From contig QPGO01000006.1 of assembly GCA_008632985.1 (NCBI GenBank), forward strand, positions 186,001-250,000: 64,000 nucleotides of DNA. Direction: 5' to 3'. Shown here in pieces: positions 1 to 64,000 of the stretch; the first letter of the stretch is position 1; each line of letters begins with the position of its first letter. The position numbers and the translations under genes were made by a program. The notes below the pieces were generated by a model, which saw only the letters and a program-made list of their open reading frames with translations, was not told where the DNA came from and did not search any database. Source of the DNA: Psammoneis japonica (lineage: Eukaryota).

Positions 1-605
1 ACGTGTCCAGGTGTTTAGCCATGGATCGATGTCGCGTCGTTTACAAACATGCCAATTCGACTCTGGTGGATGCCAAACTGACAAGTACCGAAAATCTCGT
101 AAGCAGCACCATTGACGGAGTATCCTTGGTATCGCCCAAAAAGATGCCCCTTTCGGAACTATTGCAATACAAAATGATTTTGATTCTCGAAGGTCATTCC
201 GTTACGGTTGCTTTAAAATGGGCCCTCTTGTCCAAGAGCGTCGTTCTTATGCCACCTCCTCGCTACACGTCGTGGGCCATGGAGGAACGACTGGAAGCCT
301 GGGTTCATTACGTTCCCATTGAAAATCTGGACGACGACATTGAAGTCAAGGTTCGTTGGGTACTGGATCACAACGACGAGGCACAACGGATTGCACAACG
401 TGGATCGCTTTGGATCAAGGATTTGGTGTTTCATCCGGATGCAACCAAGGAGGATGAAGTGATCCATCAAGAAATTGTGCATCGATATCAGCAACATTTT
501 GTGCAGTCGCCCTATCTGGATGACCGATTTGATTCCGGCCGTGCGCACGTGGAGTATAATGTGGACGAAGAATCACCATTTTCGTGGGCGGCAAATTGCT
601 GTTAG
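1..605 (+). CDS. 3' end of a glycosyltransferase family 90 (CAP10/KDELC-like) protein; gene starts upstream of the window
   Basis: Motifs QYKMILILEG, LKWALLSKSVVLMPPP, SWAMEERLEAWVHYVP and AQRIAQRGSLWI; close paralogue of both GT90 domains in 34390..38433; stop TAG at 603-605. Confidence 0.85.
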   Translation, partial: VSRCLAMDRCRVVYKHANSTLVDAKLTSTENLVSSTIDGVSLVSPKKMPLSELLQYKMILILEGHSVTVALKWALLSKSVVLMPPPRYTSWAMEERLEAWVHYVPIENLDDDIEVKVRWVLDHNDEAQRIAQRGSLWIKDLVFHPDATKEDEVIHQEIVHRYQQHFVQSPYLDDRFDSGRAHVEYNVDEESPFSWAANCC

Positions 606-679
606 TTATGTCAACATATTTGGACGATTAACAGTAGTAAGCTTGATCAGTATAAACATGATTGAAACTATTCTTTTGT

Positions 680-1170
680 TTGTAAAACAAAATGGCCTTC
701 CTTTTTCAGTTTGGTGATTCCGAAATTGCCCGACGAGCTGAATTTGCGTGTGCCTCTGTTCCAAAAGCTTCGCAAAGCCATGCGTTTGTCCGAATTGGAG
801 AAGATGACTGAGAACAAAGACATGGCAACAAGAGCATGGTCAAGCCAAGAAGGGCACAGCTTGTGGCAAAGCATCCTTTGGACAGCCTCATTTCCACAGC
901 TGGCCTGTGAGAAGTGCAGAGATGGGGGGGGGGGCAACAAAGCGCAACTTGCAACACCTCATGACCCTTCCAAAATGAGCTGGGTGTGTGGCAATGGAGA
1001 GCACAGTGCACCAAAGAAAGGCAACTTTGACAACATGTTGTCTCAGTTGCAGCAGCAGCTGTGCACACCTGGCAAATGTGGCCACCATGTTGTTGTGACA
1101 TAGCTGGGGCTTCAGACTCCTGCATGTGCTGCTGCCGGGTGACTTTTGTTGCAGTGCAGCAACCTCTGGT
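680..1170. repeat. Duplicated segment downstream of the GT90 gene (possibly a decayed convergent gene); second copy at about 18790-19740 with an insertion
   Basis: ttggtgattccgaaattgcccgacgagctg (711) vs ttggtgattccaaagctgcccaatgagctc (18819); ggcaacaagagc...agccaaga (824 vs 19411). Confidence 0.7.
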
Positions 1171-1379
1171 GTGTGCTCCTGTGTGTGTGGTGTCTCACAA
1201 TCTGACATTTTCACTTTGGTTTGGGAAACTGCTGCCTCTGGTGCATGTGTGTGAGAAGTTCTCAAGCAACATCACCTGGCAGGATGGCGGGAATGACAGA
1301 TGACAAAGCAAGGCAAAGGGGGGCCATGCAGGTGGGAAATGGGTGGTTTTTTTCAAAGGGGGGGGGTGAATGTGCTCTG

Positions 1380-1900
1380 GCTGTGTGAAACCAAGTTGTG
1401 CACAAAAATGACACTTGCGTGATTTTTGTGCAGTCTCTGACTTGCGACCAAGCTCTCACCACTGAGAGCAGGGTGCAAATCTCAGCATTTTGCAACACTG
1501 ACAAGACACACATCATGTTTTGCAGTGATGTCATTTTTGTGCTGTCCATGCTTTTCATTGTGACAAATTAGTTGCAACACAATGGATGATTTTCATCAAA
1601 AATGTTGAAGATTTGCACACACCAAATGTTTGCATGTCAACACAAGAAGTTGTTTGCTTGCAATGCTTTGTTGCAGGTGTTCTGCCTGTGTGGGAATCAC
1701 TGTTGCACAATCAGCATTCAGTCTGCTGAGGAATTTGTGGCACACACTCCATGAGGACTTGAACACCGCAAAAAAATTGTTTGACTGCCGATGCTCTGGA
1801 TGGCCACAAAAGCCCATCTGCTTGAGTGTTTTTCACATGGGAGCACTGTGTGCATGAAAGAACAGCCACACAGTTCATGCTCAAATGGCACATTTTCATT
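1380..1900 (-). repeat. Dispersed repeat, probable transposon relic; inverted copy at about 28960-29505
   Basis: Translations RAWSQVRDCTKITQVSFL (minus) vs RAWWQVRDCTKIAQMSFL (29400 ORF); nucleotide similarity continues for about 500 bp. Confidence 0.75.
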
Positions 1901-2332
1901 TTGTGCATCACTTGCAACTCAAGCACATCAGCAGCAAGTTGGGTGCTGAGCTCGCGAAGCACCGCAAAGCTCTGAGGGTCTGGAGGAGGTGCCACTGTGT
2001 GCATCATGGGCAGAAGCATGGCAAGTGACCTTGCTCTCGGAGATGATGTGGACGCGTTCCAGCTCTGCTGCAGGTGAGACCTTGCACTGCTGAACTGTGA
2101 CATCGACAGTTTTTTGGATCGTGCCGCATGTCACGCACGCACATTTCTGCGGGACTTTGGTGGAATTTTGCACGTCATTTTGCAGTGCAATTGTTGAGCG
2201 ATCCATTCAACAACTTTTAAGGGTGGGAAATCCCTTGTGTTTTTGACATGCATTTGCAAAAAGCATGAAAAACAACTGACATTTTAATCATTTATGATGC
2301 AAACATGGAAAAAATGCACCGAGGCGTTCTGC

Positions 2333-2531
2333 GCTCACCGTGCAAACAACACGACAATGGCCGAAATGCCGTTTGTTCTCGAAAACTGAGTGGGGCAGCC
2401 TCCAACTTTTTTCACAGTGTGTCGCATTTGATGTGGGTGACAAACTTGTGGAGAAAGTTGGAGGCCGCCACACCTGCATTGCATTCAACGAACGGCATTT
2501 CGGCCATTGTCGTGTTGTTTGCACGGTGAGC
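2333..2531. mobile_element. MITE-like element with 41-bp perfect terminal inverted repeats
   Basis: gctcaccgtgcaaacaacacgacaatggccgaaatgccgtt (2333-2373) is the exact reverse complement of 2491-2531. Confidence 0.7.
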
Positions 2532-3242
2532 TCAGCATTCGCGCTCAAGCCTTTTGAACGGCTTTCCACAAATTGCACGCATTTGCAAAAAACACTGTCC
2601 CATTTTATCAGTTTTTCCTTTGAAATTTCTAAAATTTACCCCAAAACAAGGGGGTTCCCAGCCTCAACATTTTTTTCTTCTGTGCAATTCGCAAATGTCT
2701 CAAAGAATGGCGCAGGGCAGGCGGATTGCCAAAAACCTCGAGTGTGGACAGGCACGTAAATGCACCAGCATAAACTTGGCAGCTGCATTTGATGTTGAAG
2801 ATAAAAACATGCATCAATCATGTTCTCGTGCTGCAGAGCTTGCACATGGAATTCCATGGGCCGAATGTCAGAAAACATCCCACCTGGGACTGGAACCCAT
2901 CTGTGGCGCCTCGTGCACAACAAATCAATGTGTGGTTTGTGTTTGTGTGAAGTGTGTGTGATGTGTGCCAGGGCACGACAATTTTTCAGCACACGCACCT
3001 GGGGCAAACAAAGCACTCACGCCAGCAAAAAATGACCAAGTTGGTGGGTCTTTTTTTCAACAAATTGGCCTGGCACAATGTCCTCAGGAGCAAGCAGATG
3101 TGCAAAGCACTGTAGCACAAACAGCGGGCAGTGGTTGTGCCATGCTCCACGTCGTGTCAGTGCTTTGTCAAGCAGATGTCAGGAGTTTGCGCACTCGTTT
3201 CTCCATTCCTCGCTCAGCACTCAGCACCACCCCTCAGCAGGA

Positions 3243-3473
3243 GGGTTCTCGTGTCAGTTGCTTCGGCTGTGCAGTGCTTGGTTGATTGCATAAAATGGTT
3301 CGAGAATTGTCTGTGCAGGCCGACACAGCGCTTGCACGCTCGTAATGTAGACACAAGGATTTCACAGATGGGGTTCTCGTGTGTCAGTTGCTTTGGGTGT
3401 GCAGCGCTTGGTTGATTGCATGAAATGGTTCGAATTGTCTGTGCAGGCCGACACAGCGCTTGCACGCTCGTAA
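3243..3473. repeat. Tandem duplication, about 128-bp period
   Basis: gggttctcgtgtcagttgct...gcttgcacgctcgtaa at 3243-3345 and 3371-3473. Confidence 0.85.
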
Positions 3474-4673
3474 CACAGTCTAGATGTGAGGATTTGACAG
3501 GTGTGTTTCAGTCTCTTTGGGATTTCCGAGAACCCCCTTTTGCACACCGCGACAACTCCACGCACCGCAATGCACCGTCAAACCATTTCATCATCTCTGC
3601 AAGCTGCCGCCAATGCGGCCAATGCCAGAGGAGCACCATTTGAAGTCACTTGTCCATCATCTTTCACAAGACAACCATGCAATCAAAGAAGCACCAAAGC
3701 AGTGAGAAGCAGCACAAGCCTCAAAAAAAGCAAATCCAAAGGCAACTGGCTTGCAAGAAGCGAAAGAGAGAATTGACAATCGCTGTGCGTGAAAGCTGCC
3801 ACTGTGAGCTGTCTGCAGTTGTGCGAACAAATCCTCAACAAAATTCAGCACTCGATGAGCATGTGCCACTGCAGGAGACAGCTGACTGTGCTGCAAAAGG
3901 TGGGGGGGGGGGGGGGGGCACTTTTGTCTCCGGGGATTCAGTCTGTGGCAGCCAAAGGCCAAAGGGTGCACTGGTTCCAAGCACTGCAAGAAAAAGAGAG
4001 ATTAAACTTGCCCGTGTTGCACGACACAATTGTTCGATGCCAGCACACTTCATGCACTTTGCAGAATGTGACTGACAACTCCATGGAAAGATTTGTAAAA
4101 AAAAGTCATGTCACTGTGACAGTCCTGACAAGCAACCATGCAACAATCGTCAAAAGATGGATTGTCCTCCCTTGGAACATGCTGGCACATGGGGCCCTGC
4201 AGTGCTTCCCACCCACCGGCACCACCCGGTGCCTGCCACAGAGGAAAAAGGACAAACCTTGCTCCCAAAGCACAACAGAAAGGACAGGCAGCGGAATGCA
4301 CCCGGTGTCTTGGATGCGTGCTTGCATCAAGAAGGGGGCGGACGGCAAATGCGAAGTGTTCATGAGAGTGGGATGCGACAGCAATGCAAACTTCACTTCC
4401 ATGATGACTCACATTGGAATGGAATCATGTCAGCACAATGCATTGAATTGATCACAGTTCACATCAAGCACAACCAACGTGATCAATCCACAGAGTTTGT
4501 CGGGGATGCCGCCAACCATGGCACAGTCGTCAGTCGTCCAGATCTGGGAACTCCAATCACACCATTGTCAGCCGCCCCAACATTCGAATAAAAAAAGAAT
4601 GCGACCGTTAACCCAACGATCATCTCGACAATTTTCCCGCGCTAAACGGAAAAATCCAGTCTTGTGTACTACT

Positions 4674-7430
4674 TTAACTCTTTGTTTACCACAACGGATT
4701 ACTACGGATTTTTTTCGCGCGCGGACGCACATTTTTTCCCACCACACGACCGCACATCGGCGCCGACGCCAACAACCGCAATGATGTGATTGTCTTCGCC
4801 GTTGTGACAGAACCACCGTGGTAGGTGATGTCTTCCATCATCCAATTGCATTTTTGATTTCAATGGTGTGCTTCCTGTTGTTGCCGCTTCTTCTGCTGTA
4901 GTAATTTGACTACATTCTTACCGTTACTGTTATGTTGCCGCTGCTCGAGACAATGCAGCTATAAATTATGCTTTGAATTGGGGGAGAAAGAGATGCAGGT
5001 GAGCTTTTGTTTCAGCATCAAAGTAAGTTATATTGCTGTCTGTTGCATTGTTATTTATCACTCAACACATTTCATGAAATGCCTTGGCATTACACACTAA
5101 CGCCTGTTGCTGACTGCACTAATTTGTTGCATCAGAATTAACACAGAGCACAGTGCCGTTGATGGCGTGGCACTGGACTATCACAGCAAGACTTATCACT
5201 CAGATTTATGCATCAGTGCTGGCACTACAGGAATGGCAAGGATACACACCACTGTCAAGAAGAAGTCGGCTCCTTTGGAAAGAAGATTTGGAAACGGTTG
5301 TCGTGTTTGATGCTGTTGGATTTGAGTTATGGGTGGGGGGCGAAAGCGATAGATGCAGGCAAGCTTTTGTCTTCCAAAGTAAGTTTATGTTGTCATCTCT
5401 TCCATTGTTATTTGCTATTCAACGCATTTCATGTTAGACCTTGGCATCACCTACAAATGTAATGAGTAAACCAGTCTGATAAAATAGATGTCTCATTCTC
5501 TCTCGCTCTCATAGTTGTCTCCCGAACTAGTGTAGGGGGGAAAGTTCGTATAGAGCTTATTTCTTGTACTTACATCTTTGTTTTACTACCATAGAAAATA
5601 TTCTTAATGTGCTTGTTCTTCCAAGTCCGCTTCCACTGAATGAAGTGGCACTGTATGGGGACTCTACTCTCTACTACTAGCTCAAGATCTAACTAACTAA
5701 TCTCTCTAGTCGAGGGCCCTATCTCTACTCTACTACCCCGCGTTACCTTTTTCTCCAATTGATGCTTTGGTGTGGATGTTAAAGGAATGGTGAGGGTGCA
5801 CACAGAGCAGCTAGCTACAGTATCCGTAGTCGTAGTAGTAGCTAAGCAGAGTTAGCAAAAGAGTTCTATACTATCTCTCAAAGAGTCCACAGCTTGAGAT
5901 GAAATCCGGCAAGTTACCTTTTTTGTTCTTGACAAAATGCTGATCGACCCACCTATATAAAATATGACAAAACATAGAAGAAGAGAGCAAATCAGAGTGT
6001 ACTGTATGCTTCGGTTTACCAAAAAGAAATGCGCGGGCGGGATGCATGCGTCGTCGCTAACACAACTATTACGCAGGCGCTTCGACTCACCTCCACAACT
6101 TGCTATCCGTCCTCTTCCCAATGCCTTTAAATTTGTGAAATGACAAAAACAATCGTTAACAGTGATGAAAAAGCTAGCACTCTTGCGTACATGAACGACC
6201 CATCGACAGCACTTGGCCGTCAAATTGTCGAGCCCCCAGCAGGATCGCCTACAAGAATGCGTGGATAGGACGAACAGCACATTGGCAAACAAATATGACG
6301 TACCGACGCACCAAGCAGCTTCCATACCGTAGATTTGCTTGAACTTGAGTAGGCGTTTGAACATGGTGTCCCAAATGTAGAAACCACTCGAAACCAAGAG
6401 AATCTAGTTTCGCCTCGCGGTCGGGCGATAGATTCTTTCTACGTTTCTTATCGCATCGCTGGGTCTTCCCCAATTCTCCGTCTTCACAAAAGGAGCGCAT
6501 TGTGTTACTACCAGAATCAATTGTAGGATATGCTGACGAGGCATGAGCCTCATATTTCGTGAAGAGCGCAAGGCAACTCGTCGGTTGCTCGTAGTCTGAA
6601 GACGACTGTTCCCTACTGAAAAGCCAAAACATGTGCCACGACAAGCAATGGTTAGCTGAGGGAATATGCAATGCGAAAAAGGAGAACAATAATTCTATGC
6701 TGTATTCTAACCTGTTTGTTTAACATCCCACCAGATTCCGCCGGTGGGATATCGAAAACGACAATGCCGTTTCTGTCGACATCGGTCTGTCGCGATGCAT
6801 GAAAGCCGATGCGAGCCGGTGAGAAACCACAATCAAAAACAAAACAAGAAACCTATCCAAGCTATCATAATGTACCTTACCATAGTAAAAATGACACCAT
6901 ATGGTGCATAGAGACATGCTTGCTTTTATCCACGTCCATCATGCTCACACCATAAACGACCGTGGTTTCGTACTGAAAAGCATGAAAAAGCAGCATGACA
7001 AGTGAGGGTTAGCTGAGGGATCATAACACATGAAAAATGACACTCCAATGCAACAAAACAATACTATTGTGTTGTATGCTTACCTAGTCATTTGACGTTC
7101 CACCAGTTTCCGTCCTGCGGATGACGAAAACGACAACACCGATGCTGTTGCTGGCGGTCGGTCGCACTGTTGCGATGCAAGAAATGCCGTTACAACAGCA
7201 GGTGAGTGAACAAGTGAAAAAACAACGCCAACGCAACAACAAACCAAACCAAGCTATCATATGACACCTTACCGTGTTAACGATCACCCCGCATGGTATG
7301 GGGGTGCTATCTATTGTAATGACTCGGAACGTCGACGTTCCATTTGTTGTGTTGTTGATGGTGGCGATGTTTCGCCGCACGAAAAAAAAAAAATCGCGCG
7401 CGTGTCGCTGTGGTAAACAAAGAGAGTTAA
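4674..7430. mobile_element. TTAA-flanked, TIR-bounded non-autonomous DNA transposon (piggyBac-like) carrying HA-domain gene relics
   Basis: ttaa|ctctttgtttaccaca at 4674 and tgtggtaaacaaagagag|ttaa at 7409-7430; similarity stops exactly at TTAA; no transposase seen. Confidence 0.5.
6320..6480 (-). pseudogene. Helicase-associated (HA) domain relic
   Basis: LGKTQRCDKKRRKNLSPDREAKLDSLGFEW, then after a frameshift WDTMFKRLLKFKQIYG; matches the HA repeat consensus common in diatoms. Confidence 0.7.
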
Positions 7431-7502
7431 CTGAAAGAGATCAATCGGATCTGTAAGCAAAAAGCAGGTAACCTAGTCACCATAAAATGCCGAGGAACAA
7501 AA

Positions 7503-10500
7503 ATGAAGATTAAGATGCCGCTGACACTACTCATCAAGATCAGCTTGTTGTTGTGGAGCAATGTGATTTGGTCGGGAGAGTCACTTCCTGATGGCTTTGA
7601 ACACGAGGAAGTGATGAGGTCAATTCCCAGGGCCGTCGACTTTGTCTTTACTCCTGACGGCAGCCACGTGATACTGGCTCAAAAAGGGGGGCAAGTATCT
7701 CTCTGGGAGAGCACCGATGATATGAGATCGTACCAGAAAAAGTCGGAGATCCTTGACCTGTCTCCTATTCTATGCGAAAATGGCGAACGCGGTCTTGGTG
7801 CGGTCCAGCTACATCCAAATTTTGGAGTGTCCGACCGCTTCATGTACTTGTTTTATACATACAACCGCGACGACCCTGAATGCCTTTTGCACAAGGAGAA
7901 GGGTCCCTTCAATCGGCTGTCACGATTCAGTCTGACAGACACCTTTAACGTTGTGCCAAATTCGGAAACAATCTTTTTCCAAACTCCTCCCTTGGCATTG
8001 AAGAGTCACAACTCAGGGAGAATTGCGTTTGGCAAAGATGGGAACCTTTTTGTATCAGTCGGAGACGGGGGATTGAGTTCGGAGTCTCAAAACCCGTGGA
8101 ATTTGATCGGAACAATGGTTCGGCTCACGCCTGATGGTGATATTCCTTCCGACAATCCCTTTTCTGGACACACCAATGCCCATCGCTGCAACGAGACTGG
8201 CTCTGTTCCGGCTGGCATTGTGGATGGCAAGTGCAAGGAAATAGTCGCCATGGGTCTCCGAAACCCTTGGCGTTTCGCGATGAATCCGAATACACCAGGA
8301 AAGACGGTTCATTACTATATTAATGATGTGGGAGGGAAAAAATGGGAGGAAATTAATGAAGGAGGAGACCGCATGCTACGGAACATCGTCGACGGCGAAG
8401 TTCAAATCCCAAACTACGGGTGGCCTTACCGTGAAGGTAAGTTTGTGTTCAGACACAATTGTATTATGTTAAGGTTGCTATGACAAAGCCGTTCACGATG
8501 TTGTTCCACTTCTTGATATCGGAAGGCCCATGCAATCGTGGACGCACAACCAACTGTAACGATTTCGGCGATTTTATCCAACCCATTCATTACTTCCCCC
8601 ACCCTATATCCGGAGGCGCAGCGGTGACGGGAGGTGCCTTTGTTCCAAATGGAATCTGGCCACCAAGATATGACAATGGGTACCTCTTTTCCGATTATGT
8701 GTCGGGCGTCATCTACCTGATGCAGGATGGTGGAGGACGTGAGTGTCTCACAAACTGTGATCCCGTACCATCGGAAAAGGATGTGACGACCTTTCATGCA
8801 GGTGCTGAAAAGATTCCTGTGATGCATTTTGGTCCATATTCAGGAGGTAGGGAGGCTCTGTACTACACTTCAAGGGGAATGGGAGGAAGAATGTTCCGCA
8901 TTCATTACAACGGTGGCGATGTGACCCCAAACACTCCACCGCAAGCTGTAATTCGAGGAGATGTACAAAGGATTATTCAGCTGGGCGAAACAATTGAATT
9001 TATTGGAAGCGACAGTACGGACCCTGATGGAGGCGATTTGCTGTACGAATGGGACTTTGACGGAGATGGCTCGTGGATTCCCGTCTTGCCGATCACTCTT
9101 ACTCTTTCGAAAGCGAAGGCTCTTTCACGGTAAAACTAACAGTGCGCGACAGTTCGGGAGGCAGCGATACTGCCACGGTCATAGTTGTGGTTCAAAATGG
9201 CGCAGAACCATTATCTTCTGGCTATCCCGGACCTTTGTTTCAATGGATGTCAGGGACAGTTGCTTGTTCGCCTGGCTACGACTTCTGTGGTGTGCTTGAG
9301 TTCTGCCAGGGAGACGACAAAACTCATTTTGGATACCGGCACCCCTGCAAGGACGGCGAGCCTTGCGAATGTCGAAGTGTTTCTGGTCCCCTCATTCGTA
9401 TCATTCCAGGAAGCACTTATCGTTTGACGTTGCGCAATGTGGCTTCAGAGACCACAAATCTACACACACACGGTTTGCATATTTTTGGATCTGGTGACTC
9501 CGACAATGTTGTTCGGGAGGTTTCTGGTGGTGGAAATTGTTTGGACTATACCTGGGCAATTCCATGGGACCATCCAGGAGGAACTTTTTGGTATCACGCA
9601 CACCATCATGGATCTGTGGAAAGGCAGGTCGGAGGTGGTGCATTTGGAATGCTCATTGTAGAGGACAACACTTTCCTTCATTCGTTGCCACCGTGGACTC
9701 AGAACGAACGTCTTCTCCAAATATTTGTGACCCCCGAGGACGAGGTCTTGGCGAATGGGAAGGGGGGTGGATCGGCAATTGTTGCTTTGAAATCGCTCGA
9801 ATGGTACCGCTTGCGGGTCTCCGTTGTGATCGGTGAAGGGAGTCCACGTGTTTTGACGTTTGCTGATGAAGGCGATGTCTGCATGGTTCATAGAGTCGCG
9901 TCAGATGGCGTATGGCGATCCTCAGTTCCCGGACCAAGCGCTAAATCATTCGAGTTGACAGGGGCATCGCGAGCTGACTTTGCCATTCAATGCCAACTGC
10001 CAGATACTCTTGTGCCTTTGACGCTTGGAGACGACTTAGCGGCCATCATTTCTGTTGGGCCAAACGCGGCATCATCATTTGCAATGGAAGATTGGTCACC
10101 TAACCGTCCCTACGCACTCAAGGACCTGTCATCGCAGATCGTACCGACAAAAAACAAGTTTGAAATTACGTTAGGATACGAAAGCGTGAACGACTTGGCG
10201 TGGGATCCCGCCGTCCCACTCGCAACCATCGGATACAACGAAGTACACGAGTGGCGCATCCAGAAAACGATGGACCATCCGTTCCATATGCACCTTTACC
10301 ACTTTCAGGTGGTATCACCAGATGGATGCGGAGCACACGAAGAAGGCGAATTCTACGATGTGCTTGCGGCCCCGAAGGACTGCATAATTCGATTCAGGAC
10401 AGCCGATATCGGTCAGCGGTTTGTTTTTCACTGCCACAACAATTTCCACAGTGACAACGGTTCAGCTGGTTGGATGAATGTAGCAGGACCAAACATGCCG

Positions 10501-11343
10501 ATCAACGATAAAGTATCGAAAGAATACGAATGTGCCACAGAAGCCACGCCCCCTGACGGTTACTGCCATTGGATCATAGTTCAAGGTGAAGTTATCGAAG
10601 CTGGAGATGTTATTCAAGCCACATGTGGGAAGCAGTTTCTATCGCAACGCAGCGATGGGAACCTTGTACTAACGAGCGGCACTCCCGAGCTACCTGGAGC
10701 AGTGTTGTGGGAAAGCGGCGCCACCGAGAGTGAGGCTAGCTACACAACTCAACTGGAGGAAAACGGGAATCTGGTGACACGTCTAAGTACGATTGGAAGC
10801 CAAGGTCCCGTCATATGGGAGTCCGGCACACAAAACCCTTCTCGTGGGACAAAGTACTTCGTGGCTTTCAACAACGACGGACGGAGCTTTTCTATATACA
10901 CAGAGACGCCCCAGACACCAGGAGATGAAATATGGAATACTGCAGGGACAGCAGTAGATGTTGCCTGTCGTCCTAGTCCCCTGTTGGTAAGGAATGAAAT
11001 CATTGTATCGGGACAAACCAAAGTGAATTCCGGTGCATCTCTCTTTTTGAGGCAATACGACGACGGAAATCTGGAACTGAATAGCGGAACACCCAGCAGT
11101 CCAGGAGACATGGTCTGGGAGAGTGAAACCTCAGTAGCGCAAGGCGAGTACCTCACAAGAATGCAAGGAGACTGCAATTTGGTCACGCGGCCTCTTGCTG
11201 GAGGTAAGGCAGTTTGGTCGTCCAAGACTCGTATTGAAGATTCCAATGGTTGTTTCCTTGCGTTCAATTGTGATGGGAGGAGTATGTCAATCTATCTTGG
11301 CACACCTGAGTCTCCTGGCGATGAAATATGGTCGTCTGCTTGA
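7503..11343 (+). CDS. Secreted multidomain oxidoreductase: glucose/sorbosone (PQQ-type) dehydrogenase propeller + PKD + multicopper oxidase + 2 bulb-type lectin domains; intron 8437-8525; apparent 1-nt frameshift near 9071
   Basis: GSDH motifs ERGLGAVQLHPNF, HNSGRIAFGKDGNLFVSVGDGG, GLRNPWRF, NYGWPYREG; PKD YEWDFDGDG...GSFTVKLTVRD; Cu motifs NLHTHGLH, GTFWYHAHHH, HPFHMH, FHCHNNFH; B-lectin DGNLVL..VLWES and MQGDCNLV; hydrophobic N-terminus. Confidence 0.8.
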
Positions 11344-14300
11344 GGCGAAAAAAGTTGGCGTAGAAAACAAGCAAAATCCTGTCCAGCGAGTGCTTCAACT
11401 TTTCTTTCGCAAGTCGCTCCTTTACGTGTATATCGAAAAGGTGCATGAAATGACAAGATACGCTGTTAGGGCTGTAATATTCCTCCGTTTCTTCACGTTT
11501 CAATCGTTAATCCCTGTTTCTTATGCTTGAGATAAAAAGTAGCCGGTTGCCCAATCGCAATGATTTGGAACGACTGGTGCTCAGAATTCCATCAGCGGAT
11601 CCTTCTGTTTCTTAACGCGGACAAGAGTAGATTGACTTGTTCGGCGCTTTTCGTCACCTGCACGGTTGGAATGATTCTTTTCGGTTTCAGGCTGGCGATA
11701 CAGTCCACAAGTTCAGGGAAGCCGGAGTGTTCGCTGTGAGGCACACAGTGCACTGCGGACCGCGGTTTTAGCCCTCAGACCACATGCATTGGGTTTTAAC
11801 CCTGCCGACATTTCCAGCCGCTGTCTTCGAGCGGCTGGCGTCATGGCCTTTCTCCGCACTCATGTCGATGGTCAACACCCATGTGATGTGCTTCTTGGGA
11901 GGCTCGCAGTCTGCTGAAATGCCCCGACACACCCTCATCCAATCATCAGAGCCCAAAAACACGCAATTTCACTTGGGACATGCTTGCCGGTGGTCTTTTC
12001 ACACTAAATCTGAGTGCTGATGTCCTGATTGCCCCCGGCAACCCATGGCCTCTGAGCCCCTCATCCTGGTGTTGCCAACCCAGCCCACCCAGCACTGCTT
12101 TGGTTGTTGCTTCAATCACCTTCATGAGGTGAAGGTGTGGCGGAGGTGCTGGAGGCCTTGCAGGGTGGCCAGTTTGGGTTTGGGAAGAGGGGGTCAGCTG
12201 CTGTGACAGGAGCAAATCCCTCTCCCTTTGAATCAGAGAGTGGCTCTGAGCATGATGCCAGAAACAACAAACTTCAAGTGTGGGTGCTTGAAACTGGTTG
12301 CAAAATGGCCTGTTTCTCTGTGTTGGTGATCACTGGCTTGTTCGTGATCACTTCACAACCACTTTGCTCCAGAGAGCTTGCAACAGAGGAGCAACTCTGC
12401 ACTCCCAATGCTGTGCAGTGATCCACCCATGACTGGAGTGCATCACATGACAAGGCACAAAGGCACCACAGAAGCAGCCATTTGCATTGCAGTTGAAAAG
12501 GCAAGTGCACCTGCTGGCGAATGCATGAGAGCAGCAGAGCTCATGCACAGACAAATTCTGTGCCCCCCCCCCCACATCATGCACAGTCCTGCACAGAGCT
12601 GGAGCACATTGTCAGCAGCAATCTGGGACAGAATGTGTTGGAAGTCAACTGACAAGGTTGCTGCTGTTTGCCTTGCTTCTGTGCTCCAAGCATGGCTTGT
12701 TGAGAGCATCTTGCCATCTCTTTTCTCTGTTGACAACTGCTCAATGGCTCATCTTGTTTGCTCATTGCAGTGTGTGTGCTGTGAGCAAGTCTGCAAAGTT
12801 GGGTTGAGATCAGGATGGCAGCAGGAGCATGCTGTGCATAAAAAAATGAGGCAGATGTGTGAAAAATCTGCCAACAAATGAAGTGCAGGTCCTGCTTCTG
12901 CAATGACAGCAGCCTCTGTTTGCTTTGTGCATGCTGGAGCTTGTGCACCCGGGCCCCTCAGGTGCTCAGGTGGCAGGTGCACCAGTGTGCTCTTGGCCCA
13001 GCACACACTTTCTGTGTGGCCTGGTGAAACCCAAACCTGTGTGGATTCTGTGCATTTTTCCAGCAAAAAAAATGTTGATGAGTTGCCATTGCTCAAGACA
13101 CAAGGGTGGCATGCCCCACATCACACGGAAAATGGCATTTTTCCAGGTTTTGTCAGATGTGGCAATCTCTGGGGCACTTTTTTGAACATCTCAGAAAATG
13201 TTGGTGAGGTCTTCTTGCTCATGGCTCACAAAATGGTGTGCCATCAAATGACATGGACAATGGTGCTTCTTGGACAAATCAGATGCTGGGGTGCCAACTC
13301 CTCACAGATTGGCTTGGTCCTGTTGCAGATTGGTTTTTTTGTGGAGTCTTGCTCAGTCACACCATGCTCACCTTTGACCATCCCAAACTGGACTTTGCCG
13401 AATGTCTCACTCCCTGGCCCCCAACCCTGACCATGAAAAACTGTTTTTTCTTGCTGCAGGTGGTCTCCAATGTAAAAAGTTGATGAACAAAACAAACATT
13501 TTGAGTCTTGTCAATCATTTGGGTCATGAAGTGTTCATTTGCATGTTGCACAATTCAAACTGCTGCTGGCCAATGTTCATCTTTCATTTCCATTTGGAAA
13601 GCGACACATTGACAAACACATTTTGACCAGTTGGACACAAAATGTTTGTCGCTCACATTTGTTTGTCAAATTTTTACATTGGAAACTGCCTCAAGGAAGG
13701 TCATCCCCGCGTTTGTCCCAAAATTGTTGTGGCATTTGAACAAGATCATTTTTGCAGTGTTTGTTTTTGAGCACAAAAATCATTTGCACTCACACCGGAT
13801 TGCACAGAAAATGAAAACATCAGGAGCCATGAGCAAAGCACGATGATGATGCAATCGTTGATCTTTCTTGAAAACACAGTGGGGTGTCTGCAAACTTTTG
13901 ATGTGTGTGTGTGATCTTTGACACAAAAGGAGCACAAAGTGAACAAGAGTTTGCAATTGGACCACCCATGTCTCAGACTTGTGGCTTGTTGTTTTCACCA
14001 CAGCAAAGCACGGTGAAACTCACATCTTGAGCCATTTTGCCAAATTGGAGCTTAAAAAAGTGGTGACTGACCACTCTCAATGTTGGGATGTGGAAGTGGT
14101 GAAGCAGTGCATGTTGTTTTGGCCATGGATTCCCATTTCTGGCTTGGTCTGTGAAAGGCACAAACCAATCTGTTGGGAATTTTTCTCAATCAGATGCAGC
14201 AATCTCTGGGGCACTTTCTCAAACACTGTCAATGGAGTTTGGTGTGCTGTTTGTTGCCACTCCTGGAGAAAAAGAACAGGCAAAGATGCCCAAAGTGAGC

Positions 14301-15559
14301 AAGCCACTCTCCATCAAAATGATTTCAGGGAACTTTGAAGTCACACCCTGAAGTGCTTTTTTGCAGTTCTCAAGGACAAATGAGAAATTGCAATGCAAGA
14401 AGTGACCAGTTTGGCATGTCAGCAAGTTTCTTGGCTCTGGCAGCCATTCAACAATCCTGAAAAGACTGAAAGTGTCCTCTTCTTCAATGTTTTTGCCCTG
14501 CCACAACTCTGCCAAGCCTCTTCAGAGCTGTTGCTTGCCTTCTTGCCTGTGTGTGCTCAACAACAAAACAAAAGCCAACAGAGCATGTGAATGTTCTGAG
14601 GGCACTGCAATGACGAAATTCATCATGACGCACCTTTCATTCTCCAAGGTGCAACGGAGTGCCCCTGCAACCTTTTGATGTGAGTCTGACCAATGATGCA
14701 TGGAAGTGCAAAATGAGCAAGAGCTGGTGAGTTTGCCTGCTCCATCATTGCACTCACTTGGGCTGCTCATCAAAGCAGCTGTGGCCGCCACATTGCAAGT
14801 GCAGCAAAAACATTTTGGCAGAAAGTCGTGGGCAATTTTGGCCAAATTCAAGCTGAGATAAAAAAGAACAGCAGCTGGCCCCTGCCTCAAACAAAACACC
14901 CAGCAGCCTGATCTTGTTCTTAGAAATGCTCCTGAAACAAAAGTTTTTGACAACCTCCACTGCACTCTGAGCTTTGGGGAACATGAAGTGGCTGCAAGAA
15001 AAAGCAGCCACATTGCTTCTTTGTTCTGTCACAAAGAAATTTGTGAGCTTGTCTTGGCTTGCTTTTGTGTTGTCCAACAAAGCTGCAGGGGAGTGGCTTG
15101 TTGAGTGACCCTGCAATCACTCTGAGTTTGGCATGTTTTGCTCTTTCATTCAGCACCAGCTGGGTTGCCATGCTTTCTGAGTTCTGTGGTGTGTGGTGGA
15201 AATGTGCACAGGGGGGGGCTCTGGTGTGGTTTCCACACAGCAATGCACCATCCAATTGCCTGGCTGCATGCTTGAGCAGTCACACATCACAAGAAGAACA
15301 AGGGATGCACACAGTTGACACAGCTGTGTGAGTGAGGAGCATTGTGCAAGCAACCTGTGATTTGCACACATGATTTGAGTGGAGTCTGCTGCTGTGTCCA
15401 TTGTTGCAATGAGGTTTTGGCTGTCTTGGAGAGGGCTTTCACAGCTGACATCATTGTGGGGCTTTGATGCTCCATCTCAACACACGGAGTTCATCACTTG
15501 CAGCTTTTTGACCCAGCAACATGTCTTTCTACTGAGGATGCCAGGCGCCAATCTGAGAA

Positions 15560-16260
15560 GACAGGACAGGCAAGCCTTGCAGGCCAAGATGGGCTGCCCC
15601 GGCCATTGTGGTGCCAATTCTTGTGCATTGACAAAACCACTCACTTCTGACTGTGTGACCTCCACCATTTGTCCACTGGCCTTGCTGTGCTGCTGTCACA
15701 CAAAGCACTGCCTTGACCTCTTTGCCAGGCAATGAGCCCATTGTGCAGTGCCATGAAAGGAGTGAATCAACTTCACTGATGCTTGTGTTTTACTCTCTTT
15801 TTTGTGGTCTGCTGGAACCTGTGCTGGTGCCTTGGGTTGGGGGTCAGGGTGTGACTTTGCACCCATGTTTGCCACTTCAACATCCACAGCTGCTTGCACT
15901 GTTCTGCCTTGCCATCTGTGGACTGAGGTTTTGTCTCTGGCTTGTTTGAGTTCTCAGCAACACGTGGCAAGCTGTTGGATTGGCTCCCAGCAGCTGGACT
16001 TCCTGAGGTGCAACCAGCATCAATGGCAGGGGTTCATTGTGTGCTGAGGAAAGCTTGGTTGCCTTTGTCAACAGATCACTTGGCTTGCCACAAATCTTGC
16101 CAAAGTCATGAAATGACCAGCCCTCTCTTGTTCTTGCACTGAAGGGCATGTTGAGCAGAGAACTCACACCCACATCCACTGCAGTGCTGGGTTTGATCTG
16201 GTGAAGCACTGCCACATTGCAAGAAGAGCACACTGCAAAACTCTTGGTGCAAGCATTTGG
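15560..16260 (-). mobile_element. Decayed 3' region (Zn-finger and restriction-like endonuclease) of a CRE-like non-LTR retrotransposon
   Basis: Across frameshifts: HCSGCGCEFSAQHALQCKNKRGLVI, AVDVEVANMGAKSH, SEVSGFVNA; matches the CxxC..HALxCKxGG / DVRVxxxxAxSY / YSxVxGxVxAR pattern of RLE-type elements. Confidence 0.6.
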
Positions 16261-16884
16261 TGCTGCTCAGCACCTCACTTTGCATGCCATGTCCTTGTGT
16301 GCTGCCGAGGCAAAGGTCCAGTGACCATGCAGTGTGAGCCAGTTGTGGTGCAAACACCGCTGAGGTTTGCACTGGATTTTGTGGAAGCCTGTGTGAGGCT
16401 TCTGGTGGGATGGACTCAAGACCTGAAACTGTCCAAGTTCAAACATGGCATGTTTCCAAAGTGCACAAATGACTTGCAGGGCTCCTGCACAATGACAACA
16501 GCCTGTCCAAGGTGTGCCAGAGCTTTTTGTGCATTTTGGAAATCTGCTTTGCAAAGAACATTTGGACAGCTTTGGGCTTTCACAAAATCCAGCGCAACAA
16601 GTTTTGATGGCACTTTCACCACACACATTGCAGCAGGCTCTCACACAAGATTGTGCCAGAGCTTGCACACCCTGAAATGCTTGCAAATCTTTGGTTGACT
16701 TGCAGCTCAATTTTTCACATTTGCCGTGCAAGTGAAGTGCATCGCACACGCCCCTGCTTTTTTGCAAGCCTGTGCAACTCTGAGAGCTTTTTTGCACATT
16801 TGTGCAGATGGCTTGTGCTTGTGACAACATGACAGAAGCACATTTTTTGCATGACAAAAGGTGTGCTGCACTCTGCACATGTGT

Positions 16885-17112
16885 TGCCAGGCCTGTTCCA
16901 GCTCCAGGTGACGCTCACAGGCTCAATTCCCATCACTGGCCCATTTTGGCATTTGGCACAACAAACTCCTTCAAAATCAATTTTTTGCACTCCCCCTTTA
17001 ATTTTCAAAATGATCAAATTTGAAGGAGTTTAAATGTGCTAAACTGCGCAGAGAATCAAACTCCAGTGTGATGGATTGCGCATCACCTGGGGCCTGGGGC
17101 TGGAACAGGCAG
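16885..17112. mobile_element. Palindromic MITE-like element, copy 1
   Basis: cctgttccagctccaggtga ... actccttcaaa / tttgaaggagtt ... tcacctgg..gctggaacagg; homologous to 45930-46210. Confidence 0.6.
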
Positions 17113-17284
17113 CCACAACTCATCATGTCTTTTTTGATGCAGACCACATTCAACCAATGTCATCAAATGCAACGAGTGGTGCAATGGCTGGCTGACAGAA
17201 GCTGCCATGTGATGAAAGAAATTCCAAAGTGTTGCTGTGTGTCATGCCCACACATTTGTTGAAGCCCCTTCTTGTTCGTTGCAA

Positions 17285-18355
17285 GAAGTGTTGCCAGAGA
17301 CATGAAATCTGGAACACTTGGCACTTTGTCCATTGTTCAGACAAACTGGCACAATCCAAATGCAATCATCAAACCAAAATGTTTTCAAATTGCCAGACAT
17401 TCAATGCAACATGTGCAATTTGAACACTGCAATTCAAAGAAAATGACCCATCCACACATGAGTTGGCGACAAGAAGAAAGGCATTTGGCAGCAGTCGGGC
17501 ATTTTTTGTTTGGAGCACTTGTCACCAACCCTCCAAACAAAAATGTCATGAGGACAACTGAGGACAAGTGAGGACCAGCAAGGACATCTGAGGACAAGCA
17601 AAGACAACTGAGGGCAATGTGGACAAAATTGCATGAGGACAAAAACAAAACACAATGACTTTTCAGAGTCATCTGTTGCACCCCACTTGTGAGGAAGCTC
17701 ACGCAACTCCGCTGCTTGCACCAACCTGTTTTGCAGAAACAATGCTGAGACCTGTGCATGTCCGACAGTTTCACTCACCGACCCATGTCTGCCACGCCAG
17801 TGGACACACTCACCCACATGCATTTGAAGCAGTGCGCATCACCACGCAGTGCTGAATGGAGAACGGCTGGAGCTCTTTGGCATGCAGCCAGTTGGGCCAT
17901 TCTCAATGTCTGCACTGCAGCGGCAAAAATGTTGACAAATGAGTGGCTGTTGTCCAAACAACTGTGACCATCAACCATGGCTCATTTGTGCGTTTTGTTC
18001 TGATTGTCTTCAACTGTTCTCAATTGTCTTCAGCTGTCCTCAGTTGTCCTCAATTGTTCTCAGTTGTCCTCAGTTGTCCTCAGGCTGTTTTCATGACATT
18101 TTGTTCAAAGGGTTGGTGACAAGTGCTTCAAATGAAAAATGTCCAACTGTCGCCAAATGGCCGTCCCTCCTGTTGCTAACTTGTGCATGGATCTGTCATT
18201 TTCTTTTGAGTGCAACATGCAAATTGGACATCTTGCATTGAATGTCCGGCAATTTTGAAGTCATTTTGGTTTGGCAACTGCACTTGGATTGTGTTTGTTC
18301 ATCTGAACAATGGGCAAAATGCTGAGCATTCCTGGCAAATGTCTCCAGACATCTG
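17285..18355. mobile_element. Foldback or long-TIR element (arms about 370 bp) with internal 10-bp GAGGACAACT tandem repeats
   Basis: 17288-17660 aligns with the reverse complement of 17985-18352 (e.g. gcacttgtcaccaaccct, ccattgttcaga, gacattcaatgcaa). Confidence 0.75.
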
Positions 18356-18440
18356 CCAGGTTCATGCAAAAATGTTTGTGTGCTCATGACATGAAAAAGT
18401 TGTGCTTTGTTGATGCAGATTTGTGCTTTTGTGCTTTCCA

Positions 18441-18700
18441 GACAGTGATGAAAACAAAAGGTTTGTTGGGTGCTGGGCCATGACAATGAAGCACAGCAGA
18501 TTGTGCAGCACAGCTTGCTGTGGACCAAGGACTGAGTGTTGCAACCCAGTGGGACAAAGGAGGATGAAGTTGCCAGTCAAGAAATTGTGCATTGGTCCAA
18601 ACCTGGACAACAGATTTGATTCCAGATGTGTGCATGCAGAGCACAAGGTGGATGAAGAGTTGACATTTTTGCAGCCAGCAAATTGCTGCTGCAAGAAATG
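18441..18700 (+). pseudogene. Decayed copy of the 3' end of the GT90 gene at 1..605
   Basis: gtttgttgggtgctgg vs gttcgttgggtactgg; tcaagaaattgtgcat shared; gagcacaaggtggatgaag vs gagtataatgtggacgaag. Confidence 0.85.
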
Positions 18701-20440
18701 ATCTGACTCATGCTGGCTGGCATTTGGAAGACCAGCAGGAGCAAGCTTGAGCAGCATCACAATGTGATGCTGGCTGCTCTTGTGCTTGCAAAAACAAAAT
18801 GGCTCTCTTGCTTCATTTTGGTGATTCCAAAGCTGCCCAATGAGCTCAGCTCACATGTGCTGCTGCTGCTCCACAAGCTTTGCAAATCCATTTGTTTGTC
18901 CAAGTTGGAGAAGACAGCTGAGAGCAGAGGCAAGAACAGCAAAAACATGAATCCCCATCCTTTGCAAACTGAGCGCACATGGTGTTGCAAGGGACTGACC
19001 ACACAGGAAACAGATTCCCACTTTCTTTTGTCAGCTGAAAAGCTTTTCCCCCATTTTTCCCTTCTCCAGCTCAGGGTTTTTCTTCAAAGTCACTTTGAGC
19101 TGGGTTTTGTGTTTTTTGGCCCTCTCAAACTCCTGGCACACCAGGCACATGCTCACAGCTCACATTTTTTTTGCTGGCCAACCCTCACTTGCAGTCAATC
19201 AAGTGCAGTGCAGCAGGCAACTTTAACGTGCAACCCCTCCCCCCAAGGGCACTGAAGCTGTGGTGCTGCCAGACCATGCCAACTTGGAGAGGCTAGGTGT
19301 GGGCTGCAAAAAGAAACCGCTGACTCAACAGCTCCAAAATGATGCCATTCTTGATTCAGCAACATGAAAAAAGGCTCAGCTTGGTCACTTGTCTTGGATG
19401 TCAGCACATTGGCAACAAGAGCCTCCTGGTCCAGCCAAGAACAGACGAGCTTGTGACTTGAGCAACTCTGGTGCTGTTCTCAACAGCTGACCTGTGGGAA
19501 ATGCAGAGATGGGAGGCTCAATGAAGCTTGGCTGCATGGCTCATGACATCTCATGAGATTCTTCCACAACGAGGCAGTTGGGTGAGTGATGACAGGATGC
19601 AGCACACCTCAAAAGCAGTTTTGATGATGTTGCTTCAGCTGCAGCAGCAGCCACATCACATGGGCAGCTACAGCACAGACTCCTGTGTGCACTGGTGCTG
19701 TCAGGTGGCTGCTTCTGTTTTGTGCAGCAACTCTTGCAGTTGATGCTGCCACTTGCTGAAGCCATTGAGATGGCTCCTGTGAAGAGTGGCTTCCATGAAC
19801 TCCCAGCTGTTCAGCACTCAACCTGTGGCTGTTGTTTTGTGCCAACCTCTGCTGTGTGCTCCTGTGCAGCATCACAATCCAATGTTTGTGTCCAACAACT
19901 CATGTCAATTTCTCTGAGCAACAAATTCCATGATGAATTCTGGGCCATTGCATCGTGAAAGGAGAAGGTGTGTCAGCTTGAAAAATTAAATGATGTGAGC
20001 TGCAATGAGGAGAAGCTGAGGTGATTGCTGGCTGCACTCCAAGACCAGAGCAGATGCCTGGAACGAGGCAAAATGCTCTTTGGTTTTCAGCTCTGATGGC
20101 TGGGCGCCTCTCTGTGCGGCATTTTTGCAAGCCCACCTGCCACAATGCAACCAGCTTCAGGTGATTGGCACCACAAACAAGCAAAAGTGGATCTGCACTC
20201 TCTCAAACGGGCAGCCATCATTGTGGTTGGCAAGAATGACAAAGGGCAATTACAACTGGGGGCGGACAACATTGCGATTCAGAAGGCTTAGAGGAGAAAA
20301 TAATTTGAAGAGGCTACCAAACTGAGCTTGTACACATTTTAACAACATCAATTCCTGTAATGCCATGATCTCCACATGAAAACAATCTTCTACTGTGCAC
20401 TCTGCACTCCGCAACACGCAACACACAACAGCCACAAACT

Positions 20441-21553
20441 TCAACTGCCTTTTTGCTTTTCTCTGCAACGCTTCTGCTCACTCGCAGCTTTCTGCTTAAA
20501 TTCTTCGCTATGATATCCAGAATCAACAGCAAAAGCAGAATGCTTCATTCCACCTAAACATGTATCCAAGAGTTTCTTGCTTGGGGCCTGGTCGCAAATC
20601 CGGTACCCTTCGCAAATCAAGTCTGCGTCTTTAATGACATAACCTCCCGCCGGTCGCAACTGCAGACGCACGTTGAACTTGCTAATTCCACCAGTGTCTC
20701 GCATAGCAAGCAAATAAAACACAACATGACCAAAGCCATGCCTGCACTCTCGACCAATGTCATTTGAAACAAACGCGACATATTCATCTTCTTCCACCAA
20801 GTTGCCACAAAATGATTTTGCCAAGTCCGTAGGATACTCATTCAAGTCTGGTCTCGTGAGAACAACGTAGTGCCAGTCGAATCCGTGTTGAGCATGGAAT
20901 GGCATTATGTCCGGCTCGGGAACCCGCTGCATGCGTTGGAGCTCATGCAAAAAGGACGGTGCATCGTACATGCGATCTTCTGTACTACCATCGATTCGCA
21001 ATGATCCCTCTTGGATCAGCTTGTCGGCTGTAATAGCACCCACCCAGTGCCAAAACCACCACAAACACCCCGGGCACATGCTTTGGTCTGCATATTCTCG
21101 GTCATTGGGAACATGTTTATACTTTACAAAAGGTTGATGACCTGGTTTTTTTACTGGTGTCGCAGAAAAAGCCGACAGCCCCTTCAATTCGGCGGCAGCG
21201 TTTTGGGCCGCAGCAAAGGTGGTTAGTTCAAAGAGTTCCCCGTAAACACCACGTACTCCAATGACGTCGAGAGCCTTGTCGACCATGTCAACAAAAGGTC
21301 CAATGTCAACAAAAAACGACTCCGAAGCCGCTTTCACGGTGTCGTTCTGCATCATCTCGATTGATAGCGTAGCTACATCGCTTTGCATGCGACGAATGGT
21401 GTCCTCCAACGACGAGTCGATCTCTTTCTCAATCTCTTTCTCCGCAACAACCAGATTTGGGACATCACGTTCCTTTTCAGATGATAACAAATGAGTCGTC
21501 GCGCACATGGCCAAGAGGACAGCGATTGCAAACGCAGCAAAGGCCTTCAGCAT
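20441..21553 (-). CDS. Hypothetical secreted or membrane-anchored protein with HG-containing motifs (HAQHGFDWH, CRHGFGH)
   Basis: 370-aa ORF with ATG start, hydrophobic N-terminus and normal TA/CG content. Confidence 0.75.
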   Translation of the reverse strand: MLKAFAAFAIAVLLAMCATTHLLSSEKERDVPNLVVAEKEIEKEIDSSLEDTIRRMQSDVATLSIEMMQNDTVKAASESFFVDIGPFVDMVDKALDVIGVRGVYGELFELTTFAAAQNAAAELKGLSAFSATPVKKPGHQPFVKYKHVPNDREYADQSMCPGCLWWFWHWVGAITADKLIQEGSLRIDGSTEDRMYDAPSFLHELQRMQRVPEPDIMPFHAQHGFDWHYVVLTRPDLNEYPTDLAKSFCGNLVEEDEYVAFVSNDIGRECRHGFGHVVFYLLAMRDTGGISKFNVRLQLRPAGGYVIKDADLICEGYRICDQAPSKKLLDTCLGGMKHSAFAVDSGYHSEEFKQKAASEQKRCREKQKGS

Positions 21554-22385
21554 GCTCCTTTGTTTGCCACATTGGCAAGTGCCCCTTTCACCTACTGGTA
21601 GTACTTCTCGCGTGCCCGAAGTCTCTTTTCCACCGCGTTCGATTAAGTCAGCTACTTCTCATCAGATTGACGAAGTGAACCGTCAGCAGAGCCCCAAGCG
21701 GAACCGACGACCTTTCCAGCACCCATTGCAAACGCTGTCGACCCGCGGTTCCGTGACGAACATACAAGAAGTGGACACAGATAATTGTAGATATCATAGC
21801 CCTATGCTTCGCGTCGGCTCTCCTGATTTTCTTTGTGGATTTTTTGCTCAACTTTTATTTTCCGTTGCGAGTCCCGCTAGCCACTGTAGCATTGGGATAA
21901 TATTATTCGGTCCTTAAGTAAGAGTCCTGAGCACTTATGGAACCCGACGAGGATATGATACTCAATCATGGATATACACAATTATTTTCGACCGAGCGAT
22001 CACGCCATTCTATTTTGGATTTTTGATTTTTTCAAAAAACCACTCACTACTTATCAAGACATCATTCGAACGACATCGGGTTTACTGTGTATTGTATGTT
22101 TGACGCGATCCTCGATCCTGAAAAAAGTTAGCTGCTACTGCGTAAATCCAGCAGTGGGGATTGTTTGTGTAGGCCCGCTCTAAGGCTATCTTAAACGGAT
22201 AGGGCCCTGGCTGTATTACCATCATATAAGGTATCATATCGTTCACACCATCGCATCGGTATTTATTCGAGTGCTCATGCCTGTCCTTGATTGGGCGAAG
22301 ATCGGGGCAAAGATTAATGATCCTTCGTCTATCGAGGTGCCAAAGAAATAAGTGTTTCGCTCACCTATTTCGCTCACATCTAAGC

Positions 22386-23531
22386 ATGACAGGGCTCGAA
22401 CAGATGCGCGAACAAAACGCGTTTCCCGGCTTTTTGATGCTCCTGATAATTCTTGCAATTTGGCAATGTTATGAATCATGGACTACTGGGAGCTGTGGCG
22501 ACCCTGACAACTTCTCTCGAGAGACGGTGGTAGATGCGTCAACACCACGCCAGCGCCTCTGTCGTGTTCCATACATCAAAGTCGAGGAAGATGTCTACAA
22601 GCAGATCTCCTACCAGTGTGGTGGGAAGGATTACTATGACTTTCACAATCGCCTCCAGCGCCTTTGGAATGAATCTCAGGGCGAACGTCCCTTGTGGGGA
22701 CGTCGCGACTCGCCAGTTCCACACGATGCCAATATTTTTGTTTGGGGGAATTCCCAGACTCGCCAAGTCGTCGAGGCTCTGTTGTGTCAGTATCAGGAAG
22801 ACATTGTAGATAGCTACTTGCCTTTAGAAGATGAATATGGTCGACAGGACCTTAGGGGCAATTTCCTGGGTTGGGCGCAGCTGGAGTTCTCATCACCCCG
22901 GCCGGACCGCAAGCACAAGGTGACGATTTTCTGGGTCATCAACACATGGCACAGTTATACCGGTGATCAATGGCAACACGTGATAGAGGACTACGTTCTC
23001 CAAAATATCACAGAAGCAGCGCCCTGTAGCAGCAGTGGTAGTAGGAAGAAGAGCATCAAGAAGTTGGCTGATTTTGATGCCGTACTTTTGGGTAAATTTA
23101 ACAGAATGTCAACCGGAGCTAACACTCAAGATGGATTCTACCGCCGTACCTATCCGTACAAAGAGCGGTACCCCAATCTCATTGATTTTGATGCCGAAGT
23201 TCCCCAGCCGGTGAACATCAGTCGCCGATTCAAAGGCCCGGTATTGGGGGTGCTTCCCTTCGCTCCCCTTAGCAACGGGACTGTACGACGCTTTCGAGGC
23301 GCAACGGAAAACGGGGCAGTCGAGAAAAATCTGTCTAACCTGGTTATTATGGACGGGCGACGCTACATGAATGTACTTGGGGAGTGTGTAGGAACATCTC
23401 ATTATGGCGTGAGTGAGTGTGTCAACCAGACCGAAGGGCATCGCTGTTCTGGAGCGTATGGAAGCCATGCTGATACGATGGTGTGGGAAATCGCTGAAAC
23501 CTTGCACCTGCTTTTTTCGGATGAGAGTTAA
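22386..23531 (+). CDS. Type II membrane SGNH/PC-esterase-like protein (putative polysaccharide O-acyltransferase or esterase)
   Basis: TM FLMLLIILAIW; IFVWGNSQTRQ resembles the GDS motif; C-terminal GHRC; first in-frame ATG at 22386. Confidence 0.6.
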   Translation: MTGLEQMREQNAFPGFLMLLIILAIWQCYESWTTGSCGDPDNFSRETVVDASTPRQRLCRVPYIKVEEDVYKQISYQCGGKDYYDFHNRLQRLWNESQGERPLWGRRDSPVPHDANIFVWGNSQTRQVVEALLCQYQEDIVDSYLPLEDEYGRQDLRGNFLGWAQLEFSSPRPDRKHKVTIFWVINTWHSYTGDQWQHVIEDYVLQNITEAAPCSSSGSRKKSIKKLADFDAVLLGKFNRMSTGANTQDGFYRRTYPYKERYPNLIDFDAEVPQPVNISRRFKGPVLGVLPFAPLSNGTVRRFRGATENGAVEKNLSNLVIMDGRRYMNVLGECVGTSHYGVSECVNQTEGHRCSGAYGSHADTMVWEIAETLHLLFSDES

Positions 23532-23669
23532 TCAAAATCTATATATAGCGATTGATCGTGTTTACGGCAGTCCAAGAATGAATCAACATTTATGTGGCGA
23601 TTGATTGTGTTGATGATGCAGCACTGGAACTTAGGAACGGGCACTCCTTTTAAAAGAAACCCATCTTTT

Positions 23670-23725
23670 CCGCCAAAGCTCCCGCCGCAGTTTGCCGAAA
23701 GTCGGATTCCCAGCGCACAATGTCA
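23670..23725 (+). pseudogene. Short fragment of the last exon of the kinase at 57097..58893
   Basis: agctcccgccgcagtttgccgaaagtcggattcccag vs agctgcccccgcagtttgcccaaagtcggattcccag (58694). Confidence 0.6.
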
Positions 23726-25500
23726 ATTGGGAGTGCGTTGATGTGCAACAACCAAGCATTTGTGCACCACTTTGTGGCCAAGTGCTCCAAATTTGCACAA
23801 GCAAAATCTACGTCATCAGCATGAGTGCCATGATCAAATTGCTGTGCTGCCTGTGCTGCACTGGCAACAAAGGCCAACTCATGACAATGGCGAGAGATTG
23901 AGTGTTCTCACTTTTCACGCAGGAGCCTGTGGAAGGGAGACAGCTTTCACAGCTTGTCACCAGGCAAACTCAGCTCCTGGCCTTGCCTTTCAGCAAACCA
24001 ACTGAGCCTGGGGTGGTCCAAAGGACAACCAACCTTTTGTCACCACAATGACTTCAAAATCTGGGTGGTGACCCAAGTTGAGTGTTGCAACAACCTGCGC
24101 AACAATCTCCCTGGCATGCAAACAAACTGTGGAAGGAGCTCATTCAGCTCTCACACAAGCCAGTGCAAGGCACTTGGTTGATGCACCTTGTCTGACATGA
24201 GCCAACCCCCTGGCACACTTGGTCTCAAAAAGTCAGCCTGGCCACTGCGGCGCCACTCTCCCATGCACCTGAGAGGGGGGGGGGGGATTTTCCCCAGAGG
24301 CTCCACAAAGACACAGCACATTTTTGCAAACTGCAATGTGAAAAGACCTGCTCAAACAATTGATGGGCTTTTGCTGCCCCCTCCCCTTCCTCCTTGCTGA
24401 TTTGTCATGGCCAAATCAACACGACGATCTGCAAACCCAGATGTTTTCAAGATCATGCACTGATGTGCTCCTTTGCTTTCACCCAAATGTCCAGCCACTT
24501 GGGCTGATGAATTGCAACATCTGCTTTCCCATGGCAGCTCCCAGTGTGCAGCAATTCCCAGGCAATTTCTGACTTGCAAGCCAGCATGCTTTGTGACAAA
24601 TTTGCCATTTGCGCACACCCCCTCTGCCCAACACACACCCAGCTCTTCTTTTTCTTCCACATGTTTTCCTCTTCCGCTGCATCCTTGTTGCATGGTGGTG
24701 TTGCGATTGCCTGGATTGCAGCATGAGTGCAAGCACGCATCACACACCGTGTGTGTTGGCCCCATGGAGATCTCTCGTGCTGTCTGTCACACACCCTTGC
24801 CCAGCCAGGTGTGCTCTTGGGGTCATGACCCAGGCTGGGGCACAAAATGTGAATGTGCCATTGCAGTTGAAGGTTTGCAAGAAAGCTCCTCAGCTCAAAT
24901 GTGTGCCATTGGAGTTGAAGGTTTGCAAGAAAGCTCCTCTTGGCTCAATTTCCTGGCAACAAAAGGCAAGTTGCTTCTGCCCCAATCAGATGTTTTTGGA
25001 GGTCAGATCAATTTGTGTTGACATTGGAGGGAGCATCTTCACAAGCTGTTGCAATGCCAGACACTGGGCATCATGATGGCAGCAGCAAAACAAAAAAAAA
25101 ACAAGCAACAGCTGCTTCTTGCAAGAGGTTGTTCTCTTCCGAAGTGTCGTTGTTTGCTTTGGTTGCTCTCATTTGCTTTGCCTTCTTCCTGGTGCACATT
25201 TCATCACTTTCACTTCCTTGTTCTGTCACACACTTTTTGATGCATGCTCTGTTGTTTTCAGATTTCACCTTGAGTTCCGGTCAAAAAGCAGTTGAAGCAC
25301 ACTGCCTTGTGCTCAGCTGTCTGTTTTGCACTTCCTGCATTTGTCAAAACATGCCTTTGTGGGGCATGGACAACCAATGTTTCTCCACATGCACTTGGGT
25401 GATCAAAATGAGATGGGCTTGCCATTTACCTGCTGTGACCACCTCCCACACTGAATCATGACTCACCCGAGAAAGGGAGTGCGCTGCTGATCACAGAGCA
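23700..25500. other. TpA/CpG-depleted domain 3
   Basis: TA and CG almost absent between two normal genes. Confidence 0.85.
24854..24949. repeat. Tandem duplication, 48-bp period
   Basis: tgtgccattgcagttgaaggtttgcaagaaagctcctc occurs twice with one mismatch. Confidence 0.85.
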
Positions 25501-25673
25501 AATCAGGGTCGTCAGCCCAACACATCGTCCATCTAGAGGCGGCGTCTAGTGTATGAACGATGTGGGTGGCACCTTAGTCTGACCTGTTGCTTTGGTCAGT
25601 AACTCTGTGATCATTGTGAGGGTTGGAGTTTATAGACGTAGACTTACGGTGTATAGATGATAGTTAGCTAAAG

Positions 25674-26762
25674 TTACAGGAAGTAGCGCTGAATGTGTTC
25701 CCACGTCTCTGGACTGGAGACTTTTTGCAGCAATGATTGAGCGGCCTGTTGATGCTCGTCGCTGTAGTAGTCGTGATAAGTCTTGCCCATAACAAAGGGC
25801 AATGGCGAACGCTTTGCTTCCAGTTCCAAAAAGCTAAAGAGCTCTTGCACAGTTTGATTGTATTGTGTACCGTAGTTTTCGTAGTACAGATAATGGACTG
25901 GAACATCGAGCTCCCTCGACATGAACAAAGCATAATTGTGCCACTGGGCGTACCTGTAAAAGTCGGCATAACACGGCACTTGCTCCATCAACTGCAAAAC
26001 ATCGGCATCAAAGGCGGTTTGCTCTGTCGCTTTGTAAGTATCATTCAAATACTGACACCAGTGTAAAAAGCCTTCCTTGGTAGCTTCCGTTGCCGCATCG
26101 GGATACCTCGTCATGGCCAGGTGCATGCGACTGACGACGTTGTCAAACGGATCCCGAAATAAGTGCACCACTTTGGCCACGTCGGCGCTGTCGTAATAGA
26201 CCTTTTGGGGAAGATGCGATTCACGGCAACCCTTTTCAAACTCGTTCGATGATTCAACAAGGTATGCGTCGGGACCACAATTATTGCATTTGCCGGTGCA
26301 GTGCGTTTTGCTCAAAACAAACTTGGGTCGCTCCAGTTGAGGTTTATGCAAAAACGGTCCATTTTCCGAAACGACGGGCACCAACGGTTCAAAATCCTTG
26401 GCGTAATTGGAGGCTGTCGTGACGTTGGCCATGCGTTCGACGTTCAAAATGGTGTAAGAAGTGCCCGAGTTCGGAAAGGAGAGCAACCACGCTATTTTGG
26501 ATTGCTGGTCAGTACTAGAAGGTGGCGCTGTGGAGGTGGCCTCATCATCGTCGTTTTGCTTTTCTTTGTCGTCGTTGTCATGGCTGTATGGATGAGAGGT
26601 GGACACATTGTGCCATAAGATGGGAAACTCGCGATGCCCATCGCGTTGCATTTGCACGCTGTAAAGAGCAATGGTGACAGTCAAGACCAAGCCCGTGCCA
26701 ATGATCCACCAGCGTTTGGAAGAAGCAAGCTGACCGTCGTTCTTGGGCGTCCCTTGCCCCAT
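25674..26762 (-). CDS. Golgi-type (type II membrane) sulfotransferase
   Basis: TM WWIIGTGLVLTVTIALY; 5'-PSB WLLSFPNSGTSYT; 3'-PB HLFRDPFDNVVSR; YYEN. Confidence 0.85.
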   Translation of the reverse strand: MGQGTPKNDGQLASSKRWWIIGTGLVLTVTIALYSVQMQRDGHREFPILWHNVSTSHPYSHDNDDKEKQNDDDEATSTAPPSSTDQQSKIAWLLSFPNSGTSYTILNVERMANVTTASNYAKDFEPLVPVVSENGPFLHKPQLERPKFVLSKTHCTGKCNNCGPDAYLVESSNEFEKGCRESHLPQKVYYDSADVAKVVHLFRDPFDNVVSRMHLAMTRYPDAATEATKEGFLHWCQYLNDTYKATEQTAFDADVLQLMEQVPCYADFYRYAQWHNYALFMSRELDVPVHYLYYENYGTQYNQTVQELFSFLELEAKRSPLPFVMGKTYHDYYSDEHQQAAQSLLQKVSSPETWEHIQRYFL

Positions 26763-28959
26763 GGTCACCTGGTCTCAACTCGATCTATCTCAACTCTCAC
26801 AACAACGCACACCGCATTTCCGATGAATCGATGAATCGGAAAATCGAAAAAAGAGGAAGGCCGGCCGACGACGCCCACCGGCCTCCGGCCGCAGGCCCCA
26901 TACTGTACAGAGTGGCATGATGACGTGGCAAAATATCAAAATTTGGGTGAATCTTGCCTGCATGCATGCATGCGGTCGGCAATTTTTTTCCAAAACTCCA
27001 GAACTAAATACAGTCAATACAGAGGTCACATGATTGGTTAATCCACAAACCGGTGCACATACATTTCTGTCTTTCCCTGCCATGCTGTAATTATCATAGT
27101 GTACATGCACTCAAGAAAACAACAAAAATGACATTGTGCGTGTCCATTTCAAAATCATCGTTGCCTTCATTGATGGGCGGGCAGGGCTCGCTGCATGCTT
27201 GGCACCCCGCCGTTCTGAACGGACAATCAACGACAATCTCTGTGATGCCAGCTGCGTTGCATTGTTCATTGCTTTTCAGCTTTTCAGCCCAGCCAACACT
27301 GTGCTCACAACAAGTGCAGCACGCACAAAAGAGTCATGGAGAGTGCGGCCCATCAAACAAATCACTGAATGGGGTGGAGAGTTTTCTCATTTGACAGCAC
27401 AGCTCCGGTGGGTTCAATTTGCACCAGCTTCAAAAAGAGAAAAAGCCAACGAGGGCAGCCACCCAAGAGCTGCTGACTCTCCCCTTGTCTGATGTGGGCG
27501 GGCTTGCCATTGCACTCTAAAGCCCCAAAAGGCTGCAAGAAATGATGCAAGTCAGGGCATCCTGCCAGTGCCTTCCTTGTTGCCCTGTTTGAAGTGAGCA
27601 AAACAGGCAATGGTGCAAGAGACTTGCTCCAGACTCAGGCGCACAAAGCACAAAAAAGCGCCCCTTTTTTTGACAAAGCATGTGGCCCAAAGAACTTTTG
27701 GCACCACTTTCAAAAGCAAAAACATGACAATTTTCAAATGTGTGGTTGTCGATGCATGCAGAAAGGTCCCACGTGTGTTGCCCGTGCCTTCAAGAAAGCT
27801 GACAATGAGCTCTGAGTTGTTGCTTGCCAAATGGTGCCACAAGATGAGAGCTTGGTTTTCCGATGAGCAGCAATTTGTGATTGTGCACATGTGTGGGCAA
27901 AGCTGCAAAGCAGATTTTCTCATGCAAAAATGAACTTTTTAGCGAGCAACAAACATTGAATTTTGTTGAAATGCTTGAACACAAGTCACTCTCAATGGAG
28001 CAAATGAAGCATTCGTTGGCACTGAAGTTTGAGAAGACGTTTGAAGAAATCAAATGCTCAGCCCATGCTGCAATGGCATTGACACCGAGCCATTTTTTAT
28101 CGGCTTTGTTGGGACAAATGACTGGAACACTTGCGCCAGTCAATGACATGGAGGATGCACATGGAAGTGGAGAACAACTTGTCCTTGGAGGCAAGCTGCA
28201 ATGGAAACGAGGCCCCGCTGTTGTTGCTGCTGACAGACTTGTCTTCTTTTGCCATGCCACAGCCTGTGACAAGCACTTTCCTTTTCATCATTGTTGACAC
28301 AGACCACACAAAATGCTGTGGTCCTCATCATGTCATTCAATTTCGCACAAGTTTGAAAAAAGCAGGCGCTGTCATGGTCGCTGAAAGCCAGGGCTGTTTT
28401 GGCTGTGATTTGGCTCAAATTTCATCTGTTCATGTGACTTGGTTCTAAGCCACAATTGTGGTCACAAAATGATGGGATGTCCACAATGTTGAACAAAGCA
28501 TGAAATGTTTGTTTTTTTGTGCAAAAAGGGTCATGTGCAGGCCACCTAAGTTTGAAGCAAGTCCAAAGGGGGGGGGCTTCCCAAAGATTTGTGCAGGTGT
28601 GGGTGCAAAGTGCTTTGCTTCTTTGTGGCTGTTGTTGAAAGAAGTGGTCACCAGCAAAATGGGTGAAACTTGGGCCAGACTTTCTGCCTCAATTCCAAAA
28701 CAGGAAAGTGCACTGGCGCTGCCGTCAAATGTGTGATAACAAACAAAATCATGCCTGCCATGAGGCAGAGCAACAGCTTAACAATCTGGGTGGGAGCAAC
28801 AACAGCAAGAATGAAAAAGAGAGTGCTGACAAGGACACTTGCAGCATTTTTTTGTGCATCACCTGTGCGATGTGAGCAAGATTCACGGTGCTTGTTGAGA
28901 GCTCTTCTGTGGCAAATGGCACAATGTTGGCAGGTGAGCACACACAATGAGCAAAGCAG

Positions 28960-29505
28960 CACAAAACAACAACCCATTTTGAGCACAAATCATTATTCTT
29001 TGTGTGTGGCACTTTCACAAAGAAAGGCTTGTGTGGATGGGCTTTTGCAGGTGGCCAGAGAGCACAGACATTTGAGCAATCTCTTTTGCAATGCTCAAGT
29101 CCTCATGAGACACGTGTCATGTGAATTCCTCAGCAGACTCAGCGCTGATGTGTGACAGTGAATTTTGCACAGTGAGCCCTGTGCAGGTGGATCAACTGCC
29201 AGAAAGCATGGCACACAAACACCATGTTTTAACGTGCAAACTTTGAACACCTGCAAATCTTCAACAGTTTTGGTGTGCAAATCATTCGTCATGTTGTGCT
29301 GCACATTTGTCACAATGAAAAACACATTGATGGCACAAAAAAAACAACAACATTGCAGAACACTGGGCAGGTCTTGTTGGCATTGCAAAACATTGAGATT
29401 TGAACAAATCTGTGTTTTTGTTGGCAAGAGCTTGGTGGCAAGTCAGAGACTGCACAAAAATTGCACAAATGTCATTTTTGCACATGGCTTGGTTCTCACA
29501 TGGCA
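28960..29505 (+). repeat. Second copy of the dispersed repeat at 1380-1900
   Basis: agagcttggtggcaagtcagagactgcacaaaaat matches the reverse complement of 1422-1456. Confidence 0.75.
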
Positions 29506-29939
29506 GGGACACATCCTGCTCTTGTTTGCCCATGAACCTGCTGGATTTTCTGTGCGAGGCTTTGGTCTGGGTGCAGGGGGGGGGGGGGGGGCAAACTCTG
29601 GAGGAGCAAAGATGTTGTGTCTTGGCTGTGTTCCTCCTGCATGTCAGGCAGGAAATTTTTGCAAGTGGGGCAAGAAGTCTCTCTGTGCAGGAATGAGAAA
29701 ATGTCAGAATGTCTGTCCCTCAGACAGCACAGGAGCATTGTTGTCAACAACTGAGATCTGAAAATTTTTGATGCTGTGTTGAGATGTTGATGCTTGCACC
29801 GCAAGTCAGAAAAAAGCTCAAATTGGGGCATGGTGGCAGCAGAAAATGAGTCTTGCAACAGCGCAACAAAAAAGACAACACACTCAGTTTTGGCCCATGA
29901 TCAGGTGATTTGCAGCTCTCCCTCTTAACCACAAGAAAG

Positions 29940-31950
29940 ATGCTTGCTGCCCACACACAAGCACCTTTCAGCCATCCTGAACATTTCCACAGGGAGCTTG
30001 TTCACAAGAAGCTGATCAGCCAGCTGGTTGGCAGTGCTGACCAGCTAAAGAGCAATCTTTAAATTCTCTGCTTCAGTGCAAAACCAGCACCAATGCCAGA
30101 CACCAAAAGATGTTTGGTTTGTGGAGCAAGTTTGGGCACGCTGGAGAGGTTGAGACAGGTGGCATCATGCCCTTGCAGAAAGAACATTCTGGTGGGTTGT
30201 GGGGCCATTGACAATGTTGAGGGCCTTGGAGTGAGCAGTGGCAGCCCTGCAGCATTCCAGCAAAGTGTGGCATGCTCAGCTTCCATCATGGAAAGTGTGG
30301 CCACCAGGGCTGTGGCTTGGGCACCCAGCAGGTGACTGGACTGCTGGCGCAGCAAACAAGATGGCCCACAACCAACATGGCTTGTTTGTCATGTGCAGCA
30401 CTGATTTCTTTTTGTGTGTGCAAAACTCCTCCACTTTGTCAAGGAAAAATTTGGTGCTTTGATGGAAAAGGTCATCTCTCTGTTGATTGCAAAAGTGCCT
30501 GCCTCATCAAGGGCCTTGCTGCACCTTCTTTGAAGTCCAAAATTTTGTTCCCCCAGACCACCACTGAGCAGATCTGGACCTGGCATCACCATGTCACTCT
30601 GTTGGGATTTCATGGCTTGCCTGCTGATCTGTTCTGGACTCACCAATCCCCAAACTCACCGTGTGGGTTGCAAACACATCTCTGATGCTGTTGCCACCAC
30701 TGCAATGTTGTCATGGTGCAGAAGCTCAAAAGTGTGAACAAGAGACCCAACCTCATGGTGATTTGTGAGTGCAAATTTGCCATGCCATGAACAGTCATCA
30801 GCACAGCTTTCACAGCAACATTGTCTGTTTGTCCTCCAAAAACTGCATCACACCCAATTTTCCAACACAGTCCTCTTCACATGAGCTGTCAATTGGTTGG
30901 CCTTGTGTGCACCAATCAAAGGAGAGGATGACAGTTGGAAGTTTTGGAAGCCATGCTGCCCAAAGCCAAGTTGACTGCTTTGTCAACTCCCACAGCTCAA
31001 ATCATCTGACTCTGCCAACAAGTGGTTGTTGTCACGATTGAGCAAAGGATGACCCTTCTTTGCATGCCCAACCTTGTCACATTTCCAGCATTTGATCTGC
31101 TTCTTCTTATTTTGTGCAAAGCTCGCACCATCAGCTTTTTTGCTGGCCCCGCACATGCCCAACACATGCAGCGCCTCCTTGGCTGAATTGGGGCAATTGT
31201 CAATCCCCATTGGAAACTGTCAGTGTGGGTCCTTCAAGATGCGCTGATGCTCCTTGGCACCTTCCATGAGCAGCACTGCTGACAAATTGTTTCTTTCTTT
31301 TTTCCGGGCATCCCAAGCATCAATGCCAAACCCATCTTCTTTCTGCTTGCCAATTTCTTCTGGGGTGACTCTGCAAAATGACCCTTCCACCATCTCAACA
31401 ATGCCTGTGAACCAACTGCACCAATGATCTTGAGGTGTCTCTCCTTCATCCTGAAGAATGAGCACCAACCACTTCCAAGCCTTGGCAGCCTGAGCATGTG
31501 TGAGCAGATTTTCCCATTTGCACTGCTGATCAAGATCCACTTGAAAAATTCCAACATTGCCACCATGCTCCACTCCTTCATTGCCCCCTTGTGAACTTCA
31601 CTTCTTCAACCTTGTGACATTGTCTTGTGATTGTGTTGAGTGCCTCTGCTTTCTGCATGTTGCAGATCATGCCCTGCTTCACATGGTGGTTGCATTGTTT
31701 CTCCCAGGGTGTCTTGTTCTTCTCTGACATGGTTCTGCCCAACAGATGCCCCAGCTCCTTGGGTTTGTTTTCTTGCTTAAGAGATGCCAGCAAGCACACC
31801 TTCATCTCTGGCCCAAACACTCTTCCAACATGCTCACTCATTTTCCTTGTGGTCTCGATGCACCCATCTGCATCTTGGCCTGACTTGGCAATGAATTCGT
31901 GCACCCACTCCTTTCTGAGAGAGGTTGTCATTTTTGTGCACATTTTGGTT
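29940..31950 (-). mobile_element. Decayed, internally deleted Ty1/Copia LTR retrotransposon
   Basis: In order on the minus strand: gag-like region, zinc knuckle IKCWKCDKVGHAKK, RT-like remnant, RNase H remnants ATLSMMEAEHATL, PKLAPQTKHL, TANQLADQ; LTRs not identified. Confidence 0.65.
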
Positions 31951-32551
31951 CACGTGCAGCTGGAACACGTCATCCATGGAATCCCAACACAGAAGCAAAA
32001 CAAAATGGCAAGGCATGACACTTGAAAGAGTGAAGTCAATCAAAGGCAAAGAGACAGTCTCCGGAGGACCTTGCTGGGAGGAAGCTGCCAGGCTTTGCTG
32101 AAAGGGTGCAGCAAAGTTTTGTGCTGGACCAGGAGAAACATCAACGTGGGCAAGGACATGACAGAGCATGGAAGTATGAAAGATTTGAAATGTCTGTCGA
32201 AAATGGGAGCAAAAGTTGCTCTCAAGGCCGATTGCACAATTTTCCCCTTTCAAGTGCAGTTGTGGAGACTGTTAATCAGGGCGCCATGTTATCTGGGGTG
32301 TGCACGAGAAGAGGCTCAAAAGAGGAGCAACACTGTTTTGTTGACAAACAATTGTGTGAATTACTTTGTGGATAATGGCGAGTGTTTTAATAACATCAGA
32401 TTGAATCACCACAATTTTGAAAATGACCGGCGCCTGGATCTTGTCATGTCTTTCTTCGCTGTGAGAATCATCATTTTCTCTCCCTCGCGGTTACCAAAAG
32501 TCCAAAATTGAATTGAATGGGCGGTTTTCAACCGAAAGAGAAAGCAGCATC

Positions 32552-33811
32552 CTATTCTACAAGACGGAAGATTTTTCGAAGCTCACTTTCAGTCACTTCT
32601 TTTTGCCGATTTCCCCAATCAATCACTTGATCAAATGCTCGTAATATCACAAGTGCAGAAGGCCTGTGTTCTGGATCGAATTGATAGCACGCACGGTAGG
32701 CTATGCGCAAAGCGCGGTCTTCGAGCCTGGTAGAATTGGCGAATTCTTCAGGCAAAAATGGCAAGTGTCCTTTTGCCTTCTTCGCGATCACCTCTTCGTT
32801 GGACAAGGAAGTCGGCTCAAGACTAGTCCATGGCTCATTGCTGGTCAAAACAAGATAGTAAACATTGCCCAATGCAAAAATGTCCAGCTTCTCGGAAACA
32901 TAAGAGGCGCCTCGGATTTCTTCGGGAGACCTCCAATGGGCTCCGCCGAAATCGACAGGAAACCCACAGGGCTTTTGCGACGTAGCGTTGTACCTCAGTA
33001 AAACGCCAATGTTGAAATCATTGTATTTGATCTGTCCAGTCAACGTTTGTACCAAGTTAGATATGTTAATGTCACGGTGGCAAAAGGTCGGTTCGGACGT
33101 TCCGTCCATGTAGTGCATATGATACATCCCCCGTGCCAAGGCCCGTGCCAGGACAATCCTGTCGCGAATCCCTAAACTTTCTTGATTTCTATGCAACGCA
33201 TGTTTTATAGATCCCGGAGCGAATTCAGAAATTATAGATTGACCACAAAAACCATACGCAGTCACAGCATACGGGGACGAAGTTAATCGTTCCATTGCTA
33301 TTGCCTCCGCAGTGGCGAGTGGGTAAGATTCATCTTCAAATTCACGATGGTAATGTAACATTTTTAGCACCACCACTTCTTGGTCGAGAGGAACCTTCCA
33401 AACCAGCCGCCAAGAACCACCCTGCGAAAGCACTAGAGCAGTTCCGTTGTCGTGATTAGAAGCAGCAATATTTAGTTCATGGATGACGTTGCACGTTGAA
33501 TAGACCCGTGTTTGCCATTCACGCATCGGCTTGCACTCTTCGACAAAGGGACGATGGTATTCATCGAAACGTATCTCCCGCGACAGACCGGCGTTCATAC
33601 CAATCGGTGGGACTGTTTGCTGATAATGGCTGGTGTTTTTAGGAGAAAGGGTCGGATGGAAAACGAAGACTCGAGGTCTGTCAGCCTTCTTGTCAGCGAT
33701 GTTTGACTGGGGAAATGCATCCGAACAAAATTGTTGCCAAATCAGGAAATATGAGATGCTCAGTGAGATAAGAAATAAAACCGGTCCCTTCCGTTCAACG
33801 CGTTTCATCAT
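32552..33811 (-). CDS. Membrane-anchored protein kinase (secretory-type, kinase A)
   Basis: TM VLFLISLSISYFLIW; QGGSWRLVW, VVLKM, CHRDINISN, NDFNIG, WRSPEE, KLDIFALG, DPEHRPSA; start uncertain (ORF extends to 33946). Confidence 0.85.
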   Translation of the reverse strand: MMKRVERKGPVLFLISLSISYFLIWQQFCSDAFPQSNIADKKADRPRVFVFHPTLSPKNTSHYQQTVPPIGMNAGLSREIRFDEYHRPFVEECKPMREWQTRVYSTCNVIHELNIAASNHDNGTALVLSQGGSWRLVWKVPLDQEVVVLKMLHYHREFEDESYPLATAEAIAMERLTSSPYAVTAYGFCGQSIISEFAPGSIKHALHRNQESLGIRDRIVLARALARGMYHMHYMDGTSEPTFCHRDINISNLVQTLTGQIKYNDFNIGVLLRYNATSQKPCGFPVDFGGAHWRSPEEIRGASYVSEKLDIFALGNVYYLVLTSNEPWTSLEPTSLSNEEVIAKKAKGHLPFLPEEFANSTRLEDRALRIAYRACYQFDPEHRPSALVILRAFDQVIDWGNRQKEVTESELRKIFRLVE

Positions 33812-34389
33812 TTTTCCATGGCAAGCAAATACTGTGAACATCGAACATAACAGGAACAACAAGTTGAAAGTGAGCCGAGAGCCGAGCCGTCGGCCTTGTG
33901 ATCTCTGCGCGTCACAGACGTTGTCGGACGAGCGCGCGATGTGCACGTACGGGGCCTTTTCGGCTCTTAGTCATTGAATAGAAAAATTTCAACTTTATTT
34001 ATTAAGAAACATAATATTCTAATTCTTAGATACCAAATCTCAACGGATACGCAACTTATTGACTGGACCTCGGAGTATCATTCGCAACATCGTACAGAGG
34101 TACGAAGATTCTACGCGAATTCGAAAATTTGACCGACTGATCCATGATGTCGTTTTGGCCGCGACGAATCGAAAAATCAAGTGGAAATAAATGACGACCG
34201 TTTCATCGCGCGCTGCATTTTGCCGGTAGAAGCAACACCATGGGTACGTCTTTCTCGAACTCCGCCGTCGTTGTTTGTCGCATTGATTACATGATTGATG
34301 GTAGTGATGCAAGAAACATGGAGAGAGAATAGTCGTTCTAGATTCGCTTCCGGTAATATGTATTCTCATCCTTCATTCTCGCTCGCTCA

Positions 34390-37300
34390 TTGCACGTAGT
34401 AGCTTCGAGAGGGCACAAATTGTTCATCGCGTTGCTTGTGATTGCTTTGTTTCTTTCGTACGTTCCATTATGGTTCAGTGTTTTCCACAGCAGCTACGTC
34501 TACCGAATAATTCCTTACGATGCCCTTAATGCTACTAAATTTCTGTCGTCCAACTCTCGCCGTCCTGAGGACGAGAGCAGCGAACACGTGATTCAGTTTT
34601 ACGGCAGCAAGGACGAAGCTGACTCTAGGTCAAGACGCTTTCCATCCGTTGATGAGAGGGTTAGAATCTATATGAGCAATTGGTACCTGCCGGAGTGCAA
34701 TGCCACAAGAAGAATCCTGTACCGTTCCAAGAATCAAACATCCTTGACGTATCTCGTCCAAGAAGAACAAAAAGGAACTGCGTACCAGCGTGTAATCAAG
34801 GCTGGCGCAGACCCTGTCATGGATCGCATCTTTTATGCGGCCAAGCAAGAAATTTCCAAGTGCGTAGCCGAATCACCCAAAGGTTTGCGAAGATATTGCA
34901 CAGATGTTCAAAAGACACTTTCACAGCTACTAGAGCTTCAAGCACAGCAACAACTGCGAGAGTCTTCTCCGCCCATGTTGTTCCAGTTTGGCGATACTTC
35001 GTTTACCACAGCTGCAACTTCCCCAGCCATTGTAGGTAGGACAGATATCCATCCGCGGGTTCCCCATTTCAAGAAGTTTCGTCAAGCTATCTCTCGATCG
35101 AAACTTGAACATGTGGTGACGGATGTTCTGTTTTCTGATGCCGATGACAATAAGACAAATCGAGATGACGCCATTTGTCGCAATCCTCCGAGCCAGGGAC
35201 ACCATCCTCGTGCTATGCCTAACATGCATCTGCAACCAATCATTTGGAAACTGAATACAGAGCGGCACTACATTCATTTACGCGAAATCCCTCGATGGGA
35301 TATTCCTTGGCAGGACAAGATGAATCAAGCTATCTTTCGAGGCGCGTTAACAGGTTCAAGCCGTGTCAAGGCGCGAATACTTGAGCTACCCGGAAATGAC
35401 GTTTCCAAATGCTTGGCACTGGATCGATGCCGTGTCGTCTATCGGCACGCCAACTCTACTTTGGTTGACGCGAAACTTACAAAGACGGATCAATTGATTA
35501 ACAGTAATGTCGCGGGAGTACCGTTGATGTCTTCAAAAGTGCCCATTGCGAAGCTTCTGCAATACAAAATGATACTGATACTGGAAGGTAACGATGTGAG
35601 CAGTGGTTTAAAATGGGCTATGTTGAGTGGATCAGTTGTCCTGATGCCTCCTCCTCGGTACACATCGTGGGCCATGGAGGAGCGATTGGAACCTTGGGTC
35701 CATTATGTTCCCGTTGAAAACTTGGATAATATCGACGAGCAGGTTCGCTGGGTGCTACGTCATGATGCAGAGGCCCAACGAATAGCCCATCGTGGTTCGC
35801 TGTGGATAAAGGACTTGGTTTTACACCCAGACGCAGAGAAGGACGACGAAGCGGTTTACCAAGAAATCATTCGTCGATACCAGAAACATTTTGTGCGATC
35901 GGAAAACCTTGGCATCTCTTCAATCTACGACAGCATTGAAGAAGCCAATGCACGGTCTTCTCGCTTTCCATCTGTTGAAGAGAGAGTCAAAATCTACATG
36001 AGCAATTGGTACATACCTGAATGCAATGACTCCCGAAAGATCCATTATTCCCATCAAGTTCCAAATGCGAATACGACGACGGACGATGTGACATCTTCCG
36101 GTTTGACATTTCTGATTCAAGAAGAGCAGGATATAAAAGCATTTAGCCGGGTAGTAACGATTGGCACATCCGTTGGCATCGACCACATGTTTCACGCAAC
36201 GCAACAAGAGATATCCACATGTGCGAGTGACCTTGGCAGCTATCTTCGACATTATTGTCTTGATGCTGAACATTCAATGCGATCTCAACTACTGTTGCAA
36301 GCACGTGACAAGCAAGATGGGGGGTTCGCAACGCCCCCACTTTTACTTCAGTTTGGCGATTCTTCCGTTGCGAAGGTCAGAACAGAGCGCCATATCCGTG
36401 TTCCCCATTTCCATAAGTTTCGTACAGCTATCAGTCATTCGGAACTAGAACGTGTGACTGCGGCGATGAGATTCAATGCTGACAACGACTCTTCCAAACA
36501 CTCTAATCGATCCGGTACAGCTTGTTGGGATCATGCAGCAAAAGTTCCTCACGCGATGCTGCCAAGCATGCAATTGCAGCCCATCATCTCCAAAATGAAT
36601 TCGAGACGACATTATCATGACGTATCCGACGTTCCCGATTGGGATATCCCTTGGCAGGCGAAGAGGAATGTGGCCATTTTCCGGGGCGATCTAACTGGCT
36701 TTGGCCGTGTCCAACACAATGCTACGATTGTTGAATTGCCTAGTCATGATGTTTCCAAATGCCTGGCATTAGTACGATGCCGTGTTGCCTATCTGCACGC
36801 GAACTCTACCTTGGTCGACGCAAAGCTTACACATACTGTCGATTTGGTAGACAGTGTCATCAACGACGTCCCCGTTCTTTCACCATTTCTCGATATAAAA
36901 CAGCAACTGCAGTACAAAATGTTATTGATATTGGAAGGTAACGATGTATCCTCGGCTTTAAAATGGGCCCTAATGTCAAAGAGCGTCGTCCTAATGCCTC
37001 CCCCAACATACACGTCTTGGGCAATGGAAGAGCGTCTTGAACCCTGGGTCCATTATGTCCCCATTGAGAACTTGGATAACATTGATGAGCAGGTCCTCTG
37101 GGTGCTACGTCATGATGCAGAGGCCCAACGGATAGCCCATCGTGGTTCGCTGTGGATTAAAGATTTGGTTTTACACCCAGAGGCAGAGCAGGACGATGAA
37201 GCGATTTACCAAGAAATTATTCGTCGATACCAGCAGCATTTTGTATATTCGAACCACCTCGACGTTCCCTTGACGCCACAGAGTGTCAATCGAGTCGATT

Positions 37301-38433
37301 CTCCTTCCAGCGGTATCGTCGAAAATGAAGCGGCGTCATCTATTGAATCAGACTCGTTGGTCTCAGTAGCGTCTATGGTTGACTTATCAAAAGTTGACAT
37401 CACTGTAGGCGTCTACTACTATCCTTGGCATGCAGATGATTTCCACGGCGGGGGATATTTACGAAAGAAGCTGTCACCGCAGCAGCTTCCTATACTGGGT
37501 GAATACGACGATCGTCGTAGTGACGTCATTGGGCAACATTTAGAATGGAGCCGACAAGCAAATATCAAACTATGGGTGGTGAGCTGGTGGGGCAAGCAAG
37601 ATAGAACAGACAACAACACCTTGGAGGTAATCCTTCCACACAAGGAGCTCCAAGACCATAAGATTGTTTTGTTTTACGAGACCGAGCGTAGGTCTGACTT
37701 CAAGGAAGTTGCAGATGACGTGTCCTACATTTGTGAAAGATACTTTAGTCATGCCAACTATCTCCGTATCAAGGGCAAGCCAGCGTTGGTCATTTATCTA
37801 ACGAGGGCCATGGCACAGAGCGGGACCCTCGAGATGTTTGTTGCAATTGTAAGACAGGCCGCACAGCGTTGTGGTTATGATGTGTACCTCATTGGTGACG
37901 ACGATCCAGATTCTGCGAATGTGAGCTTGGAGTTCTTGGATGCCGTGACGAGACACGATGTGTACGGCAAGGTCAGGGAGATGACGCAAAACGGGTACGC
38001 CGGCAATGGAGCGTTGGACACGTACTATTCCGCCCATGCACGGTGGCGTCAACAGGCTATCGCAAGAAAAGTGGGTTTCATCCCTGGCGTTACTCCCGGT
38101 TTCAACGACCACGGTGTTCGTCAAGGGAATCCTGCATTATCCAGGAAATTGAATGCCACTTCAGACTTTGGTTCGTTTTTTCGTGCGTCGCTGCATAAAG
38201 CTGCATCGTTAGTCGACTCATCGACTGACAATTTGCTTTTTGTAACGTCGTGGAACCAATGGCATGAGGACACCCAAATTGAACCTGTTGCTCGCTCAAA
38301 TCAAACTAAGGTAGACGTGAGCAGCAGCAAGACCAACTTTACAAGTGGTCTGGAGTACGAGGGGTACGGATCTCGATACCTCGATATCTTGCGAGAAGCG
38401 ACCAACAGGAAAAACGTGTCAGTGACTGAATGA
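34390..38433 (+). CDS. Type II membrane fusion of two tandem GT90 (CAP10-like) modules and a C-terminal GH99 (endo-alpha-mannosidase-like) domain
   Basis: Repeated module RFPSV.ERV.IYMSNWY...QYKM.LILEGNDVSS.LKWA; GH99 motifs VYYYPWH, LGEYD, VSWWG, TSWNQWHEDTQIEP, YLDILRE. The ORF start is TTG; a possible exon from ATG 34307 with intron 34353-34402 restores the frame. Confidence 0.85.
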   Translation: MHVVASRGHKLFIALLVIALFLSYVPLWFSVFHSSYVYRIIPYDALNATKFLSSNSRRPEDESSEHVIQFYGSKDEADSRSRRFPSVDERVRIYMSNWYLPECNATRRILYRSKNQTSLTYLVQEEQKGTAYQRVIKAGADPVMDRIFYAAKQEISKCVAESPKGLRRYCTDVQKTLSQLLELQAQQQLRESSPPMLFQFGDTSFTTAATSPAIVGRTDIHPRVPHFKKFRQAISRSKLEHVVTDVLFSDADDNKTNRDDAICRNPPSQGHHPRAMPNMHLQPIIWKLNTERHYIHLREIPRWDIPWQDKMNQAIFRGALTGSSRVKARILELPGNDVSKCLALDRCRVVYRHANSTLVDAKLTKTDQLINSNVAGVPLMSSKVPIAKLLQYKMILILEGNDVSSGLKWAMLSGSVVLMPPPRYTSWAMEERLEPWVHYVPVENLDNIDEQVRWVLRHDAEAQRIAHRGSLWIKDLVLHPDAEKDDEAVYQEIIRRYQKHFVRSENLGISSIYDSIEEANARSSRFPSVEERVKIYMSNWYIPECNDSRKIHYSHQVPNANTTTDDVTSSGLTFLIQEEQDIKAFSRVVTIGTSVGIDHMFHATQQEISTCASDLGSYLRHYCLDAEHSMRSQLLLQARDKQDGGFATPPLLLQFGDSSVAKVRTERHIRVPHFHKFRTAISHSELERVTAAMRFNADNDSSKHSNRSGTACWDHAAKVPHAMLPSMQLQPIISKMNSRRHYHDVSDVPDWDIPWQAKRNVAIFRGDLTGFGRVQHNATIVELPSHDVSKCLALVRCRVAYLHANSTLVDAKLTHTVDLVDSVINDVPVLSPFLDIKQQLQYKMLLILEGNDVSSALKWALMSKSVVLMPPPTYTSWAMEERLEPWVHYVPIENLDNIDEQVLWVLRHDAEAQRIAHRGSLWIKDLVLHPEAEQDDEAIYQEIIRRYQQHFVYSNHLDVPLTPQSVNRVDSPSSGIVENEAASSIESDSLVSVASMVDLSKVDITVGVYYYPWHADDFHGGGYLRKKLSPQQLPILGEYDDRRSDVIGQHLEWSRQANIKLWVVSWWGKQDRTDNNTLEVILPHKELQDHKIVLFYETERRSDFKEVADDVSYICERYFSHANYLRIKGKPALVIYLTRAMAQSGTLEMFVAIVRQAAQRCGYDVYLIGDDDPDSANVSLEFLDAVTRHDVYGKVREMTQNGYAGNGALDTYYSAHARWRQQAIARKVGFIPGVTPGFNDHGVRQGNPALSRKLNATSDFGSFFRASLHKAASLVDSSTDNLLFVTSWNQWHEDTQIEPVARSNQTKVDVSSSKTNFTSGLEYEGYGSRYLDILREATNRKNVSVTE

Positions 38434-38523
38434 CTTTCGACAGTATAAATTAAATTGCGCTACCATTTGCAACACTCTAGAGAGTTAGGGCCGTCTATTC
38501 TACAGCAACGTGATGCCATGGTT

Positions 38524-38720
38524 TTAGACTTGTGGTTGCAAATGTCGAGGTGCCTGTTGATGTTTCGCCCTTTTCTCCAACTTCGACATTGCGTTATCTA
38601 GCCTGAAGAAAATATCGCTGTCGCTTGCCCTTCCCTTCGGATCCAACCGCCGGCAAGCCGTCACTGCGTTCTTCACGGCGACTATTGGGAATCTGACTTT
38701 TGGACGGGGGTTGCCGCAAA
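38524..38720 (-). pseudogene. Orphan last-exon fragment of a paralogue of the kinase at 57097..58893
   Basis: IVAVKNAVTACRRLDPKGRASDSDIFFRLDNAMSKLEKRAKHQQAPRHLQPQV vs IVAMKNAVTACLKFDPKERASANDIFFMLDNALSMLEKRAKQQHAPRHLQPQG. Confidence 0.85.
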
Positions 38721-39406
38721 CCCCAAGTGTTTTTAATGACGTTTGTGGCTTCCTCTTTCTTGATTCATTCTTCCAGATCATGCTTGCTACTTGTTCAACT
38801 TTCAGAAACCCAGTGCCTGTACCACTGGTATGTAGAGTGCATGTACGCTCAGAGGGACGTTGCTTCCTCGAGAGTTGGTGCCTGTGGTTGTGGCAGTCTA
38901 CTCCAGCCTGGACTTGTTGATGATTATGCGGCACATTTTTAAAATGAAATGCGACCGCTAGTTATTCTAATGCCGCCTGAATTCCCCACGGGGACATCGT
39001 TGGGTTAGATTTTGATGGTGAAACGACTGGGATATTCCGATAGCCTGTTAAAAGAACTGCTTCCGTTGAGGACGCTTCACGACAGCGTGAGTATCCACAG
39101 ATACTAATCTCCCTTCATCCACATATGTATTCATTTATGAGTTTGTGGCGACTCAATACAATTCATGCAAAAAACGTTGCACCCATCGATGTGCGTGGTT
39201 GTAGATGGAAATCTAGACAAGCTCGCTGTGCGGAATCGTGGGAATGATCACTCCAAAAACTGTTTTAGACCGTCATATTATTTACTCCCCCCGTTATTAA
39301 CTACCCCTAGTTTCTTTTACAAAAGAGCTCTGAAAAGCTGCCCTCGATTTCTTCGCAAGCTCTTGCGCCTTATTTTCCCCTCTTCTTCCTCTCCATTATC
39401 TATGCT

Positions 39407-42400
39407 TTAGAAGTCATCGTGCAAAGTAGATTTTTCATCTTCTTTTCTTGCAAACGCTCCATTGGTAGCTTGAGCAACAAAGGTTGGATGACCTTTTTGG
39501 ATTGCGGCAATCAAAAAGGACGGTTCTACTCCGAGACGTGCTGCGTGACGTTCAATCACCTCCATTGCTGCGGCAGATTCGGGAGTTTTACTTTTCTGGA
39601 GAGATGATTGCGAATTGTTTCCTTCATCTGCTTGAATAGTTGGCTGGTTGGACAGCTCTAAAATGGATCCCAACTCATCATCCACAGCTCGAACTTCGAA
39701 ATCAGCTTGCTGTCGATTTGAGTGTCTCTCTGACTTGGTGCCAAAGTGACCTTTACGTTTCTTCTTTTTACCCTCATTTTCGAGCGCAGGTGGAAGAATG
39801 CATTCGGCGTCTTCTGGAGATATAGTACTCTCGTCTTCGCTGCTAATTAGAGACAACACAGCTGCAAGGATTTCTGTCGGTGGCGGCTCAACGGCGTTGT
39901 CTTGATTAGTATTTGTGGTTGTAGGCAACGTGCTGTCGTCCAAGTTTGAAGATACCTTACTTGAAATCCCAGCCGGCGACGGCATGTGTGGTGTTGACGG
40001 CTGACGACCAAAAGCTTGCAGGCAACGACCTTGGCTAGAGGATCTCGTTTTAGGATGATGAGCCTGGCCTTCCTTCGTTTCTGTTAATGCGACAATCGGT
40101 GTATGTTTGGCTTTATCCTTTTGTAGGGACACGAGGGGTTCATTTTTTGTTTTGGAGTTCTTCTCGGCATCTTTCTTTGATGACATAGTGGAGTCTATCT
40201 CATTTTTAGGCTTGGTCTCGCTCGTTTCACTTGCGATGTCTTGTTCAGGTTTGGTCTCGTCGGGGCTTGTTCCTGTTGCTGGCTCCTTATACGTGGATCG
40301 ATCGTCCAGTGGAGTTGGTTTTCTTGGGCTAGTATCGGATTCCTTCGTATCACGAATCTGTATCGCAGCAGCAAGACTGGCAGATGTGCCTACGGGCTTA
40401 GCAGTTTTCGGTGATAGCGCGCGAGAAAATATCTTTGTTGAACTTATCGACCAACCTTTCCTCACGGAGGGATCGTAAACGACTTCGACCTCTGGTGCAA
40501 CGACTGAACAGTCTATCATCTGTTCTGAATGTGATCCTTCCGGTATCGTGGCACCAGGTTGGTTCCCTTTATGTAGCAGTTTATTGGTCATACTTCCAGC
40601 TGGCTTTAGGCTTCGCTGCGACGATACTGTTTTCTCTGGGCTCTCATCTGAAGCCTTGGCTGATGAAACGGTAGGTGAAATTGTCAACAACTTTGCTTTG
40701 GAAGTCTTTGCCGCTTCTTCAGCCTTTACGCTTTCACTGGAAGACAGAACTCTTGAATATCTTCCGTCAGCACAAACTATCTTTGACTTTCTTTCGTTGG
40801 AGCCAATCAAGTGTTTTTTTCCTTCCATAGAGGAGACAAGCGCTACCCGGGATTCATCATTTGTCGATTCCATTGTATTTTTAGCCGTTGATGCAGATGG
40901 CATGCTGGAGAGTTTCGCTGCGGTCCTGGACGATCGTGATGTTTCAGTTCTATTGTTCTTTTTTGTTGAATCCACCTTCGTCTCATTACCAACAACTAGA
41001 CGCGGGGGCTTGTGCCGAGTATATGAGCTCGTTTGAACGATTGGCGTACCTGTCGACTTTCTGCTGCTGCGTGCTGCGCTCATGTGAGATGAAGTATTGT
41101 AGTAGTCGCTCGATGCCGTAGATGGTTGCTCTTTGGTCTTGTGTATAGAACCACTCCTTGTATTGAACGAGGCAATTTTTTTCTCTGCCGATGTGCTCAT
41201 TTTTGAACGACTTCGGTTAGGTTGCAAATGCATTATCTGTTTCCGATTTCTCTTTGGCCTCAAATCAGCTGCGAATGTCTTCGTATATTGCCAATGAGAC
41301 GACAAAGACACCTCAATACCATGCAACTCCGAGGGTTCTTCCTCGTCGTGACCCGCAATCTCTACAATAGTTTCGTCCGCCTTAGTTTTACTATCGTGAT
41401 GGTTCTCTTCAATCTTCTCTCCATCCGTAGAGTTGGCAGGCATTCTAATAAACCGTTGAGAGTTGTCCCCGCATTGAATTGAGCGTTTTCTTTCATTGGT
41501 TGACAATGAAGGAACAGAAACTTGCTCATGAGCTGCACCGTTTGATAAGGAAATCTTTTGAAACGATGCGGAAGACTCCGGAATAATCTTGGGTTTCTCT
41601 TCTCTTTCTTTGATTTTGGATTGTTTTCCTCTCTCGTTCGAGCCATCTCTTGCTTGTTCGGCATTAGCGTCTTCCGCTTTATCTGCGTAGCGAGCCTCAC
41701 TCGTCGGAACTGTGCAATCTGCCTTTATTTCTCTTTCACGGCTTTTCTGGCTACCAAAAGGAGCAATACACATAAGGGATTTCCATTTCTTGCGATTCTT
41801 GTCAACTCCGTTTCCAAAGCTCGAGCTAATGTTTGCTCTCTTTTGTTTCTGGGTCGGATTATCTCTGCATAAATCTTGGTGTTTATCAGGGTCGATTTTT
41901 CTTTCGTCGCGTTCAATATTCTGTTCCTTCTGGAAGCCCGTGTCTAACCCATCTTGAGCTAACACTTGAAGTTTTGGGAGTTTCGTTTTGGCGGAGTGAG
42001 AAATATCTTCTTTCGGTGGGAAAGAGTCTCGCACCTTGCTTTCTTTTCTGTCTTGTGTTAAAGGATGTGCATTACGGTTTGAATGCAGGAGCACCGAAGG
42101 AGACAAAAGCTTCGACGTATCTTTAGAAACTTGAAAGAACGATGTTTCTACCGGACACTCCTGTGGAAATGGCGATTTGTCATCCACAGCAAGACTCTCC
42201 AGTCTACGATCGTTCTGTTGCTTCTTTGACTCACTCTGCAAAACAATATCCTCGTGGGCAAGAGGTGTAGCATTGCTCAAGGGCGAAGGACAGTATTCAT
42301 GCTTACGTTGAACCGTCACGTTGAGGGGAGGTGCACTTTTGTTCTGGATCTGCTTTTCCGACGAGTGGTGGCGAACAAAGAGCGGCGTATTATCCCACGC

Positions 42401-43015
42401 ATCTTCTTCTTCCGCCACTGACTTGGTCACGGACGGAACTTTTTTGGTCTTTCTTGTTGCGATGAAAATCATGTCGCCACTCATCTCCATTGCCTCGTCA
42501 ATTTCTTCTGTAGAGCCGCCGTTGCCAAGTGAGACTTCGTTGAAGTCCTGGAAATCACCATTATCGTCGGACATTCGCTTTTTCTCGGGATTGTCATCTT
42601 CACGTTCTTTTTCGCCCTGCAACGAAGTGGCGGAGGAGTATTTGTCGAGAACAATGCCAGAAGACGACTGGGATGACTCATCAAAGCTACCATTATGAAA
42701 ATTGTAGTGATGAGCTTTGAGGTATTCCTCTAGACTGTTCGCACATAATACGGCTTCCGGATCACAGTCTCCTCGGAACTCTGCGCCCTTTCTTTGAAAG
42801 GAGCGTCTCTGGAAAAGACTGAACCGCTTGCTTTTTGGTGGCACTGCAATACTTGGGCTGGCATTGTCTTGTCGGGTATCAAACTTCTCTTGCCGCTGGC
42901 AACCTTCATCTCTCGTTTCTGAATAGGACAAACCCCGCTTCGTTGGATCTTCCCCTAGGTTTCTGCGCTTCAGTGCAATCACGCCTTCCTCGGAGCTCTC
43001 TGTTTGACTCTTCAT
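39407..43015 (-). CDS. Large S/K/E-rich, probably disordered hypothetical protein
   Basis: 1202-aa uninterrupted ORF with normal composition; no domain recognised. Confidence 0.75.
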   Translation of the reverse strand: MKSQTESSEEGVIALKRRNLGEDPTKRGLSYSETRDEGCQRQEKFDTRQDNASPSIAVPPKSKRFSLFQRRSFQRKGAEFRGDCDPEAVLCANSLEEYLKAHHYNFHNGSFDESSQSSSGIVLDKYSSATSLQGEKEREDDNPEKKRMSDDNGDFQDFNEVSLGNGGSTEEIDEAMEMSGDMIFIATRKTKKVPSVTKSVAEEEDAWDNTPLFVRHHSSEKQIQNKSAPPLNVTVQRKHEYCPSPLSNATPLAHEDIVLQSESKKQQNDRRLESLAVDDKSPFPQECPVETSFFQVSKDTSKLLSPSVLLHSNRNAHPLTQDRKESKVRDSFPPKEDISHSAKTKLPKLQVLAQDGLDTGFQKEQNIERDERKIDPDKHQDLCRDNPTQKQKRANISSSFGNGVDKNRKKWKSLMCIAPFGSQKSREREIKADCTVPTSEARYADKAEDANAEQARDGSNERGKQSKIKEREEKPKIIPESSASFQKISLSNGAAHEQVSVPSLSTNERKRSIQCGDNSQRFIRMPANSTDGEKIEENHHDSKTKADETIVEIAGHDEEEPSELHGIEVSLSSHWQYTKTFAADLRPKRNRKQIMHLQPNRSRSKMSTSAEKKIASFNTRSGSIHKTKEQPSTASSDYYNTSSHMSAARSSRKSTGTPIVQTSSYTRHKPPRLVVGNETKVDSTKKNNRTETSRSSRTAAKLSSMPSASTAKNTMESTNDESRVALVSSMEGKKHLIGSNERKSKIVCADGRYSRVLSSSESVKAEEAAKTSKAKLLTISPTVSSAKASDESPEKTVSSQRSLKPAGSMTNKLLHKGNQPGATIPEGSHSEQMIDCSVVAPEVEVVYDPSVRKGWSISSTKIFSRALSPKTAKPVGTSASLAAAIQIRDTKESDTSPRKPTPLDDRSTYKEPATGTSPDETKPEQDIASETSETKPKNEIDSTMSSKKDAEKNSKTKNEPLVSLQKDKAKHTPIVALTETKEGQAHHPKTRSSSQGRCLQAFGRQPSTPHMPSPAGISSKVSSNLDDSTLPTTTNTNQDNAVEPPPTEILAAVLSLISSEDESTISPEDAECILPPALENEGKKKKRKGHFGTKSERHSNRQQADFEVRAVDDELGSILELSNQPTIQADEGNNSQSSLQKSKTPESAAAMEVIERHAARLGVEPSFLIAAIQKGHPTFVAQATNGAFARKEDEKSTLHDDF

Positions 43016-43488
43016 CGTATAGAGCGCAACAACCGTATTGAATTGTCTCTTTTTCTACCCTACCTTTCAAACTTGAGCGCAACAACCGCAGTACCGGTAT
43101 GATGAGTGATGAGAAGGATCGCAAAAGACGCAGGCATCACGGATTTTTGTGACTCCGCAAGTCGCTCATTTTATATTACTTATATGAACATATATATAGT
43201 ATACACAGCAAAGTTTACTACTGTACAATCGGATAGGATTGATTATGATTATTCATATATTTTAAGTTTTTATAATTCGCCACCAGATTATTCAATATAT
43301 ATTCGTACATTAAATGTTTAATTCAAAAATTTTAGCGAACGAACGCACACCGGTCGCCGGCCGGCTACTCGCCACATTTTTCAAAAAACGATTTGAAATT
43401 TTGTTTTCACCTCAATCACCACTCGCTCACCCTCTCCGGCCTCTCCGCCAACCTTACGGTACCTCCTGTTGCCTATATACTCTAAAAA

Positions 43489-44952
43489 ATGGCGGCACAA
43501 CATTTCTGTTCTTTCCTCTTTTTATCCCTATGTGTCGGTAGCGTGCATGCCCAATGCAAGGCTGATAACGAAGGCAACGGAGTTTTCTCCTTCAACTGTG
43601 AATTTCCTTTTTTCTGGAAAGGGGTCGAATACGACAGTTGCACAATGATAGACCACGATACTCCGTGGTGTATGCTCGAAAGCACACTTGGTCCTTCAGG
43701 TGAATGGGGTGAATGCGAAGACTCTCGAGCTTGCCTGGGTGGCCAAGAGGAACCGACAGATCCTCCCGAAGAACCAGAGCCCACGTATCGGCCAGGATTC
43801 CTGAATGCCTCTGAGGTTGGTTTGATTCTCTCCCAAGGACTTACGGCACGTATTATTGCCAAGAGTGGGGACCCTGTCCAGTATCATAATGCATACAATT
43901 CCTCGCTTGAGTTTCATGGACGTCCAGACTTTGGAGCCACTTTTGAAGACACTTCGAAAGACAATGATGGTGGGTGGATATACGTTATCAATTCTGAAAT
44001 GCTGGAAAGAGGGGCGGGTGGAGTCGGAGCCATCACATTCGACAAAGATGGCAATGTTGTCAATTATAAAAATTTGCTCTCTAATACAACCGCGAATTGT
44101 GGTGGAGGCCGAACGCCATGGAACACGTGGGCTTCTTGCGAAGAGACAACTGTGGACAAGTCGGGATACCGCGGTCAAATCTATCAAGTGGATCCGACAG
44201 GTGCCAGAAAAGCGGAAAAAATGACAATGGGCTTGGATGGAGAACAATTCGAATCGTTTACCTATGATGATCGAGACAGAAGCCGGCCACGCTTCTTTGC
44301 ATCAGTCGATCATCGTTCTGGTGCCTTGAGGCGATGGACACCCAAGAATCCGAATTGGAATGATCCATGGTCTATGCTTCACGGTGAAGGAGTATTGGAT
44401 TTCTTGTACGTATATCCTGACAATCCCAGCAATACATCGACATCTGGAGGAACATTTGAGTGGGTTTCGGATCGGAATGCAGGAATGGAGAGTGCACGCC
44501 TACACTATCCAGGGTCAGAAGCGATTGATCGCGTGGACAACATGCTATTTTTTGTATCGAAGACTCGAAAAGTACTTCTCATGCTCGACCTAGATGCAAT
44601 GACGTTTACGAGACAGTCGACGGTGCATGGCGTGTTTGAGGGTCACGCCGATCAGATTAAACGGATCCTGGCTGATGATGTTGGCGATCAAATTCTGTAC
44701 ATGACTGAAGAACGCATCGCTAACACAAATGGGGGGATTCACGGTCGAAACAGTCAAGGTCAGTATTTTACTATTCTTGAAGGCGACGTGGCGCTTTACA
44801 GGTCAGAAACTACCGCATTGTCGTTCAGTCCTGATGGATACCACTTGTATTTTGCTTTTCAAGAAACTGGTCACGTCTTTGATGTGACAAGAGAAGACGG
44901 GCTTCCTTTTCACGGCCGGTCATTAGACGTAAACTACCACAATGTCGCTTAG
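43489..44952 (+). CDS. Secreted fibronectin type II domain + PhoX-like (DUF839) alkaline phosphatase
   Basis: Signal peptide; FN2 CEFPFFWKGVEYDSCT...PWC...WGEC; PhoX NSE, NCGGGRTPWNTWASCEE, FSPDG.HLY. Confidence 0.8.
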   Translation: MAAQHFCSFLFLSLCVGSVHAQCKADNEGNGVFSFNCEFPFFWKGVEYDSCTMIDHDTPWCMLESTLGPSGEWGECEDSRACLGGQEEPTDPPEEPEPTYRPGFLNASEVGLILSQGLTARIIAKSGDPVQYHNAYNSSLEFHGRPDFGATFEDTSKDNDGGWIYVINSEMLERGAGGVGAITFDKDGNVVNYKNLLSNTTANCGGGRTPWNTWASCEETTVDKSGYRGQIYQVDPTGARKAEKMTMGLDGEQFESFTYDDRDRSRPRFFASVDHRSGALRRWTPKNPNWNDPWSMLHGEGVLDFLYVYPDNPSNTSTSGGTFEWVSDRNAGMESARLHYPGSEAIDRVDNMLFFVSKTRKVLLMLDLDAMTFTRQSTVHGVFEGHADQIKRILADDVGDQILYMTEERIANTNGGIHGRNSQGQYFTILEGDVALYRSETTALSFSPDGYHLYFAFQETGHVFDVTREDGLPFHGRSLDVNYHNVA

Positions 44953-45139
44953 TAAATTCCCCGCTTAGTGACCTCAGTATTCGTGCTTTTTTTGTCCTGC
45001 AAAAGTGTTAAAGTGTAGCAGAGGCCCCTTTTCATTTTGAAGTTGAACCTATGCGGGAACAGCTCGGAACCCAAAAACTCATCATCAGTTGCCCCCATCT
45101 TGTCCAATCTACATTATTTTTGCAAAATCATCAAAAGTC

Positions 45140-47250
45140 TTGGATGATCCTTGCGACCTGCCCCAACCTTCCACACCAGTGGCACATTTTTCAGCAAGAT
45201 TTCAGGATTTCAACTGTTGCAGCAACATCATTTGCTTCATGAAAATTGTGTCCAATCCCACATCCCACGTGAACAGTGCTGCCCGTGGATGGAGGAAACA
45301 TGTTGGCCAGGCAAAGCAGCAGCCATTGGTCAAATGACATTCCTGCCAGAGCAACAGGATTCATTCAAGTCAGCAACAGCTGAAAGAAAACCAACAGCTC
45401 AACAGAAAAAACTGATGGTGAAATCACTGCACTTGTTGAAGATCAAAGCCCATGACACTCACACAGTGTGTGGGCACCTTGTGTGCTTCAGCGTGCACCA
45501 GGAAATTCTTTGTGAAACAAGCCAGATGTTGTTGCCACACAATGCATGGGAAGAGCCCACAAATTTGCCTGTTTCCTTCCACTGATGAAGGGCAAGCACC
45601 ATTGTGCTGTGCTCATCTTTGGCTCAAACAATCTCTTTTGAGGGCAACAATGTGCAAATTTGCGGGGTTCTTGAGGATGGGTCATTGTTGTGTGGTCAGT
45701 TTTGCAGGAGCTTGCAGCTTTCATTAAAAATCTGGAATGTCTTGCAACAAATGCACATGCTCACCAAAATGAAATTTTGGCGACAGGTCAAACTTTTTCT
45801 GCAAGACATTGCAGAGTGCATCATGGACGATGGTTTTGACCATGCATGGTGTTTGGCTTGTTGACTGCAGACATGTTCACAGCCAGTCAAATGCCAATTG
45901 TTTGCATTTCCTCTGGAAAGAAGTTGTCAGCATGTTCCAGCTCCAAGTGATCTGTGATCCATCACACCAGATGTCAGCTTCCAGCTGACAGAGCTGAGGG
46001 TCGCATGATTTGGCACAAGGAGCTCCTTCAACTTTGATCATTTAAAAAATCAAAAGGTGAGTGCACAAAAAAAAATTAAGTTTTGTGTGCACTCACCCTT
46101 CAATTTTGGAAAAAAATCAAAATCAAAGGAGTTTGTTGTGCCAAATGCAAAAATGGGCCAGATCGTGCTTCTTTTTTCTTTTTTGGACACCCAGAGCTGG
46201 AAAAGGCCTGCAGGGCCAGCCTGCCACAAACTGCAAGCAACACAAGTTTGTTGAAAAGTGGTGGTTCATCAAATGTGACAACCATGCCATGCCTGACAAC
46301 TGGCACATCAAGGCTGAAGGCTGACAAGTGCAGCTCACACTGCAAAAGTCTGACAGCCCCAGCAGAAGGCAGAAACATTCTCTCGCAAGCATTTGGGGGT
46401 GCTCAAAGGCATTGCAAAATGAGGCAGGTCAAATGCAGGAAAACAGGAAAGTCACGAGACATCAAAAAACAGCACCAGCCAACAACCCATCCTCAAATTG
46501 CAGAGTTTTAAGTCACAACCAGCTTGTTTTGCTGCGAATGCATCGCTGCCTTGTTGCTGAAGCAAATGCACCAAGAACACTCTGCGGTCAAACATCCATG
46601 CAAGAAGCAGGCCTGCTGCAGGTGAAGCAAGACAGGTCCCTCTGTTGGCATGACAACCACGCATGTTTCACATGCCCTCTGAATGCAAAGGGCTGCAGCT
46701 GTGGTTGTCACGACAGCGCAAAGTCTGGGTGGACTGTGTGCATGTTTTGTAAATGCCTGTCATCACAACCATCACTTGCGGGACCTGGTGATCAATTGCA
46801 GTTGACATTGTGGTCATTTTCTGCAATTTAAGAACCACACAAATTTGACTTTTCTTGGCTGCTGCTCTTTGCAGCTGCTGAAGCAGCCCTGCCCCGTTGA
46901 AAGCAATGTTCTCTCCAGCCAGCAGAAGCTGTGCGCTGCTGCGTGAGTGCACATTTTTTGTGCCCCAGTGGTTGATTTTTGTTTGACCCTAACATGGGCC
47001 CACTCTCAACAAAGAAGTTCAGCATCTTGAATCCTGCTCGTGTCTGAGCAAGGGTTGCTGTGGGGCAGGGGCAGTGCCCCTGAACAAGGCACAGCACTTT
47101 CAGCTTTTGTGTGTGAGAGGAGGGTGTTTCCTCCACCCTCCACCAGACAGTTGCAAACCTGTTGGTGTTGCCTGTTTAGCTTGCACGTCGTGAGGACTCA
47201 CACAATGCTCTTCGTGAACAACCGTGAAACGGAGAAGACCTCACCTGGCT
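45140..47250. other. TpA/CpG-depleted domain 5
   Basis: TA and CG nearly absent. Confidence 0.85.
45930..46210. mobile_element. Palindromic MITE-like element, copy 2
   Basis: tgttccagctccaagtga ... aaggtgagtgcacaaaa / ttttgtgtgcactcaccctt ... gagctggaaaaggc; shares aaggagtttgttgtgccaaatgc with the reverse complement of 16949-16971. Confidence 0.6.
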
Positions 47251-47699
47251 GACCACCTTGGAATTAATCCAGGTTTTTCACGCCACGTCATCGTCCCTAA
47301 GTGTTCTTTGCACGGGAATAGTACGTCATCGACCACGCAACAACGTCGGAAGTCGCACGTCGTTTCGACACTTGCACCAGGCTTCGGGGGGGGGGCGTTT
47401 ATCTCCCGGGGTACTCCACCGTACTTTGTATGTGGCATTCTCATGTACATCCACATGGCCCAGAAAATCAGGGATAGACGAGTTTCTTCCGAGATCGCCC
47501 CGTTTTAGCCATAGTCCTAATTTCGAACAATCGCCAAGCAGACCGCCGCCACTTTTTCTTGTCTGTGTGGGCGGTGGCAACGTCGTGTCAACAGCAGTGT
47601 ATCGCTGTCTATCTGAAGGAATACGAAAATCTCTGATTGTTGTCACCAATAGCGCAGTCGAATATTCTACACCTTCACCTGAGAAAGCATTGGGGAAAA

Positions 47700-48548
47700 A
47701 TGAAACGCCCCGGGGTGGACCAAGCCAAATTTCTTTTCTTGTATTTGCTCCGTTCGTCAGCAGCAGCGGCCTGGGCAACGGAAACTAAGGCCATGTATGG
47801 AGCTGCAAAGGTTGCCAACTCCTCCCCAATGGTCTCCAAGATAGTACAGGACGGGCATATTCAACTGAGGTTGGCTCGACGTACCGATGTTCCGTGGATC
47901 CAGCAGTGCAATCTAGCTACTCTGCCGGAAAATTATCATTCTCAATTCTACGTCAACCACTTGCGCCAGTGGCCTGATTTGGCAATCGTGGCGGAACATG
48001 TTCCTTCCAGGCAAAGGAGATTGTCGTATATGGATAGCTTTGATCCCAACAAGCCATCGCCCAACATTGTCGCCTACGTTTTGGGAAAGGTGGACCCCGT
48101 CGGGGAGGGAAAGCACAATGTGGGACACGTCACCTCTCTTGCAGTCTTACAAGAATACCGCCGACGGGGACTGGCTGCGAGTCTCATGGATCAGTTGCAT
48201 CATCACTTGGGTGCAAGGACGAATGCTTGTGGGTTGCATGTGCGCGTTTCCAACCAGGCCGCAACGAGATTGTACCGCAACGATGGTTATGAAGTAATCG
48301 ACGTCATAAACAACTACTACCAAGACGGCGAAGATGCGTACTACATGCTCAAGGTGTTGGCACAGCCTGAACCGGAGGAAGTGAAGGAGAGGCGTTGGTT
48401 GTCTCGTCGCCGTCAGGTCCGACCCTGGGAAGCGGGTCCGCTTCATTACAGATTGCCGCGAACCTTAGAACAACCGAATCAAGATGATGCCGCCCTCATA
48501 TACGACGAGGAGGAGGATGAACCTCAAATTATGACGGGAACCTTCTGA
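47700..48548 (+). CDS. GNAT acetyltransferase, NAA10/ARD1-like, with N-terminal extension
   Basis: CNLATLPENY, GHVTSLAV..YRRRGLAASLM, LHVRVSNQAATRLY, YYQDGEDAYYM. Confidence 0.85.
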   Translation: MKRPGVDQAKFLFLYLLRSSAAAAWATETKAMYGAAKVANSSPMVSKIVQDGHIQLRLARRTDVPWIQQCNLATLPENYHSQFYVNHLRQWPDLAIVAEHVPSRQRRLSYMDSFDPNKPSPNIVAYVLGKVDPVGEGKHNVGHVTSLAVLQEYRRRGLAASLMDQLHHHLGARTNACGLHVRVSNQAATRLYRNDGYEVIDVINNYYQDGEDAYYMLKVLAQPEPEEVKERRWLSRRRQVRPWEAGPLHYRLPRTLEQPNQDDAALIYDEEEDEPQIMTGTF

Positions 48549-49035
48549 GCTGCCCGTCACACGAAACAAGTCCGTTGGCTTTTGTATCACTGTATAAATC
48601 TTTTTAGTCCATTCAGTTTAGAGCACACAATTAAAAGAAAATGCAATAGAATAGTAAGCGGATCGCAGCGCCTTCGCGCGCAACCCTTAGCTGCTATCGT
48701 CAAGTGATGAACGGAAAGGTGCTACTGTTCCTTGAAGAACCAACGGAAGTAGAGTTGCCTCTGTCTCACGATATCCATCATTGAAAAGCATTTACTTTGT
48801 TGCTGCAGACAGTATGGGGCTCTTCCACGAACAAGCGCGAAAACAATTGGTGTTGTTAGATCTACTGTACTTGTCAAAGACACGGTTACAGTCATTATAC
48901 GTCCTTAGTGATACACTGTAGAACTATTCAGCGAAAGGTATATTTTGTTTTAAAAGCAATGTGAAAAAAGCTAGAGTTGCTGTATCTGCATTTCTAAGAC
49001 AATGCATTACAGCTATGTGAGTCCTTACTGACTGT

Positions 49036-49867
49036 TTAGACATATGGGAATCCATGTCCAGTAAGGACGGATTGGGTTACGACACCGGAGAAAGCCATCA
49101 TAGCCAAACGTCCGTTCTTAAGTTCCATCAACTTCCACCTGTTGACTTCTTCTTCTGATTTGCCGCTGAGGATGTTCAAAGGATCAAGTCCAAAGTCACC
49201 AGGCTCGCGTCCGGATCCCTGAAGCATTTGCGCAACCCCGATGTAGGAAACCATCTCGGCGAGTCCAATGAAGAGGGCGATGTTACCCATGGCGCCAAAT
49301 TCGACAAGGGGATCATGCGCTTCAGCCGAGCTCAAACCTACCCATGCTTCGGGTTGCGGGTAGATGTGGATACCAAGGTCCACAGCGACATAACCAGTCC
49401 ACGCCAACATGCAAATACGACTATGCTTCAGTTCGGCTTCACGGAGATAGTCCATGGGGAAATAGTCAGAAATGCGAAGAGGGTCGAAGCCAACGTCACC
49501 GACGTATCCCTTTAGGTTTGGTGGAGCGGGCAAGAAAGGAAGGGCCTGGCTCTTCTCAGCAGCGTTGAGAGAGGTCACCGACTTGGCTACAACCGACAGG
49601 AGAGAAACAACGTGAGATAAAAAAAAAACCTCGCGTTAGCGCAACATTAAAATTCTAAATCTCGCTTCCTTCTTTGCCTTTCGTTTTAGGCGATAATATG
49701 CAGTAGAACTGGGAGACAGGATCATGAATGCATGATCCATGATTAACTTTTCGAACAAAGATGATGCCGATCCGTCTCCTTAACACTGACAAAAACATAC
49801 CATTATTAGTAGCCGGGGCGAAAGCGGTGGCAGCGCCAACAAGGGATGCAACGATTGCGAGCTTCAT
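49036..49867 (-). CDS. Lhcr: Fucoxanthin-chlorophyll light-harvesting protein (Lhcr-type); intron 49587-49800
   Basis: MKLAIVASLVGAATAFAP bipartite signal; GDVGFDPL, LREAELKHSRICMLA, ELKNGRLAM; GT-AG intron in frame. Confidence 0.93.
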
Positions 49868-50444
49868 GGTCATCACGTTGCATAGACTTGATGAAAAAGT
49901 ACGCAGAAGCTGCTCCATAACCGAACGTGATCCCCGGTATGATTTCTACGGACAGCTACGACGTTGCATTCGCGGTTGAAGGAATTTCAAAAAAGATTTG
50001 TTCTCTGGCCGTCGTACGTACCGGTACTGCATTGATACTTTGAAGAATGTGAGGTCCCTTTGAATGTTCCTAAATCAGAGCTCGCATTCATCTTGAATGG
50101 AGTACAGTAGGCGCAGGCCCTACCGGTACTATCGAAGAAAGAAGATCCGTTGATGCGTTGCGATGTTTTTAAAATATTTATGTTGTAGTAAGGTACTGTA
50201 CTGGAACATAATATTGCGCACTCATACTCGTATGGTACAAAGTATTTTTAAATATAATCATCCGTTGAACGTCCTCAAGGTCGCCACAGTCCTAAGTAAC
50301 TTAACGGTTGAATTCGCTCGCGGCGAGCTCACATTTTACTGGATTGTCTCTCAAAAGAGCGAGCCAGTTTTGGTCCGCAAATGACACTGAATTGAAGTAA
50401 ATAGGGCCCTACTGTCTTAAGAAAAAGAGCTTTTCGTTGCAGCC

Positions 50445-51997
50445 ATGTTTTCCTCTCGCTCGCATCATGGCAACGACGACGACGATGGACGCATGGAGTC
50501 ATCACCACGCAGAAAGAGGAGCTTCATAAAAAAGATCGCATGCAAGAGTCATGCGGACGACGAAGAAGAAAGAGATGACGCTGGCGGTCTTGAATCGTCT
50601 TGGCTGGTGGGCTCGAACAGGAGTGAAGAAATGGAGGAGAGACGTGTAGAAGGCAGCACAAGGTGGAAGATGTTTGAAAAGGACGAGGGACAGAAAAAGG
50701 TGATTTATCATTCTTTTGGTGATGATCCCATGGATTTGCTGACGGTAGAAGAGACGGAAGAATACCCCCAGCCAGAAAACAACACTGATGTCATCATAAA
50801 AGTTCAGGTAAGACTACATGTCTTGTAGCTTGTAGAAGTCCTTTTCACTTTTGGTGATGGTCTGACACTTGAGACGCGGAAATTCACCTTCTACTTCTAT
50901 AGGCTTCAACGGTCTCTCTGAACGATTGTATCTTCCGTCGTGGATTGTACCTAGAAATGATGAATCCCATTTCATTCCCGTGTACTCCTGGTGTGGATGT
51001 CGTAGGAACAATAGTGTCAATCGGTGATCGAGTCGAATCTGACTACGGGTTTGTTGTCGGTGATCGTGTTGCGGCGCTGATTCGCACAGGGGGCAACGCT
51101 AGATATGCAAACGTTCCGGGTGCCTCTCTTGTGAAGGTGCCAAAATCGGTGTCAGGAGAAAATGCAGTTTGCATGGTATCCAATTATATGACTGCCTTCC
51201 AGGCCTGTCAGTTGGTCTGTCCCGAAGATTCATCACTGAGTGGCAAGAAGGTATTGGTAATCGGAGGGACGGGTCCGCTTGGTCAGGCGCTCATTCAGTT
51301 AGCACGAAGGGCAGGAGCCAAAAAGATATATGCTACTGTACCTTCTAACCGTCATACATATGTACGAATGCGTTTGGGTGCTGCTCCTCTTCCTTTGGAG
51401 CCATGCGAGTGGCTTCCTCTTGTTGAAGGTAGTATGGACGTGGTATTTGACAGTGCATGTCAAGACGGATACAAATCGCCTCAGGCTGCACTGAACGAAG
51501 ACGGCACGCTTGTCACTGTCGGGATGTACTCTTTGCTTCAGTCTGAGTCGGTCGGTAATTTTGGTGCTCCTATCTCGGTTAAATGGACAAAGTCGAAGGC
51601 AAATTACTTCATGAGCCAAACCAAATCCTATGACTTATGGGGAAGCTTCTACACTGACCCAGATCGCTTCAAGGTAAGCACAACTAAAGCAGCTTTCCTG
51701 GTAGCTCTTTGTACATACATTATCATCATGACAAGCTCAAACAAAGTTTATTTCCTGTTTGCCACTTTTCAGAGGGATCTGGAGGCTCTCTTCATCATGT
51801 TGAAGAAGAAAGAGGTCAAACCTCACATCATCAAGCGCGTCGGACTGGGCCAGGTTGCTCGTGCGCAAGAATATATTGAGAATGGGAAGGCATCGGGGGG
51901 GATCGTGTGCCTTCCCTGGAGAAGGTTGCCAAAGAACAAAGGAACAGAAGATGACGCCACTACCTCGACGGATGCCAGAAGTTGGTATAGCTTGTAG
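50445..51997 (+). CDS. MDR-family (quinone oxidoreductase / zinc-ADH-like) protein; introns 50808-50902 and 51674-51772
   Basis: TPGVDVVG, VGDRVAAL..GGNARY, VLVIGGTGPLGQALIQLA; GT-AG introns keep the frame. Confidence 0.85.
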
Positions 51998-52271
51998 AGT
52001 TTCTCGCGGGATTTCCTTCTGGGTGTAGTAGCAGTGGTTGAATTCATAATGGTAGTAAAGGAAAGACGTATTTTCAGTTATTCATTACTTATGGTTTGTC
52101 TTAATTAGTACCTGGCTTTAGAATGGCTAGCTTCAATGTTTGACCAATACGAACTACCAAGTAAGAGGTTATTTACTCTCTTCATTCATCTAAGTCTTTG
52201 TGATACCCATGCCACTGCCCCCGTTCGAAACACGAACTACGTCGTGCATCACTGGTAGTTCAAGACTCGCG

Positions 52272-53880
52272 TTACTTGAGCATTCCTTCTAATGCCTCAG
52301 CTGTGTCTGTTCGCTTCTCTAATTCCTCCAGTGCGTCATCCAGCAGTTGAAATACTTCTCTTGCCGTGGCTCTATCACTTGGCTTCTCTCTCAGACACAT
52401 TTGGACCGCCTTCTTGTATTTTTCAACAGTTGGATCAGTGCAGGTATCCAATCTTGGTGGAACAACGGGAGCGATCCATTTTCCGTCTGGCATCTTCTTC
52501 TCTTTTTCCCTGTATCGGAAGTCTTCAATGTTGAATGTGTATGGCTTATAGCCTGCAAGGATGAAGCAAAAAAGTAAATGTTAAGGAGATTTCGTTGACC
52601 AGCTTTCATTGACATAGCTAACAACAAGATGTATTTCGAGGGTAATCGTTCGAAGCACCGCCATTTCCCTTACCTGTCATGAAGTAAAACAGCATCCCGC
52701 CAAGATGGTAGACATCTGTTTTGTCTGTTTGGGGTTCTTCCAGACACTCTTCTGGTGCCGCAAATCGATCGTGCCAGTAGGAAAACTGAGGGCGGTATCC
52801 ACACATCTCATTTCTTTCCTTGTTCCACCCCAAAAAGTACCCCTGGTTGAAGTCGCTCAAAGTGAGTTTACCTGTATCGTATGAAAACATTACATTTGAA
52901 TGTCGCAAATCGGCGTGAACAAGCAGAGGCTTGTTATCTCCTTCAATGCCGTGAGCGTCAGCCATGCCCGCAGCAAGATCACGAGAATAACGCAGTCGCT
53001 GAGCAATTGTAAGGCCCCACTCAAGCTCTAATTCTTTTCCGAGCTCATTCATCGCGGAATAGCCACAAAACCCATAGATGTTGTTCACGTATTTGGAAGA
53101 TGTAAGCCGTTCCGATATGATAGCATCCAGAATTTGGAAATGATAAGTCAATCCGTTGAACTCTCTGTTTAGCTGAAGCGTTTTGAGAACGACCGACTCG
53201 CCCTTCTTTTTAAGTTTCCAGGCATCTCTTGACGTGCCTATTCCCAACAACGCCAAGGATGTCCCATCGAGGGTGCCTTCTTTTTCAAACTGCATTTGAG
53301 TTTCGTGGAAAGCATTGCAAGTTGGATAATGCCGTGTCTGCCATTCAGCGGCAGGGACGCACTCGTTTGTGCCGTCCCGGTTGTCCAAAGTTCTGGGGTT
53401 CCGTAGGACTCCACCTTCTACCGTTCGTTGTCCATGGGGGTCGTATCCTACCTCTCTAGTTCCTTGCCAAACATCATCTACACGTCTTCCCATTACTGAA
53501 CTGAAGTATTCTTGATCAGACCCAAGGAACATTACTCGAGGAGGGATTGCGTTCTGTTTTCCTACTCGCAGATTAGGAGTCTCGAACTCTTTTATTGAGT
53601 TCGGTTCGTCATCGGCTTCAGTTGAAGAATCGTTGAAAGAAGTGATTTGGTCGCCATCAAACAAACTTTGGGGGGTTGAAGGTAATTTACGGGATATCAG
53701 AGGCATTATTGACGTAATGTTGAGTAGTACGCCGATTGATTCAGCAAATATCGCGAGAATAAGAATAGGAACGACAGAACGCCTGAGCCGCTTTCTTGAC
53801 AATAAGGCGTCGCCTGTTGGCGTTGTCGGCCTGCGATTCTCCCCAAGAAAATTGGATCGTTGTCTCATTGTCGACGCCAT
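52272..53880 (-). CDS. Membrane-anchored protein kinase (HADL/DFN subfamily); intron 52553-52673
   Basis: TM VVPILILAIFAESIGVLL; LGIGTSRDAW, VVLKT, VHADLRHSN, SDFNQG, AAPEE, KTDVYHLGG. Confidence 0.85.
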
Positions 53881-55017
53881 TATCAACGCATTGACTTTTC
53901 ACCTCTTGGTGTTGCCAAATGTGCAGGTTGGTGCCGCTGTTGTGGACTTGGAGGTCAAAAACTGGAAGTCGCTTTCCCCTCATGTGACGCCAAATGATGA
54001 AAGGAAACGCGAACTTCAAAATAATTCGAAAATGTTGATTTATGTTATTAATGATTTATGCTGCGACATTTAACAATTCCATTACCGCTTTTTCATTAGT
54101 ATCAATCAAAATGAACTTTCCGAATGTCTTTAGAAATGTCTGCCTTTAAATGAAGAATTGATTCAGACCTACAACAACTATTATTTGATTATTTAGGTCA
54201 CAGAATCGCACACAATTCCAGTGCGGAGACGGCATCAACGCGAAAAAATCTCCAAGACCGGAAGAGAATGAAAGCGAGATAGTCACCGACCTTCGCAATA
54301 CCTGTGCCGACGGTTATCAATTGTAACATATGACACCCATTGTGACTTTGAACTCCACACCATGAAGACTGCTAGAAGTACTGTTACCGGCACCTACGGT
54401 CGCTAGACACAGTGCGAGTAGTAATGGCGTAAGGAACGAACAAACATCCACCGATGGATCAAGAATCTGATAGATACAGGCGCATCAGGAAAGCAAAAAA
54501 TTTCAACTTTGCTACAACAACGTTTCAACTGCCAAAAGCATCTTCGTCATCCTCTATGTGTGTCGCATGCCGCTCTAGTCTGTATGCCTGGAGCATACAC
54601 GTGCAGATTGACTCTTTAGTCCAACGCATATAGTCGCGGCCGCTTCTTATCTTAGAGGTGAGGGGTGAGGAGTCTGTTCAGCTGCTCACTGCTACCGGCA
54701 TCAGTCGAAGTCGAAGTCGATCAAATCGACGAGAGGCGGTCGCCATGAATGACCAAATGACCGAAAAATTAAGAATAATTACTCTAATACCTTAATAAAT
54801 CTATATGTTTTCATATCGTGAGAATGACCCTTCAAAACAACCGAAAAATCGAAAAAACATTATGGGGCTATGATGCACACTAAAAAAAGCGCCGCAGAAC
54901 AAGCAAGAAGTGTTGTTGACGGCAGATTTAAACGGCTTGTAACCTACAAATCACCTCTGTAGAGGAAACGCATATCATCTTGTTGACTCGTAGGTCCGCC
55001 TGTCAGAAAACGAAACA

Positions 55018-56532
55018 ATGAGAGTACCACTGAAGGACATGATGTTCGGCTCTCTACTCATCGCGCTCACGATGGAAGCAATTGGCATTGCGTTTCTGAA
55101 TGCTGTCGAGCCTTACACTCAAGGTTACAGTGATATTGGTTCAAGTCTTTCAAGCTTCATATCGGTAGACTCTGACCCAGGTGATAATGAATCCAGCAGA
55201 CGGGTTGTTTTTCTTTCTGTGCCAGAACACAACCAGCAACACTTTTACGCGAGAATCGGCCGCCAGTTGGTCCTTAGTGTTGACGACGAGAATCATCGAC
55301 TTGACACCAATATCTCGTATTACGAAACGGAACATGTAGATACATTACGAAATCCTGTCACTCTGGACGGTCTTGACGGTGGAGATGGACTGTGCGAACC
55401 TGCCGCCGATTGGCAAACTCGGCATTTTCCAACATGCAATTCTTTTCATGAGCTGGACATGCGTTTCAGAAACAGCAAAAGACGCCCAGATGGCGCAGTG
55501 ACAAAACTTTTTGGAGTTGGGACATCAAGAGATGCCTGGAGAGTCAAAATGATGCATACCGACCATTCTCATAACAATAAAACGAAATCCCGACAGGTAA
55601 AGATGAACGGCGTGATTCTCAAGACACTTCAAATGAGACGCGACTTTTCACCCTTGTCATACCATTTTCAAGTGTTGGATGCCATTGCATCGGAGCGGCT
55701 ATCCTCTTCACCATATACAACCGATATTTATGGCTTTTGTGGCTTTTCAGTGTTGAACGAGCCTGGGGAACAATTGGATTTGGAAGAGAGCCAAACTAGA
55801 ATTGAGCGCTTACAGTATGCGTGCAACCTTGCAGCGGCATTGGCAGATGCTCATGAAGGCTCTTCGGCCTATTCTTCCAAACAAAAGAATGGCATAAAAT
55901 ATGCGAAGCTTGTACATGCCGACTTGAGGCACAGTAACGTCTTGATTTCTCTCGACCAACCGAAAACTCTAAAGCTGTCAGACTTCAATCAGGGCTATTT
56001 TTTGGGATGGAACAAGAAGGCACAAGAACCTTGTGGATACCGCCCTCAGTTTTCCTTTTGGCATGATCGGTTCGCTGCACCTGAAGAATGCATGGGAAGA
56101 GTGCAAACGGAAAAGACCGACGTCTACCATCTAGGCGGCATGATCTTCTATTTCTTGACAGGTAACGATACCCCGAAACACACCGGTGTTACAGTAGCCA
56201 GGAACTATAATCTCGTCATTGACTACGTCAATGAAATTGGTCAAAGCAATCTCCTCAACACTTTTTCTTGATTTATTCCGACAGGCTACAAACCGTACAC
56301 GTTCAATTTAAACGACTTTCACAACAAGGAACAAATATGGAAAGCAAAGACGAAATGGAAAGTGCCCATCCTACCAAAGCGATTGGAGGAAGCAGTTCAT
56401 CCCGCCAACATTGTCATGAAAAAGGCGATGAGATTATGTATGACATTCAATGCCAACAAGAGACCAACAGCGAGAGAAGTCTTTTACATGCTAAACGAAA
56501 CGTACGCAGAAATAGAGGATTGGGAAGAATGA
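55018..56532 (+). CDS. Membrane-anchored protein kinase (HADL/DFN subfamily); intron 56162-56284
   Basis: Same motifs and same intron position as 52272..53880; exon 2 YKPYTFN...KRPTAREVF, stop at 56530-56532. Confidence 0.85.
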
Positions 56533-57096
56533 ATGTTTGAATAGCTGCCGGGGGGGGGGGCGAGATTTCATCTTAGGCCAAGTACTGTAAGTTCTCGTGC
56601 ACGCTCATGGAACCGAATGTTCCATCTTTGTGTGGAAACTAACTTCGCCGCCTTATACCGGTATGGCCCAATCTTTCTGTGTCGTTTCATTAGTCTAATA
56701 GAAGAAGTATTGGAACAAAGATTTGTGAGCGGCGCGGCCTGCCCATCCACCTGTCACATGCGTTTTCGGCAGAAATGTCCGTCGTGTGGAATGACTATGA
56801 CTTTTTCGTCAAGGAAATGACTGCGATAAAAAGTTCCGAGTGAAGGAAACAAAACATCGAAATGCGCAACCCTGCTGTTGTCGCCATGATAAACACACAC
56901 CACACCCAAACAATGCCATCACTGTGAAGTCAAAAAGTCCAATTGCATAACATCCAATAGTCTGTCCTAGTAAGGTCATCAGAGCGCTTCAAAGTTGTCG
57001 TACATAGCACATACTTCGTCTCTCGTTTATCGCACGAAGTTGCTCCTTTCTTATCCTACAAGTACTTGAAGCATACGCAAATTAGAAGCACAAATC

Positions 57097-58893
57097 ATGG
57101 CGGAAACCAATGGGAACCACCGCCCAAGAACATGGTCGGCTCCAACAAGTAGAACATGGTTGGAGCGACAGTCCCTACTGCCAGTTATTGTGGCCTATGT
57201 TTTATTCGAGATAGGGGGCACGAAATGCAACTGGAGAGCCTTACAAACGTTGCTACGTTACCGACTCATGCGAGACACTGTTCAGACAAGACCAACAGTC
57301 GCGTTTTATGATTCAAATGCAGCAGAGTCGTTTCTGGTGAGAAACGATTCTTTTAAGCCACGATCTATCATTGACATGTGGTTGGGGAACCACGATGAAC
57401 GCCACGCGTCCTACAAGGAAAAAGGGATCTTGACTCACCCAATGACGAGGGACGGCCAAGACGGAAGAGACATTTGTGAACCAGCTGCTGATTGGCAGTC
57501 ATGGATCTTTCCAACGTGCAACAAACTTCATGAAGTCGGATTCCAGCTCATCGACGAGGATATTGACATCCCATCCATAGCAGACGAAGAAGAAATATAC
57601 AGGATAGTGAAAGAGGAGCTGGAGAAAGAGGAGCTGAAGAAAGAGGATGAGGAGGAAGGGTCAAGCAAAGGTGATCTGACTTTAGAAGCACTATCAAGCC
57701 AAGAGAATCAGGCACTACCGCTTCTGAACGAAGAACAGCAAAGCCGTCGACGCCTTAATGGGTACGAAGAAGAGGTTGACGGCGAAGCGTTCGAGTCGGA
57801 TGAAGGCAACGACTCCATTTTTGACGTTATTGATAACTATGCACCAATCATGACGTTGTTGGGCACTGGAACCTCACGTGATGCATGGAAAGTGGATTTT
57901 GAGTTACCAGAAAATGAACAAGAATCGGTCGTGTTGAAAACGTTTCACTATGATCGACCTTTCTCCCCGAAGTCCTTCCATCACCAGCGACTCGATGCGA
58001 TTGTCTCAGAACGGCTTACGTTTTCTCCTTATGTGGCTGACATATATGGCTACTGTGCTCTCTCGGTGTTGAATGAACTTGGACAGCATGTGGATATTGT
58101 ACCAACGCACCGAGCTATGGACCGCCTGCGATTCTCGAGAGACTTGGCTGCTGGTCTAAGAGATGCACATCATGGTCTTGACAACGGGAGAAACAAGAAG
58201 CGCAATCAGTTCGATGCTTTGCATCATGATGATGTCGAGTTTGTCCAAGATAATGCAGCCATGGTAGTGCACGCTGATTTGCGCCAGAACAATGCCTTCT
58301 TGTCTCTCGAAACGGGGAAAATGAAGCTCTCCGATTTCAATCAAGGTGTATTTCTCGGTCGCAATAAAATCAACGATGAGCCTTGTGGTTACCTCCCAGA
58401 ATTTTCGTATTGGCATGATCGACTGGCAGCTCCTGAAGAATGCATGGGTACGGTTCAGGATGAAAAAACCGATGTGTACCACTTGGGTGGTATGATATGG
58501 TACTTCATGACTGGGTTCAAGGTAAGCAGCCCGCAGGAGGTTTTTCATGTATTCATTATTGAAATTTACTTCTTCGTCGCTTAGTCTCACCCTCCCTTTC
58601 TCCAGCCATATCACGAGAATAGGCATGATTTGGAAGAAAGAATTGAGAAAAAGGATGCTTCAAAAGTCAATAAAAATACTTGGGCCTTGCCGCAGCTGCC
58701 CCCGCAGTTTGCCCAAAGTCGGATTCCCAGTATAGTCGCCATGAAGAACGCAGTGACGGCTTGTCTGAAATTCGACCCGAAGGAAAGGGCAAGCGCTAAC
58801 GACATTTTCTTCATGCTAGATAACGCACTGTCGATGCTGGAGAAAAGGGCGAAACAGCAACATGCACCGCGACATTTGCAACCCCAAGGCTGA
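57097..58893 (+). CDS. Membrane-anchored protein kinase (HADL/DFN subfamily, kinase B) with acidic insert; intron 58522-58605
   Basis: LGTGTSRDAW, VVLKT, VHADLRQNN, SDFNQG, KTDVYHLGG; exon 2 DPKERASA. Confidence 0.85.
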
Positions 58894-58959
58894 GACCATG
58901 TCATCACCTGCTGTAACTTAGATGGCCCTTACTCTAGAGAGTGCTGCAACAAAACTGTC

Positions 58960-59475
58960 GAAAGACATTTAGTGCATGGCATGCTTTTCTCCCTTCGTCC
59001 ATGTTGAGACATCGTATTCCCCATCCCCCGCACTCCAAACCACATGTAAAGTTGGCTCTTGCTGATGCTCAAGTCTACCTTAATTATAGAGTTGAGCAAG
59101 CAAACAGGTTCAATTTGGGTATCCTCAAGTCATTGTTTCCATGGCGTTGCCAGAAGCAAGTTGTCAGTTGATGGCATTCAATTTCCTTGACAGCACAGGA
59201 TTTTTCATTGACGACCAAACATTGGGGGGCATTGAGGCCAGGAGCAATGCCAGGGATGAAAACCACTCCTCCAATGATGGCCTGTTGATGCCACCTTGCA
59301 CGGGGGTGGAATGACAAGTGCCCACTGTTCGCAGTTGCCAGCACACCTGTTTTGCATCATCTGTCTGACCTGGCTGCACACACCATGTCTTGTCACAGCA
59401 TCCAAGTGCTCCAAAATCACACTGTCAAAATCTAGATCATCATCAATGAGGTGATGTCACAACATTGTGTGGCCC
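58960..59475 (-). pseudogene. Decayed copy of the GH99 domain of 34390..38433
   Basis: Reverse complement aligns with about 37860-38430 (gaggatacccaaattgaacctg, ggaaattgaatgcca, tttcatccctggc); stops and frameshifts. Confidence 0.9.
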
Positions 59476-60329
59476 ATGATGAGCAATGCTGGCTTGCATG
59501 GCCACTGCCATTGCCATGGAGAGAGATGGTGTGCTGATTGAAGAATCTTTCTTTTGCAAGTGTGTGACGTGTCATCTGTTGTTTCTTTGAAGTTTGACCC
59601 ACAGCCAGTCCTGCAAAAAAAGGCAGCCTCTCAGCAATCTTAAATGTCCTTGTTTGCAGCAGGATTGCCCCTTCCCAAGTGCTGCTCTCATCTGTTTGTC
59701 ATGTGCTTGCCCCACCAATTTGTTGCCCCTGGCTTCATGTTGTTTGCTTGTCCTCAGCTCTGCTCGAAACACTGCTCAGCCACATTGCTGCAATGACTGC
59801 TGTGGCAAGCACTTCTTTTTTGTGAGAAAAGCTCCTCTCAGCAGTGGAAATTGTCTGTGTGTGACCAACCACATGTGTGCAATGCTTCAGATGAAAATGA
59901 GAGCAGCTTCAAGGTGCTTGCAAAAAGACCATTTCTTTGGCAATGTGGTGTTTTTCGTCCCAGGTGCTGGAGATTGTGTGCCCCATGCTGATGGGGGGGT
60001 GCAGCTGGTGTTGGGGGGGGGGGGGCAATGCTGTGTGCATCCATCTGGCAACCCCTGTCATTGCTCTTCAACTGAGCTGAGTTTTTGGCTCTGCGTTGCT
60101 GGAGAAAAAATGTTTTCAGGCACAGGCCAGCAAGCAACCTCAGTCATCAACACAGTGCAACATGCACTTCTTCCTTTTCTCCCTTCTCTTTCTTTCTTTT
60201 CCCATTTTTTCTCTTCTCAACTCCAAAATCTTTTGTGACACATCAGAGGGGTCCAAAGCTCTTCGTTTTTTTCTTCTTCCTCTTCTTTGCAATTGTGCTG
60301 GGAAGAAAAGTTGATTTCGCAGGTTGTGA

Positions 60330-61030
60330 GCACTTTGTCAAAGGCACAACTTGGCTGCACAGAAGCATCTGGCCCAAAACAGGCTTGATTGAGGAAGCTT
60401 GTCATCTGATGGTTTCTGATTTGGCAACAATTTTGTTCAGATGCATCGCACCACCCAGCCAAGCCCCATGACAAGAAGACTGCTGGAAGCCAAGCTGTTG
60501 ACCCTCACTCCCTAAAACGCCAGCTGAGGTGCCAGCTGATGTTGACAAACAACAGCCCCAGCAATTGGCACAAGCACCAGTTTGTCCTGGCAGAATGCAG
60601 CTGGTGCAGCTCTGTGGAAAAGCTCAAGTCAATGCATGAACAGCCTGCTCTTTGCACAACTCCATCCATGAAGCATGTGAGATGCTGCTGCATCTAACAG
60701 CCACAGCAGAAATGCCCAAGTGTTGTGGCTGGCTTGGAAAGTTCCTGTTGACAACAACAAGAAGCAGTGGCACCAAAAATGTTGTGTCATCATTGCAACT
60801 TTGGCCAGGAATGCCCCACCCACTCACTGTTGCAGAGGAGGCAGCAGCCACAGAGCAGCTCATTTTGTCTCCACATGCTGTGACAGGAGCATGTGGTTTT
60901 TTAGCGGCCAATCTGCAATTGCCAAATTTGCTTGATGGAGACCATGTGTGGCAGTGATTTGGTCAAAAATGAAAAGGGCTTTGGGGCTCACAAAAAAGTT
61001 GTTTTTGCAAGGGATTTGTCACAGGGAAAA
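60330..61030 (+). pseudogene. Decayed copy of the 5' part of kinase A (32552..33811)
   Basis: ctgatttggcaacaattttgttcagatgcat vs ctgatttggcaacaattttgttcggatgcat; ccacatgctgtgac vs ccgtatgctgtgac. Confidence 0.85.
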
Positions 61031-61813
61031 GATGCAGTCATTCTCTTGTTCAGTTGCAGACTCAGTGCTTCAAAAAATGGCCTTGGTTGGCCAATTTGAC
61101 CTTGGCTCAAACTTCACACATTCCTCCTGAGATGAGCACAGTGCTCTCTGCCATTGTTCACCTGAGTGCGCTCAGCTTGCAAGTTTGCAGCTGGCAGGGC
61201 AGCAGGTGCAAGAAGCCAGTGCTCACAACTGAGCAATGTCATCAGCACACCAGGTTGCTCAGAGCAGTGTGCCACCACTGCAAAGGTTGCTGTGGGCACC
61301 CAACAAAGTGTGCCCCCCCTTCAACTAGCAGAGACAAGAAAGAACATTTCCTGAAAACACTCCCCTGATGGCAGCCATGTGCCAGAGGGCAACTTGGCAC
61401 AAAAGCGGCTTTTGTCTGCCAGCACGTGCCAAGAGAGCAGCATTTTTCATTTCCATCTGAGCCAAACTGTTGCAACAAGATCATGTGCCAAAACCCCAAG
61501 AGACAGAAAAACCAGCAGAACTTGCTGAGGGCCGAGGGCAAAAGCAAAACTCACAACCCAGCAGCCAGGCAAGATTCAGAGTTGTGGCTGTTAGAGTCAA
61601 CATGCACTGCAGGCTTGGCAAGCATTTGGTGGGAACTTTGTTGAATTGCACAGTGTCCGTTTTGATTGGTCCCGCAATTTTTGCAGACACGACTCGACAT
61701 GATGGAGCCATGATGTTTTCCTTCTTTTTGAAAATTTGGCCACTGCGCGTGGACGGCATTGCATCAATTTTTGCTCATGTGCCAATCCACAACACAGGGT
61801 GTGGTTCTTCACC

Positions 61814-62047
61814 ATGACAAGGATTGTTGCTGCTCTCACGGTCTTTGCATGGGCCTTTTTGGCCATGGTTTTTCCAGCTCAAGCTGGTTGCCACGTTTTG
61901 TGTCGCCACAGGAGGGAAACTGTCAATGACAAGGACACAAGAAACAACAAGATTGATGGAGACAAGATGGCCCAAGACTTTGTAGAGTGGCAGATGATCA
62001 ACGAGGAACAGAGGATGGCACAGGAACTGTCCATGTCCATGTCTTGA
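61814..62047 (+). pseudogene. Probable decayed small secreted protein ending in SMSMS
   Basis: Signal-like MTRIVAALTVFAWAFLAMVFPAQA and a C-terminal SMSMS of the kind seen in diatom proteins; Tyr-free and TA-poor. Confidence 0.35.
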
Positions 62048-62741
62048 GCCTGTGTGAGATCTCCGAGGCTCAGTCGATGTGTGCAGGGGGGTGGAAGATG
62101 AGGATTGCAGCGGTCGGTGGCTGCTTAGATGATGAAGAAAAGGGCGAACAAACTTGTCGTGCAGTGACATAATCAGAATGTAGGCTTTTTAGCCAGCATC
62201 TTTATCTTTTTCTCCTCTTCATCTGCCGTTTGTGTCGTCATTTTCCTCCACCAATTGTGCACTGGATCAAAAGATCTATTCGCGACACTCTACCCTCCAG
62301 TCCTGGGGGTTGCGAGAATTGTGCCATGACTCATGACCGCCATTCTGCATCGTGTCTCGCTCATGCGACACCTCGTAGCGGTAGTTATGGGTTGCCATTC
62401 GGTCAACAACATGTGTTCGAGTAGGGCCCTAGTCAGAACCGCAGCGCCACTCGCTCTAGTAAACGACCTGTGCTATTGTGACAGAAGCACACTTATGACT
62501 CATTCTAACGAGAATTTCGGCATTGTCGGAGACGGTTACCGTGCATAAAAATATGGTATGGACGAAAGGCGGACGACGATGAAGAGTTCAACTCTGTGGA
62601 TTCGCATCTACAGTATCACTCAGAATCTTTTACATTCTTCTAACTTACTGTTTCGGATGCCGGCATATGGCATATGGATGTGTCTCACACAAAAGATATT
62701 GCGAAAAACTGTGTGTACAGCAGATGGAATCCATGGGCGTG

Positions 62742-63480
62742 CTACCACTTTGTCACTCGAGTCTCTGCGGATTTGATGAGACGACACGACACGCATAGCA
62801 TTCCGCATCGTGTGCCCCGCGCAGGTGAGAGACTTGGACGACGAAAAGAATGCAAATCACAATAGAATAGACCACTCGTAGTACATACCTTGTGGAAGTC
62901 GATCTCGCAAATAGTACAGCTTCGCTCGCTTAATTTTCTTTTTACCTTTGTGTACAAAATTCTCCTCCAGCACCTTGAGAGACTTCAAGAGCGGCGAGTG
63001 CAGAGGTATTTTGCGTTCAATGGTTTCTCCAAACACAACGTCCCGCAGAATCACAGAAGACCCCAAGCCACGATTCACTCGTCCCAAGACAACACCACGA
63101 ATCTTTTCGATATCCTTTCCATTCACGCCGCCTGTAGCAACCATTTCAATCTCAATCGCATCACCCACCCGAAAGGGCACCTTGAGGACGGACGGATTCT
63201 TTTCTGTAGATTCGAGAACTGATTCTTGGTTGAGAGTTTCAAATAGTTTCGAAGCGCGTTTACGAGGCGACTTGAACTTGGGTGAGGGATATCGAGGGCG
63301 TTTCCCGTGATGAAAGTACGGCATGTCTCGAGGAGCGACACCGCCGGGAGGAGAAGTACTGGTTGAAGTCGTGCTACTCATACTAGCAGCCACGGTGTTC
63401 ACGGCACCGCCTGTATGACCATTCATGAGGGATCTCCATGGCCTTGTGATTGTTCCAATGGACAAGGTGGGACGCAACAT
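62742..63480 (-). CDS. MRPL19: Organellar (probably mitochondrial) ribosomal protein bL19; intron 62765-62888
   Basis: FRVGDAIEI, GVVLGRVNRGLGSSVILR, IERKIPLHSP, KRAKLYYLRD; R/S/T-rich transit-like N-terminus; last exon ETRVTKW. Confidence 0.9.
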
Positions 63481-63719
63481 GTCTACGATTCAGTTCTAAG
63501 GACTCCCTCTCACCCACTCTCTACCACAGTACGCTACGCGTGTCGCGATTGTTTTTGCGATGCGTGATGTATAGGGCCCTAGGTATCTGCGTCGTGCGTG
63601 CTTCCTCGTCGTCTGACCCGTGGCCACCACGCACCGCTGACGTGACAGAGCATCATTTTTCAAAGCGCACTGTGAGAACAATTTTTCATGCAGAATTGCC
63701 AAGAAGATGGATGGGGAGG

Positions 63720-64000
63720 ATGGAGGTCGCTGCTGTTTTCCATCGACTCAAAACTCCTGATCACTGCCTCCTTCTGTGAGCAGAAACTCTGTGCAAAACA
63801 CCAAAGCAATCAATGAAATGGAACAAGAAGGGGAGCTGATGGATCCTTTGAAGACACAAAAGCTGTCTGGAGGTGTTTGTCCTCAGTTGTTCAAGAAGAC
63901 AGATGAGCTTGTTTTTGTTGGATGGAGGAGCTGCACTGTCCAAACAACCACAAAAAACTCACACCCTCCAAAGCTGTCATGGGCAGCTTTTTAAATGTGC
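63720..64000. other. Start of TpA/CpG-depleted domain 7
   Basis: TA and CG almost absent to the end of the window. Confidence 0.65.

Follow-up and report, generated by a model that had tools for sequence, protein, structure and literature searches.

What process removes TA dinucleotides, together with CG, from the DNA between the active genes of a diatom-like stramenopile? In the window analyzed here, a single 64-kb stretch, the initial annotation had singled out positions 59170..59475. This signal is real and spans far more than that interval: it occupies nine sharp-edged blocks totaling 23,905 bases. The observation is confirmed, and it is stronger than first stated.

To the reading developed below we assign a probability of about 0.7. 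It joins the direction of change, its near-saturation, the block edges, the strand pattern, the sparing of TTAA and the separability of the two losses to an account with two processes. The blocks between active genes would hold decayed gene copies and repeat fragments. One process, a TpA-specific A:T-to-G:C change, would have turned TA into TG or CA almost to completion; the other, a decay of CpG to TpG or CpA such as arises from methylated cytosine, would have acted in the same DNA.

Two composition states in one window

Measured in 1-kb steps, the 64-kb window splits into two composition states. In the majority state CG is close to its expected frequency and TA is at ~0.6 of expectation. The other state, roughly one third of the window, has observed/expected (o/e) ratios of ~0.1 for CG, ~0.03 for TA and ~1.9 for TG/CA, and G+C is ~0.48 both inside and outside the blocks. 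Segmentation by the fraction that CG and TA together make up of all pyrimidine-purine steps delimited the following blocks, here listed with two neighboring zones of a different kind.

693..2134, hypermutated block; CG 23, TA 2, TG 189, CA 158
2135..2757, TA-only zone; TA 6 versus 26.7 expected (Poisson P 1.6e-6), CG 28 versus 34.3
2758..3229, hypermutated block; CG loss partial (o/e 0.45), TA o/e 0.10
3230..3566, second TA-poor, CG-normal zone; TA 5 versus 14.5 expected, CG 18 versus 18.5
3567..4478, hypermutated block; CG 22, TA 2
11840..20301, largest hypermutated block (8.5 kb); CG 68, TA 19, TG 1039, CA 938
23684..25543, hypermutated block between convergent gene ends; CG 27, TA 3
27212..32290, hypermutated block; CG 54, TA 16
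45017..47265, hypermutated block; CG 29, TA 11
59077..62115, hypermutated block with the originally reported finding; CG 31, TA 12; holds a dead GH99 copy and a dead kinase fragment
63611..64000, further hypermutated block, continuing beyond the window end; CG 7, TA 1

With expected counts taken from dinucleotide densities in the remainder of the window, the nine blocks together gave these totals.

TA, 69 observed versus 1025 expected
CG, 274 observed versus 1315 expected
TG, 2761 observed versus 1751 expected
CA, 2693 observed versus 1671 expected

TG and CA are therefore raised 1.6-fold, and TA, of which 7% survives compared with 21% of CG, is the more fully erased of the two. Pyrimidine-purine steps as a whole barely differ in frequency (0.2426 inside blocks, 0.2411 outside), and the combined loss of CG and TA (0.0835, block versus non-block frequency) matches the combined gain of TG and CA (0.0852), the balance predicted by pure conversion of CG and TA to TG and CA. 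Base composition stays flat because the TA process gains G+C and the CG process loses it.

The blocks range from 0.4 to 8.5 kb and mostly occupy the longer intergenic gaps, ending 65-500 bases from coding frames. The largest, 11840..20301, is flanked by the 3' ends of two convergent genes and contains a dead GT90 copy (18426-18932) as well as an inverted repeat pair (17321-17618 and 18023-18322). A repeat at 1384-1818 has a copy at 29036-29500, within block 27212..32290, and a multi-copy repeat at ~45852-46161 in block 45017..47265 reaches a summed contig depth of 281-573, compared with ~59 in its flanks. A long inverted repeat also lies within the TA-only zone at 2135..2757. Because TAA and TAG have been erased, the blocks are rich in long empty frames: 121 frames of at least 90 aa in 23.9 kb. 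A Pfam search of these 121 block frames returned no credible match and no viral domain, and the recognizable content of the blocks consists of dead host gene copies and the multi-copy repeat. Two sub-threshold matches among the same frames, to TMEM132_C and Ral, look like chance.

A tRNA scan gave no genes, and a Pfam scan of the window frames gave no deaminase. Among named organisms, the closest relatives of the window's chlorophyll-binding protein are in Leptocylindrus danicus (80% identity), Corethron hystrix (74%) and bolidophytes; homologues of a GSDH pointed to no taxon. The HA domain, common in diatoms, has a weak match below threshold, and the genes other than that of the chlorophyll-binding protein are intron-poor. 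We place the window in the nuclear genome of a diatom-like stramenopile alga.

Support from a separate assembly

Modified bases can cause systematic miscalls on some sequencing platforms, and the blocks have no recognizable genes of their own; both points would suit an artefactual or non-mutational origin, whether miscalls at modified bases, assembly error, foreign DNA with little TA and CG to begin with, or a genome-wide bias that selection conceals in genes. Separate contigs from the reads of one sequencing run (X1), made with a different assembler, have a word depth of ~59. Over 44001-62018, a span that includes two blocks, the X1 contigs differ from the window at 0-1 positions, a check on artefact for which X1 may be the window's own source sample. 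This agreement rules out error in the window's own assembly, with platform-wide error lying beyond the reach of the comparison. Long contigs at a word depth of ~59 are not typical of error-prone reads. A further run (X2), labeled 'DNA?', behaves like RNA, with spliced joints. It gives no cover on blocks 45017-47265 and 59077-62009, a blank that is no evidence of silence.

Direction of change in dead gene copies

The direction of change was read from the following live genes and dead copies.

34357..38433, + strand, live GT90-GH99 fusion gene (1358-aa frame), source of ancestral states
32552..33970, - strand, live gene for a protein kinase, the partner in comparison of the dead fragment at 60330-61030
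59016-59741, - strand, dead GH99 copy, located by tblastn of the live protein against the window
from 18426, dead GT90 copy; tblastn of the live protein places 18426-18705
~60330-61030, dead kinase fragment, within block 59077..62115

The live GH99 domain aligns to solved GH99 endo-mannosidases; a search of a protein atlas with the 1358-aa GT90-GH99 protein gave no usable match. All ten strings quoted in the initial annotation are present where it had placed them. Its broader claim, that the dead GH99, GT90 and kinase copies have changed from TA to TG/CA alongside a change from CG to TG/CA, is borne out by the dinucleotide tables of three alignments. In the GH99 pair (live 37540-38270 against the reverse strand of 59120-59760), 0/19 live TA were kept and 16 became TG/CA, 2/32 live CG were kept and 24 became TG/CA, and TG and CA themselves were kept at 30/42 and 31/47. 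In the GT90 pair (live 330-692 against dead 18441-18800), TA was kept at 0/11, with 7 becoming TG/CA, and CG at 0/17, with 14 becoming TG/CA. The kinase pair (reverse strand of 33150-33830, live, against 60330-61030) kept 1/25 TA and 0/32 CG, with 15 and 22, respectively, turning into TG/CA. For the remaining 14 dinucleotides, retention in the GT90 and kinase pairs was 52-56%. Pooled over the three pairs, 38/55 live TA became TG/CA and a single one (1/55) was kept, and 60/81 live CG became TG/CA.

An outgroup polarizes these changes. When the first 60 collected GH99 homologues were aligned to the live protein, 27 of the 31 amino-acid changes that follow from CG/TA to TG/CA favored the live residue, 1 favored the dead residue and 3 were ties; eight Tyr codons (TAC/TAT) common to 50-60 of the 60 homologues are Cys or His in the dead GH99 copy. 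A second test needs no polarity. If each copy independently resolved an ancestral CG or TA, an excess of TG opposite CA is expected, and TG stands opposite CA in 24/58 double-difference dinucleotides of two repeat pairs in which both copies are mutated, compared with 8/136 in five unmutated repeat pairs outside the blocks. Compared with its counterpart in the window, another genomic copy of 61804-62018, on a separate X1 contig, retains 6 additional CG and, on balance, 1 additional TA. The dead copies, the 60 outgroup proteins and the polarity-free test agree that TG/CA is derived from ancestral TA and CG, and conversion has been independent in separate copies.

Fungal RIP turns CpA into TpA, leaves AT-rich DNA and mutates both duplicate copies over their length. 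The blocks described here resemble its products in that transition hypermutation has destroyed non-genic and duplicated DNA and left a dinucleotide signature. They differ in that TpA has gone to CpA/TpG, with TA at 7% of expectation, CA/TG up 1.6-fold and G+C unchanged at 0.48, and in that the live copy and half of a dead copy are untouched. The outgroup-polarized direction thus upholds the initial annotation's description of the change as the reverse of RIP.

Regional limits and targeting

The duplicated GH99 segment runs past the end of the gene, and the mutated zone stops within the segment. At this block edge, 59100..59145, converted sites extend to ~59143 and TA and CG are intact from ~59100 down to 58623, giving an edge inside the duplicate that is ~50 bases wide or less. 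The spared half serves as a built-in control.

58623..59119, unmutated half of the dead GH99 duplicate; TA 9/14 kept, CG 14/18 kept

These ~500 duplicated bases are unmutated and 82% identical to the live copy. Transversions per site relative to the live copy are nearly equal in the two halves (0.083 mutated, 0.086 control), whereas transitions per site are 0.182 in the mutated half and 0.085 in the control half. The two halves are of the same age and the same dead status and have had different fates. Beyond the duplicate, three introns identified from spliced X2 contigs (461 bases) together contain 26 TA and 27 CG, both steps are also at normal levels in eight short spacers that separate live genes, and live copies are untouched. 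The process is regional and spares introns and short spacers.

These limits bear on two alternatives. First, normal introns, spacers and control half exclude a genome-wide bias masked by selection; host gene copies with outgroup-polarized changes lie inside the blocks, and the separately built contigs at word depth ~59 match them, so that the artefactual or non-mutational account is largely refuted. Second, homology recognition of duplicated DNA followed by mutation, as in RIP, would fit the duplicated gene fragments and multi-copy repeats inside the blocks, as well as the independent conversion of copies after duplication. However, the edge falls inside a duplicate, the live copies are untouched, and a single X1 contig of flank-equal depth spans 46132-60025, covering the dead GH99 copy and the first ~950 bases of block 59077-62115. 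The edge and the single-depth contig argue against homology-triggered targeting, older events of that kind being possible, and we consider it improbable. The initial annotation's description of the process as repeat-targeted is accordingly not supported: ~500 duplicated bases at 82% identity have escaped. The two-process reading sets both changes in chromatin that we infer to be silent and methylated.

Single-site events on both strands

Conversion has yielded TG and CA equally often. Runs tests on the order of TG and CA outcomes gave no strand-coordinated clusters in the three gene pairs.

GH99 pair, 19 runs observed versus 21.8 expected
GT90 pair, 11 runs observed versus 11.5 expected
Kinase pair, 21 runs observed versus 18.4 expected

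Along eight blocks, the order of TG and CA likewise shows no clustering beyond that of normal DNA. Single sites are hit, on both strands, a pattern that differs from the one expected of processive deamination along a single exposed strand.

The 69 TA that survive in the blocks are found in a distinctive set of contexts.

TTAA, 20/69 surviving TA versus 65/1512 TA elsewhere (Fisher 6e-11)
CTAA/TTAG, 17/69 versus 129/1512
ATAT or GTAC, 0/69 versus 245/1512

TTAA is largely spared. A per-strand model with additive effects accounts for the ten contexts, with TA lost fastest when the 3' neighbor is C or T, more slowly with G and most slowly with A. For CG, survival is highest in GCGC and lowest in TCGA, a flank order with no counterpart in the TA preferences.

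Adenine change also depends on the 5' neighbor. In the GH99 pair, A-to-G change affected 18/41 adenines after T, compared with 7/89 after C and 7/73 after G, so the claim in the initial annotation that A-to-G change is context-specific stands. Per adenine, the rates after T, A, C and G are 0.44, 0.25, 0.08 and 0.10 in the mutated half and 0.16, 0.08, 0.03 and 0.05 in the control half. The rate after A is raised in the GH99 pair (19/75 versus 6/77 in the control half) and AA is not depleted in block composition, which together mean that the motif is not cleanly defined. A clean extended motif derived from the survivor-based model was rejected: the model fits composition but mispredicts the CTAT sites of the GH99 pair, all four of which (4/4) became CCAT, on the strand opposite to its prediction.

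Separability of TA loss and CG loss

Both depletions end at common block edges over most of the window, and one might ask whether a single enzyme, such as a dual-specificity deaminase or an enzyme like RID/DNMT4, attacks both CG and TA, each of them a self-complementary step. DNMT4 enzymes, relatives of RID from fungal RIP, are widespread in diatoms (PMC9998398, in the part consulted), and ADAT2 enzymes credited with action on A as well as C are cited in the text of a preprint on Bigelowiella natans (10.64898/2026.01.13.699255). Several observations count against a single enzyme. About 1 kb of the window (2135-2757 and 3230-3566) is TA-poor with normal CG. On L027, a metagenome contig from a relative, there are stretches in which CG is almost gone and TA is kept. 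The flank preferences of the two losses are opposite, and the hypermutation described in the B. natans preprint text is on TpA only (10.64898/2026.01.13.699255). The two losses are separable. This speaks against an editor that arises as a by-product of cytosine methylation, and a single dual enzyme is improbable.

The relative's contig came from a metagenome survey for relatives of the chlorophyll-binding protein, in which 67 loci that encode them were fetched and 25 were at least 2.5 kb long. The double depletion of CG and TA was found in 0/25 of these longer loci, a sample centered on expressed genes with short flanks and therefore one that says little about breadth.

Biased repair is a further alternative. 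Very-short-patch repair purges CTAG in enterobacteria, and a thymine-removing repair evolved to counter 5mC deamination might similarly 'correct' T:G mispairs at TA to C:G. Such repair would link TA loss to methylated regions, explaining co-location, and would give single-site events on both strands. Yet TA is also lost where CG is normal; repair of this type should raise CG in TG contexts, where CG falls instead; and a rate of ~6e-7 per site, as given for B. natans in the preprint text (10.64898/2026.01.13.699255), is very high for mispair capture. We regard biased repair as quite improbable. It is less likely, as are a single dual enzyme and RIP-like targeting, than the adenine deamination or thymine oxidation considered below.

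For the CG half of that account, diatoms are reported to carry DNMT5a-dependent CG methylation in transposons (PMC9998398, in the part consulted). The conversion of CG to TG/CA with a reciprocal gain of TG/CA resembles 5mC-driven CpG decay, and L027 shows CG loss alone. Decay of this kind leaves TA alone and lowers G+C, in contrast to what is seen in the blocks, whose methylation is presumed. The CG loss is probably 5mC deamination, and the TA process would be enzymatic.

Comparison with B. natans and other systems

The initial annotation knew of no described mechanism for the TA change. The phenomenon has been measured in B. natans, and a deaminase has been proposed there. According to the preprint text, in B. 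natans mutation-accumulation lines integrated giant-virus and virophage DNA accounted for 231/302 nuclear point mutations, and 230/231 of these viral-region mutations were A:T-to-G:C, all on TpA (Mettrop et al., bioRxiv 10.64898/2026.01.13.699255). The hypermutation rate is given as ~6e-7 per site, with the de novo rate ~1000-fold over background, and the authors' hypothesis is an ADAT2-like adenine deaminase (10.64898/2026.01.13.699255). The text of the preprint mentions neither CpG (0 occurrences) nor diatoms nor flanking context, for which the supplementary tables may hold data (10.64898/2026.01.13.699255). In our full-text literature search, the TpA signature was described only in this preprint, as far as the texts consulted extend, and regional TA depletion in diatoms was not reported.

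As judged from the preprint text, two features link the systems. First, both show A:T-to-G:C change on TpA giving TpG or CpA on either strand, here at 38/55 live TA. Second, both are regional, with clusters depleted in TpA and enriched in CpA+TpG, here as nine sharp-edged blocks. The systems also differ. B. natans is a rhizarian, whereas the DNA studied here comes from a diatom-like stramenopile. In B. natans there are two viral regions that are only partly depleted (giant-virus rho TpA 0.45, virophage not depleted), whereas the blocks here are saturated (TA o/e ~0.03-0.1) and hold dead host genes and repeats, with no viral domain in 121 frames. CG is lost here (60/81 live CG to TG/CA; 21% of expected), whereas G:C-to-A:T change is described as rare in B. 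natans. There a rate was measured; here the end state alone is seen. Sparing of TTAA is reported here only, with the caveat that the supplements of the preprint may hold flank data.

Dinoflagellates provide a different precedent, for marks on thymine. Their TET/JBP enzymes make 5hmU, which is concentrated at repeats and coincides with 5mC; according to earlier work, T is replaced preferentially in TA and TC (PMC11572971, in the part consulted). The parallel is an enzymatic mark on T with a reported preference for TA, on repeats that also carry 5mC; the difference is that 5hmU is described as an epigenetic mark, not a mutator, and that it also prefers TC (PMC11572971).

Candidate mechanisms for the TA process

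The causes put forward in the initial annotation, an adenine deaminase, a mutagenic base modification and biased repair, are all still candidates. A chromatin-targeted DNA deaminase could turn the adenine that follows T into hypoxanthine, which would be replicated as G. We favor adenine deamination of this kind because the 5' neighbor is by preference T, with A second, and because an adenine deaminase has been proposed for B. natans; taken as a step by itself, we would put its chances somewhat under even. ADAR/ADAT enzymes prefer 5' neighbors in the order U/T > A > C, G (in part from 10.64898/2026.01.13.699255), and the rates in the GH99 pair, which fall from 0.44 after T through 0.25 after A to 0.08 and 0.10 after C and G, resemble that order. 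On the 3' side the likeness ends, with C ~ T preferred, then G, then A. ADAR favors a 3' G, and eukaryotic ADAT substrates have G, A or C after A34, and the preference seen here matches neither the 3' G of ADAR nor the G/A/C of ADAT.

The main rival to the deaminase is a lesion on the opposite base. A TET/JBP-type oxygenase would mark the T of TpA in silent repeats as 5-hydroxymethyl- or 5-formyl-uracil, and occasional pairing of 5hmU or 5fU with G would then yield T-to-C change. Since A-to-G on one strand is T-to-C on the other, the two are indistinguishable from sequence. The dinoflagellate 5hmU at repeats, overlapping 5mC, parallels the co-located TA and CG loss (PMC11572971, in the part consulted). 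On the other side of the balance, the TC ratio in the blocks, 0.81, is confounded with loss of TCG. Thymine oxidation is unlikely but deserves to be weighed beside adenine deamination.

More broadly, a chromatin-targeted A:T-to-G:C editor of TpA may be common to stramenopiles and rhizarians, with silenced DNA of every kind, viral or not, as its target. Combined with cytosine methylation, it would amount to 'RIP in reverse', erasing silent DNA and leaving base composition flat. We offer this generalization tentatively.

Implications

A second, distant lineage carries the TpA signature, here saturated, in apparently non-viral and probably silent DNA, coupled to but separable from CG decay and with an exception at TTAA. 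A second lineage turns a single-species curiosity into a comparative problem, in which the editor may be sought among genes that this alga and B. natans have in common and that algae lacking the signature do not carry. For annotation, the blocks are a trap, in that their long empty frames, 121 of at least 90 aa with no credible Pfam match, can be mistaken for genes. The signature may also mark silent chromatin from sequence alone, and a natural enzyme making A:T-to-G:C changes in chromosomal DNA would be of interest for research on genome defence and for base editing.

Coding frames and introns

The window carries the following frames and joints:

34357-38433, plus strand: GT90-GH99 fusion, a single 1358-aa frame
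35216-35894 and 36560-37244: GT90 repeats within the fusion frame, 74% identical to each other
39407-43054, minus strand: open frame of 1215 aa
56156/56280 (GT..AG), 62764/62889 and 49586/49801: spliced joints in contigs of run X2

The 1358-aa frame joins two GT90 glycosyltransferase repeats to a GH99 endo-mannosidase-like domain. An additional, partial GT90 copy occupies 1-692 and is hypermutated in its continuation beyond 693. Downstream of GH99, non-coding DNA beside the live gene (38536-38700) and the dead copy (58881-58720) is ~90% identical, a higher identity than in the coding part, which suggests that this DNA may hold a constrained element or have undergone gene conversion.

The 1215-aa frame, which has no Pfam match, sits in a strongly AT-skewed stretch (-0.29 at 40001-42000). 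At 7431-11343, neighbouring frames code for a sugar dehydrogenase of the PQQ type, for PKD domains and for a multicopper oxidase that carries a B-lectin domain; these frames may be a single gene broken by introns or shifts.

Across 47575-63556, contigs of sequencing run X2 contain spliced joints and are very uneven in depth; X2 therefore behaves as RNA despite its ‘DNA?’ label, and it defines three introns.

Repeats and dinucleotide composition

Two repeats lie near the left end of the window:

2385-2620: long inverted repeat, arms of ~50 bases
4980-5093 and 5336-5450: direct repeat

The inverted repeat, within a TA-poor, CG-normal zone, may be a foldback element. The direct repeat falls in an AT-rich stretch (4801-6000, G+C 0.42) that shows the opposite pattern, with CG low but TA high (25 and 82, respectively, in 1200 bases).

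A multi-copy repeat common to 45852-46161 and 16936-17028 has a summed contig depth of 281-573, versus 59 for the flanks. Its other genomic copies run on into a tRNA-like 3' piece in which CG is still present; ARAGORN found no tRNA in the window.

In L027, a metagenome contig from a relative whose chlorophyll-binding protein is 65% identical, positions 6001-7000 include stretches with CG nearly gone (1-3 per 500 bases) and TA retained (11-14). This region of the relative's DNA represents CG decay without the TA process.
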